Source of the DNA: Nitrososphaerota archaeon
GTDB lineage: Archaea > Thermoproteota > Nitrososphaeria_A > Caldarchaeales > Calditenuaceae
Length of the DNA stretch: 64,000 bases
Direction of reading: 5' to 3'
Assembly: GCA_033581555.1 (NCBI GenBank)
Contig: JAVQSZ010000004.1
Location: forward strand, 1 to 64,000
In this document: in pieces, positions 1 through 64,000 of the stretch
Layout: each line of letters opens with the position of its first letter
Numbering within the stretch: position 1 is the first letter of the stretch
Program-made: the position numbers and the translations under genes
The notes under the pieces: generated by a model
What the model saw: the letters and a program-made list of their open reading frames with translations, nothing else
Told to the model about the DNA's origin: nothing
Database searches by the model: none

Positions 1-513
1 CGCCGCCTTCACCGGGGTCAGGACCTCTCCGGCCCTCGCGACCAGGGTCCCCGATGTGACGTCGGACCCCTTCCTGTCGACGTGCTCGAAGGGCCTCACC
101 GGCCTATGGATCGCAACCCTCCCCTCCTCGACGACGACCTCCTCCTGGGGTATGACCGCGTCCGCGCCCTCTGGCAGGTATCCGCCGGTCAGGATCCTCC
201 TCGCGCATCCCGGACCCAACGGAGGGCCCCTCTCGTTGGGACCCGTGAACCCGTCGACCCTGAGGACCACAGGCCTCTCACCGCTGGCCCCGAGCAAGTC
301 CGAGGACCTAACCGCGTAGCCGTCCATGTGGGACATGTCGTGGGTAGGCCTGTCGGAGGGGGCTCGGACGTCCTCCGCGATGACCCTCCCGACCGCGGCG
401 AGCGGCCTGAGCCGCTCAGCCTCCGATATCGGCCTGACCCTCGACCTGACCTGTGCCAGCACCCACTCGAGGTCGTGGAACCTCTCGATCCTCCTGTGGG
501 CAGAGTGGCGCAT
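1..513 (-). CDS. moeA: Molybdopterin molybdotransferase MoeA, N-terminal part (runs off window start)
   Basis: Not in ORF track; manual translation from ATG at 513 gives MRHSAHRRIERF...GRVIAEDVRAPSDRPTHDMSHMDGYAVRSSD...RILTGGYLPEGADAVIPQEE (MoeA DGYAV and TG..P.GADAV motifs). Confidence 0.9.
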   Translation of the reverse strand, partial: MRHSAHRRIERFHDLEWVLAQVRSRVRPISEAERLRPLAAVGRVIAEDVRAPSDRPTHDMSHMDGYAVRSSDLLGASGERPVVLRVDGFTGPNERGPPLGPGCARRILTGGYLPEGADAVIPQEEVVVEEGRVAIHRPVRPFEHVDRKGSDVTSGTLVARAGEVLTPVKAA

Positions 514-572
514 CCGCTCGGAGATCAGCTCAGGTCCCCGGATATCAAGGAATTTCCGCGAGCCGACCCGAG

Positions 573-1082
573 CTATTGTAGGGGAGCCGCGTTCCTCCGC
601 TCGAACTCGAGGAGCCTGACCTTCAGTTCCGGCGAAGGGCTGTAACCTCCGGGCGATCCGTCAGACCTCACGACCCTGTGACACGGCACCAGTATCGGGA
701 CAGGGTTCGCGGCGAGCGCCGACCCGACCGCCCTCGCGCCCCTCGGCGCTCCGAGCGAAGAGGCGACCGAGGCGTAGGTCCTGGTCGAGCCGTAGGGGAT
801 CCTTGAGGTCTCCGACCAGACCGCCCTCTGAAACGGGGTGCCCCTGAGCTCCAGAGGCACGTCGAAGACCCTCCTCGAGCCCCTGAGGTACTCCTCGAGC
901 TGACGGACCGCCTGCCTCAGCGACGCAGGCCCCTCTCCCGGATCGACCGCCTCGAGCTCCGGCCTCTGCCCTATCGCGACCTGCACGACCGCGCTCGGCG
1001 TCGCGACCACCCAGACCTCCCCGACCCAGGTCCTCAGCTCGGCCGCGTATAGCTTGACCTCACCGGGCCCTGCCCTCCTCAA
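573..1082 (-). CDS. ogt: Methylated-DNA--protein-cysteine methyltransferase
   Basis: GTPFQRAVW..IPYG..ARAVG..NPVPILVPCHRVV active-site motif. Confidence 0.95.
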   Translation of the reverse strand: MRRAGPGEVKLYAAELRTWVGEVWVVATPSAVVQVAIGQRPELEAVDPGEGPASLRQAVRQLEEYLRGSRRVFDVPLELRGTPFQRAVWSETSRIPYGSTRTYASVASSLGAPRGARAVGSALAANPVPILVPCHRVVRSDGSPGGYSPSPELKVRLLEFERRNAAPLQ

Positions 1083-2439
1083 CCCCGCCGAGCCTCCTCC
1101 TGCACTCCGCGGCGAACTTCTCGACCAGTTCCTCCGCGAGCCCGACGTACTCCCCGAATTCCCTCGGGACGACGTCCTCCGCCCTGACGCCGTGCCGCTC
1201 CGCGACCCTCCTCGCGGCCTCCCCGACCCCGACGCCCTGCCTCAGCAGCGACCTCAGCTCGTCGATCGCGTCTACTCCCAGCCTCCTGAACCTGACCTGG
1301 ACCGCCTCCGAGAGGGCCTCCGGATGGGACCTCAGCTCCTCCAACATCCCCTCCCTGTCGAAGCCTATCCTGCCCAAGAACCTCCTCAGCTGCCTCACGC
1401 CGATCAGGAGGTGCGCGACCCCGACGGGCACGTTCCGCCTCACCGTCGAGTCCGAGAGGTCCCTCTGGAGCCTCGTCGTCTGAAGCCTCCTCGACGCGAA
1501 GGTCAGGACGCTCGCTGCCAGCTCGAAGTTCCCTTCGGCGTTCTCGACCTCTATCGGGTTCGCCTTCTGTGGCATCGTCGAGGACCCGACTCCCCTCGGG
1601 AGGACCGTTACGTGCCCGAGCGCGGAGAGGAGCCAGAGGTCCCTCGAGAGGTCGGTGAGCGTCATCGAGAGCGAGGCCATCGCGTCGAGGAGCGGCGCGT
1701 ACCTCTCCGCGGGGATCACCTGCTTCGTCAGCTCGACGAACTCCAGGCCCAGCGACTCCACGAACTCCCTCGCCGCGCCGAGTGCGTCCCTCCCGAAGAC
1801 CTCGACGAGGGCCGCGTAGGTCCCGACAGCTCCGCTCAGCTTCCCCGGGAACCTGAACCCCTTCAGAGACTCTAGCGACCAAAGGACCCTCGAGCCGTGG
1901 TACGCGAGCTCCCTACCGAGGGTCGTCGGGACGGCGGGCTGGCCGTGCGTCCTCGCGAGCATCAGCGTCCCCTTCTCCCTCACCGAGACCTCCGCGAGCT
2001 CGGCGCAGAGCCCCTCGAGCTCAGGGACCAGGACCCCCCTCACCGCGTCCCTCAGCGAGGTCGAGAAGGCCAAGTTGTTCACGTCTTCGGAGGTCAAGCC
2101 CGCGTGGACCCAGACCGCGGCCCCCTTCGCCCCGAGCCTCGTCAGCTCCGACTTCAGGTACCGGACAAGGGCCTCGACGTCGTGTCCGACCTCCCTCTCG
2201 ATCGCCTTTACGGCCTCCGCAGCGGAGAGGTCGAAGCGCTTCAGCACAGACCCCGCGGCCTCGACCTCCTCGGGCCCGATCGGCGCGGCCCCCCTCCTCC
2301 CCAGGAACTTCAGGTACTCGACCTCGACCGAGAGCCTCGACCTGATCAGCCCGAACTCGCTCAGGTGGGGCCTGAGGTCGTCGACGAGCTCGGCGTAGCG
2401 GCCGTCGACCGGCGAGAGCGCGAGCAGGGGGTGCGTCAC
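1060..2439 (-). CDS. purB: Adenylosuccinate lyase
   Basis: ALSPVDGRY, LTSEDVNN, ARTHGQPAVPTT, GSSTMPQKANP signature; in operon with purA and guaB. Confidence 0.95.
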   Translation of the reverse strand: MTHPLLALSPVDGRYAELVDDLRPHLSEFGLIRSRLSVEVEYLKFLGRRGAAPIGPEEVEAAGSVLKRFDLSAAEAVKAIEREVGHDVEALVRYLKSELTRLGAKGAAVWVHAGLTSEDVNNLAFSTSLRDAVRGVLVPELEGLCAELAEVSVREKGTLMLARTHGQPAVPTTLGRELAYHGSRVLWSLESLKGFRFPGKLSGAVGTYAALVEVFGRDALGAAREFVESLGLEFVELTKQVIPAERYAPLLDAMASLSMTLTDLSRDLWLLSALGHVTVLPRGVGSSTMPQKANPIEVENAEGNFELAASVLTFASRRLQTTRLQRDLSDSTVRRNVPVGVAHLLIGVRQLRRFLGRIGFDREGMLEELRSHPEALSEAVQVRFRRLGVDAIDELRSLLRQGVGVGEAARRVAERHGVRAEDVVPREFGEYVGLAEELVEKFAAECRRRLGGVEEGRAR

Positions 2440-3689
2440 CGCGCCACCACGTCTTCAGTCCCGGGCCCGACGCCCACGTACCCCACCGGCGCCCCGAGCC
2501 TCTCCTCGACGAACTCGACGTACCTCCTCGCGTTCGGGTGGAGGGCTCCGTAGCCCTCCCGTAGGACCTCGGCGCGCTCCGCGTCGTCGATCTCAGGCCA
2601 CCCCTCGAGCTCCGCGTAGACCGGCCTGACCTCGGAGAGCTCCTTGAGCGTCGCCGGGAACTCGCCTTCCCCGTAGCCCTCGTACCCGACGCAGACCTTA
2701 ACCCTCTCGAGGCCCGAGAGCGTGTCGACCCTGGTCAGGAAGACCGAGTCGGCTCCGTTCAGCTCCACGGCGAACCTCAGCTGCGCGAGGTCCAGCCAAC
2801 CTATCCTCCTCGGCCTCCCGGTCGTTGCGCCGTACTCGCCGCCCTTCTCCCTGATCCTGTCCGCGACGTCGCCCTTGATCTCCGTCGGGAACGGGCCCGC
2901 ACCGACCCTGGTCGTGTAGGCCTTCGCGACCCCGACCACCTCACCGACGAACCTCGCCGGGATCCCGCACCCGGAGTAGACGCCGGCCGAAGTCGTGAGG
3001 CTCGAGGTTACGTATGGGTATGTGCCGTAGAGGACGTCGAGCATCGTCCCCTGCGCGCCCTCGAAGACCACCTTCTCCCCTGATGCGAGGTGGGTCGCGA
3101 TCACCCTGTTAACCTCGGTCACCTCCACGTCGAGCGTCCCGAAGAGCTCCGAGAGCGACCTCGCGACAACCCGCGGGTCCACGCCCTCCATCCTCCAGAA
3201 GGCCGCGACGTCCCTGAGCTTCTCCTCGAGGGCCTCAGGCTCCAGCAGGTCCGCGACCCTGAGCCCGACCCTCCCAAACCTCTCGACGGCCGTCGGGCCT
3301 ATTCCCCTCCTCGTCGTCCCGATAGCCCTCTCGCCCCTCATCGCCTCGAGGATCTCCTCCGCCCTTAGAGCGATCTCCGTGATCACCTGCGCCCTCGGGC
3401 TGAGGATCACCTTCAGGTCGGGCCTCACCTCCCTGGACTCCCTCAGCTCCTCCGAGAGGGTCCGGAGGTCGACGTAGACGCCCGCGCAGATCGCGGCCCT
3501 CCCGCAGACCAGCCCTCCCGCAGGTATCAGGTGCATCCTGAAGGTCCTCCCGGAGTAGACGACCGTGTGGCCAGCGTTCGGGCCCCCGTTGAACCTCACC
3601 GCGAGCGCCGCGCCCTTCGAGAGGTAAGCAGCGACCTTGCCCTTTCCTTCGTCGCCCCACTGGAGCCCGACAACTGCAACAGACGGCAT
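2436..3689 (-). CDS. purA: Adenylosuccinate synthetase
   Basis: GLQWGDEGKGK, NAGHT, EGAQGTMLD, GATTGRPRRIGWLD. Confidence 0.97.
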   Translation of the reverse strand: MPSVAVVGLQWGDEGKGKVAAYLSKGAALAVRFNGGPNAGHTVVYSGRTFRMHLIPAGGLVCGRAAICAGVYVDLRTLSEELRESREVRPDLKVILSPRAQVITEIALRAEEILEAMRGERAIGTTRRGIGPTAVERFGRVGLRVADLLEPEALEEKLRDVAAFWRMEGVDPRVVARSLSELFGTLDVEVTEVNRVIATHLASGEKVVFEGAQGTMLDVLYGTYPYVTSSLTTSAGVYSGCGIPARFVGEVVGVAKAYTTRVGAGPFPTEIKGDVADRIREKGGEYGATTGRPRRIGWLDLAQLRFAVELNGADSVFLTRVDTLSGLERVKVCVGYEGYGEGEFPATLKELSEVRPVYAELEGWPEIDDAERAEVLREGYGALHPNARRYVEFVEERLGAPVGYVGVGPGTEDVVAR

Positions 3690-3694
3690 CTCCT

Positions 3695-5176
3695 TCAGGC
3701 GACGCGCTCCACGTCGTGCGGGAGGCTCTCCCTGTACCCGGCCTCGGAGATCCTGACGAAGACCGCCTTCTCCCTAAGCTCTTTCAGGTTCCTCGCGCCC
3801 AAGTAGCTCATACCCGACCTCAGCCCAGCCACAAGCTGCCTGAGGACCTCGACCGCGGAGCCCCTGTAATCGACGTAGGCCTCGATCCCCTCTGCCATGT
3901 AGGAGTAGTCTGCGACCTCATCGAGCTCGACATCGCCCCGCTCCTTCATGTCTCTGCTCAGCATCGCGTAGAACGAGGCCATCCCCCTGTAGACCTTGCT
4001 CTTCTTCCCGTTCCTCACGACGACCGAGCCCGGGCTCTCGTCGGTCCCGGCGAGCAGCATCCCGATCATCACCGTCGATGCACCGGCCGCGAGGGCCTTC
4101 ACAAGGTCCGCGGAGCTCCTGATCCCACCGTCAGCGATCATCGGGACGTCCATCCTCTCCGAGACCTCTGCGCAGTTCATGATCGCGGAGAGCTGTGGCA
4201 CTCCGACTCCAGCCACGACCCTGGTCGTGCAGACCGCTCCAGGACCGATCCCGACCTTGACCGCGTCGGCGTGGGCCGCGAGGTCCTCGAAGCCCTCAGG
4301 AGTCGCTACGTTCCCCGCGACGACCTGGACCTCGTCACCGAACTCCCTCCTGAGGGCCTTCAGGGTGTTGACCATCATGGACGTGTGGCCGTGGGCGATG
4401 TCGACCACCAGCGCGTCCACCTCGGCCTCGAGAAGCGCCCTCGCCCTCTCGATCGCGTCGGACTTCACGCCTATCGCGGCTGCCACCATCATCCTACCCT
4501 TTCTGTCCCTGGTGGAGTACGGGTGCAGGCCCCTCGACTCGATGTCCTTGGCGGTGACGAGGCCCTTAAGCCTCCACTCGTCGTCGACGATCGGTATCTT
4601 CTCGACCTTGTACCTCCTGATCAGCTCCTTCACCTCCTCCAGCGAGGCCCCCTCCCCCGCGGTGACGAGCTCGTGTCTGGGCGTCATCACGTTCCTGACC
4701 AGCTCCTCGTCGGGCTGGAAGAGCAAGTCCCTTCTGGTCACTATCCCCCACACCCTCCTCTCCCTGTCCACGACCACAAGCCCCGAGACCCCCAGCCTAG
4801 CCATCTCCCTCCTCGCGTCCTCGACCCGAGCCTCGAGCCCGATTGAGTACGGGTCCTCGACGACGATCCCCTCCGCGCGCTTGACCCTCTGGACCTCCCT
4901 GACCTGCGCCTCTATCGACATGAACCTGTGTATCACCCCGATCCCTCCCTCCCTCGCCATCGCAATCGCCATCCTGCTCTCGGTGACGGTGTCCATCGCC
5001 GCGGAGACTATCGGTATGTGGAGCTCTATACGCCTCGTGAACCTCGTCCTCGTGGACACTTCACTCCTCGACCTGATCTCAGAGTACCTCGGCAGCAAGA
5101 GAACGTCGTCGAAGGTGAGGGCGACCCCCTCAAGGAACGCCGGCAAACGATCCCAACCCCGCCGAACATCGCCCAC
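3695..5176 (-). CDS. guaB: IMP dehydrogenase with CBS pair
   Basis: LTFDDVLL, SAAMDTVTE, KVGIGPGAVCTTR, YRGMAS. Confidence 0.96.
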   Translation of the reverse strand: MGDVRRGWDRLPAFLEGVALTFDDVLLLPRYSEIRSRSEVSTRTRFTRRIELHIPIVSAAMDTVTESRMAIAMAREGGIGVIHRFMSIEAQVREVQRVKRAEGIVVEDPYSIGLEARVEDARREMARLGVSGLVVVDRERRVWGIVTRRDLLFQPDEELVRNVMTPRHELVTAGEGASLEEVKELIRRYKVEKIPIVDDEWRLKGLVTAKDIESRGLHPYSTRDRKGRMMVAAAIGVKSDAIERARALLEAEVDALVVDIAHGHTSMMVNTLKALRREFGDEVQVVAGNVATPEGFEDLAAHADAVKVGIGPGAVCTTRVVAGVGVPQLSAIMNCAEVSERMDVPMIADGGIRSSADLVKALAAGASTVMIGMLLAGTDESPGSVVVRNGKKSKVYRGMASFYAMLSRDMKERGDVELDEVADYSYMAEGIEAYVDYRGSAVEVLRQLVAGLRSGMSYLGARNLKELREKAVFVRISEAGYRESLPHDVERVA

Positions 5177-5355
5177 GACATAAAGGTTCTCCGGTGTTCA
5201 ACCAGGAAGCTTCACGAAAAGGCTGTGGGAGAGTCGTTCTTGCTGTCCGGCAGGGTAGAGGGATTGCATGAGAAGGCATTGATGATCGCTATGATCGATT
5301 CGTCGAAGTGGTCTTGCGAAACGTTTAAGCCTGCTGGTCTCGTATAAGATGCAAG

Positions 5356-5799
5356 ATGCAAGCGAAGCCCAACATGATCGTCACGATCCTGCTGGCCGCG
5401 TCGATTCTGGTAGGGATAATCATACTCGCTTTTGACGGACTGCTTTGGTTCGACAACCCAAAGAACGGACACGCGTACGCGCTGATCAGCTTCATCGCGG
5501 TGAAAGCCCTCCTCTTGTTCGGGGTCATCACAGCCAAGAGTTGGGCGCTGAGAGGCGTCTTCTATTGGGCGATCACGTACCTACTCATGCTCTTGTTAAA
5601 CCCTCTGACTGGCCCCGCAATAGGTCTAAGTCCCATCGAATTCGCGCTTTAATTGTTCGGGTTTATGCCCATCGCGAGTTTCAACGGCGTAAGCTGTCCG
5701 TTTCTCTGTCCGCCGTTCGTCGTCAGCTACACGTTCCTAGTCGTGTTGCAGGTCTTGCTGGTATTAACGGGAGTAAGGGCGATTCGTCGAGGCGGATGA
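5356..5799 (+). pseudogene. Small multi-pass membrane protein interrupted by in-frame TAA at 5650-5652
   Basis: After ...IEFAL* the same frame continues LFGFMPIASFNGVSCPFLCPPFVVSYTFLVVLQVLLVLTGVRAIRRGG* and ends in an ATGA overlap with the next start (5796). Confidence 0.65.
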
Positions 5800-6971
5800 A
5801 AGGGTCACCGCTGATCTTTGCAGCGCTCCCTTTAACGCCGCTGGTCGTCTTCCTGGGCCACGGCTACGACCTCCTGGTTAGCTACGTCGCAGCCAGAAAC
5901 GTGGCTCACGGTCTCAGCCCATACGAAGGTGGTTCCTATCCAAACCTCTCATACCCATCCGAGATCCAAGGAATAGGTGAGACACCGCTCTGGCCTCTGT
6001 TCCTCTCGATGGTTTACTCTCTCTCGGCGGGCGATATCTTCTTGTTCAACGCTCTCTCCAAAATTCCAATCATTATAAGTCTCATCGCTCTGTATTTTCT
6101 AGCGCAGAGATCGAAATTAGAACGTGGAGACTTCTATCTACTCAACTCTTACGTTCTGATGACATCTGTTGCATGGGGTAAACCTGACGTACTGGCCACA
6201 ACCCTTGTCCTGCTCGCCCTGCTGAACGTACGGAGGGCCTTTCTGTCGATTCTTCTGCTGGCAGTCTCTCTCAACGTCAAGCCCCTTGCCCTCGGCGCCG
6301 TGCCAGCCTTCGTCGCTTACTACGGATTACGAAGAGGGCTGACGTTCGCCGCCGCGTTGATTGCCCTTTCCTCGATGATCTTCTTCGCTCCCTTCGTGTT
6401 GCTCGGTTGGAGCGCTTCGACTCCCGTAACAGGGACCATCAACTGGCTCGCAGATGCCGGAGGCCTCTCCCCGCTCAACATCTTAGAGTACTTTTACGGG
6501 TGGAGCTATGCGGGCATCAATCCCCACGGCTTCGTGGTAGGGGTTCCGTGGCTTTCGGCCGTCGTCTTATCATCGGCGCTGATTTCACTCAAGAACCCTC
6601 GAGACTTCAGATCTTTGGCGTGGTTATCCCTGCTGGGGAGCACGGTTTTTCTCGTTCTAAGACCCAAAGTCTCTGAGCAGAACTTGATGCTTCCCTTCGT
6701 GTTGATACACTGGATTTCAGGCAGGCCTGTCTCAACGTCTCTCTGGGCGTCCGTGATGGTGTTCGCGATTCTCAACTACTCAATCCCTCAGCTCCTTTAT
6801 CCTGTGTGGCCCGATGTGGTGGCCGATCTTCACGAAGCCACCAAGTGGTTCGAGGAGCCTCGGTTGATCGCCCGCTTTGCTTCCTCTCTGATCTTTTACT
6901 GGCTTTTCTTCAGGGAGCTAACCAAGGTGAGGAGGCATTTGGTTGGCGTGGATTGGGCTCGCAACGGTTAA
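5796..6971 (+). CDS. Polytopic membrane protein, GT-C-fold glycosyltransferase-like
   Basis: Start reassigned to ATG 5796 (ATGA overlap). N-terminal loop GHGYD..SPY..PLWP, WGKPD, VKP, and about 10 hydrophobic segments resemble GT87/PIG-M-like proteins. Confidence 0.55.
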   Translation: MKGSPLIFAALPLTPLVVFLGHGYDLLVSYVAARNVAHGLSPYEGGSYPNLSYPSEIQGIGETPLWPLFLSMVYSLSAGDIFLFNALSKIPIIISLIALYFLAQRSKLERGDFYLLNSYVLMTSVAWGKPDVLATTLVLLALLNVRRAFLSILLLAVSLNVKPLALGAVPAFVAYYGLRRGLTFAAALIALSSMIFFAPFVLLGWSASTPVTGTINWLADAGGLSPLNILEYFYGWSYAGINPHGFVVGVPWLSAVVLSSALISLKNPRDFRSLAWLSLLGSTVFLVLRPKVSEQNLMLPFVLIHWISGRPVSTSLWASVMVFAILNYSIPQLLYPVWPDVVADLHEATKWFEEPRLIARFASSLIFYWLFFRELTKVRRHLVGVDWARNG

Positions 6972-7647
6972 CGTCCTGTGGGGCATAGCAGCTCTTCTCG
7001 ATCCGTCGATAGCCTTGGAGCCTGGACTTCCACACCCTATCGTCCTTTTCGCAGCCCACACGTTCTCTGGCTTGACGATGTTCTTCCGAAAGTCTAGGCC
7101 CTTAGCTCTCCTCATGACTGCAGGCATAACGGGTTACTACTCTCTTCTGATCAAACCGTTTGAACCGATCGCAGAACCTCAAACGGTCGGAATATTCTTC
7201 ATCGCGATCTCGATGCTGCTCTCTCACGTCGAGAAGCCAACACCGTTAAACAAGCTCGTGAGATTCGCGAGGATCGTCCTCTTTAGGGCCGGGATCGCGT
7301 ATCCGTTTTTCGAGTGGGGGCTGGACGCCTATCGCAACCCCGTGCACTTCATCAGCTATATCAGAGGTAATAACCTCGCACGGACCATTGCTTCTCCCTT
7401 AGGATTAGAGAACGCCGTCTTTGCTCTTTTCGTTGTAGAAGTATCGCTTTCATTATTTATTATGACGGGTTTTGCTAGAAAACTAGCAGGCATCACAGCA
7501 GCAGCCCTCTTGGTTCTGTTCTCATTTGTCGCAGCATATCCGTTGGCACTACCTCAGAACATAGCCCTGATAACGGCCTCTGTTTTGTACGCCCGAGAAA
7601 AGGATCACTTCATGCGTTTGAACTTAATGTCCGTGAAAAGCTCGTAA
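6943..7647 (+). CDS. Hypothetical membrane protein (DoxX-like C-terminal half possible)
   Basis: Several TM segments; R.GI..PF..WG and E......I..G...K.AG patterns reminiscent of DoxX. Confidence 0.5.
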   Translation: MAWIGLATVNVLWGIAALLDPSIALEPGLPHPIVLFAAHTFSGLTMFFRKSRPLALLMTAGITGYYSLLIKPFEPIAEPQTVGIFFIAISMLLSHVEKPTPLNKLVRFARIVLFRAGIAYPFFEWGLDAYRNPVHFISYIRGNNLARTIASPLGLENAVFALFVVEVSLSLFIMTGFARKLAGITAAALLVLFSFVAAYPLALPQNIALITASVLYAREKDHFMRLNLMSVKSS

Positions 7648-8972
7648 GGTTTCAACAGCACGTAAAGAGGCCCCAGTCTCCTCCTCAGCTTCCACTGAAT
7701 TCTGGCCTTCCAGATTCCGTAGCGTAGCTTTTCTATTGAGAATTCGTGCTTGAAGAGGAGTCTGTGGTCCCACCCGTGAACGGGCTTCTCCCATTCGAAG
7801 GTCTCCATTCTGTCCCTCACTCTCTCGTAGAGACCGGTCCCAGGAAGTGGATAGGGGACCTGCATGCTGAAGTAGTCCAGTGGCAGCGATGAAGCGAACT
7901 TGATAGTCCTCAGCATGGTTTCGTTGGTCTCTCCCGGATAGCCCAAAATGAAGAACGCCGCGACCTTCATGCCAGCCCTTTTGGCTGTCTTGACGGCAGA
8001 CTTCGACTGCGAAGTCGTTATCCTCTTGTTCATCAAGTTTCTCAAGACGTAATCGTCCCCGGACTCGAGCCCGAAGATTACCTTGTCACACTCTGCTCTC
8101 CTCATGGCTTTAGCTACTTCTGCGTCGAAGAGGTCAACGCGCGACAGACACTCCCACTGAACGTCTATGCCCTCCTTCACGATCTCCTCGCATAGTTTGA
8201 GAACGTGTTTCTTGCTGGCTATGAACAGCTCATCGGCGAACCATATCCTCTCGTACCCCCACTTGTACCTCACCTCCTCCATCTCCTCGACGACGTTCTC
8301 CGGAGACCTGTACCGGTAGACCCTCCCGTAGTCGGGCCTCCAGCAGAAGTCGCATGAAAAGGGACACCCTCTGCTCGCGATCATCGAGGTCATCAGGTAG
8401 CCGAAGTTCTTTCTGTAATACGTCTGGTAAGCCCGATGGTCGTAAAGATCGCGGGCAGGGAAGGGAAGCTCGTCGAGGTCCTTGACGAGAGGCCTAGGGC
8501 CTGTGAACTCGGGCCTCCCCCCGTCACGTCTGTGAGAAAGGTGTAGACCTTTCACGGTCTGCAACTTGAACTCTCCCCTACGGTCGGTGGCGTCCATCAA
8601 CTCCCCGACCGTCTGTTCCGCTTCGCCCTGCACCACTACGTCGAAATCCCTCAGGAACATGGTGGGGTACGCGGAGGGCATGGGGCCACCAGCTACGACC
8701 AGCTCACTGACCTCACTCGCGACTGCGGCCAAGTCCTTCGCTTGCTTTACCATCGAGAGCATGCTGTAGATGCCTGTGACCCTCGCCCCCTCCTTTCTTA
8801 TGACCCTCTCCACCTCCTCCCTGCTCATGAAAGTGCAGTCGAGGACTTTCACGTTGTAGCCTCTCTCCCTCACGTATGAGGCGATGTAACCTATCCCCAG
8901 TGGAGGGAATTGCCAGTGTTTGGACCTCCCGTCGAAGAAGTAGGGGAAGATCAGGAGGAGGTCGGTGGGCAT
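7605..8972 (-). CDS. Cobalamin-binding (class B) radical SAM enzyme
   Basis: N-terminal B12-binding region (PPLGIGYIAS, VVAGGP, GEAE), SRGCPFSCDFC CxxxCxxC motif, FGLESG, FILGYPGET; start at ATG 8972 with TATA-like TTTAAG ~26 bp upstream. Confidence 0.92.
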   Translation of the reverse strand: MPTDLLLIFPYFFDGRSKHWQFPPLGIGYIASYVRERGYNVKVLDCTFMSREEVERVIRKEGARVTGIYSMLSMVKQAKDLAAVASEVSELVVAGGPMPSAYPTMFLRDFDVVVQGEAEQTVGELMDATDRRGEFKLQTVKGLHLSHRRDGGRPEFTGPRPLVKDLDELPFPARDLYDHRAYQTYYRKNFGYLMTSMIASRGCPFSCDFCWRPDYGRVYRYRSPENVVEEMEEVRYKWGYERIWFADELFIASKKHVLKLCEEIVKEGIDVQWECLSRVDLFDAEVAKAMRRAECDKVIFGLESGDDYVLRNLMNKRITTSQSKSAVKTAKRAGMKVAAFFILGYPGETNETMLRTIKFASSLPLDYFSMQVPYPLPGTGLYERVRDRMETFEWEKPVHGWDHRLLFKHEFSIEKLRYGIWKARIQWKLRRRLGPLYVLLKPYELFTDIKFKRMK

Positions 8973-9032
8973 TCGGAACTCCGATCCCAATGTGAGCTTA
9001 AAGTTTCTCAAACTACTCCTTGATGTGAAGGG

Positions 9033-9834
9033 ATGACGGGAGATAGCGAGCTGTGGTCTCTAGGTTCGCTGTCGGTGATCCTCCTGCCCAGAGCACCCAA
9101 AGGGACCGAGATCGCTGGCGTGTGCAGAGGATTGGGGCTCCTTTACGCCGGTACCGACATCACAGGGGGAGGGTATGGGAATAGGTGGCGTAGTTCTCAG
9201 ACGAGGGAATGTCACCTACTTTCCGCTCACGTGTCGTGGTGAGGTCTGCGGGAGGCGAGCCGTGGTTACCTTCGAGCTCAACGGTCTCTCGAGGAGGTTC
9301 ATAGGGCCGCTGGACGTCACAGAACTTCACCGCCGCGTAAGAGAGGGCATGTCCTTCTTGTACATGCGTGGGGGGAGAGCTGCATCAACCTTCAGGTGGT
9401 TGATGAGGATGCGTCCGCACTTGGTGAGAACCGAGTACAAAGAGGTTGAAAAGATTGAGTCGTGCTCGCTCATGTACGCCTTCAAGAACAACACGATCGA
9501 AGTCAGGGTCTTGAGGGAGAAAAGGGTCGGGAAGTTAATCGTCGCAAACGAGCTTTCCGGTGCGCTCTTCGATCTTTTGCTTCACGACGGCAAACCCTTT
9601 AGGCTGGGTCCTTGGACGAGGTGCAGTTCAAGGTCACCGGTTCTTCTCTCAAGCAGGCTGGGAATTTACTTGAACTTCACACTTCCGAAAGACGTCGAGG
9701 TCTTCGCGGGGAGGGAGGTGATGCCGCCTCGGCTCAACTGGGCAGGCGTTGACTTAATCATGAACGAAGGTCTGGCTGAGACAAGCTATTCGGTGAGCGT
9801 CGATCTCGATTCGCAACCAAGAGCGCGGGGATGA
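9033..9834 (+). pseudogene. Hypothetical protein apparently split by a 1-bp insertion in a G run (9165-9169)
   Basis: ORFs 9033-9242 and 9175-9834 join to ...GTDITGEGMGIGGVVLRRG... if one G is removed; ATG 9033 lies ~30 bp downstream of the TATA-like element at 8997-9003. Confidence 0.5.
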
Positions 9835-10414
9835 TGGGCATCATCAGCCTAGTAGCCGCGTTCAGCAAATATCCGATTGGGTCTCCTGACTCGGGCAACT
9901 TGTAACCTAGAGCGGCCCAGATCAGGAACAGCAACAGGTTCGCGACTACAGCGATTGAGACCCATCGGACGTTCCGCCGCTTGACCCAGGGTGCCAGCAC
10001 GCTGAGGTAGGCTGCCTTGAGCGCTACCCAATCAGCGTTGGGGATGATGTGTTCTGTCAAGGTAGTCCACCCGTAGAGTGCATGCCCTATAGCAACGAAC
10101 GTGAGCTCGTAAATCTCGAACGTCGCGAGTGTCGACGCCCTTGCGACCAGGACGGCCATCACCAGACCCATCAGGCCCCCCACCTGTGTCCAAATGACGA
10201 GAGAAGTCACGAGGAGACCGAGGACCGCCGCCGCTATCGTGAACGCGTAAACGGTAGTCGCGCCGGACCTGAAGACAAGGTTGCCGGCCGCGTCCGATGA
10301 GGGGTTAAGGAGGGCCGACAGGGCGGTCTCATCGTACCATCTGAAGACTGGGATCGAACTCAAGAGGTACGCCCAGTAAACGACCCAAAGAGGCCTAGTC
10401 TGACTATCGCCCAT
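9758..10414 (-). CDS. Hypothetical multi-pass membrane protein
   Basis: Six or so hydrophobic segments; ATG 10414 overlaps the end of the upstream GT2 gene. Confidence 0.65.
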   Translation of the reverse strand: MGDSQTRPLWVVYWAYLLSSIPVFRWYDETALSALLNPSSDAAGNLVFRSGATTVYAFTIAAAVLGLLVTSLVIWTQVGGLMGLVMAVLVARASTLATFEIYELTFVAIGHALYGWTTLTEHIIPNADWVALKAAYLSVLAPWVKRRNVRWVSIAVVANLLLFLIWAALGYKLPESGDPIGYLLNAATRLMMPIIPALLVANRDRRSPNSLSQPDLRS

Positions 10415-12320
10415 CGGTCTCGATAGTCGTCCCACGGACCCTTAAATACGCTCTCAAAAGGAGGGCGAACGCGATTAACCAAAGCAGAAAGAGCAACAGG
10501 GACAGGGGGCTCACGAAGTAGAACGGAGCAGCCTCAGCGATCTGTTCCCTGATCCTCAACAGGCTGTCCTTCAGCTGGTCGAGCCCTTGTTGATACGCGG
10601 AGGAGTCGACGTTCTCCCTCGAGAGGGCGAGCGCCAACCCCTTCAGGCCCATTAAGTCCTTAGTTATCAGGCCGAAGTCCGTTCTCGGTGTAGGGAAGAT
10701 CCAGACTGGGTTCCCCTCGCGCGGCAGTATCTCGAGGGCCCTCTCCATGTAATCGACTATCTCCTCTGCGCTGGAACTAGAGGCCGCTCTCACGATGTAG
10801 GCGTTGGCTATGTCGAGCCTGTAGTACGTCTGAGAGTACCCGATTACGGTGACAGCGATGCCTAGGGTCAGCATACCGAGTATCAGGTACCTCAGTAACC
10901 GCACCCTGCCTCCTGACCTTCTCCTAGGAGTTGGTGCGTGGGTTATGGAAAGGGACCCAGCGTATATCAGGGATGCACCAGCGATGGTCAGATAGAAGGT
11001 GTAACCGTACATTAGCTTGAGCACCGATATAAGCGCCGCTATCAGGAGAACCACCCCCAAGGCCAGCTCGAGGTACGACTGCGCGTCGAAGGGCAGCACG
11101 TAGTTCTTACCTTTCCACTCTCCTTCACCGAACTTCGGGGTCCTCTGGAACGTCCTCTTCCTCCCCAAGAGGGCGTCGATGACCGCGAGAGAGTTGTTAA
11201 CTGTCATGGAGGTTACGAAGAGCAGCATGTGGGGGAAATCGTGGAGACCGGAAGCTCTGAACTTGACCGCGACGAGTGCCGCGCTCACGAGGGCCCAAGC
11301 CGCGGCTGAGGGGGCGGCAACGGTGTACACGTTGAGCAGCAAAGCTATAGGTGTGAGAGCGAGAACTGCGAGGAACAACAAGTAAGGGACGTGCCTCGTT
11401 AGGTGAAGGATAGCTTGAAGCTTCACGGCTGCTTTCACGTCGGACTTCAGTATCGATAGGAGGTGCTCTTTTGCGACCTCTATCGCCCCGTACGCCCACC
11501 TGTACTGTTGCCTCTTAGCAGCTTGGATCTGAGGAGGGACTTCACCTGGACACGCGGGTTCACCGATGTAGACAACTTTCCACCCCATCAGCTGTGCTCT
11601 CACGCTGAGTTCAAGGTCCTCTGCGAGGAAACTTCGCCACCCACCAGCCTTGACCACGCAGTCCTTTCGCCAGACGCCGGCGGTGCCGTTGAAGTTGAGG
11701 AAGAGTGAAGCTGCAGATCTGGCCTTTTGCTCCACTTCGAAGTGAAGGTCTAGGTTTAGAGCCTGACCTCTGGTGAGCGTCGAGTGACGACGGTTAATGT
11801 GTTCCCATCTCACCTGCACAACTCCTTTCCTCTCATCTACGAGGAGGTGTTCAAGAGCTTTCTTCAGGAAGTCTCGTGGTGGGACGAAGTCCGCGTCGAA
11901 TATCGCCACGAATTCACCTCGGGTCATATTAAGCGCTGCTTGTAGAGCTCCGGCCTTGAAACCCTCCCTACTCGGTCGCTTGAGGTGGATGAACTCGATG
12001 CCCTCTCGAGACTTTTCGTTGATGGTTTTCTCGATGATCTCAGATGTGTCATCAGTTGAGTCGTCAACGATGATCACTTGAAGCTTGTCACGAGGATAAT
12101 CTAAATTAGAAACAGCCTCTATCAACCTCCCTATTACGTATCTTTCATTATAAACCGGTATGTGAATCGAGACTACGGGCCACTCCTCAACATTGACCGT
12201 CGTGAGATCATTTCGCTTCCTGAAAGAGAGGAGAGCGAGGTAAACGTAGTTCAGTAAGTATACGTTAGCTATCACACCCATAACGACTATGCTGAAGCCG
12301 ACTACCTCTGGCAAACCCAT
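10404..12320 (-). CDS. Family 2 glycosyltransferase, cellulose-synthase-like, with C-terminal membrane-anchored extension
   Basis: IPVYNE, DDSTD, FKAGAL, FDADF, LAED and QQYRW (QxxRW) motifs; multiple TM helices. Confidence 0.92.
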   Translation of the reverse strand: MGLPEVVGFSIVVMGVIANVYLLNYVYLALLSFRKRNDLTTVNVEEWPVVSIHIPVYNERYVIGRLIEAVSNLDYPRDKLQVIIVDDSTDDTSEIIEKTINEKSREGIEFIHLKRPSREGFKAGALQAALNMTRGEFVAIFDADFVPPRDFLKKALEHLLVDERKGVVQVRWEHINRRHSTLTRGQALNLDLHFEVEQKARSAASLFLNFNGTAGVWRKDCVVKAGGWRSFLAEDLELSVRAQLMGWKVVYIGEPACPGEVPPQIQAAKRQQYRWAYGAIEVAKEHLLSILKSDVKAAVKLQAILHLTRHVPYLLFLAVLALTPIALLLNVYTVAAPSAAAWALVSAALVAVKFRASGLHDFPHMLLFVTSMTVNNSLAVIDALLGRKRTFQRTPKFGEGEWKGKNYVLPFDAQSYLELALGVVLLIAALISVLKLMYGYTFYLTIAGASLIYAGSLSITHAPTPRRRSGGRVRLLRYLILGMLTLGIAVTVIGYSQTYYRLDIANAYIVRAASSSSAEEIVDYMERALEILPREGNPVWIFPTPRTDFGLITKDLMGLKGLALALSRENVDSSAYQQGLDQLKDSLLRIREQIAEAAPFYFVSPLSLLLFLLWLIAFALLLRAYLRVRGTTIETDGR

Positions 12321-12761
12321 GTCGAGCTCACCTTGCACATTAAAGCGATAGAGCTCGCGTCGGTTGTGTCCTCGGACGTCTCTCTTTCACCTGCTAATTA
12401 CGCTATCGCGTTGGTTAAAAATGTTGATGAAAACTCGTAACCATTCATTCGGGCTCTGATCGTGAACTTCACTCATGGACTGCTGCTCTGCACCTCTCGC
12501 ACACTTAGCGCCTTTCGGAGACGTCCTCTGCCAAATAGAGGTCCTCGTACTCAAGCGACGGGTTGCATCCTATGACCAGTAACTTGACCGGTACTCGACT
12601 GAAACGGTGACATAACACCTAGTCATCGAGGTGCTGACGTACGCGTCTTTGAAGTGGCGATGTGCTGCTCGCCATAGAGGATCCCGAGACCACCATCACG
12701 GGGAGAGGTCGAGAGGACAGACACTTATTGGGAGGTTCAGAGCATTAGTCGAGGCCGAGAA

Positions 12762-13931
12762 TTGGTGAAGCTGATCAGGTTCTTCGCACCGAGGGGACTG
12801 AGACTAAAGAGGGCTGAGGGTCAGTACGTCTGGGACGCGGCTGGGCGCAGGTACCTCGACTACCACACCGGTAACGGTGCCGCGCTGCTCGGGCACCTGA
12901 ACCGTTACGTGGTGAGGAGGCTGATGGAGCAGCTAGAGGGGGTTATGGTCCTCCCGCCGCTCTACGAGAGCGACGTCCTCGACGAAGCCTTGAGCGCCCT
13001 CGACCGGATCCTCCCCAACCACCTCGGCAACGTCTTCTTCCAGAACTCGGGGAGTGAGGCAGTTGAGCTAGCCCTCAAGATGGCAAGGAAGAGGACGAGG
13101 AGGAGGAAGCTGGTCGCGTTCACCGGCTCCTTCCACGGCAGGACCTTCGGGGCCCTCTCCGTGACGTTCAACAAGACCTATCGCGAGGGGTACGACCCGT
13201 TCCCCTTCGAGGTGGAGTTCCTGCCCTTCAACGACGCCCAGCAGCTCTCGAGGATCGGAGAGGACGCAGCGGCCGCGATCGTCGAGCCCGTTCAAGGCGA
13301 GGGCGGCCTCACGCCCGCGAAGCCGGAGTTCCTCCGGGAGTTGGAGAGGAGGTGCAGGGAGGTCGGAGCCTACCTGATAGTCGACGAGGTCCAGTCGGGC
13401 TTCGGGAGGACCGGCGCGGTCTGGGCGCACTCGGAGTCGGGGATCAGGCCTGACGTTCTGGTCGCGGGCAAGTCGATCGGCGGCGGCTTCCCGGTCAGCG
13501 TCGTCGCGGTCACAGACGAGATCGCCCTGAAGGTCGAGGACGGCGAGCACGGCTCCACCCACGGCGGGAACCCTCTGGCCCTAGCTGCGGTGGTCGGGGG
13601 CATAGAGGCGCTGATCGGCGAGAACGTCCCCGAGAGGGCGGGAAGGGTCGGATCGACGCTCACGGACGGGCTCAGGGAGGTCGCGGCGCAGAACCCTAAA
13701 GTGGTCAGGGCGGTCAAGGGGAAGGGACTGATGATCGGCCTTGAGCTGCGGTTCAGTCCCTCTCAGGTCATCAAGGAGCTCCAGTCGAGGGGCCTCCTCT
13801 CCCTCAAGGCCGGGACGACGGTCCTCAGGTTCCTCCCTCCCTACGTGATCACCGAGGAGGACGTCGCCTGGAGCGTTAGGGTCGTGGACGAGGTGCTGAA
13901 GTCGTACCGGGAGGACGCATCATGGACCTGA
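12762..13931 (+). CDS. lysJ: Class III aminotransferase, [LysW]-aminoadipate semialdehyde/acetylornithine transaminase
   Basis: NSGSEAVE, SFHGRTFG, EPVQGEGG, DEVQSGFGRTG, GKSIGGG, HGSTHGGNP. Confidence 0.8.
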   Translation: MVKLIRFFAPRGLRLKRAEGQYVWDAAGRRYLDYHTGNGAALLGHLNRYVVRRLMEQLEGVMVLPPLYESDVLDEALSALDRILPNHLGNVFFQNSGSEAVELALKMARKRTRRRKLVAFTGSFHGRTFGALSVTFNKTYREGYDPFPFEVEFLPFNDAQQLSRIGEDAAAAIVEPVQGEGGLTPAKPEFLRELERRCREVGAYLIVDEVQSGFGRTGAVWAHSESGIRPDVLVAGKSIGGGFPVSVVAVTDEIALKVEDGEHGSTHGGNPLALAAVVGGIEALIGENVPERAGRVGSTLTDGLREVAAQNPKVVRAVKGKGLMIGLELRFSPSQVIKELQSRGLLSLKAGTTVLRFLPPYVITEEDVAWSVRVVDEVLKSYREDASWT

Positions 13932-13964
13932 AACTTCTTATATCATGTGACGGGATTCCAGACG

Positions 13965-15641
13965 ATGACCGAGTTCGATAGAAAGTGCGACGCCCTGATC
14001 GTCGGGAGCGGGGCTGCTGCGCTGGTGGGCGCGCTGGTGGTGAAGGTCGCTGGCTTCGAGCCCCTGGTCGTCGAGAAGACGGAGCTCGTGGGAGGGTCGA
14101 GTGCGATGTCTGGGGGCGGACTCTGGATCCCCAACAACCCGATCATGAGGGAGCTCGGGTACGAGGACTCGTTCGAGAGGGCGCTTACTTACCTCAACGC
14201 CGTCGTCCCCGAGGCAGGGATGGCAACGTCTCCCGAGAGGATCAGGGCGTTCCTCGAGAACGGGCCTGCGATGGTCAGCTTCCTCAGAGACCTCGGTTTC
14301 AGGTGGAGGGCCGCGATCGGCTACCCAGACTACTACCCTGAGAGGCCCGGAGGGTCCGTTACGGGCAGGAGCCTTGAGGGCGCGGTCTTCGACGGAAATA
14401 AGCTCGGCGAGTGGTCGAAGAGGTTGAGGAGGTACCCCGGCGCGCCTCCCCTGCCGATCCACATCACCGATGCGGCGAAGCTCTACCTGATGCTCCGGAC
14501 CGCTTCAGGCTTCGCGACCGCCCTAAAGGTCGGGCTGAAGGCCGCGGGCTACAGGCTAATGGGAAAAGCACCTCTGACGCTCGGCAACTCGCTCGTCGGG
14601 CAGCTCCTCTGGCTCTGCCTACAGAGGAACGTCGAGATCTGGCTCGAGAGCCCAGTCGTCGACCTGATCGAGTCGGACGGCAGGATCGTCGGTGCGGTCG
14701 TCAGAAGGGAGGGGAGGCTGGTCCGGGTCGGCGCCAGGGGAGGCGTGCTGGTCGCGAGCGGCGGCTTCGAGCGGAGCCAGTCGATGAGGGAGAGGTACCT
14801 GCCCAAGCCGACCGACGCGAGGTGGACCGTGGGTTCTCCGGGGAACACGGGCGAGATGATCGAGGTCGCTCAGAGGCACGGCGCTCAGGTAGCCCTGATG
14901 GACAAGGCCTGGGGAGGTCCTGTGATGATCACGCCCAAGGGCGAGACCTCGTTCGTGCTCGCGGAGAGGTCGCTTCCGTTCGGGCTCATCGTCGACTCCT
15001 CAGGAGAGCGCTTCATGAACGAGTCCGCCTCCTACGTCGACTGCTGGAGGGCCCAGTACGAGAGGCACAGGAAGGTGAGCGCGATACCCGCTTGGCTGAT
15101 CATCGACTCCAGGCACAGGTCCTATTACCTCTTCGGGACGCTCCCCCCGGGACGGACCCCCGAGTCGGCGACTGGCCCCGGTTTCCTGATGAGGACTAGA
15201 ACGCTGCGAGAGCTCGCGGAGAAGACCGGCGTCGACCCGCAAGGGCTCGAGTCGACCGTGAGGAGGTTCAACGCGATGGCTAGGGCGGGAAGGGACGAGG
15301 ACTTCGGGAGAGGCGACAGCGCCTACGACCGCTACTACAGCGACCCGAGGGTCAAGCCGAACCCGAACCTCGGCCCCATCGAGAGACCTCCCTTCTACGC
15401 GACCGCGATCTACCCCGGAGACCTTGGGACGCTAGGAGGGCTGCTCACCGACGAGTTCGGCAGGGTCCTCCACGTCGACGGCCACCCGATCGAGGGGCTC
15501 TACGCCGCGGGCAACGCGTCGGCCTCTCCGTTCGGCGGGACCTATCCGGGTCCGGGCTCGACGCTCGGGCCGGCCTGCACGTTCGCCTACATCGCGATGA
15601 GGCACCTCGTCGAGAAGCTGAAGTCCAAGGCCGGCTCCTGA
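13965..15641 (+). CDS. FAD-dependent oxidoreductase of the 3-ketosteroid Delta1-dehydrogenase (KstD) family
   Basis: GSGAAA, EKTELVGGSSAMSGGGLWIPNN, YPDYYPERPGG, RFMNESASY, GDLGTLGG, GLYAAGN, TYPGPGSTLGPA; ATG 13965 follows TTATAT at 13938. Confidence 0.85.
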   Translation: MTEFDRKCDALIVGSGAAALVGALVVKVAGFEPLVVEKTELVGGSSAMSGGGLWIPNNPIMRELGYEDSFERALTYLNAVVPEAGMATSPERIRAFLENGPAMVSFLRDLGFRWRAAIGYPDYYPERPGGSVTGRSLEGAVFDGNKLGEWSKRLRRYPGAPPLPIHITDAAKLYLMLRTASGFATALKVGLKAAGYRLMGKAPLTLGNSLVGQLLWLCLQRNVEIWLESPVVDLIESDGRIVGAVVRREGRLVRVGARGGVLVASGGFERSQSMRERYLPKPTDARWTVGSPGNTGEMIEVAQRHGAQVALMDKAWGGPVMITPKGETSFVLAERSLPFGLIVDSSGERFMNESASYVDCWRAQYERHRKVSAIPAWLIIDSRHRSYYLFGTLPPGRTPESATGPGFLMRTRTLRELAEKTGVDPQGLESTVRRFNAMARAGRDEDFGRGDSAYDRYYSDPRVKPNPNLGPIERPPFYATAIYPGDLGTLGGLLTDEFGRVLHVDGHPIEGLYAAGNASASPFGGTYPGPGSTLGPACTFAYIAMRHLVEKLKSKAGS

Positions 15642-15777
15642 CTTCTCTGGGCAGCGTCCCCGCTACCGAACGCGTCCAGCCGGTCGTCAGCGGCTCGAAC
15701 CCGGTCCCACGCGCGGTCTGACTGAGGGCTAGGACCAGAGTAGCGGTGAAATAGCCCCATTAGGCGTACGTGTCGAG

Positions 15778-16611
15778 TTGCGGTCGGTGCTGCTGCTCCC
15801 GTTGGTCCTCACAGCGGTGCTCTGGACTGCGCTGTACCTCTTCGCGCCTCCGCCCGAGCCGCCGATCCCCGCGGTCCCTCCATTCGTGACGGTCGCGGAG
15901 CCCGAGGTGATGCCGGAGGCCTCCCCTGCGCCCTACGTCAACGCCCTCGTCCTGATGGGCTCCATCGCAGCTCTCGGGACGCTCCTCGTGGTCCTCCTCC
16001 TCAGGTTCCCCAGGGCGGCCGAAATCCTCGCGGCGGTCGCATACTTCCTCGTGACCTCGCTCTCAGCCCTCTACCTCGTCGCGTCGTCCGGGCTGCTGGT
16101 CCAGGTGCCCGACTCGGTGGCGCTCTCTGCGATCTTCGGCGTCTCGGTCGCGGCGACCTACGCGGTGAGGAGGACAACAGGACTCCTCGCGGCGCTCTCC
16201 GCCTCCCTGACGGGGGCCATGGGCGGCATCGTCGTGGCCTCTGTCATCCCTCCGGTCACGTCGATCGTCCTCCTCGGGTCCTTCGCGGCCTTCGACGCGC
16301 TGATGGTCTGGAAGGGGTACCTCTCCGCGCTTCGCAGGCCTGAAGTCGGCGAGAGGGTCAGGGGTCTGAAGGGGATGGTCGTGGAGCTCGACAGCGCGAC
16401 GGTCGGGCTGGGCGACTTGCTGTTCTACTCGATCGCGGTCTCGGTCGCCTTCAGGCACGTGGGCCCTCTGGCCGCAGCGGCGGTGAACGTCGCAGTGGTC
16501 GCGGGATACTACCTGACGATCGCGATGTTGAGGAGGTGGGAGCAGGTCCCGGGATTGACGGTCCCGCTCGGGCTGGCCTCGGTCATCCTGATCGCGCTAT
16601 GGTTCTCCTGA
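15778..16611 (+). CDS. Presenilin/signal peptide peptidase-like intramembrane aspartyl protease (A22)
   Basis: About 9 TMs, FD in TM6, GLGD in TM7, PAL-like VPGL motif. Confidence 0.8.
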   Translation: MRSVLLLPLVLTAVLWTALYLFAPPPEPPIPAVPPFVTVAEPEVMPEASPAPYVNALVLMGSIAALGTLLVVLLLRFPRAAEILAAVAYFLVTSLSALYLVASSGLLVQVPDSVALSAIFGVSVAATYAVRRTTGLLAALSASLTGAMGGIVVASVIPPVTSIVLLGSFAAFDALMVWKGYLSALRRPEVGERVRGLKGMVVELDSATVGLGDLLFYSIAVSVAFRHVGPLAAAAVNVAVVAGYYLTIAMLRRWEQVPGLTVPLGLASVILIALWFS

Positions 16612-17800
16612 CCTCCTCTAAGTATCTCTCCTGGTCTCCAGTCGCTGAGGCCCCGATGGCGCGCCTTGAGGCGTAGATCGCAGCCCCGACCGCGTAGTGG
16701 AGGTCAGGGCACGAACCCGCTAGGACGGCCGCCAGACCGACCATGGCGCCCATCGTGAAGTCGTCGCGGTGCTCGGTCTCGATCCAATTGGCCTTCAGAT
16801 GGTCGCCAGAGCAGAAGGCGTCGGAGCCTCCCAACCTCCAGACCGCCCTGCCGAGCTCCCTCGACCTCGACCTAACGGCCCTTAACGACTCCTCGGGCCG
16901 CGCGCCGGGCCCTTCCGACCGCTCAAGGAGGACGTCGCCACTTCGGGCTGTCTCGCCGAACGCGAAGCCGACGCCACCGGCCTCGACCCTGAAGGACTTG
17001 GACTCGACCGCTTCGACCCTCACGCCGAGCAGGGACGCAGCAGCGACGACGCCATCGGAAAAGCGGCCTCCGAGTCCTTGAACCCTCACCTCCGTTCCCT
17101 TCGGGAGGGCCCTCGCGGCTACGGCGACGTCGCCTGGGCCCGCGATCACCTCGGCCTCCGGGGGCGCGCCTATAGGCCTGATCGCGATCGTCCCGGCCCT
17201 CACCTTGCCGGCGAAGGGCTTGAGGCCGTGCAGACATATCGTGTGGTCGGCCCTGACGAAGAGCCCGCCCTCAGCGGTGTCCGGGTTCAGGCCAGAGGGC
17301 ACGTCGACCGAATAGACCCGGGCCCTCGAGGAGTTCACCGCCTCGATCGCGCTCCTGTAGGGCTCCCTGATCCCGCCCTTCACGCCGGTGCCGAAGAGCC
17401 CGTCGATCACGACGTCCGCGACCTCGATCGCCTTCCTCGCGTCCTCGCCCAGCGACTCGCCGGCGACGACGATCACCTCGACGGTCAGCCTCATCGACGT
17501 CAGGGGCCTGAAGGAGTCCCTCGCCTCCTCGGTCCTCGGGAAGCCCTCCCTCGAGATCAGCACAACCGTCAGCGACCCGCAGAGCCCAGCCAGGTGACGG
17601 GCCGCTACGAGCGCGTCTCCGCCGTTGTTCCCGGGCCCTGCCAGGACCACGACCCTCTTCCCCCTCAGGCTCCCCTCCTGCTCGATGACGTACTCCGCGA
17701 CCGCCCTTCCCGAGTTCTCCATCAGCGTCCTCCTCGAGACCCCCAGGTACTCCGAGTTCAGGTCGACGACCTCGATGTCAACTGACCTGTAGGCCCTCAA
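16583..17800 (-). CDS. nnrE: NAD(P)H-hydrate epimerase (YjeF-N) with a divergent C-terminal extension
   Basis: LMENSG, GPGNNGGD, DGLFGTG, SVDVPSG; TTG start at 17800 overlaps the upstream TGA. Confidence 0.85.
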   Translation of the reverse strand: MRAYRSVDIEVVDLNSEYLGVSRRTLMENSGRAVAEYVIEQEGSLRGKRVVVLAGPGNNGGDALVAARHLAGLCGSLTVVLISREGFPRTEEARDSFRPLTSMRLTVEVIVVAGESLGEDARKAIEVADVVIDGLFGTGVKGGIREPYRSAIEAVNSSRARVYSVDVPSGLNPDTAEGGLFVRADHTICLHGLKPFAGKVRAGTIAIRPIGAPPEAEVIAGPGDVAVAARALPKGTEVRVQGLGGRFSDGVVAAASLLGVRVEAVESKSFRVEAGGVGFAFGETARSGDVLLERSEGPGARPEESLRAVRSRSRELGRAVWRLGGSDAFCSGDHLKANWIETEHRDDFTMGAMVGLAAVLAGSCPDLHYAVGAAIYASRRAIGASATGDQERYLEEVRRTIARSG

Positions 17801-18468
17801 GCCCCGGGAGATCCGGCCCGGCCCGAGTTTAACTGTCGCCTCCTCGTCCCGAGGACCTCGTCGAGGTTCCTCAGGACCTCCCTCAGACCCCCGGCTCTGT
17901 AGTGTCCGACGAAGGCCTCCCAATCGACCCTTAGGATGACGAAGGTGATGACCGAGAGGGCCGCGATCGCGACGACGAACCCAACCGTGTTCCCGAAGGT
18001 CGTCTCGAAGACCGTCATGTAGATCCCTCCCGCGTAAGCGACGAACGTGGCCAGCACCACTTTACCCGCCGCGTTGGCGAGCATGAACCTCCATAGCTTC
18101 ATCCTCATCAGCCCCGCGGGGATGTAGTAGACGTCGTCGGGTAGGGGGGTCAGGGCGAAGAGGAAGACCGCGAGGTCCCCGTACCTCCCGATGAACTCCC
18201 TCAGCGACTCCATCTGCCTCTTCTTCTCCGCGCCGAGGAACCTATATCCGAGCCTGCCGAGCGCGTAGGAGGTGAGTTTCCCAATCGCGCCTCCTATGCC
18301 CGAGGAGAGGCCGAGCATGACCGGGTCCAGCGTCCTGCTGAGCAACACCACTACGAACAGGTACGGCAGGGGGAGGAACGGGATGAGGCTCCCGACGAGG
18401 GATATCCCGAAGACGCCGAGGTACCCGTAGCTCTCCGCGACCCTCCGCATCAGCTCGACTACGTCCAG
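17797..18468 (-). CDS. DedA/VTT (SNARE-associated) family membrane protein
   Basis: YGYLGVF, GGAIGKLTSYALGR, FALTPLPDD, GKVV; start either ATG 18450 or CTG 18468. Confidence 0.85.
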   Translation of the reverse strand: MDVVELMRRVAESYGYLGVFGISLVGSLIPFLPLPYLFVVVLLSRTLDPVMLGLSSGIGGAIGKLTSYALGRLGYRFLGAEKKRQMESLREFIGRYGDLAVFLFALTPLPDDVYYIPAGLMRMKLWRFMLANAAGKVVLATFVAYAGGIYMTVFETTFGNTVGFVVAIAALSVITFVILRVDWEAFVGHYRAGGLREVLRNLDEVLGTRRRQLNSGRAGSPGA

Positions 18469-18505
18469 CCCCTCTCACCGCTCCCCTCTTCCGCCCCCTC
18501 GGCCC

Positions 18506-19861
18506 TCAAGCCCTTACAGACCTGACCGCTTCCTCGATCACCGACCTCGCCAGCTGGAGGTAGGACCTCAGGGCCTCCTCGCTCCTCGCCTCCGCGACGT
18601 ACTTGATCTGCGGCATAGTGTTCGAGGGCCTGATCAGGACCCAGCCATCGGGGAGGTAGGCCTTCACGCCGTCGATCGTCAGGACCTTCGCGTGCTCCTT
18701 CGTCATCCTCTGGGAGATCAGCTCCATCGCCCTCCACTTCACCTCATCAGTCCCCACGTCGACCGTGTAGATCGTCGAGGCGTAGACCTTCGGGAGGCCG
18801 TCGACGAACTCGGAGAGCCTCGCACCGGACCTCGAGAGGGCCTCGGCGACCTTCGCGACCGCGAAGATCCCGTCGTCGAACCCGTAGAGCTCGGAGAAGT
18901 AGACGTGGTTGCTCTTCTCGGCGCCGATCACCGCGCCCACCTCCCTAACCTTCCTGAGCATGAAGGCCCTCCCGACCCTGCAGAGGACCGGCTCACACCC
19001 CTTCCTCTTGACCACCTCCTCGATCACGGAGCTGGAGCTGACGTCGTAGACCACCTTCCCCGTCACCTCCATGTTCTGGACTAGGAAGGCCAGCGTGAAG
19101 TCGCCCTCGAGGAGCCTGCCCCTGTCGTCGACGAAGACCGCCCTGTCCGCGTCGCCGTCGAGCCCTGCTCCGGCCTCAGCTCCGTGCTCGACTACCGCCT
19201 CGATCAGTCCCCTCATCGTCTCGGGAGTCGGCTCTGGCAAGTGGGCGGGGAAGGTCCCGTCGGGCTGGTCGTTCAGAGGGACCAGGTCGATCCCCACCCC
19301 CTCGAAGAGCCTCCGGCCGACGACGCAGCCAGCTCCGTTCGAGAAGTCGACGACCATCCTCACCCTCCTCCTGAGCCTCACCAGCGGCCTCACCTTCTCT
19401 AGATAGACGGACTCGGCGTCGAAGCGCCTCAACGCCGGCTCCCTCAGCGGCGGGCTGGCCTCACCTATCGAGAGCGCGGTCTCCTTCAGCCTCTCCATCC
19501 CGTGGCCCTCGGAGACGGTCTCCCCGTTGCCGAGGACGAACTTGAAGCCGTTCCACTCGGGCGGGTTGTGGGAAGCGGTGACCTGTATCCCAGCGTCGAA
19601 CCTCCCCTCCACCACACCTAGGTACAGGACGGGGGTCGGGACCATCCCGGCGTCGCTCACCTCGGACCCTTCTTCCTCGAGGCCCAGCGCCACCGCCCTG
19701 AGGAGCGAGGGTCCGCTGAGCCTCACGTCCCTCCCGACCAACACCCTCTTCGCCCCCGTCATCCTCGAGAAGGCCCTCCCGAGGGCGTAGGCGACCCCCT
19801 CGTTGACCTGCCGCGGGTAGACTCCCCTCGCGTCGTAGGCCCTGAAGATCGCCGGGTCCAC
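18506..19861 (-). CDS. Phosphomannomutase/phosphoglucomutase
   Basis: IFRAYDARG, TASHNP, DGDADR, AEKSNH, IRPSNT. Confidence 0.93.
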   Translation of the reverse strand: MDPAIFRAYDARGVYPRQVNEGVAYALGRAFSRMTGAKRVLVGRDVRLSGPSLLRAVALGLEEEGSEVSDAGMVPTPVLYLGVVEGRFDAGIQVTASHNPPEWNGFKFVLGNGETVSEGHGMERLKETALSIGEASPPLREPALRRFDAESVYLEKVRPLVRLRRRVRMVVDFSNGAGCVVGRRLFEGVGIDLVPLNDQPDGTFPAHLPEPTPETMRGLIEAVVEHGAEAGAGLDGDADRAVFVDDRGRLLEGDFTLAFLVQNMEVTGKVVYDVSSSSVIEEVVKRKGCEPVLCRVGRAFMLRKVREVGAVIGAEKSNHVYFSELYGFDDGIFAVAKVAEALSRSGARLSEFVDGLPKVYASTIYTVDVGTDEVKWRAMELISQRMTKEHAKVLTIDGVKAYLPDGWVLIRPSNTMPQIKYVAEARSEEALRSYLQLARSVIEEAVRSVRA

Positions 19862-19892
19862 GGAACTCTCACCCAGAGCCGGTATATATCAG

Positions 19893-20540
19893 CTAAATCC
19901 CTTCGATCTTGACCCAGGCCCTGTGGCTGCCGTAGGCCCTGTTGATGTCGATCAGGAGCTGCGTGAGCCTCTCGGTGACCCTCGAGTTGAGGAGCGGGCC
20001 GCCGTAGACCGGCCTTATCCCCCTGACGCCCCTGAGCATCCCCATCAGCTCCTCTGCGGGCTGGCGTTCGCCGCAGACGATCACGTCCAGCTCCACGTTC
20101 AGGTCCTCGACCGCAGCTGCGGGGACGCAGTTGAACGCTGAGACCACCGGAGTTCTCCTCAGCAGCTGCTGGAGCGCCTCCGCCGCGGAGCCGGCCGTCG
20201 GCTCCAAGTACCTGGGCGAGCCCCCTAGGTCCGACTCGAGGGGGACCACCGCGGAGACCGCGACTGAGGTCTCGGAGATCTTGTCCCTAACCAGTTTCGC
20301 CGTCTCGTAGAGGCCGTTGTATGGGACCGCGAAGAAGACGAACTTAGCGCCCTGGACCGCGTCCGGGTTGGAAGTGCCATGGACCCTCGAGCCCGGGACC
20401 GATGAGGCGACCTCTGAGGCCGCAGACTCGGCCCTCTCCCTCGCCCTGGAGCCTATCACGACCTCGAGCCCTGAGGCCGCGAGCCTGACCGCGAGGCTCC
20501 TGCCCAGGCCCGCGGTTCCCCCGAGGATCGCGACCCTCAC
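19893..20540 (-). CDS. npdG: NADPH-dependent F420 reductase
   Basis: ILGGTAGLG Rossmann motif, IGSR, FAVPY, SAAE, VVSAF, GGPLLNSRVTE. Confidence 0.85.
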   Translation of the reverse strand: MRVAILGGTAGLGRSLAVRLAASGLEVVIGSRARERAESAASEVASSVPGSRVHGTSNPDAVQGAKFVFFAVPYNGLYETAKLVRDKISETSVAVSAVVPLESDLGGSPRYLEPTAGSAAEALQQLLRRTPVVSAFNCVPAAAVEDLNVELDVIVCGERQPAEELMGMLRGVRGIRPVYGGPLLNSRVTERLTQLLIDINRAYGSHRAWVKIEGI

Positions 20541-20947
20541 TTCCTCCCACCGAAGATCAGGTGAGCCGCCAGCATCGCGAAGACCGCGAGGACCGAGCTC
20601 GCTGCGGCCATGTGGAGCGCGACCAGCTCCGGCCTGAGCGCGGAGAGGACCATCGCTCCCCCGATCGCGATCTGCACGATGAGCAGGATCAGTCCGGTCA
20701 GGGCCATCTTCTTAGCGAGGCCCCCCATCCTTAAGGCTGGCACTAGGACCGCGACCACGGCCGCGAGCACGACCAGCGCGAAGAGCCTGTGGGTGAACTC
20801 GAGGACCACCAATTCGTCCGTCACCAGCGGACAGAGCGGCCAGTCAGGACACGCTAGACCTGCGCCCCTCGCCGAGACGTAGCTGCCGATGCTGTTCATC
20901 ACGACGATCGAGGCGACCGGCGCCAACGACCTCGCGATGCCAACCAA
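20537..20947 (-). CDS. ctaA: Heme A synthase, half-size single-domain CtaA type
   Basis: GLACPDWPLC, EFTHR, QIAIGG, ALH; only 4 TMs (136 aa). Confidence 0.85.
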   Translation of the reverse strand: MVGIARSLAPVASIVVMNSIGSYVSARGAGLACPDWPLCPLVTDELVVLEFTHRLFALVVLAAVVAVLVPALRMGGLAKKMALTGLILLIVQIAIGGAMVLSALRPELVALHMAAASSVLAVFAMLAAHLIFGGRK

Positions 20948-21061
20948 CTCGGAGTCCGGTCCGCCGGTCTCCTCAAAACTCTATCACAACGCTCCGCGTC
21001 GTAGGATCGGCCCCTCCGGGCCGGGAGAGGCTAAATAGAGAGCCGCGGGGTCGATCCTTTG

Positions 21062-21165
21062 GGGCCCGTAGCTCAGCCTGGCGGAGCGGCCGGCTCATAA
21101 CCGGTTGGGGACGTGGTCACCCCGTTCCCAGGGAGAGGTCGTGGGTTCGAATCCCACCGGGCCCA
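21062..21165 (+). tRNA. tRNA with CAT anticodon (probably Ile2) carrying a 30-nt insertion/intron at about position 43/44 (21106-21135)
   Basis: Acceptor GGGCCCG/CGGGCCC+A, D arm GCTC/GAGC, anticodon arm GCCGG-CTCATAA-CCGGT, T arm GTGGG-TTCGAAT-CCCAC; no encoded CCA; TAAATA ~25 bp upstream. Confidence 0.92.
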
Positions 21166-21228
21166 AGGTCAACGGTCCCGCGTGAGGGTGGGCTCGAGGC
21201 TAAATCGTCGAAAGGGGGTGCGTGGTCG

Positions 21229-21840
21229 ATGAGGCTGATCGACGTAGCGGTCCAATCCTTGACCGGGAAGCTGAAGGAGATGTACCCACTCGCGGAGAAA
21301 GCGTACACTCTCGCGGTGGAGGCGTTCAGGACCCAGAGGGACCTCACGTCGGAGGCCTATAGGCTCGCGGAGATGCTGAGGCTCCACCATCAAGACGTCT
21401 CCTACCTGATGACGGAGATCATCGCGAGGTTCCAGCCCGTCGCATCAGACCTGAGGTATATCAGGGCCTGTGGCGAGGTCTCCTACGGCTTCTACAGGTA
21501 CGGCAGGTACGCGTACGACATAACGTCGGTCATAGGGGTCTTCGGGAGCGTCCCGGGCTGCGACTGGAGCCCGATAGACCAGGCCGGGAACAAGGTGAGG
21601 GAGATGATGAGGCTCGGTATGGAGGCCTTCGAGAAGAGGGACGTCGCGCTTGCCAAGAGGGTGATCGAGATGGACGACGAGGTCGACGAGATCTACAGGT
21701 CCTACCTGAGGCAGGTGATCAACTCTCAGGGCGACAGGAAGTGCGATATAGCGAGGCTCCTGATCCTCCGGTACCTCGAGAGGATCGGTGACCACGCTAC
21801 CGCGATCGCCGAGTCGGTTCTCTACGTGGTCGAGGGTTAG
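21229..21840 (+). CDS. phoU: PhoU-family phosphate uptake regulator
   Basis: ARFQPVASDLR, DDEVDEIY, RYLERIGDHA. Confidence 0.88.
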   Translation: MRLIDVAVQSLTGKLKEMYPLAEKAYTLAVEAFRTQRDLTSEAYRLAEMLRLHHQDVSYLMTEIIARFQPVASDLRYIRACGEVSYGFYRYGRYAYDITSVIGVFGSVPGCDWSPIDQAGNKVREMMRLGMEAFEKRDVALAKRVIEMDDEVDEIYRSYLRQVINSQGDRKCDIARLLILRYLERIGDHATAIAESVLYVVEG

Positions 21841-21892
21841 ACCGAGCCGAGTCTAGCACAACCTTTTTTTCCATGGGCCGGCGAGCAGGGGT

Positions 21893-22633
21893 ATGCCTAG
21901 GCTCTCGGCGGTCCTTGCGGTAGGCCTGGTATTACTCGGAATTGTCATCGGTGCGGCCGTCGCCGGATCGGGCCGTCAGACCGTGACGCTCACGGAGACT
22001 AGGCTCGTCCCGACCACTTCGCTCGTCACGGAGACGAGGCTTGTCACGACCACTTCGCTCGTCACGAGGACCTCTATCGTCGAGAGTTTCAGCACCGTCA
22101 CTACGACCGTTCGGGCCACAGAGACCGTCACAGTCGCCACTACGAGGTCGATTACCGTCACGAGGTCGATCACCGTCCTCGTCGAGTCGGAGGTCTCGGT
22201 GAGGACGGTTTGCTTCTCGAGGACGATGAACTGCGCCTCCGTCATAATCGACCTCATTGACAGGGCGAACAGGAGCGTGCTGGTCGCGATCTACTCCTTC
22301 ACGAGGGACGACATCGCCGACGCGCTGGTCAGGGCAGTGAACAGGGGCTTAGAGGTGAGGGTCGTGATTGAGAGGGATAGGGCGTACGAAACGGGCTCCG
22401 AGTACCTAAGGCTGAAGAACAACGGGGTCGACGTGAGGCTCGACGGTAACTCGGGACTCATGCATCACAAGTTCATCGTCATCGACGGGATTCTGCTCAT
22501 CACGGGGAGCTACAATTTCTCCGGTGCCGCGGAGGACAGAAACGACGAGAACGTCATTGTGATCCTCAGCGAGCGTGTGGCAGCTCGGTACAGGAGCGAG
22601 TTCGAGCGGATTTGGTCCCAGGCCTCGCCCTAA
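21893..22633 (+). CDS. Exported or membrane-anchored phospholipase D-family (Nuc-like) protein with Thr-rich linker
   Basis: N-terminal hydrophobic signal, T/S/V-rich stalk, single MHHKFIVID..TGSYN..NDEN HKD motif. Confidence 0.85.
   Translation: MPRLSAVLAVGLVLLGIVIGAAVAGSGRQTVTLTETRLVPTTSLVTETRLVTTTSLVTRTSIVESFSTVTTTVRATETVTVATTRSITVTRSITVLVESEVSVRTVCFSRTMNCASVIIDLIDRANRSVLVAIYSFTRDDIADALVRAVNRGLEVRVVIERDRAYETGSEYLRLKNNGVDVRLDGNSGLMHHKFIVIDGILLITGSYNFSGAAEDRNDENVIVILSERVAARYRSEFERIWSQASP
21991..22176 (+). repeat. Intragenic tandem repeats: 2 x 36 bp (21991-22062) and 2 x 18 bp (22141-22176)
   Basis: cacggagactaggctcgtcccgaccacttcgctcgt / cacggagacgaggcttgtcacgaccacttcgctcgt; tacgaggtcgattaccgt / cacgaggtcgatcaccgt. 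Confidence 0.85.
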
Positions 22634-23037
22634 CGAGAGGCACCTCCGCGCCTCGCGGCCTTCTGAGCGAGCCTGTTGGCGATCTGGTTCTCCTCCCTCC
22701 CCACGTGTCGGACCTCGAAGGTCTCGAACTCCTTCAGCAAGGCCAAGGCCTTGGCGTGGAGCGCCTTTAGCGACGGGCTCCTGACCCTGTACTCGCCCTT
22801 GAGCTGCCTCGCGAGCAGCTCGCTGTCCGTGAAGACCTCGACCCTCCTGCACCCCATCTCCAGGCACCTCCTCAGGCCCCTGATCAGCGCCTCGTACTCC
22901 GCTGCGTTGTTCGTCGCCCTCCCAATGTGTCCGCTCCCGGTCGTCAACCTTCCCATCGCCTCGATGACGTACCCGTACCCCGCAGGACCCGGGTTGCCCA
23001 GCGAGGACCCGTCGATGAATAGCTTACATACCGACAA
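22630..23037 (-). CDS. rnhA: Ribonuclease HI
   Basis: FIDGSSLGNPG, TNNAAEYEAL, TDSELL, HVGREENQIANRLA; TTG start at 23037. Confidence 0.9.
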   Translation of the reverse strand: MSVCKLFIDGSSLGNPGPAGYGYVIEAMGRLTTGSGHIGRATNNAAEYEALIRGLRRCLEMGCRRVEVFTDSELLARQLKGEYRVRSPSLKALHAKALALLKEFETFEVRHVGREENQIANRLAQKAARRGGASR

Positions 23038-23059
23038 GTCCAGCCAGAGGTGAGCGCGC

Positions 23060-24472
23060 ATGCTGTTATCTAACCGTCGCGGTCGGGCAAGGTCGAGGAC
23101 GGTGAGCGCGGCATCGGCGGCGTTGAGGACCTTGGGGGGCATCGACCCCCACCTCACGGCGATCGCCCTTACCGTCTTAGTCCTGGTCCTACACCTCTCG
23201 ATCATCGCGACGCCCTCTCCCGAGGACCTCGAGGCCTGCAGGGCCGATTCCTCCAAGTGCTCGTTCGTTTTCGATGAGGCCCATTACGTCCCCGCGGTCC
23301 GCAAGATGCTCGCAGGGGAGGCGGCCAACAACGAGCACCCGCCCCTGACGAAGTTCCTGATGATGCTGGGCGTGATGGCCCTCGGCGACAACCCCGTCGG
23401 GTGGAGGATCGCCTCGGTCCTGACCGGGACCGCGAGCGTCTACGTCCTCTTCAGGCTCGCGACGCTCCTCCTTGGCTCCCCCTGGCTCGGCCTGGCCGCT
23501 GCCGCGCTCTTCGCCTTCGACGTGACTTCCTTCAACCTAAGCGGGATCGGGGTCCTGGACCCGCCTGCGGTCCTCCTCCTGCTCGCCTCCGCGTACTTCG
23601 GTGTGAGGGGGAGGCTGCTGCTCGCGGGGGTCGTCTCGGGGCTCGCGCTGCTCACGAAGGCCTCCGCGGTCTTCGGAGTCCTCGCGGTCCTCACCTACTT
23701 AGTTGTCAGGGGCTCCTCAGGGAAGGGAGGGCCGCTCGACAGGCTCTCTAGGGGCGTCCTGTCGGCCTACGTCGTCCTCGGCATCTCGGCTGCGGTGACG
23801 ATCGCGGGGCTCGCGGCCTACGACTACTACTACAGGGCGTTTCCGCACCCCTTAGCGCACCTCGACTTCATCCTCTCCTACCACTCCTCCCTAACGTTCA
23901 ACTGCGAGGGCGGCAGGACGCTTTTCAGCTGCGTCCACCAGAACGACGACGGGTCCACGGTGGTCGTGGACCTGCCCTTGAGCTGGGCCCTTCCGGTGGT
24001 GACGTACGCGCCTATGGGCTTCTACGTTGTCACGGTCAGCGTCAACGGTTACTCGTACAGTCCAGTGGCCTATTACGGCATCGCCTCGCCGGTCTGGTGG
24101 ACCACTTGGGTCGTGCTGATCTACTCCGCGTACTTCGGTGTCAGGGCGGCGTGGAGGGCGATAGTCAGAGGCGAGGCGCCGAGTTTCCCCGACGACCACC
24201 TCTACGTCCTCGTGGCCGCGTGGCTCGCGTTCAACTACCTCGTATACTTCCCACTCGGGTACGCGATGCACCGGTGGGTCTACCCGTTCTACTTCTACCA
24301 GGTCGTCCCGATACTCGCGGTGGGGCTGGTCGGCCTGCTCTCAAAGGGGAGATTCGAGAGGAAGGTCCTCGCGGTCACGGTCGCTGCGACGCTCTTCTGG
24401 TTCTTCGTCTACTATCCGGTCAAGTCCGAGCTCCACGTCACGCTGCTGAAGTCCTTGGGGCTGCCCGCGTGA
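23060..24472 (+). CDS. GT39/PMT-like lipid-carrier-dependent glycosyltransferase
   Basis: VFDEAHY, NEHPPLTK, GWR, many TMs; true start may be GTG 23102. Confidence 0.82.
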   Translation: MLLSNRRGRARSRTVSAASAALRTLGGIDPHLTAIALTVLVLVLHLSIIATPSPEDLEACRADSSKCSFVFDEAHYVPAVRKMLAGEAANNEHPPLTKFLMMLGVMALGDNPVGWRIASVLTGTASVYVLFRLATLLLGSPWLGLAAAALFAFDVTSFNLSGIGVLDPPAVLLLLASAYFGVRGRLLLAGVVSGLALLTKASAVFGVLAVLTYLVVRGSSGKGGPLDRLSRGVLSAYVVLGISAAVTIAGLAAYDYYYRAFPHPLAHLDFILSYHSSLTFNCEGGRTLFSCVHQNDDGSTVVVDLPLSWALPVVTYAPMGFYVVTVSVNGYSYSPVAYYGIASPVWWTTWVVLIYSAYFGVRAAWRAIVRGEAPSFPDDHLYVLVAAWLAFNYLVYFPLGYAMHRWVYPFYFYQVVPILAVGLVGLLSKGRFERKVLAVTVAATLFWFFVYYPVKSELHVTLLKSLGLPA

Positions 24473-24511
24473 AGGAACGCTATATTGCAGAGCGGGGAGC
24501 TTGCTGCTGGG

Positions 24512-25168
24512 ATGAGGGTTCTCCAGCTCAGCGACGTCCACGGGAGCAAGAGGGCGGCCCTCGCGGCTAGGGACATCGCCAAGTCGCAGGGAGCGGAGCT
24601 GATCGTCCTCGCTGGGGACATCACGACCTTCGGGTCCGTCTCCGAGGTCAAGGGGATCCTGGAGGTACTCGCGTCCTCCGGCGCGCGGGTCCTCTACGTC
24701 CCGGGGAACTGCGACCCTCCGGAGCTGATGGACCTCGAACTAGAAATCGAGAACGTCATCGGACTCCACGCGAGGGCCGTCGAGGTCGGTGGGCTTAGGA
24801 TAGGTGGGGTTGGAGGCGGGCTCTTCGCGGACGGCGCCACCTGGATCGAGCTGACGGAGGAGGAGCTCGAGGAGGAGATGAGGCCGCTCGGGAGGGTCGA
24901 CGTCCTTGTCTCCCACACTCCACCCCACGGGACCGACGCGGATCTGCTCAGGGGCTCCCACGTCGGGAGCAGGGCGGTTAGGGATTACTGCGAGAGGCAC
25001 TCGCCGGTCCTGGTGTCCTGTGGTCACATCCACGAGGCCAAGAGCGTCTCGAGACTTGGAAGGACTTACGTGGTGAACGCAGGGCCGGCTAAGTCAGGGA
25101 ACGCCGCTCTGATCACCTTGGACGGTAAAAACATAGAAGTGGAGTTGACCTCGCTCTTCGGGAGGTGA
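24512..25168 (+). CDS. Metallophosphoesterase (Icc-like)
   Basis: SDVHG, AGD, PGNCD, SHTPP, CGHIHE. Confidence 0.9.
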   Translation: MRVLQLSDVHGSKRAALAARDIAKSQGAELIVLAGDITTFGSVSEVKGILEVLASSGARVLYVPGNCDPPELMDLELEIENVIGLHARAVEVGGLRIGGVGGGLFADGATWIELTEEELEEEMRPLGRVDVLVSHTPPHGTDADLLRGSHVGSRAVRDYCERHSPVLVSCGHIHEAKSVSRLGRTYVVNAGPAKSGNAALITLDGKNIEVELTSLFGR

Positions 25169-26509
25169 TCACCGGGGCTTGGCGGCGACCTGGCCCGTGT
25201 GCCTGTAGAAGTGGAGCATCAGCCCGAGCAGTATCATCGCCATGCCCATGTTGAACATCGATATGTTCGGGAGATTCTGCGCGTAGGTCATCAGGGCTAG
25301 GTACCCGAAGACGACCGTGAGCGCCATCGTGATCCCTACCGCAGCCAGCCCCGCGGCGGGCGAGAGGACCACCGGCCTAGCGGGCTCGGGCCTGCCCTTG
25401 GGCTTGACCAGATACCTGTATGTGATGAAGAAGCTGACCATGGTCATCACGCCGAAGGAGCCGTAGTAAATGACCGGTTCGATGTAGAGCTGGTCGAAGA
25501 CCGTCCTCTGGGAGAAGTCGACGTAGAAGCCCCATACGGTTGTGACGATGATCATCACGATGCTCGCGATGCCCATTGCGGTGAAGAAGGGCCTGTCGCG
25601 CCAGGAGAGCTTCTTAGACCTGTCCACGAAGGGGACTATCAGGAAGAAGATCACGAAGAGGAGCGGGAGGAACGCCCCTGCCCAGAACCTCTCGGAGCCG
25701 GTCCTGAGGAACGCGTAGATAGACGTGAGGTACCACTCGGGGACCTCGACGAGTCCCTTCGACGGGTCGAACCTAACCCCTATCTCCGCGGGGAACATGC
25801 CCGCGACCACGAAGATCGCGCCGATCACGCCGAGTATCATCGGGAGGTCTATTATCAGGGCCCTGGGGACGTGAACCGCGAGCAGCAGCATCATCAGGAG
25901 CGGGATGATGAAGACGTGGAGGGCGTAGAACCTCACGATCAGGTCGAAGTACCCGCCACCCATGAGGATCGGTGCGATCGAGGGCCCGAGAACCGGTGCG
26001 GAGAAGGTGAGGCCCATCCCGATGTTGATTGCCAGCATCGCCCTCTGGTTCAGTATCAGGTTGTACCCGGTGTAGGCCTCAAGGACGGTCAATATCCCTA
26101 GGATTATCCCGGTGACCCAGAGGACCTCGTTCTTGATCTTGTACCTCCCCGAGAAGTACTGGTAGTAGAGGTGGAAGACCGCGAGGAGTACCATGAAGTT
26201 GGAGGCGTGGTAGTGGATCTGCCTCATCACGAACCCGAAGGGGACGCTCTCCTGGATCTCCCTGACGCTAGCGAAGGCCAAGTCGACCGACGGCGTGTAG
26301 TAGAACATCAGTATAGCTCCGGAGACCCCGAGGACCAGAAAGACGATCGTCGTGAGGGTCCCGAGGTAACCGAATGGGCTGATGTACTGCTTGGGGAAGG
26401 TGAACTTGAACGCAGCAAAGGGCGTCCTCTCGAGCCTGTCGACGGTCCATTTGATCAGCGCGTCGACCGCCTCACGGAGGGTCTTGTACCGGGGCGAGCT
26501 CAAGCTCAC
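25169..26509 (-). CDS. petB: Cytochrome b of a Rieske/cytochrome b complex
   Basis: SGAILMFYY, RQIHYHAS, FHLY, RFYALHV, PEWY. Confidence 0.92.
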   Translation of the reverse strand: MSLSSPRYKTLREAVDALIKWTVDRLERTPFAAFKFTFPKQYISPFGYLGTLTTIVFLVLGVSGAILMFYYTPSVDLAFASVREIQESVPFGFVMRQIHYHASNFMVLLAVFHLYYQYFSGRYKIKNEVLWVTGIILGILTVLEAYTGYNLILNQRAMLAINIGMGLTFSAPVLGPSIAPILMGGGYFDLIVRFYALHVFIIPLLMMLLLAVHVPRALIIDLPMILGVIGAIFVVAGMFPAEIGVRFDPSKGLVEVPEWYLTSIYAFLRTGSERFWAGAFLPLLFVIFFLIVPFVDRSKKLSWRDRPFFTAMGIASIVMIIVTTVWGFYVDFSQRTVFDQLYIEPVIYYGSFGVMTMVSFFITYRYLVKPKGRPEPARPVVLSPAAGLAAVGITMALTVVFGYLALMTYAQNLPNISMFNMGMAMILLGLMLHFYRHTGQVAAKPR

Positions 26510-27060
26510 ACCCTCCTGACGTTCTCGTCCGGCCTCTTAACCCTCCACTCTCTACCGATTCCCACCCTTCCGTCGATCACGCCGGTCGCGTAGATGTCGC
26601 CCTTCTCGTCGACCTCGATCACCATCATCGGGAGCGCGTTGGTCGGGTAGGGCTGGAACGCAGCGGGGCCGGCCACCGCGACGCCGTCCTCATCCCTGTA
26701 GATGCTGCCGTGGCACGGGCACATCAACTCGCCCTGCTCCGGCACGTAGATCGGGAGGCACCAGAGGTGGACGCAGACCCTGCTGTAGGCCCTGAGCTTC
26801 CCGTCGCGGGTCATGACGAGCATCCACTGCCTGAACGGGTCGCCGTCGATCTTCGGGTCACCGGTCTTGGGGTAGGAGAAGAAGACCGCGGAGCCCGGTT
26901 TGAGCTCGTTGATGTTCGCGATCCTCTGCCTGGGGTTCGCGGTGATCTCCTCCCTGTAGAAGAACCTGACGAGGTTCGTGAAGGGCGCTATCACGGCCGC
27001 CACGGCGATCGTCAGCATCGCCCTGAGGGCCCTCCTGCGGGAAGCGCCGGAGTCGGGCAT
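26506..27060 (-). CDS. Rieske [2Fe-2S] protein with Tat signal
   Basis: SRRRAL twin-arginine signal, CVHLWC and CPCHGSIY. Confidence 0.93.
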   Translation of the reverse strand: MPDSGASRRRALRAMLTIAVAAVIAPFTNLVRFFYREEITANPRQRIANINELKPGSAVFFSYPKTGDPKIDGDPFRQWMLVMTRDGKLRAYSRVCVHLWCLPIYVPEQGELMCPCHGSIYRDEDGVAVAGPAAFQPYPTNALPMMVIEVDEKGDIYATGVIDGRVGIGREWRVKRPDENVRRV

Positions 27061-27127
27061 TCCGAATGTTGAGGTCTCTTCCGGTGACTAATTAAGATCA
27101 AGTGAGAATTAGAGCGGCGGGCGCGCC

Positions 27128-28168
27128 TCACCGGATGACCTCGATCTTCCCCCGGAGCCTCTCGTGGACCTCCCTGCTCCGTCCGTCCAGCTGTACCTCC
27201 CTCTCGACGACGGGGAGCTCCCTGTGGTGCCCGAAGACCTCGGTCGAGAGGTACCTGTCGCCGGAGTCGCAGATCACCGTCGCGATCCTCCGGAGGTCTG
27301 GCCTGGACCTCGCGAGCTTGATGGCGGCGGCGACGTTGGCCCCAGAGGATATCCCGCAGAAGATCCCCTCCTCCTTAACGAGCCTCGCGGCCATCCTGAT
27401 CGCCTCGTCCGAGCTGACCAGCACGACGCCTGAGATCAGGTCTGGGTCGAAGTTCTTCGGGACGAACCCGTCCCCGACGCCCTCGATCTTGTGCCTGCCC
27501 CACCTCCCCTCCGCGATCACCGCGCACTCGGAGGGCTCGACCGCGTAGACCCTGACCTTCCCGTCCCTCTCCTTCAGGTACCTCCCGACTCCTGAGATCA
27601 GGCCCCCTGACCCGTACGCAACGACGAAGGCGTCCAGCCTCTTGCCAGCCTGCTCCCAGACCTCCGGCCCTGTGGTCCTGTAGTGGGCGCGGGGGTTGTT
27701 CGGGTTATCGAACTGGTTCGGGAACCAATAGCGGCCGGGCTCCTCTGCGACCATCCTCCTCGCCAACTCGAGGGAGATATCGACGTCGCTCTCGCCTCCC
27801 GGCGTAAGGACGACCTCGCCGCCGTACGCCCTTATCAGCTCCCGCCTCTCGACGCTGACGCCCTCCGGCATCACGACCTTCACCCTGAAGCCCATCACGG
27901 TCCCCACGAAGCTGCAGGCGATCCCCGCGTTCCCAGTCGAGACCTCGACGATCTCCATTCCGTCGCGCAGCTCGCCGGACTCAACGGCCCTCGAGACCAT
28001 CTCCCTGTAGATCCTGTCCTTCAGCGACCCTGAGGGGTTCAGGTTCTCGAGCTTGACCAGGACGTCGACGTCGTCGCCGAGCCCCTCAGACCTCGGGATT
28101 CTCCTGAGCCTCACCAAGGGCGTGTTGCCTATCGCGTCCAAGATCGAGTCGAGGGACCTCGACGCCAC
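27128..28168 (-). CDS. PLP-dependent cysteine synthase family protein
   Basis: IGNTPLV, KLENLNPSGSLKDR, STGNAG, NQFDNP, GSGG, HKIEGVG, DSGDRYLS. Confidence 0.9.
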   Translation of the reverse strand: MASRSLDSILDAIGNTPLVRLRRIPRSEGLGDDVDVLVKLENLNPSGSLKDRIYREMVSRAVESGELRDGMEIVEVSTGNAGIACSFVGTVMGFRVKVVMPEGVSVERRELIRAYGGEVVLTPGGESDVDISLELARRMVAEEPGRYWFPNQFDNPNNPRAHYRTTGPEVWEQAGKRLDAFVVAYGSGGLISGVGRYLKERDGKVRVYAVEPSECAVIAEGRWGRHKIEGVGDGFVPKNFDPDLISGVVLVSSDEAIRMAARLVKEEGIFCGISSGANVAAAIKLARSRPDLRRIATVICDSGDRYLSTEVFGHHRELPVVEREVQLDGRSREVHERLRGKIEVIR

Positions 28169-28241
28169 GCGTCACGATCCTCAGCGCCGTATGTAAATGT
28201 GAACGCGGCCGGTTGGTAGCTCGGACCCCGAAGGAGACCGC

Positions 28242-28904
28242 TCACCTCATCAGCTGCCCCTCGATGCTCTCCAGGAGGACCCTCTCGGTCTCGAGGAGCT
28301 TCGTCGGCGATATCCCAGGCACGCCGCAGAGCACGATCAGCGCATCGACCGTCGACCTGTCGGTCTTCGTCCGCTCCGAGTCCCTGTACGGGTAGACGGA
28401 GACGACGCCGAGCTCGTCCCTCATCACGACCTCCTTCCCGGTCAGCCTCTCCGGCACCGAGAACCCTATCCCGAGGAACTCCTCGCCCTCCCTCGACCAG
28501 GTCAACGCGAGCCTCCCCGACAACTTCCTTAGGTCGAAGACCGAGAACGTGGTCCCAGTTAGGGCGGAGACGAGGTTGCAGACGTCGACGAGCGGGTTGA
28601 TCTTAGGGATCGGCCTGTTCTGGAGTATCCTCCTCACGAGGGCCTCGGAGGAGGGCCTGACCTTCGTCGGGTCTATCCCTATCCGCCAGTAGAAGTCCCT
28701 GTAGGCCCGGAAGACCGGGTCGGACTTCACCGACTCGAGCGTGTGCCTCCTCCTAACCTCCTCGTAGACCCTCGACTCGAACTCCGCGGAGACCTCGGGC
28801 CTCGAGCCGACGTCGACGCCCCTCAGCGTTACAGCTCTGACCGGTATCTGGAGCCTCGACCTCAGACCGTCGTCGATCAGGACCTCATACTCCCCTCGAA
28901 GCAA
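28242..28904 (-). CDS. Stand-alone B3/4 domain protein (PheRS-beta editing-like)
   Basis: AYRDFYWRIGIDPTKVRPSSEALVRR, INPLVDVCN, YRDSERT. Confidence 0.88.
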   Translation of the reverse strand: MLRGEYEVLIDDGLRSRLQIPVRAVTLRGVDVGSRPEVSAEFESRVYEEVRRRHTLESVKSDPVFRAYRDFYWRIGIDPTKVRPSSEALVRRILQNRPIPKINPLVDVCNLVSALTGTTFSVFDLRKLSGRLALTWSREGEEFLGIGFSVPERLTGKEVVMRDELGVVSVYPYRDSERTKTDRSTVDALIVLCGVPGISPTKLLETERVLLESIEGQLMR

Positions 28905-29430
28905 CCTCCTCGACCCCCCTGACCAGCCCTTCGAGGAGCTCCTCGTTGAAGGCGACGAAGTTGACGACCCTTATCCTCCCGCCCGAGGACGCGTGGTCGA
29001 TGACCGCCCTGCACATGGCCCTCCCCGCGACCGCCGGGTCGAGGCCTCCGACGCCGGTGCCCATCCCGGGGAAGGAGACCGAGGCCGCCCCTGCGGCCTC
29101 AGCCGACTTCAGGGCCGCGAGCGTCGCGGCGTAGACCTTTCGCTCGTCGGTCTCACCAGCAGGCCGCTCCATCGTTGGCGCGTGGACGACCATCCTGCAA
29201 CTGAGCCTCCCCGGCGAGGTGACCACGGCCTCTCCGACCGGAACAGGTGCCTTCCTCCTCGCCTCGTCCTCGATCGCCTGGCCTCCGGCCCTCTTCACGG
29301 CCCCGGCCACGCCACCGCCCATCAGCATCAGCGAGTTCGCCGGCACGACGATCGCGTCGGACTGCTCCTTCGTGATGTCACCGACGTAGACCCTCAGCCT
29401 CACTCCTCCCGGCAGCTCGTACTGCCTCAT
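28885..29430 (-). CDS. Macro domain (ADP-ribose-binding, AF1521-like) protein
   Basis: GDIT, DAIVVPANS, GGGVAGA, HAPTM, FPGMGTGVGG. Confidence 0.92.
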   Translation of the reverse strand: MRQYELPGGVRLRVYVGDITKEQSDAIVVPANSLMLMGGGVAGAVKRAGGQAIEDEARRKAPVPVGEAVVTSPGRLSCRMVVHAPTMERPAGETDERKVYAATLAALKSAEAAGAASVSFPGMGTGVGGLDPAVAGRAMCRAVIDHASSGGRIRVVNFVAFNEELLEGLVRGVEEVASRGV

Positions 29431-29448
29431 CAGTCCGGACCTTCAGGC

Positions 29449-29625
29449 TCAGAAGCCGCGGCCCCTGGCCGAGCCCCTCTCCTCGACCTGGGCGTTGACG
29501 ATCCTCTTCAGGTAGTTCATCCTGTTCCTGATCCTCGGCGGCGGGAAGTCCTTCGGCTTCGGCTCGATCTTAGGCGTCGCGCTCCTGACCTTCCCGGCCT
29601 TCGTCACTGAACCGTGGGAGGGCAT
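29449..29625 (-). CDS. rps30e: 30S ribosomal protein S30e (eS30)
   Basis: MPSHGSVTKAGKVRSATPK; TATA-like TTATAT ~26 bp upstream. Confidence 0.95.
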   Translation of the reverse strand: MPSHGSVTKAGKVRSATPKIEPKPKDFPPPRIRNRMNYLKRIVNAQVEERGSARGRGF

Positions 29626-29718
29626 GCCGCGGTCCACTTGCGGCCCCGATCATATAAGCTTAGCTTGGAGGGCGGGCGGTCTAGTGGTGAGAGGACGCTC
29701 GGTAGACCGACCGCGCGG

Positions 29719-30087
29719 TCACTCCGGTGCGATGAGTACCCTCGATCCCGGCCTGACCCTCTCGAGGGGCGAGGGGTCGTCTAGGATGACGCCTATCCTG
29801 ACCGAATGCGTCGGGGGCTGGGCCTTCCTGAAGACGAATACGATCGAGCCGTTGGTCGCCCAGTAGAGGACGTCGCCTGGGGAAGCCGAGTAGATCTCCT
29901 TCTCGGCCCCCCTCCTGATCTCGACCGGGACGTAAACCGCGAAGTCCCACCTGGCCGCTGGACCGCTGAGCGGGAGCCTCCTGACCACCTCGTCGTAGGT
30001 CAAGGGCGCCATGAACCTCTTCAGCTCGGCCCTAAATACGCCCACGCCCTCGAACTCGACCCTCACGCGCTTCGCCTGGGAGCTCAA
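29719..30087 (-). CDS. Cyclophilin-like fold protein (DUF369-type)
   Basis: APLT..LPL..GDVLYW pattern. Confidence 0.7.
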   Translation of the reverse strand: MSSQAKRVRVEFEGVGVFRAELKRFMAPLTYDEVVRRLPLSGPAARWDFAVYVPVEIRRGAEKEIYSASPGDVLYWATNGSIVFVFRKAQPPTHSVRIGVILDDPSPLERVRPGSRVLIAPE

Positions 30088-30170
30088 CCGACGTCAGATG
30101 CCCTCGACGTGGAATTATGGTTAACCCCGTCGGCGCGGGCCCGGCGAACACGGAGAGAAGGGAGCCTTCC

Positions 30171-30797
30171 TCAGTAGGGATAGACCCTGTCCCGCTTCGG
30201 TATCGCGAACCTCGACATCCTCTCCTCGTACCTCCTGATCTCCTCCTCGTACATCTCGAGGGTCAGCTGGATGTCATCGAGGCCCTTCACAAGCCTCTCC
30301 CTCACGTGTGGCTCCATCTCGAACCTGTACGTCCTGCCGTTCGAGGACTCGATCGTCCCGTTGACCACGTCGACCCGGGCCATCAGCCCGCCCGACCTCG
30401 CGGCCTCCCTCAGCTCGAGGACCTCCCGCTCGCTCAGCCTGACGCAGACCAGCCCGTTCTTCGCAGCGTTGCCGTAGAAGATGTCGCCGAACGAGGTCGC
30501 GACGACGCACCTTACCCCGAAGTCGAGGAGCGCCCAAACCGCGTTCTCCCTGCTCGACCCGATTCCGAAGTTCCTCCCCGCGATCAGGATCTTCGCGTCC
30601 CTGAACTCCGGCCTGTCGAGGACGAACCTGCCCGTCAGCTGGCCCCCTTCGTACCTCCACCTGTAGAAGAGGTACTTCCCGAGGCCCTTTCTCTGGAGGA
30701 CCTTGAGGAACTCGGCGGGGATGATCTGGTCGGTGTCGACGTCGTCAGCGTCGAGGGGCGCGGCCTTCCCCTCCACTATCGTAACCGGCTCTGGCAC
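30171..30797 (-). CDS. leuD: 3-isopropylmalate dehydratase small subunit
   Basis: DVDTDQIIPA, NFGIGSSRENAVWAL, SFGDIFYGN, GLDDIQLT. Confidence 0.92.
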   Translation of the reverse strand: MPEPVTIVEGKAAPLDADDVDTDQIIPAEFLKVLQRKGLGKYLFYRWRYEGGQLTGRFVLDRPEFRDAKILIAGRNFGIGSSRENAVWALLDFGVRCVVATSFGDIFYGNAAKNGLVCVRLSEREVLELREAARSGGLMARVDVVNGTIESSNGRTYRFEMEPHVRERLVKGLDDIQLTLEMYEEEIRRYEERMSRFAIPKRDRVYPY

Positions 30798-30839
30798 GGG
30801 AGATCCGCGGATCGGTCGGGGATTAACCTATGCGCCCGG

Positions 30840-32732
30840 TTACCTCGCGACCCCCTTCTCCCTCAGCTTCTCCCTGAGGACCCTGCTGAGCACCGCGCCG
30901 TCGACCCTGCCCCTGTAACGCTTCATCAGCTCGCCCATCAGGGGACCGAACGGGTCCTTGCCCGAGAACTTCGGCGAGAGCTCCTCCACCAGCCTCTCCA
31001 CCTCCCTCTCCACCTCTTCCATCTCGGGGGCGAGTAACCCGAGGCTCCTGACTGCGTCGAGCGGCGACGCGCCGGGGTTGCTGGCTAGGTACGCGATCAC
31101 CTCCCTCGCGGACTCCTTCGCGGTCCTCCCCTCCGCGACGAGCTTCAGGTACTCGTGGAGCGACCTCACGTCGACGGCGTCCACGTTCACCCCCGACCTC
31201 TTCAGGTCCTTCATGGTCTCGGTGAGGAGCGACGCGACGAAACTCGGCTGGACCCCTGTCTTCACGAGGTAGCTGAACTCCTCGAGGGCCTCGGAGTCGA
31301 TCAGCTCCCAGGCCAGCTGGGTCGAAAGCCCGTACCTCGATGCGAGGTCAGCAGCGACCTGGTCGAGCGTCGGGGGAAGGTGCCTCTCGATCTCCTCGAG
31401 CATCGCGCGGGTCACCCTTGTCGGGGGCACGTCGGTCTCAGGATACATCCTCGCGGCTCCGGGCCTCGGCCTTAGATAGACCGTGACGCCGCCCGCCTTC
31501 GCTCCCCTAGTCTCGCTAGGAGGTCCGTCCAGCGCGGCCGCGGCCCTCTCCAGCACCGCCTCGAGCGCCTCCTCGCACCTCGCCTCTGGACCCAAAGCGA
31601 GCGCGAACCCGTCTTGCCCCTCTGCGCCGAGGGCGGACCTGATCGCCGAGACCTCCTCCTGCGAGACGCCGTAACCCGGGAGTTCGTCCGAGTGGAGTAT
31701 CCCCTCGATCCCCGTCCAGGCCCTCGCGTAGTCCGAGAGCTCCCTCCCGAGCCTCACCTCTCCGCCTCCCAACAGGCCGCCGAAGCCTGGCAACCTTACC
31801 GCCATAGCCCTCCCGCCCCTCGAGAGCCAGGAGGAGACGAGCCTGCTCCTCGACGACCTGAGCAGCTCCGTGACGTCGATGACGCGCTGAGCGAGCACGT
31901 CCTCCGGCCTGACGCCCCTCGCCCTCAGCTCCGAGGCGACCCTCACGAGGTGAAGCATCCTCCTGACCTCGTGCTCGACGACCCTCGGCAACTCCTCGAG
32001 CTCTTGGACGCCCTTCACCTCGACTAGCCCGCTGCCCGCGATCGAGACGTTCAGGTCCTGCCTCACGGTCCCTATCCCCCTCTTAACGCCCCTCGTCGCC
32101 CTCAGGAGCCTCCCTATGGCGAGAGCGGCCCGGTAAACCTCGTCGGGGGTCTCGAGGACCGGCGCCGTTGAGACCTCGATCAGCGGTATTCCCAGCCTCG
32201 AGAGGTCGTAGACTACCGAGTCCTCCCTCGCCTCGACGATCCTCGCGGCGTCCTCCTCAAGCGTTATCGTCTGAATCGGGACCTCCTTCTCGCCTGCCCT
32301 CACCGAACCGCCCGTCGCGACGACGCAGGTCCGCTGGAACCCGGTCGTGTTGGAACCGTCGATCACGATCTTCCTCATCACGTGAACTTCATCGACCGGC
32401 CTGGCTCCGACCATCCTCGCGAAGGTTAAGGCGATCCTCAGCGCCTCCGGGTTCAGGCCGTGCGGGGGCTCCTCGTCCATCTCGACGAGGCAAGCGCTCC
32501 CCAGGTCGGCCCTGTAGACGATCGTCCTCGCGCGGCGGGCCTCAAACCGCGCCGCGGGATCAACCTCGCCGAGCTCGCTCTGCGCCTCCCTCAGCCTCCT
32601 GACGAACTCGACCCTCTCCCCGGTCTCGATCGGGTCGGTCGGGCAGCCGCAGAAGAGCTTCGTCCTGGTGTTAAGCTGCCTGTGGACCTCGAGCCCCACC
32701 TTGAGCCCGATCTCCCGGTAGTCCAGGCTCAG
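30840..32732 (-). CDS. gatE: Glu-tRNA(Gln) amidotransferase subunit E
   Basis: DYREIGLKVGLEVHRQL, KLFC, IDGSNTTGFQRT, RPRPGAARMYPETD; start proposed at CTG 32732 (ORF track uses GTG 32699). Confidence 0.95.
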   Translation of the reverse strand: MSLDYREIGLKVGLEVHRQLNTRTKLFCGCPTDPIETGERVEFVRRLREAQSELGEVDPAARFEARRARTIVYRADLGSACLVEMDEEPPHGLNPEALRIALTFARMVGARPVDEVHVMRKIVIDGSNTTGFQRTCVVATGGSVRAGEKEVPIQTITLEEDAARIVEAREDSVVYDLSRLGIPLIEVSTAPVLETPDEVYRAALAIGRLLRATRGVKRGIGTVRQDLNVSIAGSGLVEVKGVQELEELPRVVEHEVRRMLHLVRVASELRARGVRPEDVLAQRVIDVTELLRSSRSRLVSSWLSRGGRAMAVRLPGFGGLLGGGEVRLGRELSDYARAWTGIEGILHSDELPGYGVSQEEVSAIRSALGAEGQDGFALALGPEARCEEALEAVLERAAAALDGPPSETRGAKAGGVTVYLRPRPGAARMYPETDVPPTRVTRAMLEEIERHLPPTLDQVAADLASRYGLSTQLAWELIDSEALEEFSYLVKTGVQPSFVASLLTETMKDLKRSGVNVDAVDVRSLHEYLKLVAEGRTAKESAREVIAYLASNPGASPLDAVRSLGLLAPEMEEVEREVERLVEELSPKFSGKDPFGPLMGELMKRYRGRVDGAVLSRVLREKLREKGVAR

Positions 32733-34066
32733 GCCAGATCACCCCGCTCGGTCCACACGGGAAGGCTCCGCTCGCCGATTTCGCCCGCGACTGGCGTCAG
32801 CATCGCCCTCCTGACCTCCGACGGGTCGTTGAACCTGTGAAGGGCCCAGCAGAGCTTGACGTACGCCACCTCGGGCAGCATGTCGCTCAACGGCGTGACG
32901 CCAGCGGCCAGTAGGTCCCTGCCGTTGTCGTAGACGTTCATGTTCACCCTCCCGAACCTGCACTGGGACCCCATCCCTACGAACGCGCCCTCGCCGACGA
33001 GTCTCCTGATCGCAGGGATCCAGCTCGAGGTCACGTGCCCCAGCCCGGTCCCCTCGAGGACGAAGCCCCTGTAGCCCATCTCCCAGAGCGCCTCGAGGAC
33101 CTCCGCCCTCATCCCCGGGAAGAACTTCAACAGGACCGCCCTCTCGTCGAAGCCAGGCTCGAAGGAGTAGTCGTCGGCCGACCTCGGGTGGAGGCCCTCT
33201 GCCTTCACTACCAGCTTCCCGTCCCTCACGTATGCGACCGGCCTCGAGTTGACGCTCCTGAACGCGTCCCGGCTACTCGTGTGGAGCTTCACGACCCTCG
33301 TCCCCCGGTGGACCGCGATGACGTCGTCCGAGTGCCAGGCGTGCATCGCCACGACGACCTCCGCGAAGGGCGCCTTCCCCGCGACGAGTAGGGCCGCGAG
33401 GAGGTTGGTCGCGGCGTCGCTGGACGGCCTGTCGCTGCTCCTCTGGGCACCGACTAACACGACCGGGACGGGTGGCCTCTGGAGGGCGAAGCTGAGTGCC
33501 GCGGCCGTGTAGGCCATCGTGTCGGTCCCATGGGCCACCACGACCCCGTCGTAACCCCCCTCGATCCTCTCGTGGACTGCCCTAGCTATGAGGTCCCACT
33601 CGCGCTGGGTCATGTTCTCGCTGTAGATCGAGAGCACGACCTCGCTCTCCACGTTTGCGACCTCCGCGACCTCCCTCACCGTCGAGACCAGGTCCTCCGT
33701 CGTCATCGCGGGCCTCACCGCTCCCGTCCTGTAGTCGACCCTCGAAGCGATGGTCCCTCCGGTCCCTATGAGCGCGACCCGCGGCAAGTCCGGATTGGAG
33801 GGCGGAAGCTCGCCCCTGACGAAGGCCGGGGCCCTCCCCCTCGAGAGCCTCCTGACCGTCGTCCGGTCGTCGACAACTATCCCGACGTTGTAGCCGTTCC
33901 GGAGCTTCAGCGTGATCACCCCATCCTCCGCGTACTCCGGCCTCGAGATCAGGTACCCGACGTACCTGGTGCCGTCGGCGGTGACCACCTCCAGCTCGTC
34001 TCCGACCTCAGCTCCTAAGGACTCCAGGAGCTCGCCGAGCCTGCCCCTGTAGCCCGACGCGCCCAT
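32729..34066 (-). CDS. gatD: Glu-tRNA(Gln) amidotransferase subunit D
   Basis: KLRNGYNVG, TGGTIASRVDY, HGTDTM, GAQRSSDRPSSD; ATG 34066. Confidence 0.95.
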   Translation of the reverse strand: MGASGYRGRLGELLESLGAEVGDELEVVTADGTRYVGYLISRPEYAEDGVITLKLRNGYNVGIVVDDRTTVRRLSRGRAPAFVRGELPPSNPDLPRVALIGTGGTIASRVDYRTGAVRPAMTTEDLVSTVREVAEVANVESEVVLSIYSENMTQREWDLIARAVHERIEGGYDGVVVAHGTDTMAYTAAALSFALQRPPVPVVLVGAQRSSDRPSSDAATNLLAALLVAGKAPFAEVVVAMHAWHSDDVIAVHRGTRVVKLHTSSRDAFRSVNSRPVAYVRDGKLVVKAEGLHPRSADDYSFEPGFDERAVLLKFFPGMRAEVLEALWEMGYRGFVLEGTGLGHVTSSWIPAIRRLVGEGAFVGMGSQCRFGRVNMNVYDNGRDLLAAGVTPLSDMLPEVAYVKLCWALHRFNDPSEVRRAMLTPVAGEIGERSLPVWTERGDLA

Positions 34067-34129
34067 CCGCCGCGATCCCGGTCCGAGTATGACTAATAAG
34101 TTTCTGAAGAAGGGTTCTGACGAGGTCAC

Positions 34130-34546
34130 ATGCCCATAACGGTTCGTGTGAGGGACGTGATGGAGACGAACGTTCCGACGATGGAGGCGGACGCGACCGT
34201 AATGGAGGCCGTGAAGCGGATGGTCGCCGAGAACGTCTGGTCGTTCCTGGTCACGAAGAGGGGCCTCCCTGTGGGAGTGGTTACGGAGAGGGACATCCTG
34301 AGGAGGTGCATCGCGAAGGGCCACAGCCTCAACATGAAGCTGGAGGAGATCATGTCGTCGCCAATCATCACGATAGGGCCCGACGAGCCGATCGGGAAGG
34401 CTCTGCAGCTGATGGCGGAGAAGAACGTCAGGAGACTCTACGTCGTCGAGGGAGGGAAGGTGATCGGCCGGATCACCCAGACCAAGTCGATGGAGTCGCT
34501 GCTGAACGTCCTCCTCACGCTGCAGTCGCTGCCGTACCAGCTCTGA
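34130..34546 (+). CDS. CBS domain pair protein
   Basis: VRDVM, GVVTERDI, IMSSPIITI, RRLYVV. Confidence 0.88.
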   Translation: MPITVRVRDVMETNVPTMEADATVMEAVKRMVAENVWSFLVTKRGLPVGVVTERDILRRCIAKGHSLNMKLEEIMSSPIITIGPDEPIGKALQLMAEKNVRRLYVVEGGKVIGRITQTKSMESLLNVLLTLQSLPYQL

Positions 34547-34558
34547 GTGCGGGCCCAG

Positions 34559-34978
34559 CTAATCCACCGGTATCCTCCTACCCGCCCCCTTCTTCCTCAT
34601 CCTCACCTCGAGTATCCCGTTGCGATAGGTGCCCTTGACCGAGTCGGTGTCGACCGGGTCCGGCAGCTCGAGGACCAGCCTGTAGCACTGGACGGTCCTC
34701 TCGTAGCCTCTGCTGACCCTCACGCCGTACCTGATAGGCGCGTAGACGCTCACGCCGAACTCGGAGACCCTCAGGTCGATCTCCTCCTTCCTGACGCCCG
34801 GCATGTCGACGCTCAGGACGTACTCCTCTTCGGTCTCCCGGAGGTCGTGGAGGGGCTGGAGGCACTGGCCGGCCCACTCGTCGTGGCGGAGCTCCGTGAG
34901 GAACTGTTCGATGTCCCTCGCGATCTCCTCCTCGATCTCCCTCACGACGTCGAAGACCGACCTCCGTCTCCTGAACAT
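34559..34978 (-). CDS. Small heat shock protein (Hsp20)
   Basis: DLRET..DMPGVRKEEI..LPDPVD..YRNGILEV. Confidence 0.9.
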   Translation of the reverse strand: MFRRRRSVFDVVREIEEEIARDIEQFLTELRHDEWAGQCLQPLHDLRETEEEYVLSVDMPGVRKEEIDLRVSEFGVSVYAPIRYGVRVSRGYERTVQCYRLVLELPDPVDTDSVKGTYRNGILEVRMRKKGAGRRIPVD

Positions 34979-35056
34979 TCCCGTGAATTCGATCGGATGG
35001 CTGGAGATAACGGTGACGGGCGACCCTATATCCGGCCCTGGCCTCCCCGGCGCGGG

Positions 35057-35917
35057 ATGAGGGAGGTCGACGAGTCTTTCCTCGCGGAGGTCTTACCTCC
35101 CCGCAGGAGGAGCTCGAGGAAGGGCGAGAACGGCGTCGTCCTCTGCGTCGGCGGGAGCAGGCTCTACCACGGCGCTCCGATATTGATGGCCCTAGCGGCC
35201 TACCGGACCGGCGTCGACCTGGTCTACTTGGCTATACCCAGGGCCCACGAGGTCGCCGCGAGGTCCACGAGCCCCTCCCTGATCGTGATCCCGATGACCG
35301 ACTTCAAGCTCACGAAGCGCGTCGCGGACCAGGTCCTCAAGTGGCTCCCGAGCAGGCCCGGCTCCGCCGCGATCGGTCCCGGCCTCTCCGTCGCTAAGCC
35401 AGTCGCCCTCCAGTACCTCGTCGGCCAACTCCTCTCGATGGGCGCGTCGGTCGTGCTCGACGCTGGAGCGCTCATCCCCGAAGCCCTCGAGGTGGTCTCG
35501 GGGAAGAATGCGGTCCTCACGCCCCACGCCGGCGAGTTCAGGAGGGTCTTCGGGAGGGACCCCGGCACGACGGTCGAGGAGAGGGCGAGGTCGGCGAGGG
35601 AGGAGGCCGCGAGGCACCGCGTGACCGTGCTGCTCAAGGGCCCCGTCGACGTGGTCACCGACGGCGAGGAGGTCCTGGTGAACAGGAGGGGATCACCGAA
35701 CATGACCGTCGGCGGCACCGGGGACGTCCTGACCGGGGTCGTCGCGGGCCTCCTCGCGAAGGGCATGTCGCCTCTCGAGGCCGCGGCGGCGGGCGCCTAC
35801 GTGAACGGCGTCTGCGGCGAGATGGCGGAGCGCGAGATCGGCCACCACCTCCTGCCCACGGACCTCCTCCCTCTGATCCCGAAGGCGATGATGAGGTTCG
35901 AGAGGACTGTCGACTGA
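35057..35917 (+). CDS. nnrD: ADP-dependent NAD(P)H-hydrate dehydratase
   Basis: KGENG..GGS..YHGAP, IGPGL, LDAGA, TPHAGEF, GGTGDVLTG; ATG 35057. Confidence 0.9.
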   Translation: MREVDESFLAEVLPPRRRSSRKGENGVVLCVGGSRLYHGAPILMALAAYRTGVDLVYLAIPRAHEVAARSTSPSLIVIPMTDFKLTKRVADQVLKWLPSRPGSAAIGPGLSVAKPVALQYLVGQLLSMGASVVLDAGALIPEALEVVSGKNAVLTPHAGEFRRVFGRDPGTTVEERARSAREEAARHRVTVLLKGPVDVVTDGEEVLVNRRGSPNMTVGGTGDVLTGVVAGLLAKGMSPLEAAAAGAYVNGVCGEMAEREIGHHLLPTDLLPLIPKAMMRFERTVD

Positions 35918-37972
35918 TCAGCGTCTCGGCCTCAGCGACCTCAGGACCTCGCCGACGTCGTTGGTAGGTAGCCTACAGGAGAAACCCTCGCAGAGGTAGA
36001 ACGTCGGGCCGTCCCCGATGACCGACTTGTCCGAGACCGCGTCCCTGAGCAGCTCCGGCGCGGAGCCCTCCCTCACGGGCGCGAGGACCGCGTAGGGGTG
36101 GCAGCTCCTGTAGAGCCTGAGCAGCGTCTCCGCGTCCATCGGTCCCTTAGAGACTACGAATAGCTCCCTCGCTTCCTTGCTTAGCAGCGGGAGCTCCGCG
36201 ACGAAGTAGGGGAAGCTCAGCGGGTCCTCCGAGATCCTTCCGCTTAGTCTCCTGGCGATCGAGTCGGCCGCCTCGCCGTATCTCTGGGAGGCTGTCGCGT
36301 GGAAGAGCCTCGCGAGGAGCGAGAACGCAAGCGTCGTGCCGGTCGGGATCACCCCCTCGTAGTTCTCCGTGAGGTTCGAGTGGGGCCCCTGCTCGTCCTC
36401 GGGCGAGTACAGAACCGAGCCGTCCTCCCGGACGAACCTCTCGAGTAGGGCGTCGGCCATCGAGGCCGCGATCTCGAGGTACCTCTCCTCGCCCGTTAGG
36501 GACCAGACGTCGAGGGCAGCCCTCCCGACCGCGGCGTAGTCCTCCGACCTACCCTCGAGCTCCCCCCTGCTCCCGAGCCAGTACCTCCAGAGCCTCCCGC
36601 CGTCGAAGAGGAGGCGGACCAACGAGTCGAGGGTCTCCCGCGCCAGCCTCAGGTAACCCGCCTCGCCGAACGCCGCGGCGGCCAGCGCGATCCCGGAGAC
36701 CGCGAGCCCGTTCCAGGACGCGATCACCTTCTCGTCCCTCTCGGGCCTGACCCTACTGGACCTGATCTCGAAGAGCCGCCGCCTCACGTGCTCGAACGTT
36801 TCCTCTGTCCTCATCCCGAACGCAGCGGCGAGCTCGGAGGGATCTCCAGCGGCCATCAGGACGTTCCTCCCCGCCTCGAAGTTCCCAGACTCGGTGGCGC
36901 CGAAGAACCTCGCGACGGCCCTCCCCCTCTCCTCGCCGAAGGCCTCGATCAGCTCCCTGTAGGTCCAGGTGTAGTAGCGGCCCTCCTCGCCCTCGGACTC
37001 GGCGTCGAGGGACGAGCAGAAGCAGCCGGACTCGGATCTCAGCTCCCTGACCATGAACCCGACAGTCTCCCTGACGACCCTCTCGTACCTCTCGAGCCCA
37101 GTCAGGACGTAGGCCTCCGCGTAGGCCGCGGTCAGGAGGGCGTTGTCGTAGAGCATCTTCTCGAAGTGGGGGACCCTCCAGGCCCTGTCCACCGAGTACC
37201 TGTGGAAGCCTCCGCCGAGCTGATCCATTATCCCGCCCCTCGCCATCGAGTCCAGCGTCCTCACGAGGACCCGTCTCGAGAGCTGGTTGCCGGTGAGCGC
37301 GTGGTGCCTCGAGGCGACCAACAGCAACCCGACCTGCGGGAACTTGGGGGCGTTCCCGAACCCCCCGTAGTCCTCGTCGAAGAGCATCACGAGCTGGTCG
37401 AAGGCGTTCGCGAGGGCCTCGTTCGACTCACTCGGCCTTTCCCTCGGCCTCGGGAGCGAGAAGCTCTCCCTGACGAGCCTGTCGATCCTTTCGGCCTCCG
37501 CGACGACCTCGTCCCTCCTGTTCTTCCAGGCGTTGATCACCGCGAGCAGCACCTCCTTCAAACTCGGGAGTCCGTACTTAGGCTCCTTCGGGAAGTACGT
37601 CCCTCCGTAGAAGGGCTTTAGGTCCGGAGTCAGGAAGGCCGTCAGCGGCCAGCCCCCGGTCCCCGTCATCAGCTGGACCGCCCTCATGTAGTACTCGTCG
37701 ACGTGTGGGTGCTCCTCTCGGTCGACCTTGACGGGAACGAAGTGCCTGTTCAGGAGCTTCGCGGTCTCCTCGTCCTCGAAGGACTCCCTCTCCATCACCG
37801 AGCACCAGTGACAGGCGAGGTACCCGACGCTGAGGAAGATCGGCTTGTCCTCGTCCCTCGCCTTCCTGAAGGCCCCCTCGCCCCAAGGGTACCAGTCTAC
37901 CGGGTTGTGTGCATGCCTCCTGAGGTACTGGCTCTTGGCCTCTGCTAGCCTGTTCGGCCCCTTCCTCTCCAC
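35918..37972 (-). CDS. Thioredoxin-domain YyaL/DUF255 (SPATA20-like) protein
   Basis: [51 protein letters not shown]; GTG 37972 with TTATCT ~25 bp upstream. Confidence 0.9.
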
Positions 37973-38123
37973 GTCCCTTCCGCCCCCTCCCCGTAGATAA
38001 CGTGTTCCGGTCGACCGAGCGCTGCTGGTGGCCGCTCTGGCGCCCGTGCTGGAGGCCCCTGAGGGCACAGAACGTCCGCTTGACGTCTCCGGAACGAGGG
38101 CCCGGTCCTCCATGAGCGTGGGC

Positions 38124-38190
38124 TTGTAGTTTCAACAATAAAGCGCATGGTCCGTTGTTATGACCACATCATTATTAAGCAACAATTTGT
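38124..38190. promoter_or_regulatory. AT-rich divergent promoter region with phased TTGT-N7-ACA(A/T) operator-like sites
   Basis: TTGTAGTTTCAACAA (38124-38138), TTGTTATGACCACAT (38155-38169), further TTGT at 38187; spacing 31-32 bp. Confidence 0.45.
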
Positions 38191-38202
38191 AGTACCCGCG
38201 CC

Positions 38203-39417
38203 TTGCGGGCCGAGACCGCTCGAGTCCTCAGTGCTGAGGCTCCGAGGATTTGGCCGCTGGGTGCGTTAGGCTTCGTCGCGCTCATCGACACCTCGATGAT
38301 CTCGCCGGTGATCGCGTCCCACGCGCTGCTGCTCGGCGCCGACAGGGTCTTCGCGGCCACGATAGCCGGGTCCTACTCGCTGGTCGCGATCTTCACGACG
38401 ATGGTCGCGGGCTACTTGGTCGACAGGATCGGGAGGAGGAGGCTTCTAGGCGCGGGGCTCACCGCGGACCTCATCCTGATGTTCGGGTACGCGTTCTCGA
38501 CGAGCCCGCTCCAGCTGCTCGCGGTCAGGATCGCCCACGCGGTCGCCGACGCCTTCGTCGTCCCTTCGGCTCTCGCGACGATCGGGGACCTGTTCCAGAG
38601 GGTCCTCGGCCGGTCGCTGGCGATCTACTGGACCTCCGTGGCCGTCGCTATAATTGTCGGCTCCGGGAGCGCAAGCGCCCTCGTGCTTAGGTTCGGACAC
38701 CCCGGCGTGTACCTCGTCGTCGCCGGCGCGATAGCCGCGACCCTAATCACGCTCAGGCTAGGAGGCTACTCGCATAAGGAGGAAAGTCACCGCGGCCGCG
38801 GCTCCTACGGGGCCGCGATCTCCGCGCACGTCGTGCCGATCGCCCTCGCGTCGGCGGCCATGCTCTCCATGTACCTAGTGATCGGGGGGATCATCGGCAC
38901 GGCTCCGTCGATGCTCGTGGAGAGGGCCGGCCTCGACGAGAGGGGAGCTGCCGCGATGGTCGGGATGTTCATGGCCCTCTCGACCGGAGTGGCGATACCG
39001 CTCTTCTTCGCCGCCGAGCGGGTCGCCTCCAGAATCTCGCCTTACGTGGGAGCTGCGGTAGGTCTGGTCGCGGCCTCTGCGGCGTCCTACCTCCTCGACG
39101 CGGGGGTTGCCAACAGGGCGCTCTGGTATGCGAGCGCGGTCGTGTTCGGCGTCACCCTCGGCTTCGTCTTCCTGACCTCCTCGTTCATCGCGGTCTCCCT
39201 GCCCTCTGAGATTCGCGGGACTGCCTCGGGCATCTCCCAAGGGATGGGCCTCATGGGGGTCGTCGCGGGCTCACTGATCTCGGCGGTCCTCGCAGGCCTT
39301 CACCTGCCGGTCGGGACGTTCACGGTGATGGGCCTTCCCTCCCTTGCGACGGCTGGACTAGCGGCTGCAGTCTCCGTCCGCCGAGGGCGCATCGGGAAAC
39401 CCGAAAATAGAGCCTGA
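38203..39417 (+). CDS. MFS transporter
   Basis: About 12 TMs, motif A GYLVDRIGRR, RGTASG. Confidence 0.9.
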   Translation: MRAETARVLSAEAPRIWPLGALGFVALIDTSMISPVIASHALLLGADRVFAATIAGSYSLVAIFTTMVAGYLVDRIGRRRLLGAGLTADLILMFGYAFSTSPLQLLAVRIAHAVADAFVVPSALATIGDLFQRVLGRSLAIYWTSVAVAIIVGSGSASALVLRFGHPGVYLVVAGAIAATLITLRLGGYSHKEESHRGRGSYGAAISAHVVPIALASAAMLSMYLVIGGIIGTAPSMLVERAGLDERGAAAMVGMFMALSTGVAIPLFFAAERVASRISPYVGAAVGLVAASAASYLLDAGVANRALWYASAVVFGVTLGFVFLTSSFIAVSLPSEIRGTASGISQGMGLMGVVAGSLISAVLAGLHLPVGTFTVMGLPSLATAGLAAAVSVRRGRIGKPENRA

Positions 39418-39430
39418 GCCGTGTAACGCC

Positions 39431-39979
39431 GTGAGCTCTAAGGTCTCGAAGGAGCAGATCGAGGCCTTCGTCAAGACCTGGCTCGGGTACGTCGAGTCGG
39501 AGAAGGAGAGGACGGGGCTCCCGATCGTTGGGGACGAGAAGAATGGCGACCCACTCTTCGTGGACCAGAGGGAGATCAGGCTCAGGTACCTCATCCCCGT
39601 GAAGAGGATCTCCCAGTTCTTCGAGGGCCTGAAGAGGAACGAGGTCCTCTACACCGAGTGCAGGCGATGCGGGTCCAAGTTCTTCCCGCCACAGTCCGAC
39701 TGCTCAAGGTGCGGCTCCAATGAGATGGAGTGGAGGAAGGTCGAGGGCGAGGGCACGCTCCTCACCTACACGAAGATCCTGGTCAAGCCGACGAGCTTCA
39801 TGCACTACGACGACTACATCGTCGGGATCGCGAGGATGAAGGAGGGCTTCAACGTATTGGCGTGGGTGAAGGCCGGTGACGTCTCCGAGCTCAAGGTCGG
39901 GATGCCAGTGAGGCTCGAGGTCGAGAGGAGGCAGGAGGACAACTACCTCACGTACGTGCTGGTCCCAGTGAGATCTTGA
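39431..39979 (+). CDS. DUF35-type Zn-ribbon/OB-fold protein
   Basis: FFEGLK..CRRCG..FPPQSDCSRC..GTLLTYT..LKVGMPV. Confidence 0.88.
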   Translation: MSSKVSKEQIEAFVKTWLGYVESEKERTGLPIVGDEKNGDPLFVDQREIRLRYLIPVKRISQFFEGLKRNEVLYTECRRCGSKFFPPQSDCSRCGSNEMEWRKVEGEGTLLTYTKILVKPTSFMHYDDYIVGIARMKEGFNVLAWVKAGDVSELKVGMPVRLEVERRQEDNYLTYVLVPVRS

Positions 39980-40776
39980 CGCTCGGCCTCACGCTGAGTG
40001 AGCTCAGGGCGCTTGTCGAGGAGGCGAAGGGGGTCCTCTCGGCTGAGCCCGCGGTCCTGAGGGTCGACGTCGGCAAGGTCCTCGTGATCGGGGACCTGCA
40101 CGGCGACCTCGAGTCCCTGGAGTCGTCGCTGGAGCTGGTGGACCGGTACGATGTGCTGATCTTCCTCGGGGACTTCGTCGACAGGGGTCCCCACCAACTC
40201 GAGGTCCTCGCGGAGCTGATGAGGGCGAAGGTCGAGTTCAGGGACAGGGTCCTATTGATCAGGGGGAACCACGAGACCGCCCAGATGAACTACGCCTACG
40301 GGTTCTACCACGTCGTCGCGAGGAGGTTCGGGGCCGGAGCCTACGGGCTGGTCGCGGAGCTCTTCTCAGAGCTCCCGATCTTCGCGGTCGTCAACGGCGA
40401 GACGATGGCGGTCCACGGCGGCATACCGAGGGGCGTGCGCTCGGTCGGGGAGCTGATGGGCGTAAGGAAGCAGGGCGAAGACCTCGAGGACGACGTAGTG
40501 GTCCAGATGCTCTGGAACGACCCCGACGAGTCGATCGAGGACTTCGGGCCGAGCTGGAGGGGTCCAGGGATCTACACCTACGGCAGACGGGCTGTCGCGA
40601 GCTTCCTCTCGGCCTCCGGGCTGAAGAGGATCGTGAGGGCCCACGAGCCCGACCCGGACGGCCTCCGGTACAGCTTTGGCGGGTCCGTGATCACGGTCTT
40701 CTCCTGCAGGCACTACGGGATCTCACCGGCGGCCCTCGAGCTGGGCCCCGACGGGCCGAGGAGGGTGCAGCTCTAG
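39976..40776 (+). CDS. PPP-family Ser/Thr protein phosphatase
   Basis: GDLHG, GDFVDRG, RGNHE, HGGI, LWNDP, RAHE, TVFS. Confidence 0.92.
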   Translation: MTLGLTLSELRALVEEAKGVLSAEPAVLRVDVGKVLVIGDLHGDLESLESSLELVDRYDVLIFLGDFVDRGPHQLEVLAELMRAKVEFRDRVLLIRGNHETAQMNYAYGFYHVVARRFGAGAYGLVAELFSELPIFAVVNGETMAVHGGIPRGVRSVGELMGVRKQGEDLEDDVVVQMLWNDPDESIEDFGPSWRGPGIYTYGRRAVASFLSASGLKRIVRAHEPDPDGLRYSFGGSVITVFSCRHYGISPAALELGPDGPRRVQL

Positions 40777-40778
40777 TA

Positions 40779-41657
40779 TTGAGGCCGTGGGAGGTCCTAG
40801 ACCCGAGGGCCCTCGCGGACTCGCTCTCCACAGGGGTGAGATTCAGGAGGGCCTTCGCGGTCTTCGGGATCGCAGCCGCGATGATCGCGACCTCCGGCGT
40901 CGTCAACACGGTCCTCCTAACCGAGTGGGTATACCCGTTCGCCTCGTTCAGGGAGATCGCCCTGCCCTTTACCTCCGCGAGGGACGTCGCCTTCGCCTCT
41001 GTCGGATACCTCGTGATCGGGACGGTCGTCGTCATGTTCACGCTAGCCGCGGTCTCCTTCGCCTCCGGCAGGAGGGGCTTCTCGGCGGAGCTGGTCTCGG
41101 TGGTCCTGCACGCCTCGGCCTTCGTCGCGGTGGCCTCCGCGCTGGTCCTCGCCTACGGGCTCGTCGCGGAGCAGAGGACCTTCTACGTCGTCGGCGTCGA
41201 GGTCGAGGGCTTCAAGGCAGAGAACGTCTCCTACGCCGGTAAGCTCATTGGGAGCGGGGACGAAGTGAGGGGCGTTGCCGAGGTCGCGAGGGCGAAGAGG
41301 CTCGAGATGCGCGTCGAGCCGAACGACGTCGGGTCCCTCAAGGACGGGAACTATAGGGAACGGGTGGTGCTGAGGGGGCTGGCCGTCAGGGCCAACCGGA
41401 CCGTATCGGAGGTCGGCGACGTCGTGGTGAGCTCGATCACGTACGACCTAATGTCCTATGAGTCCCTTGAGTCCGTGGATATCGTCCCGAGGGTCCAGAG
41501 GGAGCCGATCTCCGCGGCGATATCCGTGGGCGGCTGGGTCTCGATGGTCGTACATTCCTGTTGGACGCTCAAGATCAGGATGAGAGCGGGTAAGCGTTGG
41601 GCCGCAGGCGCCGCGGTCGCGGTCACGGTCGTCTTGCTGGTCCTTGGGATCTTGTGA
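40779..41657 (+). CDS. Hypothetical membrane protein
   Basis: Three N-terminal TMs, a beta-rich soluble loop and two C-terminal TMs; host-like codon usage. Confidence 0.65.
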   Translation: MRPWEVLDPRALADSLSTGVRFRRAFAVFGIAAAMIATSGVVNTVLLTEWVYPFASFREIALPFTSARDVAFASVGYLVIGTVVVMFTLAAVSFASGRRGFSAELVSVVLHASAFVAVASALVLAYGLVAEQRTFYVVGVEVEGFKAENVSYAGKLIGSGDEVRGVAEVARAKRLEMRVEPNDVGSLKDGNYRERVVLRGLAVRANRTVSEVGDVVVSSITYDLMSYESLESVDIVPRVQREPISAAISVGGWVSMVVHSCWTLKIRMRAGKRWAAGAAVAVTVVLLVLGIL

Positions 41658-42369
41658 CCCTCCCGGACCTGTCTATTTCCCCGGCCCTTATTCTCGTGCT
41701 GGAGACAGGGTTGCCGTCCTCCGCGAGGACGATGGGGCCGACCTCAACGGCTATCGGAGGCCTGCTCGAGGAGGTCCGCTCCGCCGCGATCCTGAGGCAG
41801 TTCTGGAGGGTGAACGGACTCCCCACGACGACGTCGAAGCTCTCGTCGGTCACGGGCGGCCCCAGCGGGTCGTCGAGCTCGCCGATCTCGCACCTCCCGG
41901 CCCAGCCGTGCCTCCTCACCGCCTCCTCCAGCTCCCTCCTCCGGTCCTCGTAGCTCGTGATCCCCCTCTTCCCCATCCTCGTCGCGAAGCCATCCGTGAC
42001 CAGCCCCACGAAGACCCTTTCGGCTTCCCTGAAGGCCGCGTTGAGGAGCGCGAGGTGCCCGACGTGGAGCCTGTCGAAAGTCCCTCCGATGCCGGCCTTC
42101 CTGTACCTCGGCCTGACGTGCCTGCTCAACCTGATCTCGTCGAGGACCTCGTCCCACCAGAGCCTCGAGCACCTGAGCAGCACGAGCCCCACACCCCTCG
42201 GCAAGCCGAGCGCCCTAGAGAGCGCCTCGTGGTCGACCCTTGGGTCTGCAGTTACGACCTCCGCGGCGAGGGCCCTGAGCTCGCTATAGTTCGGCATCGA
42301 CCTCACCGCCTCGAAGAGCATCGAGTAGAGGAGCTCAGCCGACGCTGACCTGCTCCAGTCCTTGGGCAA
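41623..42369 (-). CDS. coaD: Phosphopantetheine adenylyltransferase (archaeal type) with N-terminal extension
   Basis: GGTFDRLHVGH, LDDPLGP, AEDGNPVSSTRIRAGEID. Confidence 0.85.
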   Translation of the reverse strand: MPKDWSRSASAELLYSMLFEAVRSMPNYSELRALAAEVVTADPRVDHEALSRALGLPRGVGLVLLRCSRLWWDEVLDEIRLSRHVRPRYRKAGIGGTFDRLHVGHLALLNAAFREAERVFVGLVTDGFATRMGKRGITSYEDRRRELEEAVRRHGWAGRCEIGELDDPLGPPVTDESFDVVVGSPFTLQNCLRIAAERTSSSRPPIAVEVGPIVLAEDGNPVSSTRIRAGEIDRSGRVTRSQGPARRP

Positions 42370-42457
42370 CCCGGTTCACCCCGATCTCCGCTCACGTGAA
42401 AAATCCTCCTTCTTGAGGGCGTTAGGCATTTTACCGGAGTCCCAGACTGTGAGGTGG

Positions 42458-43342
42458 ATGAAGGACCAGCGCGAGATGACCTTCCTCGAGCACCTGATCG
42501 AGCTGAGGAACAGAGTGAAGGTAGTCATCGTCTCGTTCGTGGTCGCCCTGGTCTTCTGGCTCGCGTTCCCGAAGGACCTGCTGTCCCTCAACCCGAACCC
42601 CGAGGGTTTCTTGACCGGCCAGTACGTCCCAGTCATCAACGTCGTGCTCGAGAGGACGCTCCAGCTCGCGGAGGGCAGGGTTAAGATCATCGCGGGTACC
42701 CTCACGTCGCCGCTGGAGGTCTACTTCGTCGCGTCGGCGCTGATGGCCCTCATCACAGTCTCCCCTGTTATAGCGTATGAGTTCTACATGTACGTCGACC
42801 CCGCCCTCTACCCCCATGAGAGGAGACTCGTCTGGGGCTTCATGGCCGCCTTCATAGGGCTCTTCTCCTTCGGGGCGACCTTCTGCTACTTCGTCGTGAT
42901 GCCGCTGGTGATCAGGTTCATGCACATCTTCGCCGAGATCGTGGGCGCCGAGTTCGTCGTCACAGCGGTCGACTACTACTTCATGGTCTTCGCGACCGTG
43001 GCGCTGATGGGCTTCCTCTTCACGATCCCCGCGGTCTTCGTCCTCCTGGTCAGGCTGGGGATCGTGAGCTCCTCGATCGTGACGAAGAACAGGCTCTACG
43101 TCTACGGGCTCCTCTACATCGCGATCGCGCTCATCACGCCGGACGGATGGCTGGTCGCGAACACCGTCCTCTTCCTCCCGATGGTGGTGCTGACGGAGAC
43201 CGCAGTCCTGATCGCTAAGAGGTTCGAGAGGAGGAGGGAGGAGGAGGCGAGGGGGCCGCCGATGAGGAACTGCAAGTTCTGTGGGTACAGGATGCCCGAG
43301 GACGAGGTCTTCTGCCCGGCGTGTGGCAGGGCTCAGGAGTGA
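42458..43342 (+). CDS. tatC: Twin-arginine translocase TatC with C-terminal zinc ribbon
   Basis: MTFLEHLIELRNR, PALYPHER, ITPD; C-terminal CKFC..CPACG. Confidence 0.92.
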   Translation: MKDQREMTFLEHLIELRNRVKVVIVSFVVALVFWLAFPKDLLSLNPNPEGFLTGQYVPVINVVLERTLQLAEGRVKIIAGTLTSPLEVYFVASALMALITVSPVIAYEFYMYVDPALYPHERRLVWGFMAAFIGLFSFGATFCYFVVMPLVIRFMHIFAEIVGAEFVVTAVDYYFMVFATVALMGFLFTIPAVFVLLVRLGIVSSSIVTKNRLYVYGLLYIAIALITPDGWLVANTVLFLPMVVLTETAVLIAKRFERRREEEARGPPMRNCKFCGYRMPEDEVFCPACGRAQE

Positions 43343-43665
43343 GGCGTCGGGGCGCGGAGCCTCTCCTTCACCTTCCTGATCGAGCCGGATGCCGTGACGA
43401 CGTCCAGCGCGACGGGCACTCCGTTGACCTCCGAGACGCTCGAGGCCGCTAGGATTACCCTCCAAACCGAGCTAAGGGAGCACCTGAGGACTAGTTCGCC
43501 CTTGGACTCGTCGAACCAAACCAGCTTCAGGTTTGCCCTGGCCGACTCGATCTGTCCGTAGAGCATCTCGAGGGCGGTATGGACCGTCCCGTGAACGGCT
43601 GCCGGGCTCGGCCGGCCGCCCCTCGACCTCACCCTAACCCCCAGGTACCTCCTCTTCGCCCTCAA
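43333..43665 (-). CDS. rnp2: RNase P protein Pop5 (component 2)
   Basis: KRRYL..LYG..VLRC..SGSIRK. Confidence 0.88.
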   Translation of the reverse strand: MRAKRRYLGVRVRSRGGRPSPAAVHGTVHTALEMLYGQIESARANLKLVWFDESKGELVLRCSLSSVWRVILAASSVSEVNGVPVALDVVTASGSIRKVKERLRAPTPHS

Positions 43666-44323
43666 CCGTCCACACCCCCCTCGGGTCCGAGAGCCCCGAG
43701 AGCCTCCTCGCGTTCTCGACGACGATCGACTCCGGAATCCTCGAGACCGAGTCCAGCGCTAGCTCTGGCTTGAAACCGGTCCCGGTCAACAGCGAGGCCA
43801 ACTGTACCGGCCTCCTCATCCCGATACCGTCGGAGGCCCCCGACGTCACGACCACCTTTACCCTCCCCCTCTCGATCCACCTCGAGGACCTGAGGAGCCA
43901 GGAGGCGAAGGAGCGCGGGTCCCTCAGGAACTCCGAGAACCTCAGCTCGACCGCGTTCTTGGCAACCTCAGCGACGTGCCTGTCGATCGGGATCATCTGC
44001 TCCGTCGGCGCCACGACGAGGTCCACTCTCGAGTCCCTCAGCGCGGCCATCAACACCTCCCTGCTCGGAGCCCTGACCGCGACGACGTGGTGCCTCCACC
44101 TGGCACTCCTCAGCATTCGGTAGAGCTCGTCGACGGACCTCGGGTGAACGGTGACCCTGCTGTAGACCTCGACTCCCCGGGCGATCCCCCCGAGCTCCTC
44201 GATCTCCGAACCCGTGACCTCGACTGCGACGCCCCTGAACCCTAGGGACGCAGCTGTCTCGACGAGCGACTCGGCCCCGGAGGCGGAGCCGGCAACAAGC
44301 CCGACGTCGTAGTACCTCCTCAA
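43634..44323 (-). CDS. rnp3: RNase P protein Rpp30 (component 3)
   Basis: PHP-like fold pattern (LGF..YSRV..DSRVD..VVTSGA..R.P); TTG start at 44323; adjacent to Pop5. Confidence 0.8.
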   Translation of the reverse strand: MRRYYDVGLVAGSASGAESLVETAASLGFRGVAVEVTGSEIEELGGIARGVEVYSRVTVHPRSVDELYRMLRSARWRHHVVAVRAPSREVLMAALRDSRVDLVVAPTEQMIPIDRHVAEVAKNAVELRFSEFLRDPRSFASWLLRSSRWIERGRVKVVVTSGASDGIGMRRPVQLASLLTGTGFKPELALDSVSRIPESIVVENARRLSGLSDPRGVWTVEGEEEVPGG

Positions 44324-44691
44324 GCCCTCTGCCTCCGGACCTCTACCTTGATCGCGTCCCGCTCCGAGAGGACCAGCTCTCCCAGGTAGGCCGCCTGCTT
44401 GTCGAGCCTGACGTGGATTACCTCCTGCGACCCGAGGACCTCGGTCCTCTCCGCGACGTAGTGCTCGGGCAGGTATGAGAGGAGCCTCTCCGCCACCGCC
44501 TCCGCCCCCTCGCCCCTCAGCTCGACCTCGACGACCGAGAGTGGCTCCCCGAAGATCCCGGTCGTCCTCGTCCATCGCGCGGCGCCGCTCACGTCGACGC
44601 CTAGCGCGTTCGACATCGCCCTCAGGACTTTCTCCTCAGACTCGGTCGCGGAGCAGATCGCCCTCGCCGTGACCGATGTGACCCTGCGCAA
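44320..44691 (-). CDS. Predicted RNA-binding protein (DUF54, exosome/RNase P superoperon)
   Basis: ATESEEKV..GIFGEP..RLDKQAAYLG. Confidence 0.82.
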   Translation of the reverse strand: MRRVTSVTARAICSATESEEKVLRAMSNALGVDVSGAARWTRTTGIFGEPLSVVEVELRGEGAEAVAERLLSYLPEHYVAERTEVLGSQEVIHVRLDKQAAYLGELVLSERDAIKVEVRRQRA

Positions 44692-44692
44692 C

Positions 44693-45226
44693 TCAGTACC
44701 ACCTGTCCTTCAGACCGATAAGGTAGGCTCCGGCGTTGGTCCCTACGTGTAAGGCCGCGGTAACCAACATCAGCAGCGCGACCGTCAGCGGGTCTGCCCA
44801 GCTCGGATGGCCGAAGGCCGCCCAAGAGACGATGAGGGCCGCGACGAGAAACCCAAGTTGGTCGAGGGCCGGGACCGACGCTCCCCTCTCGATCCCCGCG
44901 CGCCTCTTCGCGAACGAGCCCAGGACGTCACCGAACATCGCGCCCGCAGAGAGCAGAACGGGTTCGGCCGCGTGCCTGAACGTGCCTGGCGAGAGCAGCA
45001 GGACCGCGAGTCCGGCAGCGCTGCCCGCGGCGATCCCGGTCACGAGGCCCTCGACCGTCTTCCCGTCGCCCAGCAGCCTCCTGCCGTCGAGGAAGGTCCT
45101 CCCGAAGTCGAGCGGGTGGGTCGAGCCGACCAGCCTGACCGCCACGACGGGCGCGCCGTTCGCGACGTAGGCGGGGAAGACGTAGACCAGCGCGGCCAGT
45201 AGCCTCCAGACGATCCCTTCCTCCAT
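44693..45226 (-). CDS. carS: CDP-archaeol synthase
   Basis: PAYVANGAP, PLDFG, DGRRLLGDGKT, GDVLGSFAKRR, LDQLGF. Confidence 0.92.
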   Translation of the reverse strand: MEEGIVWRLLAALVYVFPAYVANGAPVVAVRLVGSTHPLDFGRTFLDGRRLLGDGKTVEGLVTGIAAGSAAGLAVLLLSPGTFRHAAEPVLLSAGAMFGDVLGSFAKRRAGIERGASVPALDQLGFLVAALIVSWAAFGHPSWADPLTVALLMLVTAALHVGTNAGAYLIGLKDRWY

Positions 45227-45289
45227 CCGGCCTGCGATCGGGCCGACCTGCTAATGGGTTCTATGCCGAAGCCCCGAGGGACATTGGGC

Positions 45290-45754
45290 TCAGAACCCCG
45301 CCTCGCCGACGTCGCCTTCAGGCCCCATGTCGAAGCCCTGGTCCCCCGCGAGCATGAACCCGAGGCTCTGGAGCATCATCAGGTCGAGCAGGTGGAGGCT
45401 GACCAGCAGCGGGACGAGCGCCTGGTACTGCGTCAGGAGCTCCCGCACTCCCTCCTCGTCGCCCTCTTCGGCCCTCCTCCTGATCTCCTCCGCGACCCTC
45501 TCCAACTCCCTCCTCGCCTCCTCTGCCTCTCGCATGCCTCTCTCGGTGAGCGAGTAGACGGTCCTCCTCCTGAGGAAGCCCTTCGCCTCCTGCGAGGAGA
45601 CCAGCCCCGAGGCCTCGAGCGAGATCAGCGCCGACTCAACGTCGGACCTCTGGAGGCCCGTCCTGTTAGCGACCTCCGCGGCCGTGAGCGGGCCGTCGGT
45701 GAGCGCCACGAGCACCAGGTTCCTCCGGACCCTCCAGTCCTCCTGTGCCGACAT
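45290..45754 (-). CDS. Winged-helix (MarR-like) DNA-binding protein with acidic tail
   Basis: LTAAEVANRTG..LEASGLV..YSLTERG. Confidence 0.75.
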   Translation of the reverse strand: MSAQEDWRVRRNLVLVALTDGPLTAAEVANRTGLQRSDVESALISLEASGLVSSQEAKGFLRRRTVYSLTERGMREAEEARRELERVAEEIRRRAEEGDEEGVRELLTQYQALVPLLVSLHLLDLMMLQSLGFMLAGDQGFDMGPEGDVGEAGF

Positions 45755-45852
45755 CGGTGTGACGGGCCGTCCGGACCTTATTTAACTGACTCGAAGGCCC
45801 CCGAACCGAGTCTCGGGAGACGCTTAAATCCGGCTGGGGGCGGAGAGACCCG

Positions 45853-46995
45853 ATGAGGGTAACGGTCTCGGTCATCAAGGCGGACGTCGGGAGCGTCGCG
45901 GGCCACCACAAGCCCCACGCGGAGATGCTCTCCTACGCCGAGAGGAAGATGCGGGAGGCCGAGGAGACAGGCCTGATCCTCTCGGGCTACGTGACCCACG
46001 CCGGGGACGACATCGTCCTAGTGATGACCCACGCCCGGGGCGAGAACGACCCAGAGGTCCACGGTCTGGCGTGGAGGACCTTCAAGGAGATCACGGAGAG
46101 GGTCGCGAGGCCGCTCAAGCTCTACGCAGCCGGCCAGGACCTTCTGAGCGACGCCTTCAGCGGGAACGTGAGGGGACTGGGGCCCGGGGTCGCCGAGATC
46201 GAGTTCGAGGAGAGGCCCTCCGAGCCGATCGTCGTCTTCGCAGCCGACAAGACCGAGCCCGGCGCGTGGAACGTCCCGCTCTACAGGATCTTCGCGTCCC
46301 CCGACAACACCGCGGGCCTCGTCATCGACCCGAAGCTCCACGCGGGCTTCAAGTTCGAGGTCCTAGACCTGATTGAGTCCGAGTCGGTCGTCCTCAAGGC
46401 GCCCGAAGAGCTCTACGACCTGGTCGCGCTCCTCGGCACTCCGGGCAGATACGCGGTCTCGAGGGTCTTCAGGGCGATCGACGACGAGCCGGCCGCGGCC
46501 GCGAGCACGACGAGGCTCAGCCTAATCGCGGGGAGGTACGTCGGGAAGGACGACCCGGTCCTCGTGGTCAGGGCCCAGGCGGGATTCCCAGCGGTCGGTG
46601 AGATCCTGAGCGCCTTCGCGGTCCCACCGATCGTCAGCGGTTGGATGAGGGGCTCCCACAGGGGTCCCCTGATGCCGGTCTCCTTCAGGAAGGGCCACAA
46701 CGTCGTGACCTTCTTCGACGGGCCTCCGAGGGTGATCGCGATGGGCTGGCAGGTCTCGAACGGCAGGCTGGTCGGCGTCGAGGGCAAGGAGCCCGCTGAC
46801 CTCTTCGACGACCCGTTCTTCGACCACAGCAGAAGGGTCGCGGCCGAGATGGCGATCTACCTCAGGACGATGGGCGAGTTCGAGCCGGCGAGGCTCGGGC
46901 ACGAGGAGATGGAATACACGACGCTCCCCCAGGTCCTCGAGAGGTTGAGGCCGAGGTTCAGGAAGGTCGAGGAGGGCGTTCGCGTGAAGCGCTAA
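45853..46995 (+). CDS. fbp: Bifunctional fructose-1,6-bisphosphate aldolase/phosphatase
   Basis: SVIKADVGS, GDDI, YAAGQDLLSDAFSGN, YVGKDDP, GWMRGSH, EMEYTTLP. Confidence 0.96.
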   Translation: MRVTVSVIKADVGSVAGHHKPHAEMLSYAERKMREAEETGLILSGYVTHAGDDIVLVMTHARGENDPEVHGLAWRTFKEITERVARPLKLYAAGQDLLSDAFSGNVRGLGPGVAEIEFEERPSEPIVVFAADKTEPGAWNVPLYRIFASPDNTAGLVIDPKLHAGFKFEVLDLIESESVVLKAPEELYDLVALLGTPGRYAVSRVFRAIDDEPAAAASTTRLSLIAGRYVGKDDPVLVVRAQAGFPAVGEILSAFAVPPIVSGWMRGSHRGPLMPVSFRKGHNVVTFFDGPPRVIAMGWQVSNGRLVGVEGKEPADLFDDPFFDHSRRVAAEMAIYLRTMGEFEPARLGHEEMEYTTLPQVLERLRPRFRKVEEGVRVKR

Positions 46996-47038
46996 GGGCC
47001 GGAACAGGTTTATCCGCGTCCGCTCCTCTTCCGCCCCG

Positions 47039-47884
47039 ATGGACAGGGTCCTGGATTTCCACGTCCACCTGCCGACCGCCTCCTTCGTTTCGACGCTCAG
47101 GCCCTTCGTCGAGTCGATCAACGCCTACTTCAGGACCAACCTCGTCCAGAAGGACGTCGGCGACGCGATAGAGGAGCTCAGGGGCCAAGGGGTGACTAAG
47201 GCGGTCCTCCTCCCGATCGATGCGTACAGGCTGACCGGGGTCCGGGGCGACACGAACGAGTTGATGGCGCGGATCCAGGACGAGCACCGCGACTTCTTCG
47301 TCTGCTTCGCGACCGTCGACCCCCACGGTCCCAAGGCGGCGGAGGAACTCGAGGACGCCCTGACGAGGCTCGGGCTGAGGGGACTGAAGCTCCATCCTCA
47401 GCTCCAGGACGTGAGACCGAACGACCCGAAGCTCTACCCGGTCTACGCGGTCGCGGAGAGACACGGCGTCCCAGTCCTGGTCCACACGGGGACATCGGGG
47501 ATAGGTGCGGGGATGCCGGGCGGAGGCTCGATGAGGCTCGACTACGGCAGGCCGATCCACCTCGACGAGGTCGCTGCGGTCTTCCCTAAGCTCGACCTGA
47601 TACTCGCCCACTTCGGGTGGCCCTGGCACGAGGAGGCCCTCGCGATCGCGCTCCACAAGAGGAACGTCTACATCGACCTCTCCGGGTGGCTGCCGAAGTA
47701 CATCCCCCAGACCGTGATGAGGTACGTAGACACGCTCCTGAGGAATAAGGCACTCTTCGGGAGCGACTACCCGATGCTCAGCCCCGCGAGGTGTCTCGAG
47801 CAGTTCAGGGCGAGCGGCCTCCGCCCCGAGACCCTGGAGAGGGTCCTCTATGCCAACGGGGCCGAACTCCTCAAGCTGACTTGA
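47039..47884 (+). CDS. Amidohydrolase_2 family protein, CouO-like
   Basis: DFHVH, GLKLHP, HTGTSGIGAGMPGGG, AHFGWPW, HKRNVYIDLSGWLPKY, FGSDYP. Confidence 0.85.
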   Translation: MDRVLDFHVHLPTASFVSTLRPFVESINAYFRTNLVQKDVGDAIEELRGQGVTKAVLLPIDAYRLTGVRGDTNELMARIQDEHRDFFVCFATVDPHGPKAAEELEDALTRLGLRGLKLHPQLQDVRPNDPKLYPVYAVAERHGVPVLVHTGTSGIGAGMPGGGSMRLDYGRPIHLDEVAAVFPKLDLILAHFGWPWHEEALAIALHKRNVYIDLSGWLPKYIPQTVMRYVDTLLRNKALFGSDYPMLSPARCLEQFRASGLRPETLERVLYANGAELLKLT

Positions 47885-47900
47885 CAGCTCGCGAGCAGGG

Positions 47901-48797
47901 TTAGGAGGAGCTGGAGCCCCCGAAGTAGACGAAGAAGTCCTCGTCCTCGACTAGCAGCTTCATCTCGTCGAAGTCCACCTTCTCTCCCCTCTCAAGCCTC
48001 TCGAGGACCTCCTTCTTCTTCCTCTCCTTGACCGTCGAGACCCTCCTCTTCCAGAGCTCCTCCTTCTCGGCCCTCAGCGTCCTCCTGAGGTCGTAGATCT
48101 TCGAGGCCAGGAGAATCGTCTCTGCCTCGTACCTGTCCCAGGTGTTCTTCAGCTGGAGGTATTTCTGCTTGGCCTCCTCGTGCTTGGCCTTGAGCTCGTC
48201 GTATTTCGCGTTCAGGACCTTCAGCTCGTTGTTGATCGCGGAGAGTCTGCCGTTGAGGTTGTCAAGCTCGCCCCTCTTCGCGTCCAGCTCCCTCTTCTTC
48301 TGCTCGACCTCCGGGTAAAGCCTGAGGAGCTCCTCGTTGATCTTGAGGGCCTTCTCGTACTCGTTCAGCATAGCCTCGAGCCTTGAAGCCTCCTCGAAGA
48401 GCCTCCTCTCCTCCTCCCTCCTGACCCTGTGGGCCGCGAGGTAGAGGTCGATCTCGTCGAGCCTCCTCCTGATCCTCTCGACGTCGATCCTCTTCATCAC
48501 GCCCTTGATCTCGCCGCGCTTGCTCCTGATCTCGAAGACCATGTTGAGCAGCTCCTCCCTCAACCTCCTGACCTCCGACCTCAGGTTCCTGACCGAGTCG
48601 AGCAGTGAGAGCTTCTCTGCCTTGAGGTTCGCGATCTGCTCCCTTATCCTCCCCATCTCCTCCCAGATCGCGTTCTTGGCCCTGTACTGCTTGAGGGCCT
48701 CCTCCTTCACCTCGCCGACCTTCTCCTGGAGCTCCTTGAGCCTCTCGCGGACCTCGTAGAGCTGCTCCTCAGCAGCGTTGTGCTCCGCGTAGCTCAT
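47901..48797 (-). CDS. Archaeal coiled-coil protein
   Basis: Continuous E/K/R-rich heptads, C-terminal ERLERGEKVDFDEM. Confidence 0.75.
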   Translation of the reverse strand: MSYAEHNAAEEQLYEVRERLKELQEKVGEVKEEALKQYRAKNAIWEEMGRIREQIANLKAEKLSLLDSVRNLRSEVRRLREELLNMVFEIRSKRGEIKGVMKRIDVERIRRRLDEIDLYLAAHRVRREEERRLFEEASRLEAMLNEYEKALKINEELLRLYPEVEQKKRELDAKRGELDNLNGRLSAINNELKVLNAKYDELKAKHEEAKQKYLQLKNTWDRYEAETILLASKIYDLRRTLRAEKEELWKRRVSTVKERKKKEVLERLERGEKVDFDEMKLLVEDEDFFVYFGGSSSS

Positions 48798-49555
48798 CTC
48801 AGTTCATCCTCCCCTTCACCGAAGGTCCTAGTTATAGCCATATGCAGGACCGGGAACCCGTCCATCGTCTTCGAGGAGACGATCACGTGCGGGATGAAGG
48901 CCCTGATCTCGCTGACGGCCTTCGCGACCTCCCTCGCCATCAACAGGGTCACCCCGCCGCTCCTCCTGTCGAGGTCGACCTCGTAGGCCTCTTGGGAGCT
49001 CAACCACCTCGAGATCCTGGCCAGGACCCTCCTCGGGACTACGTCGGACTTCGTGACCGCCATCACCATCGGCATCGCGAACCTCAGGTAGACCGAGGCT
49101 GCGAGGAACATCGAGGACGCGAAGGTCCTCGGGGTGTGGGAGAGGATCGGGTCGAGGAGGTAGAGGATCGCTCCCCTCTCGAGGGTGAGGGCCTTTGCCA
49201 CGATCAGCCCCTCCCTCCTGAACGCGAAGATCTCCATCTGGCCGGGGGTGTCGACGATTAAGTAATCGACGTGGAGGCCCTGGACCTCCTCGACCAAGGC
49301 CTCGACGTTCCTCGCGACCTCCCTCACGGAGTAGATCAGGGCCGAGTTCGGCCCCACGCCCCTCATGGCCATTATCCTCTCGTAGTCCACCATCTCCCTC
49401 ACGTCAACGTCGGGCTCGTAGGGCAGCGTGATCGCCGCGGGGTCGAGGTTCACGGTCGCCACCGACTGCTCGTTTTCCCTCAGCCAGTCAACCAGCGCTG
49501 AGGTCAGCGTCGACTTGCCAGAGGACGCCGTGCCCACGACGAATATGGTCCTCAA
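48794..49555 (-). CDS. GPN-loop GTPase
   Basis: GTASSGKS, VNLDPA, GPN, DTPGQME, TKSD; TTG 49555 preferred because ATG 49594 abuts the TATA box. Confidence 0.9.
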   Translation of the reverse strand: MRTIFVVGTASSGKSTLTSALVDWLRENEQSVATVNLDPAAITLPYEPDVDVREMVDYERIMAMRGVGPNSALIYSVREVARNVEALVEEVQGLHVDYLIVDTPGQMEIFAFRREGLIVAKALTLERGAILYLLDPILSHTPRTFASSMFLAASVYLRFAMPMVMAVTKSDVVPRRVLARISRWLSSQEAYEVDLDRRSGGVTLLMAREVAKAVSEIRAFIPHVIVSSKTMDGFPVLHMAITRTFGEGEDELR

Positions 49556-49664
49556 GAGCCGCGCAGCTCCGCGTTCCGCCAAGGATTTAACCATGAAGTC
49601 CTAGTCGGGCCGCGGTCTGCATCAGGTCGGACCTCGGTCGCCGCAGAGCGGCAGGGGTGATTGG

Positions 49665-50168
49665 TCACCTCCTGAACTGCAGCAGTATCCCGGCAGCGAC
49701 AGTCGCGCCGGCGAGCAGAAGGGCCACGAGGTGACCGGCGCCGAGGCCCGTTAGCCCGGTATAGAGCATGTACCCGCCGATCGCCGATGAGGTCACGACA
49801 AGGAGGACCTCGTGGAAGAAGAACCCGACCAGGAACCCGATCAGGGCCATGAGGAGGGCCAAGGCGAGGCCTGAGCCGAGCGACGACGCGATGACGTATC
49901 CGAAGAGCGCGAGGACGAGCCCAGCGCCCACCCTGAGGAGCAAAAGGCCCACGAACCCCAGCCCCGCGAAGGCGATGACCGTGACGACGTCGAGGAGGAA
50001 CGGCGAGAGCCTCCCCGCGAGGACCTCCCTCAACAAAAGGGCCCCCAGCGCGCCGGCCGCGATGAAGGCTGCTAGCTTCAGGACCCTCTTCCCCAGGAAA
50101 GCCAGGAGGAGCCCCAGCCCTATCAGGATCAGGTTGAGGGCGGTGCCCGGCACAGGGACCGACACCAC
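49665..50168 (-). CDS. Hypothetical membrane protein (DUF4203-like)
   Basis: About 6 Gly-rich TMs, AFLGKR..TSSAIGG..GILLQ. Confidence 0.65.
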   Translation of the reverse strand: MVSVPVPGTALNLILIGLGLLLAFLGKRVLKLAAFIAAGALGALLLREVLAGRLSPFLLDVVTVIAFAGLGFVGLLLLRVGAGLVLALFGYVIASSLGSGLALALLMALIGFLVGFFFHEVLLVVTSSAIGGYMLYTGLTGLGAGHLVALLLAGATVAAGILLQFRR

Positions 50169-50175
50169 GGGTCCC

Positions 50176-50361
50176 TCACCGGACCACCCTCAGGAGCCGG
50201 AGGCCGTTCAGCAGGAGCATGACTCCGAGCGCGGCAACCAACACCCCGATGAGCTCCACTATCAGCCTCCAGCTGACCGCGAGCCCTATCACCAGCAGTA
50301 TCAGGCCCGCGACCACGTAGAGCACGCCGGTCGTCTCCCCGCTCGCGGTCATGGTGATCAC
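50176..50361 (-). CDS. Small two-TM membrane protein
   Basis: Directly follows rps15; two hydrophobic helices. Confidence 0.6.
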   Translation of the reverse strand: MITMTASGETTGVLYVVAGLILLVIGLAVSWRLIVELIGVLVAALGVMLLLNGLRLLRVVR

Positions 50362-50808
50362 CTACGCGTAGGTGTAGAGCGTCCTGAACTGGAAGTCCTT
50401 TGGGAGCCTCCCGATCCTCTTGTAGTACTTCACGAGCCTGTGTATCTTCGCCTCGACCAGCTGGAGCCTGTGCCTGTTGTACCTGTCGGACCTGTTGTTC
50501 TGGAGGTGGACGTGCATCCTCCTCGCCCTCTCGATGAGGTTCATCAGGTCCTCGGGGATCTCCTGGCCGAGCCCGCGCTCTCTGAGTATCTGGGTGACGC
50601 TCTTCCCCGTGATTGCCCTAACGAGCGGTATCCCGTGCTGGTCCCGCAGTACCGTCCCGATCAAGCTCGGCGACATGCCCTGCCTCGCGTAGCTCACGAC
50701 CAGCTCCTCGACCTCCTCCGGCGTGGCCGTCACCCATGAGGGTGGAGACTTCGAGATCGGGCGCTTCGAGCCGGACTTGCCCCGCTTTCTCGCGTGCATC
50801 CGCGCCAT
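50362..50808 (-). CDS. rps15: 30S ribosomal protein S15 (uS15)
   Basis: MARMHARKRGKSGS, IGTVLRDQHGIP, IPEDL, EAKIHRLVKYY. Confidence 0.97.
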   Translation of the reverse strand: MARMHARKRGKSGSKRPISKSPPSWVTATPEEVEELVVSYARQGMSPSLIGTVLRDQHGIPLVRAITGKSVTQILRERGLGQEIPEDLMNLIERARRMHVHLQNNRSDRYNRHRLQLVEAKIHRLVKYYKRIGRLPKDFQFRTLYTYA

Positions 50809-50909
50809 TTCCGTCCCATCGATCGGAGCTCGCTCTAAAAATAAACCGTACGTGGCTCCTCGGCCCGATGGCGGGGTGATCCGTTAAAGTTGATAGAGCG
50901 ACGAGTCAA

Positions 50910-51341
50910 GTGCTCGAGCGAATGATCAGGCTGAAGAGGGCCCACGTCGAGGAGATGAGGTCCCACCTGGCTTCGGTCTACCCGGAGGAGGGCTGCGGCC
51001 TCCTGGTGGGGAGGGTGGTGAACGGAGTGAGGGAGGTGGAGAGGCTGGTACCGATGAGGAACGTCTACAACGGCTCGAGGAGGAACAGGTACTCGATAGA
51101 CCCGCTGGAGTACGTGAAGGTCGAGAGGGAGGCGGCCGAGAGGGGCGAGGTCGTCCTCGGGGTCTACCACAGCCACCCGGACTACCCCGCAGTCCCGAGC
51201 AGCCACGACCTGGAGCACGCGGTCCCGGAGTTCACGTACGTCATCGTCTCGATCTCGGGGAGGGACGTCAAGGGGATCTCCGCGTGGAGGCTCGACGAAG
51301 TCCTGAGGAGGTTCGAGGTCGAGGACATGTCGATCGAGTAG
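50910..51341 (+). CDS. JAB/MPN+ (M67) metallo-isopeptidase
   Basis: YPEEGCGLLVG, YHSHPDYPAVPSSHD. Confidence 0.92.
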   Translation: MLERMIRLKRAHVEEMRSHLASVYPEEGCGLLVGRVVNGVREVERLVPMRNVYNGSRRNRYSIDPLEYVKVEREAAERGEVVLGVYHSHPDYPAVPSSHDLEHAVPEFTYVIVSISGRDVKGISAWRLDEVLRRFEVEDMSIE

Positions 51342-51346
51342 GTTCC

Positions 51347-52552
51347 CTACGCCATGCACCACCTCTCCGAGGGCCTGAAGACGTGGAGCTCCTGGAAGTC
51401 GCTCGACAGGAAGACCGCGCCCAGCTTCAGGTGCCTCACCGCGTCCCTGTAGCTCGTCAGGATCCGGACCGCGTTCTTAGACTTGACGAAGCCCATGAGC
51501 ATCGCGAGGCTGAGGACCCGTGACCTCTCGTCGAGGACGTATGACAACAGACCTACGCCAGCCCTCCTGAGGTCGGGGCCGGTATCGAGCTCGTCGGGAG
51601 CGAGGAGGGCCGCGTCGACGCCGTGCCTCTCCGCGTCCAGTACCGCCTCCTCGAAGTAGGGCTCAGGGTCGTCGATGAAGGAGTCCGAGACGACGGTCGA
51701 ATACCTCACCCAGCTCTTCACTAGCTGCCTGACGGAGCTCTCCCTGAAGGCGTTCGAGGTCCTCATCTCCCTGGCCCTCTTCCTCTCCTCCCTGCTCCTC
51801 GAGGCCATCGTCTCAGGCCTCTCCAGGAAGACCGCCTCGGCCCCGACCTCCTCGATCGCCCTCCCGATCTCCTCCCCGGGCTCGATCCCCATCAGCAGGA
51901 CGTGAGTCGGTCTCACCGCCCTGATCAGCTCGGACTTGTGGTGGATCGCGTCGTCTCCGTCGACCCAACCGTCCACGTCGATCAGGACCCTCTCGGCGCC
52001 CGCGAGGTCCTGCAGGACCCTCCTCGCGACCGCGATCGACCTTCCGACGCAGAGCGAGGGCGAGGTGAACCCGAAGGCGTAGACGGCCTCGGCCCTGAGG
52101 CTGTAAAGCGCGTGGGTGCTGGACCCCGCCTTAGCGTACCCGATCGTCGTGGGTGGGCAGATCTCGCCCTGGCCGACGTCTAGGTCGACGAAGTGGACCT
52201 CTCCCCTCGAGACAGAGCCGTTCAACAGCGTCAACAGGACCGAGGTCTTCCCCGAGTCGATCCTCCCCAGTGCCATCGCCTTGAAACTCCCGCCGAGCGA
52301 TCCGGCGAGCCTCCTCCACGACTCCGGGATCGGGTCGAAGTCCAGCTCCTCGTATGAGCTCCCGGTCCCGAGGCTCAGCACCACGGTCGAGTCCTCGAGC
52401 GCTGTGATGGGGACCGTCTTCCAGGGCTTCACCACGACGCTCTCCCCTCTCCTCGGCTTGTGACCGAAGACCTCGACGGCTCCCGACTCAAGCGAGGCCG
52501 ACGCCGGGCCCTTCAGCAGCACGGCCTTCCCCTTCTTCAGCTCTAGCCTCAT
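51347..52552 (-). CDS. Clp1/Grc3-like polynucleotide 5'-kinase
   Basis: N-terminal GPAS beta domain, GRIDSGKT, DLDVGQ, DVDGW, RSREERKRARE. Confidence 0.85.
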   Translation of the reverse strand: MRLELKKGKAVLLKGPASASLESGAVEVFGHKPRRGESVVVKPWKTVPITALEDSTVVLSLGTGSSYEELDFDPIPESWRRLAGSLGGSFKAMALGRIDSGKTSVLLTLLNGSVSRGEVHFVDLDVGQGEICPPTTIGYAKAGSSTHALYSLRAEAVYAFGFTSPSLCVGRSIAVARRVLQDLAGAERVLIDVDGWVDGDDAIHHKSELIRAVRPTHVLLMGIEPGEEIGRAIEEVGAEAVFLERPETMASRSREERKRAREMRTSNAFRESSVRQLVKSWVRYSTVVSDSFIDDPEPYFEEAVLDAERHGVDAALLAPDELDTGPDLRRAGVGLLSYVLDERSRVLSLAMLMGFVKSKNAVRILTSYRDAVRHLKLGAVFLSSDFQELHVFRPSERWCMA

Positions 52553-52652
52553 GCACCGAGTGAGCATCCTCAGCCGGGAAAAAAGTTGAGGGGGTCGGAA
52601 AGAGCCCAGCCGTCCGCCAAACCTTATTACAGGCGCGGGGCGAATTCAGCCG

Positions 52653-53444
52653 ATGAGCTGGGGCCTCCAGAACAGGCTCTCCAGGATCATCAAGCCCTCC
52701 ACGAAGAGGACCGTTATGCTAGCTGTAGACCACGGCTACTTCCTCGGACCGATCAGGGGCCTTGAGAACCCCAGGAGGACGATAACGCCACTCCTGCCTT
52801 ACGCCGACGCGATCATGCTGACTAGGGGTGTCCTGAGGACCAGCGTCGACCCGACCGTCGACGTCCCGATCGTGCTGAGGGTCTCCGGGGGCAACACGAT
52901 CGCGGGCCCTGCGCTGGGCGACGAGGAGATCGTGACCTCGATTGAGGACGCGGTGAGGCTGAACGCCTCGGCCCTGGCCTTCTCGATCTACGTCGGCACC
53001 CAGTACGAGCACCAGACGCTGAAGGCCCTCGCTCAGCTCGTAGACCTCGGGGAGACCTACGGCATACCGGTCCTCGCTGTCACCGCGGTCGGCAGGGAGC
53101 TCGAGAAGCGCGAGACCAAGTACATAGCCCTCGCCTGCAGGGTCGCCGCAGAGCTCGGAGCCCACTTCATCAAGACCTACTACACGCCGGAGTTCGAGAG
53201 GGTCGTCGAATCGGCCCCGGTGCCCTTGGTGGTCGCCGGCGGGCCCAAGATGGAGACGGAGCTCGACGCGTTGAAGCTCGCCTACGACGCGGTCCAGGCT
53301 GGGGCCGCGGGCGTCGACTTCGGCAGGAACGTCTTCCAGTCCTCTAACCCCGTCGGGATGATCAAGGCTCTCAGAAGGATCGTCCATGAGAACTGGAATA
53401 CGAAGGAGGCGGCCCAAGAGCTGGGCCAGTTGGCCGTCAGGTGA
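52653..53444 (+). CDS. lsrF: LsrF-like thiolase/class I aldolase
   Basis: WGLQNRLSRI, MLAVDHGYFLGP, VTAVG, AELGAHFIKTYY, AGGPK, GVDFGRNVFQ. Confidence 0.8.
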   Translation: MSWGLQNRLSRIIKPSTKRTVMLAVDHGYFLGPIRGLENPRRTITPLLPYADAIMLTRGVLRTSVDPTVDVPIVLRVSGGNTIAGPALGDEEIVTSIEDAVRLNASALAFSIYVGTQYEHQTLKALAQLVDLGETYGIPVLAVTAVGRELEKRETKYIALACRVAAELGAHFIKTYYTPEFERVVESAPVPLVVAGGPKMETELDALKLAYDAVQAGAAGVDFGRNVFQSSNPVGMIKALRRIVHENWNTKEAAQELGQLAVR

Positions 53445-53948
53445 TCAGGTCCGGCCTGAGCCCTTCTCGTCGCTCACCAGGACCAGTCCCTCCGAAGTCA
53501 CGAGCCTCAGCAACTCATCGTATTTCAGCTCGATCTCGACGACCGAGCCGTCGGGGTCAGAGAGGTCGATGACCTCCCTCCTCTTCCAGACGTAACCGCC
53601 GCCCTTCAGGTTGAGCCTGCTGAAGATCCCCACTAGGCTCAGCGGTATCCTCCTGGACCTGAAGGGGAGCAGGTACTCGACGAAGCAGAACCTGTGGGCC
53701 CTGTCGTGGACGTCGCCGTAGAACGTGTTGAAGTAGACGTAGAGCGGATCGGACCTGTAGTACGTCTCCCAAGTCGTGTACCTCGAGTAGTACGGGACCC
53801 ATCCCTCGTCACGGAGCTCCATGTCCTCGAGGGAGACCGGCCTCTTCCAGCTTGAGACCAGGAAGCCCCTTTCCTCCAGCTTCGGGATCACAGCTCCCCT
53901 CAGTATCCCCTGCCGGAGCAGCTCGATCCTCTCCCTCTGCGTCGTCAT
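53445..53948 (-). CDS. Hypothetical protein
   Basis: Fills the gap with host-like codon usage; aromatic-rich; ATG 53948. Confidence 0.65.
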   Translation of the reverse strand: MTTQRERIELLRQGILRGAVIPKLEERGFLVSSWKRPVSLEDMELRDEGWVPYYSRYTTWETYYRSDPLYVYFNTFYGDVHDRAHRFCFVEYLLPFRSRRIPLSLVGIFSRLNLKGGGYVWKRREVIDLSDPDGSVVEIELKYDELLRLVTSEGLVLVSDEKGSGRT

Positions 53949-54024
53949 CGCGTTACCGACCTTGGTTTCTTCCGTCCGGAGCGGCCGCACTTTATATTAA
54001 GTTGTCTCGGAACCGCGCGGCGGG

Positions 54025-54987
54025 ATGAAGTGCAGGGCGAGGGCGTTCACGATGCAGGCCCTCGTGAAGTACCACGGTATGAGGGACTGGAACCTGAGGA
54101 TACCTTACCACGACAGCGTCTCCGTGAACACGGACGTCGCCTACGTCGACGCGGAGGTCGAGTTCGGCGACTTCGGTTCGGACTCGGTCGTCATGAACGG
54201 CGAGGTCGCGAGGGGCAGGTCGCTGGAGAGGGTGATCAGCGTGATAGAAAGAGTCAGGTCGCTCGCGGGGATCGAGGAGAGAGTGAGGGTCGTGACGGAG
54301 AACCACCCGAAGGTCAGGGCCAAGGGGATGGGATACTCTGCGGCCGCGGGGGCATCGATCGCTAAGGCTGCTCTTTACGCCGTAGGGCTCAGGGACTTGG
54401 CGGAGGACTCGAGGTTCCTCTCGAGGGTTGCGAGGCTCCTGGCGGGCTCAGCCTGCAGGTCAGCGGTCGGGAGGTTCGCGAGGTGGTACGCCGGGACGTC
54501 CGACGAGGACAGCTACGCCGAGACCTTCGCCGACGAGAGGGACCTGGACCTGAAGTTCGTGATAGTCCCGCTCCACGCGGACATCACGACGGAGGACGCC
54601 CACAGGGAGGCCGAGACTTCGCCCTTCTTCAGGGAGAGGATCAGGACCGCGAACGAGAGGTGCGACGCGGTCGTCAAGGCGATCAAGGACGGCGACTTCG
54701 ACGCGTTCGGGAGGCTGGTCGAGAGGGACAGCCTCGAGCTCCACGCGGTCACGATGACTGGAGACTCGGGGCTCATTCCGGTCACGCCCGACTCGCTCAG
54801 GGTGATCTCGGTCGTGAAGTCCCTCAGGGCCGCAAGAATACCGGCCTACTACTCGATGCAGACTGGCCCAACGGTCTACGTCAACACGCTGCCAGAGCAC
54901 GTCGAGGAGGTCGAGCTGGAGCTCAGGAGCGCGGGGTACTTCACGCTAGTCTCGGGAGTCGGCGGGGGAGCGACGGTCATAAGATAG
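54025..54987 (+). CDS. mvaD: Mevalonate-phosphate decarboxylase (GHMP family), haloarchaeal PMD-like
   Basis: QALVKYHGMRD..RIPYHDSVSV, KGMGYSAAAGA, GSACRS, SMQTGPTVYVNT. Confidence 0.82.
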   Translation: MKCRARAFTMQALVKYHGMRDWNLRIPYHDSVSVNTDVAYVDAEVEFGDFGSDSVVMNGEVARGRSLERVISVIERVRSLAGIEERVRVVTENHPKVRAKGMGYSAAAGASIAKAALYAVGLRDLAEDSRFLSRVARLLAGSACRSAVGRFARWYAGTSDEDSYAETFADERDLDLKFVIVPLHADITTEDAHREAETSPFFRERIRTANERCDAVVKAIKDGDFDAFGRLVERDSLELHAVTMTGDSGLIPVTPDSLRVISVVKSLRAARIPAYYSMQTGPTVYVNTLPEHVEEVELELRSAGYFTLVSGVGGGATVIR

Positions 54988-55011
54988 GCCCTTGAGGGCG
55001 TAAAGGGCGAA

Positions 55012-55908
55012 ATGGTCTTGAAGGTCGGGCTCTGCGTCCCCAACTTCGGCAACAACCTCAGCAAGGAGCTCGTCGTGGCGTCCGCGGTCGAGGCCGAGCG
55101 GCTAGGTTACGACTCGGTCTGGGTGACCGACCACATCGCCATCGGCGCGGCGCATCCCTACCCCTACGGGAGGACCTATGAGGCCGTGACGACCCTCGCC
55201 TATCTGGCCGCGAAGACCGAGTCGGTCAAGCTCGGGACGTCGGTGGTCGTGGCCCCTCTCAGGAACGCGGTCCTGATCGCGAAGCAGATGGCCACACTCG
55301 ACGTCCTCTCGGGAGGGAGGGTCATCGTGGGTTTGGGAGCAGGATGGGAGCCGACGGAGTTCAGGGCCCTGGGCTCGGACTTCAGGAGGAGGGGAAGACT
55401 GCTGGACGAGCAGGTCAGGCTGATCAAGGCCCTTTGGTCAGGGAAGGCCCCGGACTTCGTCGGCGAGTTCCACAGGGTCTCGGGCGTGCTCTTCAGCCCC
55501 TCCCCGACCACAGCAGGAGGGCCGCCGATTTGGATGGGTGGGAACTCCGAGAGGGCAGTCAGGAGGGCCCTTGAGCTCGCAGACGGCTGGCACTTCACCG
55601 GGATGCCCCTCGACGAGTTCGCGGATCGAATGAGGCTGGTCAGGTCCCGACCGAGGGAGGGCTTCGTCGTCTCGGGCAGGATCACCGTGAGGCTCGACCC
55701 GAGGGCGAGGGGCGAAGAGGTTCGGGCCGGGTCAGGGGAGAGGAGGTACGTCCTTGGCGGCGACGCAGGTAGGGTCGCGGAGGACCTCTCGAGGTACTTC
55801 GACCTGGGACTTCAGTACCCGGTAGTCTACCTCGGCGACCTGAAGCTGGAGGAGCTCAGGGCTAAGATGAGGATGTTCATCAGGGACGTCGCGCCCTCCT
55901 TACCCTAG
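55012..55908 (+). CDS. LLM-class F420-dependent oxidoreductase
   Basis: AERLGYDSVWVTDH, LGTSV, AKQMATLDVLSGGR, GAGW, PPIWMGG. Confidence 0.88.
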   Translation: MVLKVGLCVPNFGNNLSKELVVASAVEAERLGYDSVWVTDHIAIGAAHPYPYGRTYEAVTTLAYLAAKTESVKLGTSVVVAPLRNAVLIAKQMATLDVLSGGRVIVGLGAGWEPTEFRALGSDFRRRGRLLDEQVRLIKALWSGKAPDFVGEFHRVSGVLFSPSPTTAGGPPIWMGGNSERAVRRALELADGWHFTGMPLDEFADRMRLVRSRPREGFVVSGRITVRLDPRARGEEVRAGSGERRYVLGGDAGRVAEDLSRYFDLGLQYPVVYLGDLKLEELRAKMRMFIRDVAPSLP

Positions 55909-56198
55909 ACATCGGGGCAGAGGCAGGGCTTCGACCCGCACCGCGGGCACCTGTCGGCGTACTTCGACGTGAAGGCCCTCTCGAGGTCCACGTCCAGGAC
56001 GTTAGCGAGGCTCGCGAGCCATGCCAGCACGTCCGCCAGCTCCTCCTCGACCCCCTTACGACCGTCCTTGACGACTGCGTCCGCCACCTCGCCGACCTCC
56101 GAGACCAGCCAGAGCAGCGTCCTCTCTGCGCCCCTCCTCGCGTCCCTCTGGCCGTAGAGCTCCCTCATCATCCTCTGGATCTCCGAGACCGTCGGCAC
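55905..56198 (-). CDS. MazG-like nucleotide pyrophosphohydrolase
   Basis: WLVSEVGEVA, EEELADVLAW, KY..CPRCG..PC.C. Confidence 0.88.
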   Translation of the reverse strand: MPTVSEIQRMMRELYGQRDARRGAERTLLWLVSEVGEVADAVVKDGRKGVEEELADVLAWLASLANVLDVDLERAFTSKYADRCPRCGSKPCLCPDV

Positions 56199-56235
56199 GT
56201 GGCTGAGTCCCTTCGGCCCGGTAAAAATCTGACAG

Positions 56236-56568
56236 CTAGCCCTCGACCCTCCTGAAGAAGCAGGTCCTGTTCCCGGTGTGGCAGGCCGGTCCCCTGGGCC
56301 TAACTAGGTAGAGGAGGGTATCGCCGTCGCAGTCGACCATCACGTCCACGACTTCCATCACGTTCCCCGACTCCTCGCCCTTCATCCAGAGCCTGTCCCT
56401 CGACCTGCTCCAGAAGAACGCCTTTCCCTCCCTCAGCGTCGCCTCGAGGGCCTCCCTGTTCGCGAAGGCGACCATCAGGACCTCCTTCGTCACGACGTCC
56501 TGGACGACGACCGGCACTAACCCGTTCGACTTCGTGAAGTCGAGTTCGTCGGGCCCCACGGAGCTCAA
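56236..56568 (-). CDS. hisI: Phosphoribosyl-AMP cyclohydrolase
   Basis: GLVPVVVQD, WSRSR..LWMKGEESG, DCDGD, ACHTG..TCF; TTG 56568 overlaps the hisF stop. Confidence 0.95.
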   Translation of the reverse strand: MSSVGPDELDFTKSNGLVPVVVQDVVTKEVLMVAFANREALEATLREGKAFFWSRSRDRLWMKGEESGNVMEVVDVMVDCDGDTLLYLVRPRGPACHTGNRTCFFRRVEG

Positions 56569-57332
56569 AGCCTCACCTCCACGCCCCTTGAACTTAGGTA
56601 CTCCTTCACCTGCCTGACCGTCAGCTTCCCGAAGTGGAAGACCGAGGCCGCGAGCACTGCGTCGGCCCCTCCCTCCGCGATCGCCGCGTGGAAGTCCTCG
56701 AGGGTCCCCGCGCCCCCGCTGGCTATCACCGGGACGTTCACCGAGCCGGTTATCCTGCGTAGCAGCTCGACGTCGTATCCCTGCTGCCTCCCGTCTTTGT
56801 CTATCGACGTGATCAGCAGCTCGCCGGCCCCCAGCTCCGCGGCCCTCGCGGCCCAATCCTCCGCGGTTAGGCCCGTTGGCCTCGTCCCCGAGTGGGTGTA
56901 GACCCTGTAGACGACCCTGTCCCCGGAGCGCTCCCTCGCCGCGTCGATCGCGACCACGACGCACTGGTCGCCGTACCTCCTCGAGAGCCTGGGGATCAGC
57001 TCAGGCCTCTCGACGGCCATCGTGTTGATCGAGACCTTATCGGCGCCGTTCCTCAGCAGCGCCTCCGCGTCCTCAGGGCTCCGGATCCCTCCCCCGACCG
57101 TGAAGGGTATATCGATCTCCTCAGCGACCCTCCTCACCACTTCGACCGTTGCGGCCCTCCCCTCGACCGAGGCCGAGACGTCGAGGAAGACCAGCTCGTC
57201 GGCCCCCTCCTGGACGTACCTCGCGGCCAGCTCGACCGGGTCTCCCGCGTCCCTCAGCCCCCTGAACGAGACCCCCTTCACGACCCTGCCCTTGTCCACG
57301 TCGAGGCATGGGATCACCCTCTTGGCGACCAT
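56565..57332 (-). CDS. hisF: Imidazole glycerol phosphate synthase cyclase subunit
   Basis: KRVIPCLDV, RDAGDP, GADELVFLD, TVGGGI, IASGGAG. Confidence 0.96.
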   Translation of the reverse strand: MVAKRVIPCLDVDKGRVVKGVSFRGLRDAGDPVELAARYVQEGADELVFLDVSASVEGRAATVEVVRRVAEEIDIPFTVGGGIRSPEDAEALLRNGADKVSINTMAVERPELIPRLSRRYGDQCVVVAIDAARERSGDRVVYRVYTHSGTRPTGLTAEDWAARAAELGAGELLITSIDKDGRQQGYDVELLRRITGSVNVPVIASGGAGTLEDFHAAIAEGGADAVLAASVFHFGKLTVRQVKEYLSSRGVEVRL

Positions 57333-57433
57333 CAGTGCGCCACCCCCTCTCCTCTCATTTAACTCGAGCGCCGAGTCGGCGGCAACGCGATGGACTTATC
57401 AACGCGGGGAGCCCTCAAGCCGGCGGAAACCGA

Positions 57434-58387
57434 ATGGACGCGAGGGTCGAGGAAGTCGAGGCGGTCATCGAGAGGCTGAGGGCTGAGTTCGAGCGGCACA
57501 TGCGCGAGAAGCTCAGGTCCGAGCCGAGCGGCCAGCTAATATGGGAGGTCGTCGAGGGAGGGAAGAGGCTGAGGCCCGCGTTCCTCCTCATGGTCTTCGA
57601 CTGCCTGGACGGCAAGGACCGGGAGATGGCCCTCGATGTCGCGTACGCCCTCGAGCTAGCCCACAACGCGTCCCTCGTTCACGACGACATCATCGACCTC
57701 GACTTCTTCAGGAGGGGGAAGCCTTCGCTCTGGAGGAGGATAGGGATCGGGAGGGCCGTGATCGAGGGCCACAGGATCATCAACGTCGCGTTCTCCACCG
57801 CACTCGAGAAGGGACAGGAGATCGCGAGGATCTTCCTCGAGGCCTGGGACAGGGCTTCTCTCGGCGTGCTGGAGGAGATAGTCGCGACCAGGCCGCCCTC
57901 CGAGATCTTTTACCAGAGGGTCATCGAGCATAAGACTGGAAGTCTCTTCGCGGCCGCGGCCGAGTCGGCCGCCGTGTGCGCCGGCGTCGGTGGGACGCTA
58001 AGGGAGGCGATCAAGCGGTACGGGCTGCTCGTCGGGACCGCGTACCAAATCGCGGACGACATCGTCGAGATGAAAAGGAGGCCACTAGGGCTCAGCCTGA
58101 TGCTCGCGCTGACCAGACTCGAGGACGCGTTCGTGAAGTTCGCGCTGGCCCTGAGGACCAGGTCCCTAAGGGCGCTCCTGAGCTTCGCGAAAGTCCGCGG
58201 GAAGGACGTCAGCTTCTTCACCTCGATGCTGGAGGAGAAGCTGGAGGAGATCGACAAGCTCGTAGACTCGCTCCCCTTAGACCCCGACAGGAGGGTCCTC
58301 CTCAAGTCCTTCCCCAGGTACTGCGTCAGGGAGATGCTTAAGGAGGGCAGGGTCGATGTCGGCACGGTGCGAGGCCTGCGGGGCTGA
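57434..58387 (+). CDS. Polyprenyl diphosphate synthase (GGPP synthase-like)
   Basis: GGKRLRP, LVHDDIID..RRG, KT, YQIADDIVE; ATG 57434. Confidence 0.85.
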   Translation: MDARVEEVEAVIERLRAEFERHMREKLRSEPSGQLIWEVVEGGKRLRPAFLLMVFDCLDGKDREMALDVAYALELAHNASLVHDDIIDLDFFRRGKPSLWRRIGIGRAVIEGHRIINVAFSTALEKGQEIARIFLEAWDRASLGVLEEIVATRPPSEIFYQRVIEHKTGSLFAAAAESAAVCAGVGGTLREAIKRYGLLVGTAYQIADDIVEMKRRPLGLSLMLALTRLEDAFVKFALALRTRSLRALLSFAKVRGKDVSFFTSMLEEKLEEIDKLVDSLPLDPDRRVLLKSFPRYCVREMLKEGRVDVGTVRGLRG

Positions 58388-58481
58388 GCTCAAGCGGATC
58401 AACGTCCTGAAGGGCAGGGTCCTGTGCGACCGCTGCTATGAGGCCGAGTCTGGTCTCGAAGGAGGGGTTTGCGTCCACTGA
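58356..58481 (+). CDS. Small zinc-finger protein (41 aa, 2 x CxxC)
   Basis: Not in ORF track: MSARCEACGAELKRINVLKGRVLCDRCYEAESGLEGGVCVH; GGAGGG upstream; bridges the prenyl synthase and permease genes. Confidence 0.65.
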   Translation: MSARCEACGAELKRINVLKGRVLCDRCYEAESGLEGGVCVH

Positions 58482-58490
58482 GGTGAGGCC

Positions 58491-60077
58491 TTGGACGCCG
58501 TTGAGATACTGACCGCGGTCGGCGCCTCCTGGCTGAGGATACTCGCGGCCCTCGCCCTCTCGGTCCTCGCGGCAGTCCCGTTGGGCATCGCGTCGGCCCT
58601 CAACAGGAGGGTCGAGTGGCTGGTCATACCGGTGCTCGACGTCCTCCAGAGCGTTCCGATCCTGGGCTTCTTCCCGATCGCGGTCATCTCGCTCGCAAGG
58701 GTCTCGCCGGCCCTCGGGCCAGAGCTCGCCTCAGTCTTCCTGATCTTCACCTGCACCTTCTGGAACTTCGCGTTCGGGGTCTACGAGTCCGTCAGGAGCA
58801 TCCCTGTTGAGCTGAGGGAAGGCATCAGGCTCTGGAACCTCCCCTTCCTCGAGAGGCTGACGAAGGTTTACCTCCCGGCCGCTGCGCCGAGAGTTCTCTC
58901 GAACCTCCAGCCCTCTACGGCGAACGCCTGGTTCTTCCTCTCAGCCAGCGAGGTGATGGTCCTCGGGAGGGAGGAGCTTCGGGTCCACGGGGTCGGCTAC
59001 CTCGTCGAGAAGTACGCGGCGGCCGGCGACGCGGCCTCACTCGCGGTCCTGCTCTCGCTGACGCTGTTCACGATCGGTCTCGTCCAGTTCGCGGTCTACG
59101 GCCCGATCGTCTCAAGGGCCGTGGAGGGCGATTTCGAGCATGAGGTGAGGCTCGCGCCCCCGAGGGCCCTCGTGACCGGGATATCCGCGATCGCGTCAGG
59201 GTTCAGGACGTTCGGCGACGCAGGCCTGGGCAGGATAGCCCGCATGAGGCAGATCAGGGTGCCGCTGCAGGTCTTCCACGTCGTCCAGTCCCGCGTCCGG
59301 ATCGGTCCATGGGTCGCGGCCGTCGCGGCGCTCGTCCTCGGCGCGGCTTCGGTCTCACTCGCGGCCGAGTACGGGCCCGACCTCTATGAGTCCCTCCGCG
59401 TCGGGGTCTCTCGGCTCTCGGGCGTCGACTGGTTCGGGGTCTCCACGGCCCTCGCCTTCTCCACGGCACGCGTGCTGGCGGTCCTCGCGATCGGGGCCGC
59501 ATGGTCGATCCCGGTCGCGTACCTCTTGGCCGTCAGGGAGGAACTCAGGAGGGTGCTCCTTCCGGTCGTGCAGGTGATCGCCTCATTCCCGGCTCCGCTC
59601 CTCTTCCCGGTCCTCGCTCCGGCGCTCGCCTCGCTGGGGCCTTTCGGGTTGGAGGGCGCTGCGATACTGATGATGCTGATCGGGTCCCAGTACTACGTCT
59701 TCTATTCCGTCCTCTCGGGCTTCATGAGGGTCGACAGGTCCTACGGCGAGCTCTCGAGCCTCTACGGCCTCGGGTTCGGGTACTCCCTCGCGACGATCTA
59801 CCTGCCTTACGCGCTCCCCTCGCTGATCACCGGAGCTATCACGACCGCGGGTGGGGCCTGGAACGCGACCGTGGTTGCCGAGGCGGTCGAGGTCGGCGGC
59901 GTGGTCTACGAGACTCCCCTGCCAGGTTTGGGGAAGGTGATCGCGGGCGCGGCCCTCTCCGGGGACGTGTTCTCCCTCTCGGTCTACGTCGGCGTGATGA
60001 CCCTCTTCATCGTCGCCCTTAACAGGACGCTTTGGAGGAGGCTTTACGACTGGTCCGTGGGGCTGGTGGCCGGGTGA
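58491..60077 (+). CDS. ABC transporter permease with duplicated BPD_transp_1 domains (NitT/TauT-like)
   Basis: DVLQSVPILGFFP, YESVRSIP, SFPAPLLFP, GAITTAGGAWNA, LNRTLWRRLY; SD GAGGTGA upstream. Confidence 0.88.
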   Translation: MDAVEILTAVGASWLRILAALALSVLAAVPLGIASALNRRVEWLVIPVLDVLQSVPILGFFPIAVISLARVSPALGPELASVFLIFTCTFWNFAFGVYESVRSIPVELREGIRLWNLPFLERLTKVYLPAAAPRVLSNLQPSTANAWFFLSASEVMVLGREELRVHGVGYLVEKYAAAGDAASLAVLLSLTLFTIGLVQFAVYGPIVSRAVEGDFEHEVRLAPPRALVTGISAIASGFRTFGDAGLGRIARMRQIRVPLQVFHVVQSRVRIGPWVAAVAALVLGAASVSLAAEYGPDLYESLRVGVSRLSGVDWFGVSTALAFSTARVLAVLAIGAAWSIPVAYLLAVREELRRVLLPVVQVIASFPAPLLFPVLAPALASLGPFGLEGAAILMMLIGSQYYVFYSVLSGFMRVDRSYGELSSLYGLGFGYSLATIYLPYALPSLITGAITTAGGAWNATVVAEAVEVGGVVYETPLPGLGKVIAGAALSGDVFSLSVYVGVMTLFIVALNRTLWRRLYDWSVGLVAG

Positions 60078-60078
60078 C

Positions 60079-60687
60079 TCATTCCACCACGAACCTACCC
60101 CACATCCCGAGCGTGATGTGGCCCGGCACATCGCAGACGTAGAAGTAAGTCCCCGGCCTCTCGGCCATGAAGTAGACCGTGACGCTCTGTCCCGGCGCGA
60201 GGGGGTTTGATGGTGTCCCAGCTTGGGCACCGGGGATTGCCGGTGACGCTCTCGGGTCCTCCATCAGTTCGTTGACGACCGCGAGGACGTGGACCGCGTT
60301 ACCGATGTTCACAAGGGTCAGCTTCACCAGCGAGCCCCTCTTCACCTTGATCTCGGGGCCGGGCGTCGTTATCGAGTCCCTCCTCAACCCGAACCCGAAG
60401 TCGCCTGCGTAGACCACGAGCTCGACGTCTGGCTCCCGCGCCGGCGCCTGCTGCTGAGGTTGGGGCCGCTGAGAATGTCCCCACATCCAGCCCATGCACG
60501 GGCAGACACCCATCATGCGGCCCATCCAGCCCCGGGCGTGCGGTGTCGGCTGCTGAGAAACTGTCGGCGCGCCCCACGCCTGAGAAGCCGGCCGCTGAAC
60601 AGCCGGTGCGATCACGGTTAAGACGATAGCCGCTGATAGGACGACCACAGACATAGCCGCGAGGACTAGGACCACCGATCCCCTCAT
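60079..60687 (-). CDS. Membrane-anchored blue copper protein (sulfocyanin/rusticyanin-like cupredoxin)
   Basis: N-terminal TM, Met/Gly-rich segment, GPEIKV, H..., YVCDVPGHITLGMWG type-1 copper motif. Confidence 0.88.
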   Translation of the reverse strand: MRGSVVLVLAAMSVVVLSAAIVLTVIAPAVQRPASQAWGAPTVSQQPTPHARGWMGRMMGVCPCMGWMWGHSQRPQPQQQAPAREPDVELVVYAGDFGFGLRRDSITTPGPEIKVKRGSLVKLTLVNIGNAVHVLAVVNELMEDPRASPAIPGAQAGTPSNPLAPGQSVTVYFMAERPGTYFYVCDVPGHITLGMWGRFVVE

Positions 60688-60725
60688 GCCCGCTCACCAC
60701 GTGATGTCCTCGACCGGGTGTTAGG

Positions 60726-60926
60726 GTTTCGGTGAAACGGTCCGAAACGTCTCGTCTCTCAGGGACCTCGACGTCGACCTTATGTCCTCAGGACAGGAGT
60801 TGTGACTCCATGTCGACGGCCAGACCTACAACGGTGACCTGAGGGGGCTGGTGGACTCGAGACGGATCGTGACAGACGTCGTTCCGCCCTTCGCGGTCTC
60901 CTGAGCTCCGTTTCACCGCGTTTCAA
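60726..60926. promoter_or_regulatory. Paired operator-like motifs upstream of two divergent genes
   Basis: CCGTTTCACCG on - strand (60730-60740) and on + strand (60908-60918), each within a GTTTC-N5-GTTTCA direct repeat. Confidence 0.5.
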
Positions 60927-60973
60927 GGAATCCTCTTATCTTTGACCCTCTCCAGGAGAGAAGTGGTGCGAGC

Positions 60974-61345
60974 GTGACGTCGGTCCAGAGGCCCGCAGCG
61001 GCCTTCGCCCTCTCCCTCGCGGCCGGAGTCCTCATGGTCGTCGGAGGTGTGATTGGGCTCGCGTTGTGGGCCTGGTGGAACTGGGCGCCCATGTGGGGCT
61101 GGATGATGCCGATGTGGGGGATGATGGGATCGCTGTGGCTGGTCTTCTCCTCGACAGGCCTCGCGTCGGGCGCGGTGGTCCTCTCTGCCGCCCTCTTGCT
61201 GTACAGCCGTCCAGAGCAGGCACAAGTCTGGGGAACAGTCATTCTAGTCTCATCCGTCGTCAGCCTCTTGAGCATGGGAGGCTTCGTGATCGGCGCGGTC
61301 CTCGGCATCGCAGGCGGGCTGTTGGCGCTAGTCCCGAGGGTCTGA
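60974..61345 (+). CDS. Small membrane protein with Met/Trp/Gly-rich loop
   Basis: About 4 TMs; WAPMWGWMMPMWGMMG; GGFVIGAVLGIAGG. Confidence 0.75.
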   Translation: MTSVQRPAAAFALSLAAGVLMVVGGVIGLALWAWWNWAPMWGWMMPMWGMMGSLWLVFSSTGLASGAVVLSAALLLYSRPEQAQVWGTVILVSSVVSLLSMGGFVIGAVLGIAGGLLALVPRV

Positions 61346-61388
61346 GGGCGTTGGAGAGGTCCTGAAAGCGTCGCACGGGTCGAAGCGC

Positions 61389-61646
61389 TCACTCTCTTCG
61401 CGTGAACGCCTCGATCTCCCCCAGTGACTTCTCCATCGCGGAGATCCACCTCAGGAAGGAGTTCGCAGCGGCCCTCATCGCGACCGTGTCATCGGACTCG
61501 ATCTCGAGCCTCAGAGCTTCCCCGGAGCACCCGACGTCAGCGGCGGACCTGCCTCCGGGGAGAGGGCCGACCTCCGGCCGAAGGGCCTCGCAGAGGATCC
61601 GGGCGTGAGGGCTCCTCAGCGTGACGGAGAACCTACAGGGGTGCAT
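61389..61646 (-). CDS. pcc1: KEOPS complex subunit Pcc1
   Basis: ALRPE..RS..LEIESDD..MRAAANSFLRW; follows rpl37ae. Confidence 0.85.
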   Translation of the reverse strand: MHPCRFSVTLRSPHARILCEALRPEVGPLPGGRSAADVGCSGEALRLEIESDDTVAMRAAANSFLRWISAMEKSLGEIEAFTRRE

Positions 61647-61649
61647 CGC

Positions 61650-61865
61650 TCAGGTCGGACTCGGGGCCCAAGCTCCCCCGGCGAACTTATGACCGCACTT
61701 TCGGCACTGCCAGATCCCGACCGCGACTCTCCTGACCGCGACCCTGCCGCACCTCTCGCACTTGTAAGTGGCGTACTGGGTCTTCTCCAGTTCCTCCACC
61801 CTCTTCCTCAACCTGGCTCCGTACCTCGCACCGAACCTCTTCGTCGTCCCCTCTCCCGCCCTCAT
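61650..61865 (-). CDS. rpl37ae: 50S ribosomal protein L37Ae (eL43)
   Basis: RFGARYGARLRK, CERC..VRR..GIWQCRKC..FAGGAW. Confidence 0.95.
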   Translation of the reverse strand: MRAGEGTTKRFGARYGARLRKRVEELEKTQYATYKCERCGRVAVRRVAVGIWQCRKCGHKFAGGAWAPSPT

Positions 61866-61942
61866 GCCCCAAAACGCCTCGGGCCGTTATTTCTAGCTGT
61901 TCGGCGGTCTCAGGTTTATCTCGCCGGGCAGACCACTACGGT

Positions 61943-61998
61943 CGCGATGATGACGGACTCTCCTGTGAGCCGGTGAACGGCCATGGGGTAACTGAGCG
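61943..61998 (+). ncRNA. Box C/D guide sRNA candidate
   Basis: C box ATGATGA (61947-61953), internal GTGA/GTGAAC as D'/C'-like boxes, D box CTGA (61992-61995), short CGC/GCG terminal stem, TTTATC ~25 bp upstream, intergenic. Confidence 0.7.
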
Positions 61999-62027
61999 CC
62001 TTTCTCCACCAATCCGCGCAGAGAGCC

Positions 62028-62411
62028 TCACTGACCTTGGCCGCAGATGTCACAGTTCTCCACGTCAAGCTCGGGCTCGAGGTACTTGTGGAGCTCGCAG
62101 AGCGTCCTGTCCTGTCTGATCCTGTCCATGGCCTCTTGGATCGCCTTGACGACTCTGTGAGGGTCTTGGCTGTCGAACGCGACCGAGGCTATCTCGTCGG
62201 CGTACCTCTCGAGGGCCTGGATCTTCGGGCCCGCGTAGTACGCCCTTCCCCTCACCGCCCTAAGGTAGTTGCTCACAGAGGCCTGGGTTATCCCGAGGAG
62301 GTGGGCGGTCCGCTCCTGCGTCAGCCCGTACTCGAGGACCAACCTCTTCACCACCAGGGCCCTCAGCGTCGGCAGAAGCCACCTCGCCTCGATCTCGCTC
62401 GGGAGCAGCAT
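62028..62411 (-). CDS. HTH transcriptional regulator (COG2522-like) with C-terminal Cys/His motif
   Basis: LPSEIE..LPTLR..GLTQERTAHLLGITQASVSNY..RG; CELH..CDIC. Confidence 0.85.
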   Translation of the reverse strand: MLLPSEIEARWLLPTLRALVVKRLVLEYGLTQERTAHLLGITQASVSNYLRAVRGRAYYAGPKIQALERYADEIASVAFDSQDPHRVVKAIQEAMDRIRQDRTLCELHKYLEPELDVENCDICGQGQ

Positions 62412-62476
62412 GATTTTCCTCGGTTAACGGTGTTATACCCGTATATTTTAGTGTCGTCTCGCTCCGTTCATGCTGC

Positions 62477-63298
62477 TTAGAGCCTCACGAGCTCTAATTC
62501 GAGCTCCTCCGCGATCGCCGCCACCGCCTGACGGTGCTGACCTGGAGTTCCCTTCCAGTCGAGCAGGAGGTACCTGCAACCATCGAGGACGCTTACCGCG
62601 GCCTCGCCCAGCAGGTCGATCCCCTCGGGCATGCAGTACTTCGGGAGGACGTGCGTGACGTCGTAGAGGCGGTCGGCCATTACCCTCGTGAAGGCCGGCG
62701 CGTAGTGTCCTCCCCCCACGCCTATCGAGCCCCTGCTCGATGGCGAACTGGACCCGACCACCTTCACGCAGGCCTCCGCGACCGCCTCCGCCGCCGCAGG
62801 GTCCCTCCGGGCGTCCTCGGGCCCCCCGAACTCCACGTAGATCAGCGGTACCGGCGAGTACGGACCGTGGTGTGTGACCTCCAGACCCACCCACCAGCCC
62901 TCAAGCCTCGTGTCGGACCTCGCCTCCTCGGTTAGCGCGTCGAATGCGATCCTCGTCGCCCCCGCGTGCGTCGCCGAGATCCTCCTGGGCAGGCCGCCGT
63001 AGGCAGCCTCCGACGTCCAGTTGCCGGTCGAGTGCACGGTCAGCGCTTTGACGCCGTGCTCGGAACGGTGCGTCGACGCCACGACCAACAGTTCTGACCT
63101 GAGAGAGGCGAGCTCCTCGACCCTTGCGTGGAGGTGGGAGCCTTTGAGGACGTAGGCCCTGAGGCCCCCTCTCAACAGGACCTCGCGCCCCTCGCTCTCG
63201 ACGGACTCGAAGCCCAGCACCTGAACCAGATACTCCCGTACCATCATCGAGGACTCGTCTGCACTCGAGAGGACGATCGATGCCCTCAATCCGCCCAC
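62477..63298 (-). CDS. dtdA: D-aminoacyl-tRNA deacylase (archaeal DTD2/GEK1 type)
   Basis: STHRS..LTVHSTGN, EVTHHGP, VEFG, GGGHYAP, DWKG. Confidence 0.92.
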   Translation of the reverse strand: MGGLRASIVLSSADESSMMVREYLVQVLGFESVESEGREVLLRGGLRAYVLKGSHLHARVEELASLRSELLVVASTHRSEHGVKALTVHSTGNWTSEAAYGGLPRRISATHAGATRIAFDALTEEARSDTRLEGWWVGLEVTHHGPYSPVPLIYVEFGGPEDARRDPAAAEAVAEACVKVVGSSSPSSRGSIGVGGGHYAPAFTRVMADRLYDVTHVLPKYCMPEGIDLLGEAAVSVLDGCRYLLLDWKGTPGQHRQAVAAIAEELELELVRL

Positions 63299-63368
63299 GG
63301 CGTCTGAGCGCCCAGTATTTACCTGAAGTCCGTAAATACGTATATCGACCCGAGGGTCACCGACTCAG

Positions 63369-64000
63369 CTACAGCCTGATCCCGAAGAGCGTCTGCAACA
63401 GGACAGCGACCAGGAAGTAGCCGTAGAAGAAAGTCCCGGCCGCGAGGAGCAGCGTGGTCACCGGACCCCCGCGTATCTCCTTCGGCAGGAACTTGTAGTT
63501 CACGATTATCTGAAGCGGGAACGCGATGGTCAGCGCGAAGAGGCCGAGGTTCGCTCCAAGCGCCACCAGCTCGAAGGGTTGTGCCCACCTCAGGGCGACT
63601 GCACCGACCATCAACGCCATCGAGACTCCGAAGATCAGATAGAGCACGGTGTAGTAGAGCCTCCTGATGTCGTGCCCGAAGAGCCTCCTTACCTTCTCGC
63701 TCGCCGTCCAGAAGTTGTCGGCGATCACCCGGCTGACGGAGTCCATCAGGCCCCACTGCGTGTCGAAGAGGATCCAGAAGCCCCCAAGGAGCACAATCAC
63801 CCACGCTAGCTCCCCGGCCACCGCCTTGAGGGCCTCGGCCTGAGCGGCGGCCACCGCGAACCCGGTCGGAGTCAGGCCCTTCGGCACCAAGAGGGTGTAG
63901 GCCATCGTCGTCGTGACGTAGACGGTGACGAAGGACACGAGGCTGAATACGATCCAGGAATCCACCCTCAAGACGTTGAGCCATCCCTTCCATCTCCGGA
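63369..64000 (-). CDS. Nramp-like membrane transporter, C-terminal part (runs off window end)
   Basis: Frame stays open to the window edge (RRWKGWLNVLRVDSW...LFDTQWGLMDSVSRVIAD...VNYKFLPKEIR); multiple TMs. Confidence 0.65.
   Translation of the reverse strand, partial: RRWKGWLNVLRVDSWIVFSLVSFVTVYVTTTMAYTLLVPKGLTPTGFAVAAAQAEALKAVAGELAWVIVLLGGFWILFDTQWGLMDSVSRVIADNFWTASEKVRRLFGHDIRRLYYTVLYLIFGVSMALMVGAVALRWAQPFELVALGANLGLFALTIAFPLQIIVNYKFLPKEIRGGPVTTLLLAAGTFFYGYFLVAVLLQTLFGIRL

What the first reader, a model, noticed from the sequence alone, without database searches (positions are those of the whole stretch)
5356..12320. Lower-GC island pairing a B12 radical SAM enzyme with GT2 and GT-C glycosyltransferases: candidate new lipid-headgroup or glycan tailoring system
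Seen: seven genes with foreign-looking composition inserted between guaB and lysJ. They are a cobalamin-dependent radical SAM enzyme, a processive-type GT2 (D,D,D,QxxRW), a GT-C-like polytopic protein, three unknown membrane proteins and one soluble unknown. Known: the GT2 + B12-rSAM pairing recalls hopanoid HpnI/HpnJ (sugar transfer, then ring contraction to a cyclitol). Archaeal B12-rSAMs include calditol synthase Cds and the GDGT ring synthases GrsA/B. Inference: the island may attach a sugar to an archaeal ether lipid or lipid carrier and then radically modify it (ring contraction or methylation). The substrate cannot be read from the sequence. This is the best candidate in the window for an undescribed system.
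Basis: partly seen in the sequence, partly recalled or inferred. Interest (0 to 1): 0.8.

Follow-up and report, generated by a model that had tools for sequence, protein, structure and literature searches.

The report
Radical SAM sugar-tailoring gene cassette
A foreign-looking gene island in a hot-spring-type archaeon carries a vitamin-B12-type radical enzyme paired with an undescribed sugar-binding protein and two sugar-transferring enzymes, a combination also found in many other archaea and bacteria whose product is unknown.

Summary
Window 5177-12761 has 54.4% GC against 65.2% elsewhere and sits between guaB and lysJ. It encodes a cobalamin-domain radical SAM enzyme, a cellulose-synthase-like GT2, a GT-C glycosyltransferase, three small membrane proteins and one soluble unknown.

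New here:
- The soluble unknown is the key partner. Its family (701 representative clusters, no Pfam or NCBIfam model) models as a galactose-mutarotase-like sugar-binding beta-sandwich.
- It lies directly beside the radical SAM gene in 36 of 57 related loci from archaea and bacteria, and in 0 of 22 more distant loci.
- Its domain is found fused to a Dol-P-Man-synthase-like GT2, a cellulose-synthase-like GT2 and a GT87-like GT-C.
- In this window the gene carries a one-base frameshift.

Best reading: a horizontally acquired cassette in which the radical SAM enzyme and its partner tailor a membrane-anchored sugar that the GT2 makes and the GT-C passes on.

Not settled: the chemistry (methylation or rearrangement) and the acceptor (lipid head group or glycan). 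The HpnI/HpnJ or calditol analogy stays a lead. Scores are far below those families' cut-offs, and reference sequences for Cds and Grs could not be obtained. No description turned up in the literature searches. I rate it a new variant of a known kind.

The parts
5177..5355 (.). Left junction: intergenic stretch between guaB and the first island ORF
   Evidence: GC 0.497. No tRNA. No direct repeat shared with the right junction.
5356..5652 (+). orf98: small protein with about 3 predicted membrane helices, unknown function, uncertain gene
   Evidence: ORF list. Hydropathy gives 3 segments. No Pfam or NCBIfam hit. No relative in the 79 loci.
5796..6971 (+). GT-C fold glycosyltransferase (orf508 family, related to PIG-M / GT87 / ALG6), 391 aa from ATG 5796
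   Evidence: Start at MKGSPL. Relatives lie beside the radical SAM gene in 11 of 57 family loci. 8 of 11 family members hit Pfam GT87, the window protein itself none. The family profile hits GPI mannosyltransferase 1 (9wno) at E=1.3e-12 and ALG6 (6snh) at 1.5e-6.
6943..7647 (+). orf234: DoxX-like membrane protein restricted to Caldarchaeales
   Evidence: 24 non-self homologue clusters, all named Caldarchaeum or Nitrososphaerota where a name is given; 9 of 24 carry PF07681 DoxX. Five share a longest-contig length with radical SAM hits, which is indirect evidence for the same contig.
7605..8972 (-). Class-B (cobalamin-binding domain) radical SAM enzyme, 455 aa from ATG 8972; CPFSCDFC at 8343-8366
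   Evidence: PF04055 100.9 bits and PF02310 61.9 bits. Best NCBIfam matches are BchE 163 and HpnJ 152, all below their cut-offs. Motif and start codon. Homologues are 455-aa proteins.
9033..9834 (+). Partner gene (orf219 family): cytoplasmic protein with a galactose-mutarotase-like beta-sandwich fold, interrupted here by a frameshift. The N-terminal piece is ORF 9033-9242 and the main piece is 9175-9834.
   Evidence: tblastn with the intact L001 homologue matches 9051-9179 in frame 3 (63% of 43 aa) and 9166-9801 in frame 1 (54% of 212 aa). AF2 model of the L001 homologue: pLDDT 91.1. Foldseek: YeaD, GalM, PL33, GH2 and GH101 domains.
9163..9179 (+). Frameshift site: one extra base in a G-rich run relative to L001
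   Evidence: Direct comparison of window 9000-9260 with L001 3640-3900.
9758..10435 (-). orf225: membrane protein with about 4 helices, unknown function, lying between the GT2 and the partner gene
   Evidence: 53% identical homologue in the same position in L001. No Pfam hit. The Atlas search was uninformative.
10404..12338 (-). Cellulose-synthase-like membrane GT2 (636-644 aa) with D, DxD, ED and QxxRW motifs
   Evidence: PF13641 94.9, PF13632 85.8 and PF00535 82.5 bits. CelA 116 and PgaC 101 bits, below their cut-offs. BcsA 7lby at E=4.6e-22 and 6yv7 at 1.2e-16. Motif positions. 58% identical homologue in L001.
12339..12761 (.). Right junction: intergenic stretch before lysJ
   Evidence: GC 0.518.

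Best explanation
The island is a horizontally acquired cassette that tailors a membrane-anchored sugar.

Its conserved core is a two-gene unit. One gene encodes a class-B radical SAM enzyme with a cobalamin-binding domain. The other encodes a cytoplasmic protein of about 270 aa from an undescribed family, with a galactose-mutarotase-like sugar-binding beta-sandwich fold.

Proposed path; every step is inferred:
1. The cellulose-synthase-like GT2 attaches a hexose to a membrane lipid at the cytoplasmic face. The lipid is either a polyprenyl/dolichyl phosphate carrier or an ether-lipid core.
2. The beta-sandwich protein binds that sugar and presents it to the radical SAM enzyme.
3. The radical SAM enzyme modifies the sugar by radical chemistry. 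C-methylation is the commonest class-B reaction and my first guess. Ring contraction or another rearrangement is the alternative.
4. The PIG-M/GT87-like GT-C transfers or extends the lipid-linked sugar at the outer face, onto a glycolipid head group or a surface glycan.

What is shown: the gene identities, the conserved adjacency, the domain fusions, the fold and the foreign composition.
What is inferred: the substrate, the reaction, the order of steps and any physical contact between the proteins.

In this genome the partner gene carries a one-base frameshift. Either the cassette is inactive here or the assembly has an error.
For: - Conserved pair. The partner family is present in 39 of 57 family loci and directly adjacent (150 bp or less, often overlapping) in 36. 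It is on the same strand upstream in 35. It is absent from 0 of 22 more distant radical SAM loci.
- Breadth. On the radical SAM tree the pair occurs in Caldarchaeales, Bathyarchaeia, Methanomicrobiales, Methanomassiliicoccales, Dormibacterota, Actinomycetota, FCPU426 and Proteobacteria. The family clade has SH-aLRT 99.
- Fold. The AF2 model has pLDDT 91.1 and pTM 0.89. 40 PDB matches have E<=0.001; those listed are almost all domains of carbohydrate-active proteins (YeaD mutarotase 1.4e-5, PL33 lyases, heparinase III, GH2, GH101, GalM), with one virus capsid chain among them.
- Fusions of the partner domain. P0186 joins it to a Dol-P-Man-synthase-like GT2 (5mlz, E=5.4e-50). P0200 joins it to a GT87-like GT-C. 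P0252 and 14 Dormibacterota-type loci join it to a cellulose-synthase-like GT2 with membrane helices, directly upstream of the radical SAM gene.
- Glycosyltransferases nearby. A strong GT2 or an orf508-type GT-C is present in 27 of 57 family loci. GT4, GT28-like, GH31 and polysaccharide deacetylase genes occur in others.
- The GT-C relatives with solved structures (PIG-M, ALG6, a mannosyltransferase) use lipid-phosphate sugars (the donor type is established knowledge).
- The same GT2-orf225-partner-radical SAM order occurs in L001, at 58, 53, 53 and 79% identity.
- Transfer. The island GC is 0.544 against 0.652. The L001 contig is 0.52-0.60 throughout, so a lower-GC Caldarchaeales donor fits.
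Against: - No substrate, product or reaction is shown.
- In several Bathyarchaeia loci the pair sits among aminoacyl-tRNA synthetase genes with no glycosyltransferase within 3.5 kb.
- 18 of 57 family loci have no partner gene nearby. Among them is a Bathyarchaeia subclade where the radical SAM gene is followed by a CDP-alcohol phosphatidyltransferase.
- In Methanomicrobiales the pair is joined to UbiA and a GGR-like gene, which also fits a lipid-tail role.
- The window's GT2 is cellulose-synthase-like, not Dol-P-sugar-synthase-like (ArnC model 26 bits). A secreted polymer is therefore equally possible.
- Foldseek TM-scores for the partner are only 0.40-0.49, and its profile finds no PDB sequence at E<=10.
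- No flippase-type protein was recognised.
- The partner gene is frameshifted in this window.
- Only the best 80 of 570 confirmed stretches were kept, and only one Caldarchaeales locus was among them.
Confidence: 0.5

Rival explanations
1. HpnI/HpnJ-like or calditol-like head-group pathway. The GT2 glycosylates an ether-lipid or other membrane lipid, and the radical SAM enzyme contracts the sugar ring to an ether-linked cyclitol.
For: - HpnJ is the second-best NCBIfam match of the radical SAM enzyme (152 bits).
- The GT2 weakly matches HpnI (29.9 bits) and GT21.
- One locus (L025) carries a polysaccharide deacetylase next to the pair, recalling the deacetylation step before HpnJ.
- The GT-C relatives PIG-M and PimE act on lipid head-group glycans.
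- Ring contraction by Cds and HpnJ is proposed in the review PMC13459092 (passages read).
Against: - All scores are far below the cut-offs (HpnJ 577.6, HpnI 310), and BchE scores higher (163).
- The Pfam scans of neighbours listed no hopanoid-cluster gene.
- A deacetylase was seen in 1 of the 33 loci whose neighbours were scanned.
- Cds could not be compared.
- The family is spread over bacteria and archaea with different membrane lipids.
Confidence: 0.15
2. Tailored exopolysaccharide. The GT2 is a processive synthase that extrudes a polymer, as cellulose or PNAG synthases do. The radical SAM enzyme and its sugar-binding partner modify the nascent chain or its precursor, and the GT-C adds side branches outside the cell.
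For: - The best matches of the GT2 are CelA (116 bits), PgaC (101 bits) and BcsA structures (E=4.6e-22). It has D, DxD, ED and QxxRW motifs and about 6 hydrophobic segments.
- In Methanoperedens (L034) the GT2 is fused to FG-GAP/beta-propeller repeats; that such repeats are typical of surface proteins is my recollection.
- L025 carries a PF01522 deacetylase; the parallel with PNAG systems is recalled.
Against: - Scores are far below the CelA and PgaC cut-offs.
- No other exopolysaccharide export gene was seen in the island.
- The fusion of the partner domain to a Dol-P-Man-synthase-like GT2 and to a GT-C points to lipid-linked monosaccharides rather than a polymer.
- GT2 enzymes with these motifs also include lipid glycosyltransferases (recalled).
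Confidence: 0.2
3. Lipid-tail modification. The radical SAM enzyme acts on isoprenoid chains, as the GDGT methylases, ring synthases or the Ted desaturase do, and the neighbouring glycosyltransferases are only loosely linked.
For: - In Methanomicrobiales the pair forms an apparent operon with a UbiA prenyltransferase and a GGR-like reductase (L046; UbiA also in L048).
- A Bathyarchaeia subclade has a CDP-alcohol phosphatidyltransferase directly downstream.
- Precedent for a B12 radical SAM gene overlapping a partner gene: Ted and Hgs (Garcia et al., bioRxiv 10.1101/2025.10.20.683597; abstract and sections 9-10 read).
Against: - The partner has a carbohydrate-type fold, gives no AttH/CrtC Pfam hit, and is fused to glycosyltransferases.
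- The family occurs in bacteria.
- The protein is 455 aa, whereas that paper searched for Cgm and Ted homologues of more than 495 and at least 500 aa.
Confidence: 0.1
4. No system. The seven genes are an accidental mosaic of transferred genes without a shared function, or a decaying remnant.
For: - The partner gene is frameshifted.
- orf98 has no relatives in the loci.
- No operon structure unites both strands.
- The pair alone occurs without glycosyltransferases in several genomes.
Against: - The same GT2-orf225-partner-radical SAM order is kept in L001 at 53-79% identity.
- Adjacency in 36 of 57 loci, and domain fusions in three architectures.
Confidence: 0.05

Closest known systems
HpnI / HpnK / HpnJ (bacteriohopanetetrol glucosamine to cyclitol ether)
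   Same: A GT2 that glycosylates a membrane lipid is paired with a cobalamin-domain radical SAM enzyme thought to rearrange the sugar. HpnJ is among the two best NCBIfam matches.
   Different: Scores are far below the equivalog cut-offs. No hopanoid gene context was seen. The partner here is a mutarotase-fold protein, which is not part of hpn clusters as I recall them. A GT-C is present. The family occurs in archaea and in many bacterial phyla.
Lipid-carrier glycosylation systems with tailoring on the carrier: ArnC/ArnD/ArnT, GtrA/B/C, and mycobacterial decaprenyl-phosphoribose to -arabinose (UbiA, DprE1/E2) feeding Emb/Aft GT-C enzymes (recalled knowledge)
   Same: The logic fits: a cytoplasmic enzyme loads a sugar on a polyprenyl phosphate, the sugar is modified while lipid-linked, and a GT-C transfers it outside. 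Here the partner domain is fused to a Dol-P-Man-synthase-like GT2 and to a GT-C, and UbiA genes accompany the pair in methanogens.
   Different: The tailoring enzyme would be a B12 radical SAM enzyme, for which I know no precedent on a carrier-linked sugar. The window's own GT2 is cellulose-synthase-like, not ArnC/GtrB-like. No flippase was recognised.
Ted-Hgs pair of Bathyarchaeota (B12 radical SAM tetraether desaturase with an overlapping AttH-like hydratase; Garcia et al., bioRxiv 2025)
   Same: A B12 radical SAM gene is translationally coupled to a small non-radical-SAM partner. It occurs in Bathyarchaeia, methanogens and Asgard archaea.
   Different: Ted homologues were searched at 500 aa or more and the partner is AttH-like. 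Here the enzyme is 455 aa, the partner has a carbohydrate-type beta-sandwich with no AttH Pfam hit, and bacteria carry the pair too.
AprD4 (radical SAM diol dehydratase acting on an aminoglycoside sugar; PDB 6fd2) and sugar C-methylases such as GenK (GenK recalled)
   Same: AprD4 is the best solved-structure match by sequence (98 bits, E=3.6e-27 over residues 160-387). It is a class-B-like radical SAM enzyme acting on a sugar.
   Different: Only the radical SAM core aligns. The NCBIfam AprD4 model gives 115 bits against a cut-off of 500. There is no aminoglycoside cluster context.

Membership tests
Class-B (cobalamin-dependent) radical SAM enzymes | Radical SAM core with a CxxxCxxC cluster motif | tested here: met
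   PF04055 100.9 bits against a cut-off of 29.5. CPFSCDFC at residues 203-210. These cysteines are invariant in 28 and in 33 aligned homologues.
Class-B (cobalamin-dependent) radical SAM enzymes | N-terminal B12-binding Rossmann-type domain | tested here: met
   PF02310 61.9 bits against a cut-off of 32.1, residues 35-138.
Class-B (cobalamin-dependent) radical SAM enzymes | Actual binding and use of cobalamin | not testable with these tools
   Needs the purified protein. AprD4, the nearest solved relative, is reported not to use cobalamin (recalled).
HpnJ (TIGR03471) | Score at or above the equivalog cut-off of 577.6 bits | tested here: not met
   152 bits.
HpnJ (TIGR03471) | Hopanoid gene context (HpnI equivalog, deacetylase, squalene-hopene cyclase) | tested here: not met
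   The GT2 scores 29.9 bits to HpnI against a cut-off of 310. No hopanoid family appeared in the Pfam scans of the window or of neighbours in 33 loci.
BchE (TIGR02026) | Score at or above the cut-off of 481 bits | tested here: not met
   163 bits.
Archaeal lipid radical SAM enzymes (Cds, GrsA/B, Gmm, Cgm, Ted) | Sequence grouping with the characterised members | not testable with these tools
Cellulose-synthase-like (processive-type) GT2 | GT-A domain with D, DxD, (T)ED and QxxRW motifs followed by membrane helices (motif definition recalled) | tested here: met
   DDSTDD at aa 92, FDADF at aa 147, LAEDLE at aa 238 and QQYRW at aa 277. PF13641 and PF13632. Six hydrophobic segments. BcsA at E=4.6e-22.
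Cellulose synthase CelA / PNAG synthase PgaC proper | Equivalog cut-offs (699 and 422 bits) | tested here: not met
   116 and 101 bits.
GT-C glycosyltransferases (PIG-M / GT87 / ALG6 group) | Sequence match to GT-C families | tested here: met
   The family profile (11 sequences) hits GPI mannosyltransferase 1 at 1.3e-12, ALG6 at 1.5e-6 and a mannosyltransferase (9dm5) at 6.7e-4. 8 of 11 members hit Pfam GT87, best E=1e-12.
GT87 proper (Pfam PF09594) | The window protein itself reaches the Pfam model | tested here: not met
   No Pfam family at E<=10 for window 5793-6968.
Galactose mutarotase-like fold | Structural similarity of a confident model | tested here: inconclusive
   The model has pLDDT 91.1. 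40 PDB matches have E<=0.001; those listed are almost all mutarotases or the beta-sandwich domains of glycoside hydrolases and polysaccharide lyases. TM-scores are only 0.40-0.49 and identity is 6-13%.
Aldose 1-epimerase (mutarotase) enzymes | Catalytic His/Glu pair (recalled) | tested here: not met
   No invariant or nearly invariant histidine in the 25-sequence alignment. The conserved polar residues are E48, N174, E175, R229 and E230.
Gtr/Arn-type three-component lipid-carrier glycosylation | DPM1/GtrB/ArnC-type GT2, a small flippase and a GT-C | tested here: inconclusive
   A GT-C is present. The window GT2 is not ArnC-like (26 bits). No flippase family was recognised in orf98, orf234 or orf225. 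However, the partner domain is fused elsewhere to a Dol-P-Man-synthase-like GT2.

The most novel reading that the evidence does not exclude
The radical SAM enzyme and its mutarotase-fold partner modify a sugar while it is still attached to a dolichyl or polyprenyl phosphate carrier, for example making a C-methyl or carbocyclic sugar donor. A GT-C then transfers this sugar to surface glycans or lipid head groups. That would be a previously unknown way of diversifying lipid-linked sugar donors, shared by archaea and bacteria of anoxic soils and hot springs.
Probability: 0.25. Interest if true: 0.85.

Novelty: new variant of a known kind. Interest (0 to 1): 0.65.

Why it matters
Class-B radical SAM enzymes are a large family, and most members have no known reaction. 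This work defines a subfamily with a fixed partner of an undescribed protein family: 701 representative clusters and no Pfam or NCBIfam model. The partner is tied by adjacency and by gene fusion to three kinds of glycosyltransferase.

That gives a concrete, testable handle on an unknown sugar modification. The modification would be present in Caldarchaeales, Bathyarchaeia, methanogens, Dormibacterota and Actinomycetota, groups whose surface glycans and polar lipids are poorly known and are used as environmental biomarkers.

If the substrate is a carrier-linked sugar, it would add radical chemistry to the known ways of making glycosyl donors.

Tried and rejected
- Complex prediction of the L001 radical SAM enzyme with its partner, both given as alignments: score 0.00 in both runs, verdict 'no answer'. 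It counts neither for nor against binding.
- Relating the window's small membrane proteins to other sequences. hhalign of orf98, orf234 and orf225 against the recurrent DUF420 neighbours gave probabilities of 0.3% or less. The same three and the orf508 family against the Dormibacterota fusion protein gave 1.2% or less. No relation was found.
- Atlas search for orf225: nothing usable. For the partner: only 'hypothetical protein' clusters, plus a DUF2264_C lead at 0.89.
- Middle membrane region of the Dormibacterota fusion. There was no PDB or Pfam sequence hit. The AF2 model is poor (pLDDT 55.9). Its Foldseek list is headed by GT-C enzymes (ArnT 1.6e-3, STT3/OST, PglB, AftA, ALG9/12), but none reaches E<=0.001. 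This is a lead only: the bacterial fusion may be GT2 + GT-C + partner domain in one chain.
- Defence-system reading: PADLOC gave only a 27-bit generic radical SAM match. Rejected.
- Mobile-element marks at the island ends: no tRNA, no integrase, and no shared direct repeat of 14 nt or more at both junctions.
- The bacterial promoter and terminator scan does not apply to an archaeon and was ignored.
- The small radical SAM gene next to the Bathyarchaeia subclade's gene is a LipS2 lipoyl synthase (356 bits, above its cut-off). It is not part of a system.
- The listing of cluster members could not be run.
- Literature searches found no description of this pairing. Only titles and abstracts of the listings were seen, except for the two papers named in the report.
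- Mantel correlation between pairwise identities of the radical SAM enzymes and their partners is r=0.84, with 0 of 2000 permutations reaching it. It is confounded by the relatedness of the genomes, so it is not used as evidence of co-transfer.

Full report
**What is there.** The window is about 65% GC. The stretch between guaB (3695-5176, minus strand) and a LysJ-type transaminase (12762-13931) drops to 0.51-0.58 per kb. Over 5177-12761 the GC is 0.544 against 0.652 for the rest. Third-codon-position GC of the island genes is 0.58-0.75 against 0.88 in the two flanking genes. The tetranucleotide distance from the rest of the window peaks at 0.466 over the island and is 0.08-0.14 elsewhere. The soluble proteins share the low GC3, so a bias from membrane proteins does not explain it. 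No tRNA, integrase or flanking direct repeat marks the ends. Homologues identify the host as a Caldarchaeales (Aigarchaeota) archaeon.

**The genes**.
- orf98 (5356-5652, +): about three membrane helices. No relative anywhere in the fetched loci.
- GT-C glycosyltransferase (5796-6971, +): the 508-aa ORF really starts at ATG 5796.
- orf234 (6943-7647, +): a membrane protein.
- Cobalamin-domain radical SAM enzyme (7605-8972, -, 455 aa): PF04055 plus PF02310, with CPFSCDFC at residues 203-210.
- The soluble unknown (9033-9834, +).
- orf225 (9758-10435, -): a membrane protein.
- Cellulose-synthase-like GT2 (10404-12338, -): DDSTDD, FDADF, LAEDLE and QQYRW motifs and about six hydrophobic segments.

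No NCBIfam equivalog is reached. For the radical SAM enzyme the best are BchE 163 bits (cut-off 481) and HpnJ 152 (cut-off 578). For the GT2 they are CelA 116 (cut-off 699), PgaC 101 (cut-off 422) and HpnI 29.9 (cut-off 310).

**The soluble gene is broken here.** The intact homologue in locus L001 matches the window in two frames: 9051-9179 (63% of 43 residues) and 9166-9801 (54% of 212 residues). Side-by-side reading shows one extra base in a G-rich run at about 9163-9179. This is either a real frameshift or an assembly error. I could not tell which.

**Related loci.** The radical SAM enzyme has many 450-460-aa relatives. Caldarchaeum and Aigarchaeota proteins are 59-79% identical. Bathyarchaeia, Conexivisphaerales and Asgard proteins are 46-53% identical. 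The best 80 were kept, giving 79 loci, only one of them from Caldarchaeales (L001).

I translated all six frames of the loci and searched them iteratively with each island protein. I then counted.
- 57 loci belong to the family: 36% identity or more, plus L057 and L062, which the tree places inside.
- 39 of these carry a relative of the soluble unknown. 36 are directly adjacent (a gap or overlap of 150 bp or less), and 35 are upstream on the same strand.
- Among the 48 loci with at least 1 kb of flank on both sides, the counts are 35 and 32.
- None of the 22 more distant radical SAM loci has a relative of the soluble unknown.
- A strong match to the island GT2 occurs in 17 loci and the GT-C family in 11. 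Either occurs in 27 of 57.
- L001 keeps the order GT2-orf225-partner-radical SAM at 58, 53, 53 and 79% identity, with the same divergent arrangement of partner and radical SAM gene as the window.

**Tree.** I built a quick maximum-likelihood tree of 66 radical SAM proteins. 7 of 54 family ORFs shorter than 380 aa were dropped. The L025 row was a wrongly picked ORF on a very long branch and should be ignored. The tree gives one family clade (SH-aLRT 99) against four distant bacterial sequences. It puts the window with L001 and Caldarchaeum proteins (100). Partner-linked loci appear in every major branch: Proteobacteria, FCPU426, Methanomicrobiales, Dormibacterota, Actinomycetota, Bathyarchaeia and Caldarchaeales.

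The loci without a partner are mostly one nested Bathyarchaeia subclade. There the gene is followed by a CDP-alcohol phosphatidyltransferase and by a LipS2 lipoyl synthase. The second is a housekeeping gene.

**What the partner is.** Neither the window protein nor 15 homologues scanned give any Pfam hit. Neither the window protein nor two of the fusion proteins scanned against NCBIfam show a model covering this domain. The Atlas knows the family only as 'hypothetical protein'.

A profile of 25 members finds 701 representatives at E<=0.001 (554 at 1e-10, 333 at 1e-30) among 1.84 billion proteins. Most are 260-300 aa. The alignment shows GEGxGFGVP, NE(Q/L), GRE and WAG motifs, and no conserved histidine.

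An AlphaFold model of the intact L001 protein is confident (pLDDT 91.1, pTM 0.89) and almost all beta-strand. Foldseek against the PDB gives 40 matches at E<=0.001. Those listed are, with one exception (a virus capsid chain), mutarotases or the beta-sandwich domains of carbohydrate-active enzymes: YeaD 1.4e-5, PL33 lyases, heparinase III, GH2, GH101, GalM and an alpha-N-acetylgalactosaminidase. TM-scores are a modest 0.40-0.49. The proteins have no predicted membrane segment, so a cytoplasmic sugar-binding role is the simplest reading.

**Gene fusions.** Three architectures join this domain to glycosyltransferases.
- P0186 (539 aa, no membrane segment) has an N-terminal GT2 whose best solved relative is dolichol monophosphate mannose synthase (5mlz, E=5.4e-50), followed by ArnC and GtrB-type enzymes.
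- P0200 (751 aa) has a GT87-like GT-C in front of the domain.
- P0252 and 14 Dormibacterota-type loci have a cellulose-synthase-like GT2, a long membrane region and then the domain, in proteins of about 1200-1300 aa that end right at the start of the radical SAM gene.

The membrane region of these fusions modelled poorly (pLDDT 55.9). Its Foldseek list is headed by GT-C enzymes, but none reaches E<=0.001. I keep that only as a lead.

**The other island proteins.**
- The GT-C family profile hits GPI mannosyltransferase 1 (E=1.3e-12), ALG6 and a mannosyltransferase. 8 of 11 members hit Pfam GT87, although the window protein alone hits nothing. From established knowledge, these relatives use lipid-phosphate sugar donors and several act on lipid head-group glycans.
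- orf234 belongs to a Caldarchaeales-restricted family, with 9 of 24 homologue clusters annotated DoxX. Five of its homologues share a longest-contig length with radical SAM homologues (14452, 43180, 40622, 54257, 118802). Two GT2 homologues do likewise (28290, 1550299). This is indirect evidence that the genes travel together within the order.
- The GT2 has a first tier of 58-62% relatives in Caldarchaeum. It also has a broad second tier at 35-42% across Nitrososphaeria.

**Other neighbours of the pair.** These vary:
- DUF420 membrane proteins in six loci;
- two GT4 genes (L053);
- a GT28-like gene (L049);
- GH31 with a second B12 radical SAM gene and a Gfo/Idh/MocA oxidoreductase (L020);
- a polysaccharide deacetylase (L025);
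- UbiA, with or without a GGR-like gene, in Methanomicrobiales (L046, L048).

In several Bathyarchaeia loci the neighbours are only housekeeping genes.

**Origin of the island.** The L001 contig has 0.52-0.60 GC throughout, like the island. A transfer from a lower-GC member of the same order fits the data. The closest radical SAM relatives are only 79% identical, so no donor can be named.

**Interpretation.** Shown so far: the identities, the conserved pair, the fusions, the fold and the foreign composition. From these I infer a cassette that tailors a membrane-anchored sugar. The GT2 makes the lipid-linked sugar. The beta-sandwich partner presents it to the radical SAM enzyme. The GT-C passes it on at the outer face. 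The fusions to a Dol-P-Man-synthase-like enzyme and to a GT-C point to a carrier-linked sugar. The window's own GT2, being cellulose-synthase-like, leaves a glycolipid head group or a polymer open. The reaction cannot be read from sequence. Methylation is the commonest class-B reaction (established knowledge), and ring contraction as proposed for HpnJ and Cds is the main alternative (review PMC13459092, passages read).

**Known systems.** The Ted-Hgs pair of Bathyarchaeota (Garcia et al., bioRxiv 10.1101/2025.10.20.683597) is a precedent for a B12 radical SAM gene coupled to a small partner. I read its abstract, section 9 (part 1), section 10 and searched passages; its supplements are closed. 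It differs in enzyme length and partner family, and it is restricted to archaea. Five literature searches found no description of the present pairing.

**Limits.**
- Only 80 of 570 hits were examined, and only one was from Caldarchaeales.
- The complex prediction gave no verdict.

Noticed in passing
window 21062-21165 (+): Rfam finds a tRNA of 104 nt (56.6 bits) that ARAGORN did not report. It is probably an intron-containing archaeal tRNA.
   Followed up: no
window 23060-24472 (+) and 18506-19861 (-): A second GT-C glycosyltransferase (PMT_2/PMT, Dol-P-Man-dependent type) and a phosphoglucomutase/phosphomannomutase lie in the native-GC part of the window. The host therefore already has lipid-carrier glycosylation genes.
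   Followed up: no
window 54025-54987 (+) and 57308-58387 (+): A diphosphomevalonate-decarboxylase-like gene and a polyprenyl synthetase gene (isoprenoid supply) lie in the native part of the window.
   Followed up: no
L032 (record titled Candidatus Micrarchaeaceae archaeon), 6372-11251: Its GT2-partner fusion and radical SAM gene sit inside the tight Dormibacterota clade of the tree (end branch 0.1). The contig is probably mis-binned, or else a very recent transfer.
   Followed up: no
L034 (Methanoperedens), 5776-11323: A 1409-aa protein joins the cellulose-synthase-like GT2 to FG-GAP/beta-propeller repeats in place of the partner domain. It overlaps the start of the radical SAM gene.
   Followed up: partly
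L046 7208-11302 and L048 3853-6969 (Methanomicrobiales): A UbiA prenyltransferase (in L046 also a geranylgeranyl-reductase-like gene) forms an apparent operon with the partner and radical SAM genes, with overlapping gene ends in L046.
   Followed up: partly
L003, L004, L006, L009, L011, L014 (Bathyarchaeia), about 10001-13050: In a nested subclade the radical SAM gene has no adjacent partner. It is followed by a CDP-alcohol phosphatidyltransferase (weak PgsA and archaetidylinositol-phosphate-synthase matches) and a LipS2 lipoyl synthase.
   Followed up: partly
L020 (candidate division FCPU426), 3-9826: Two B12 radical SAM paralogues flank the partner gene, with a GH31 glycosidase upstream and a Gfo/Idh/MocA oxidoreductase downstream.
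   Followed up: no
L062 5859-6416 and 10725-11363: A serine resolvase and a Fic-domain gene lie next to the radical SAM-partner pair in a proteobacterial contig, hinting at mobility of the pair.
   Followed up: no
L015 8674-9087, L053 8666-9079, L025 1775-2515, L024 12082-12516, L045 5790-6254, L052 4273-4563: A small DUF420-type membrane protein recurs near the pair in six loci, directly upstream of the partner gene in L015 and L053. It is unrelated to the window's small membrane proteins.
   Followed up: partly
window 1060-5176 (-): Adenylosuccinate lyase, adenylosuccinate synthetase and IMP dehydrogenase form a purine gene row that ends at the island's left edge.
   Followed up: no
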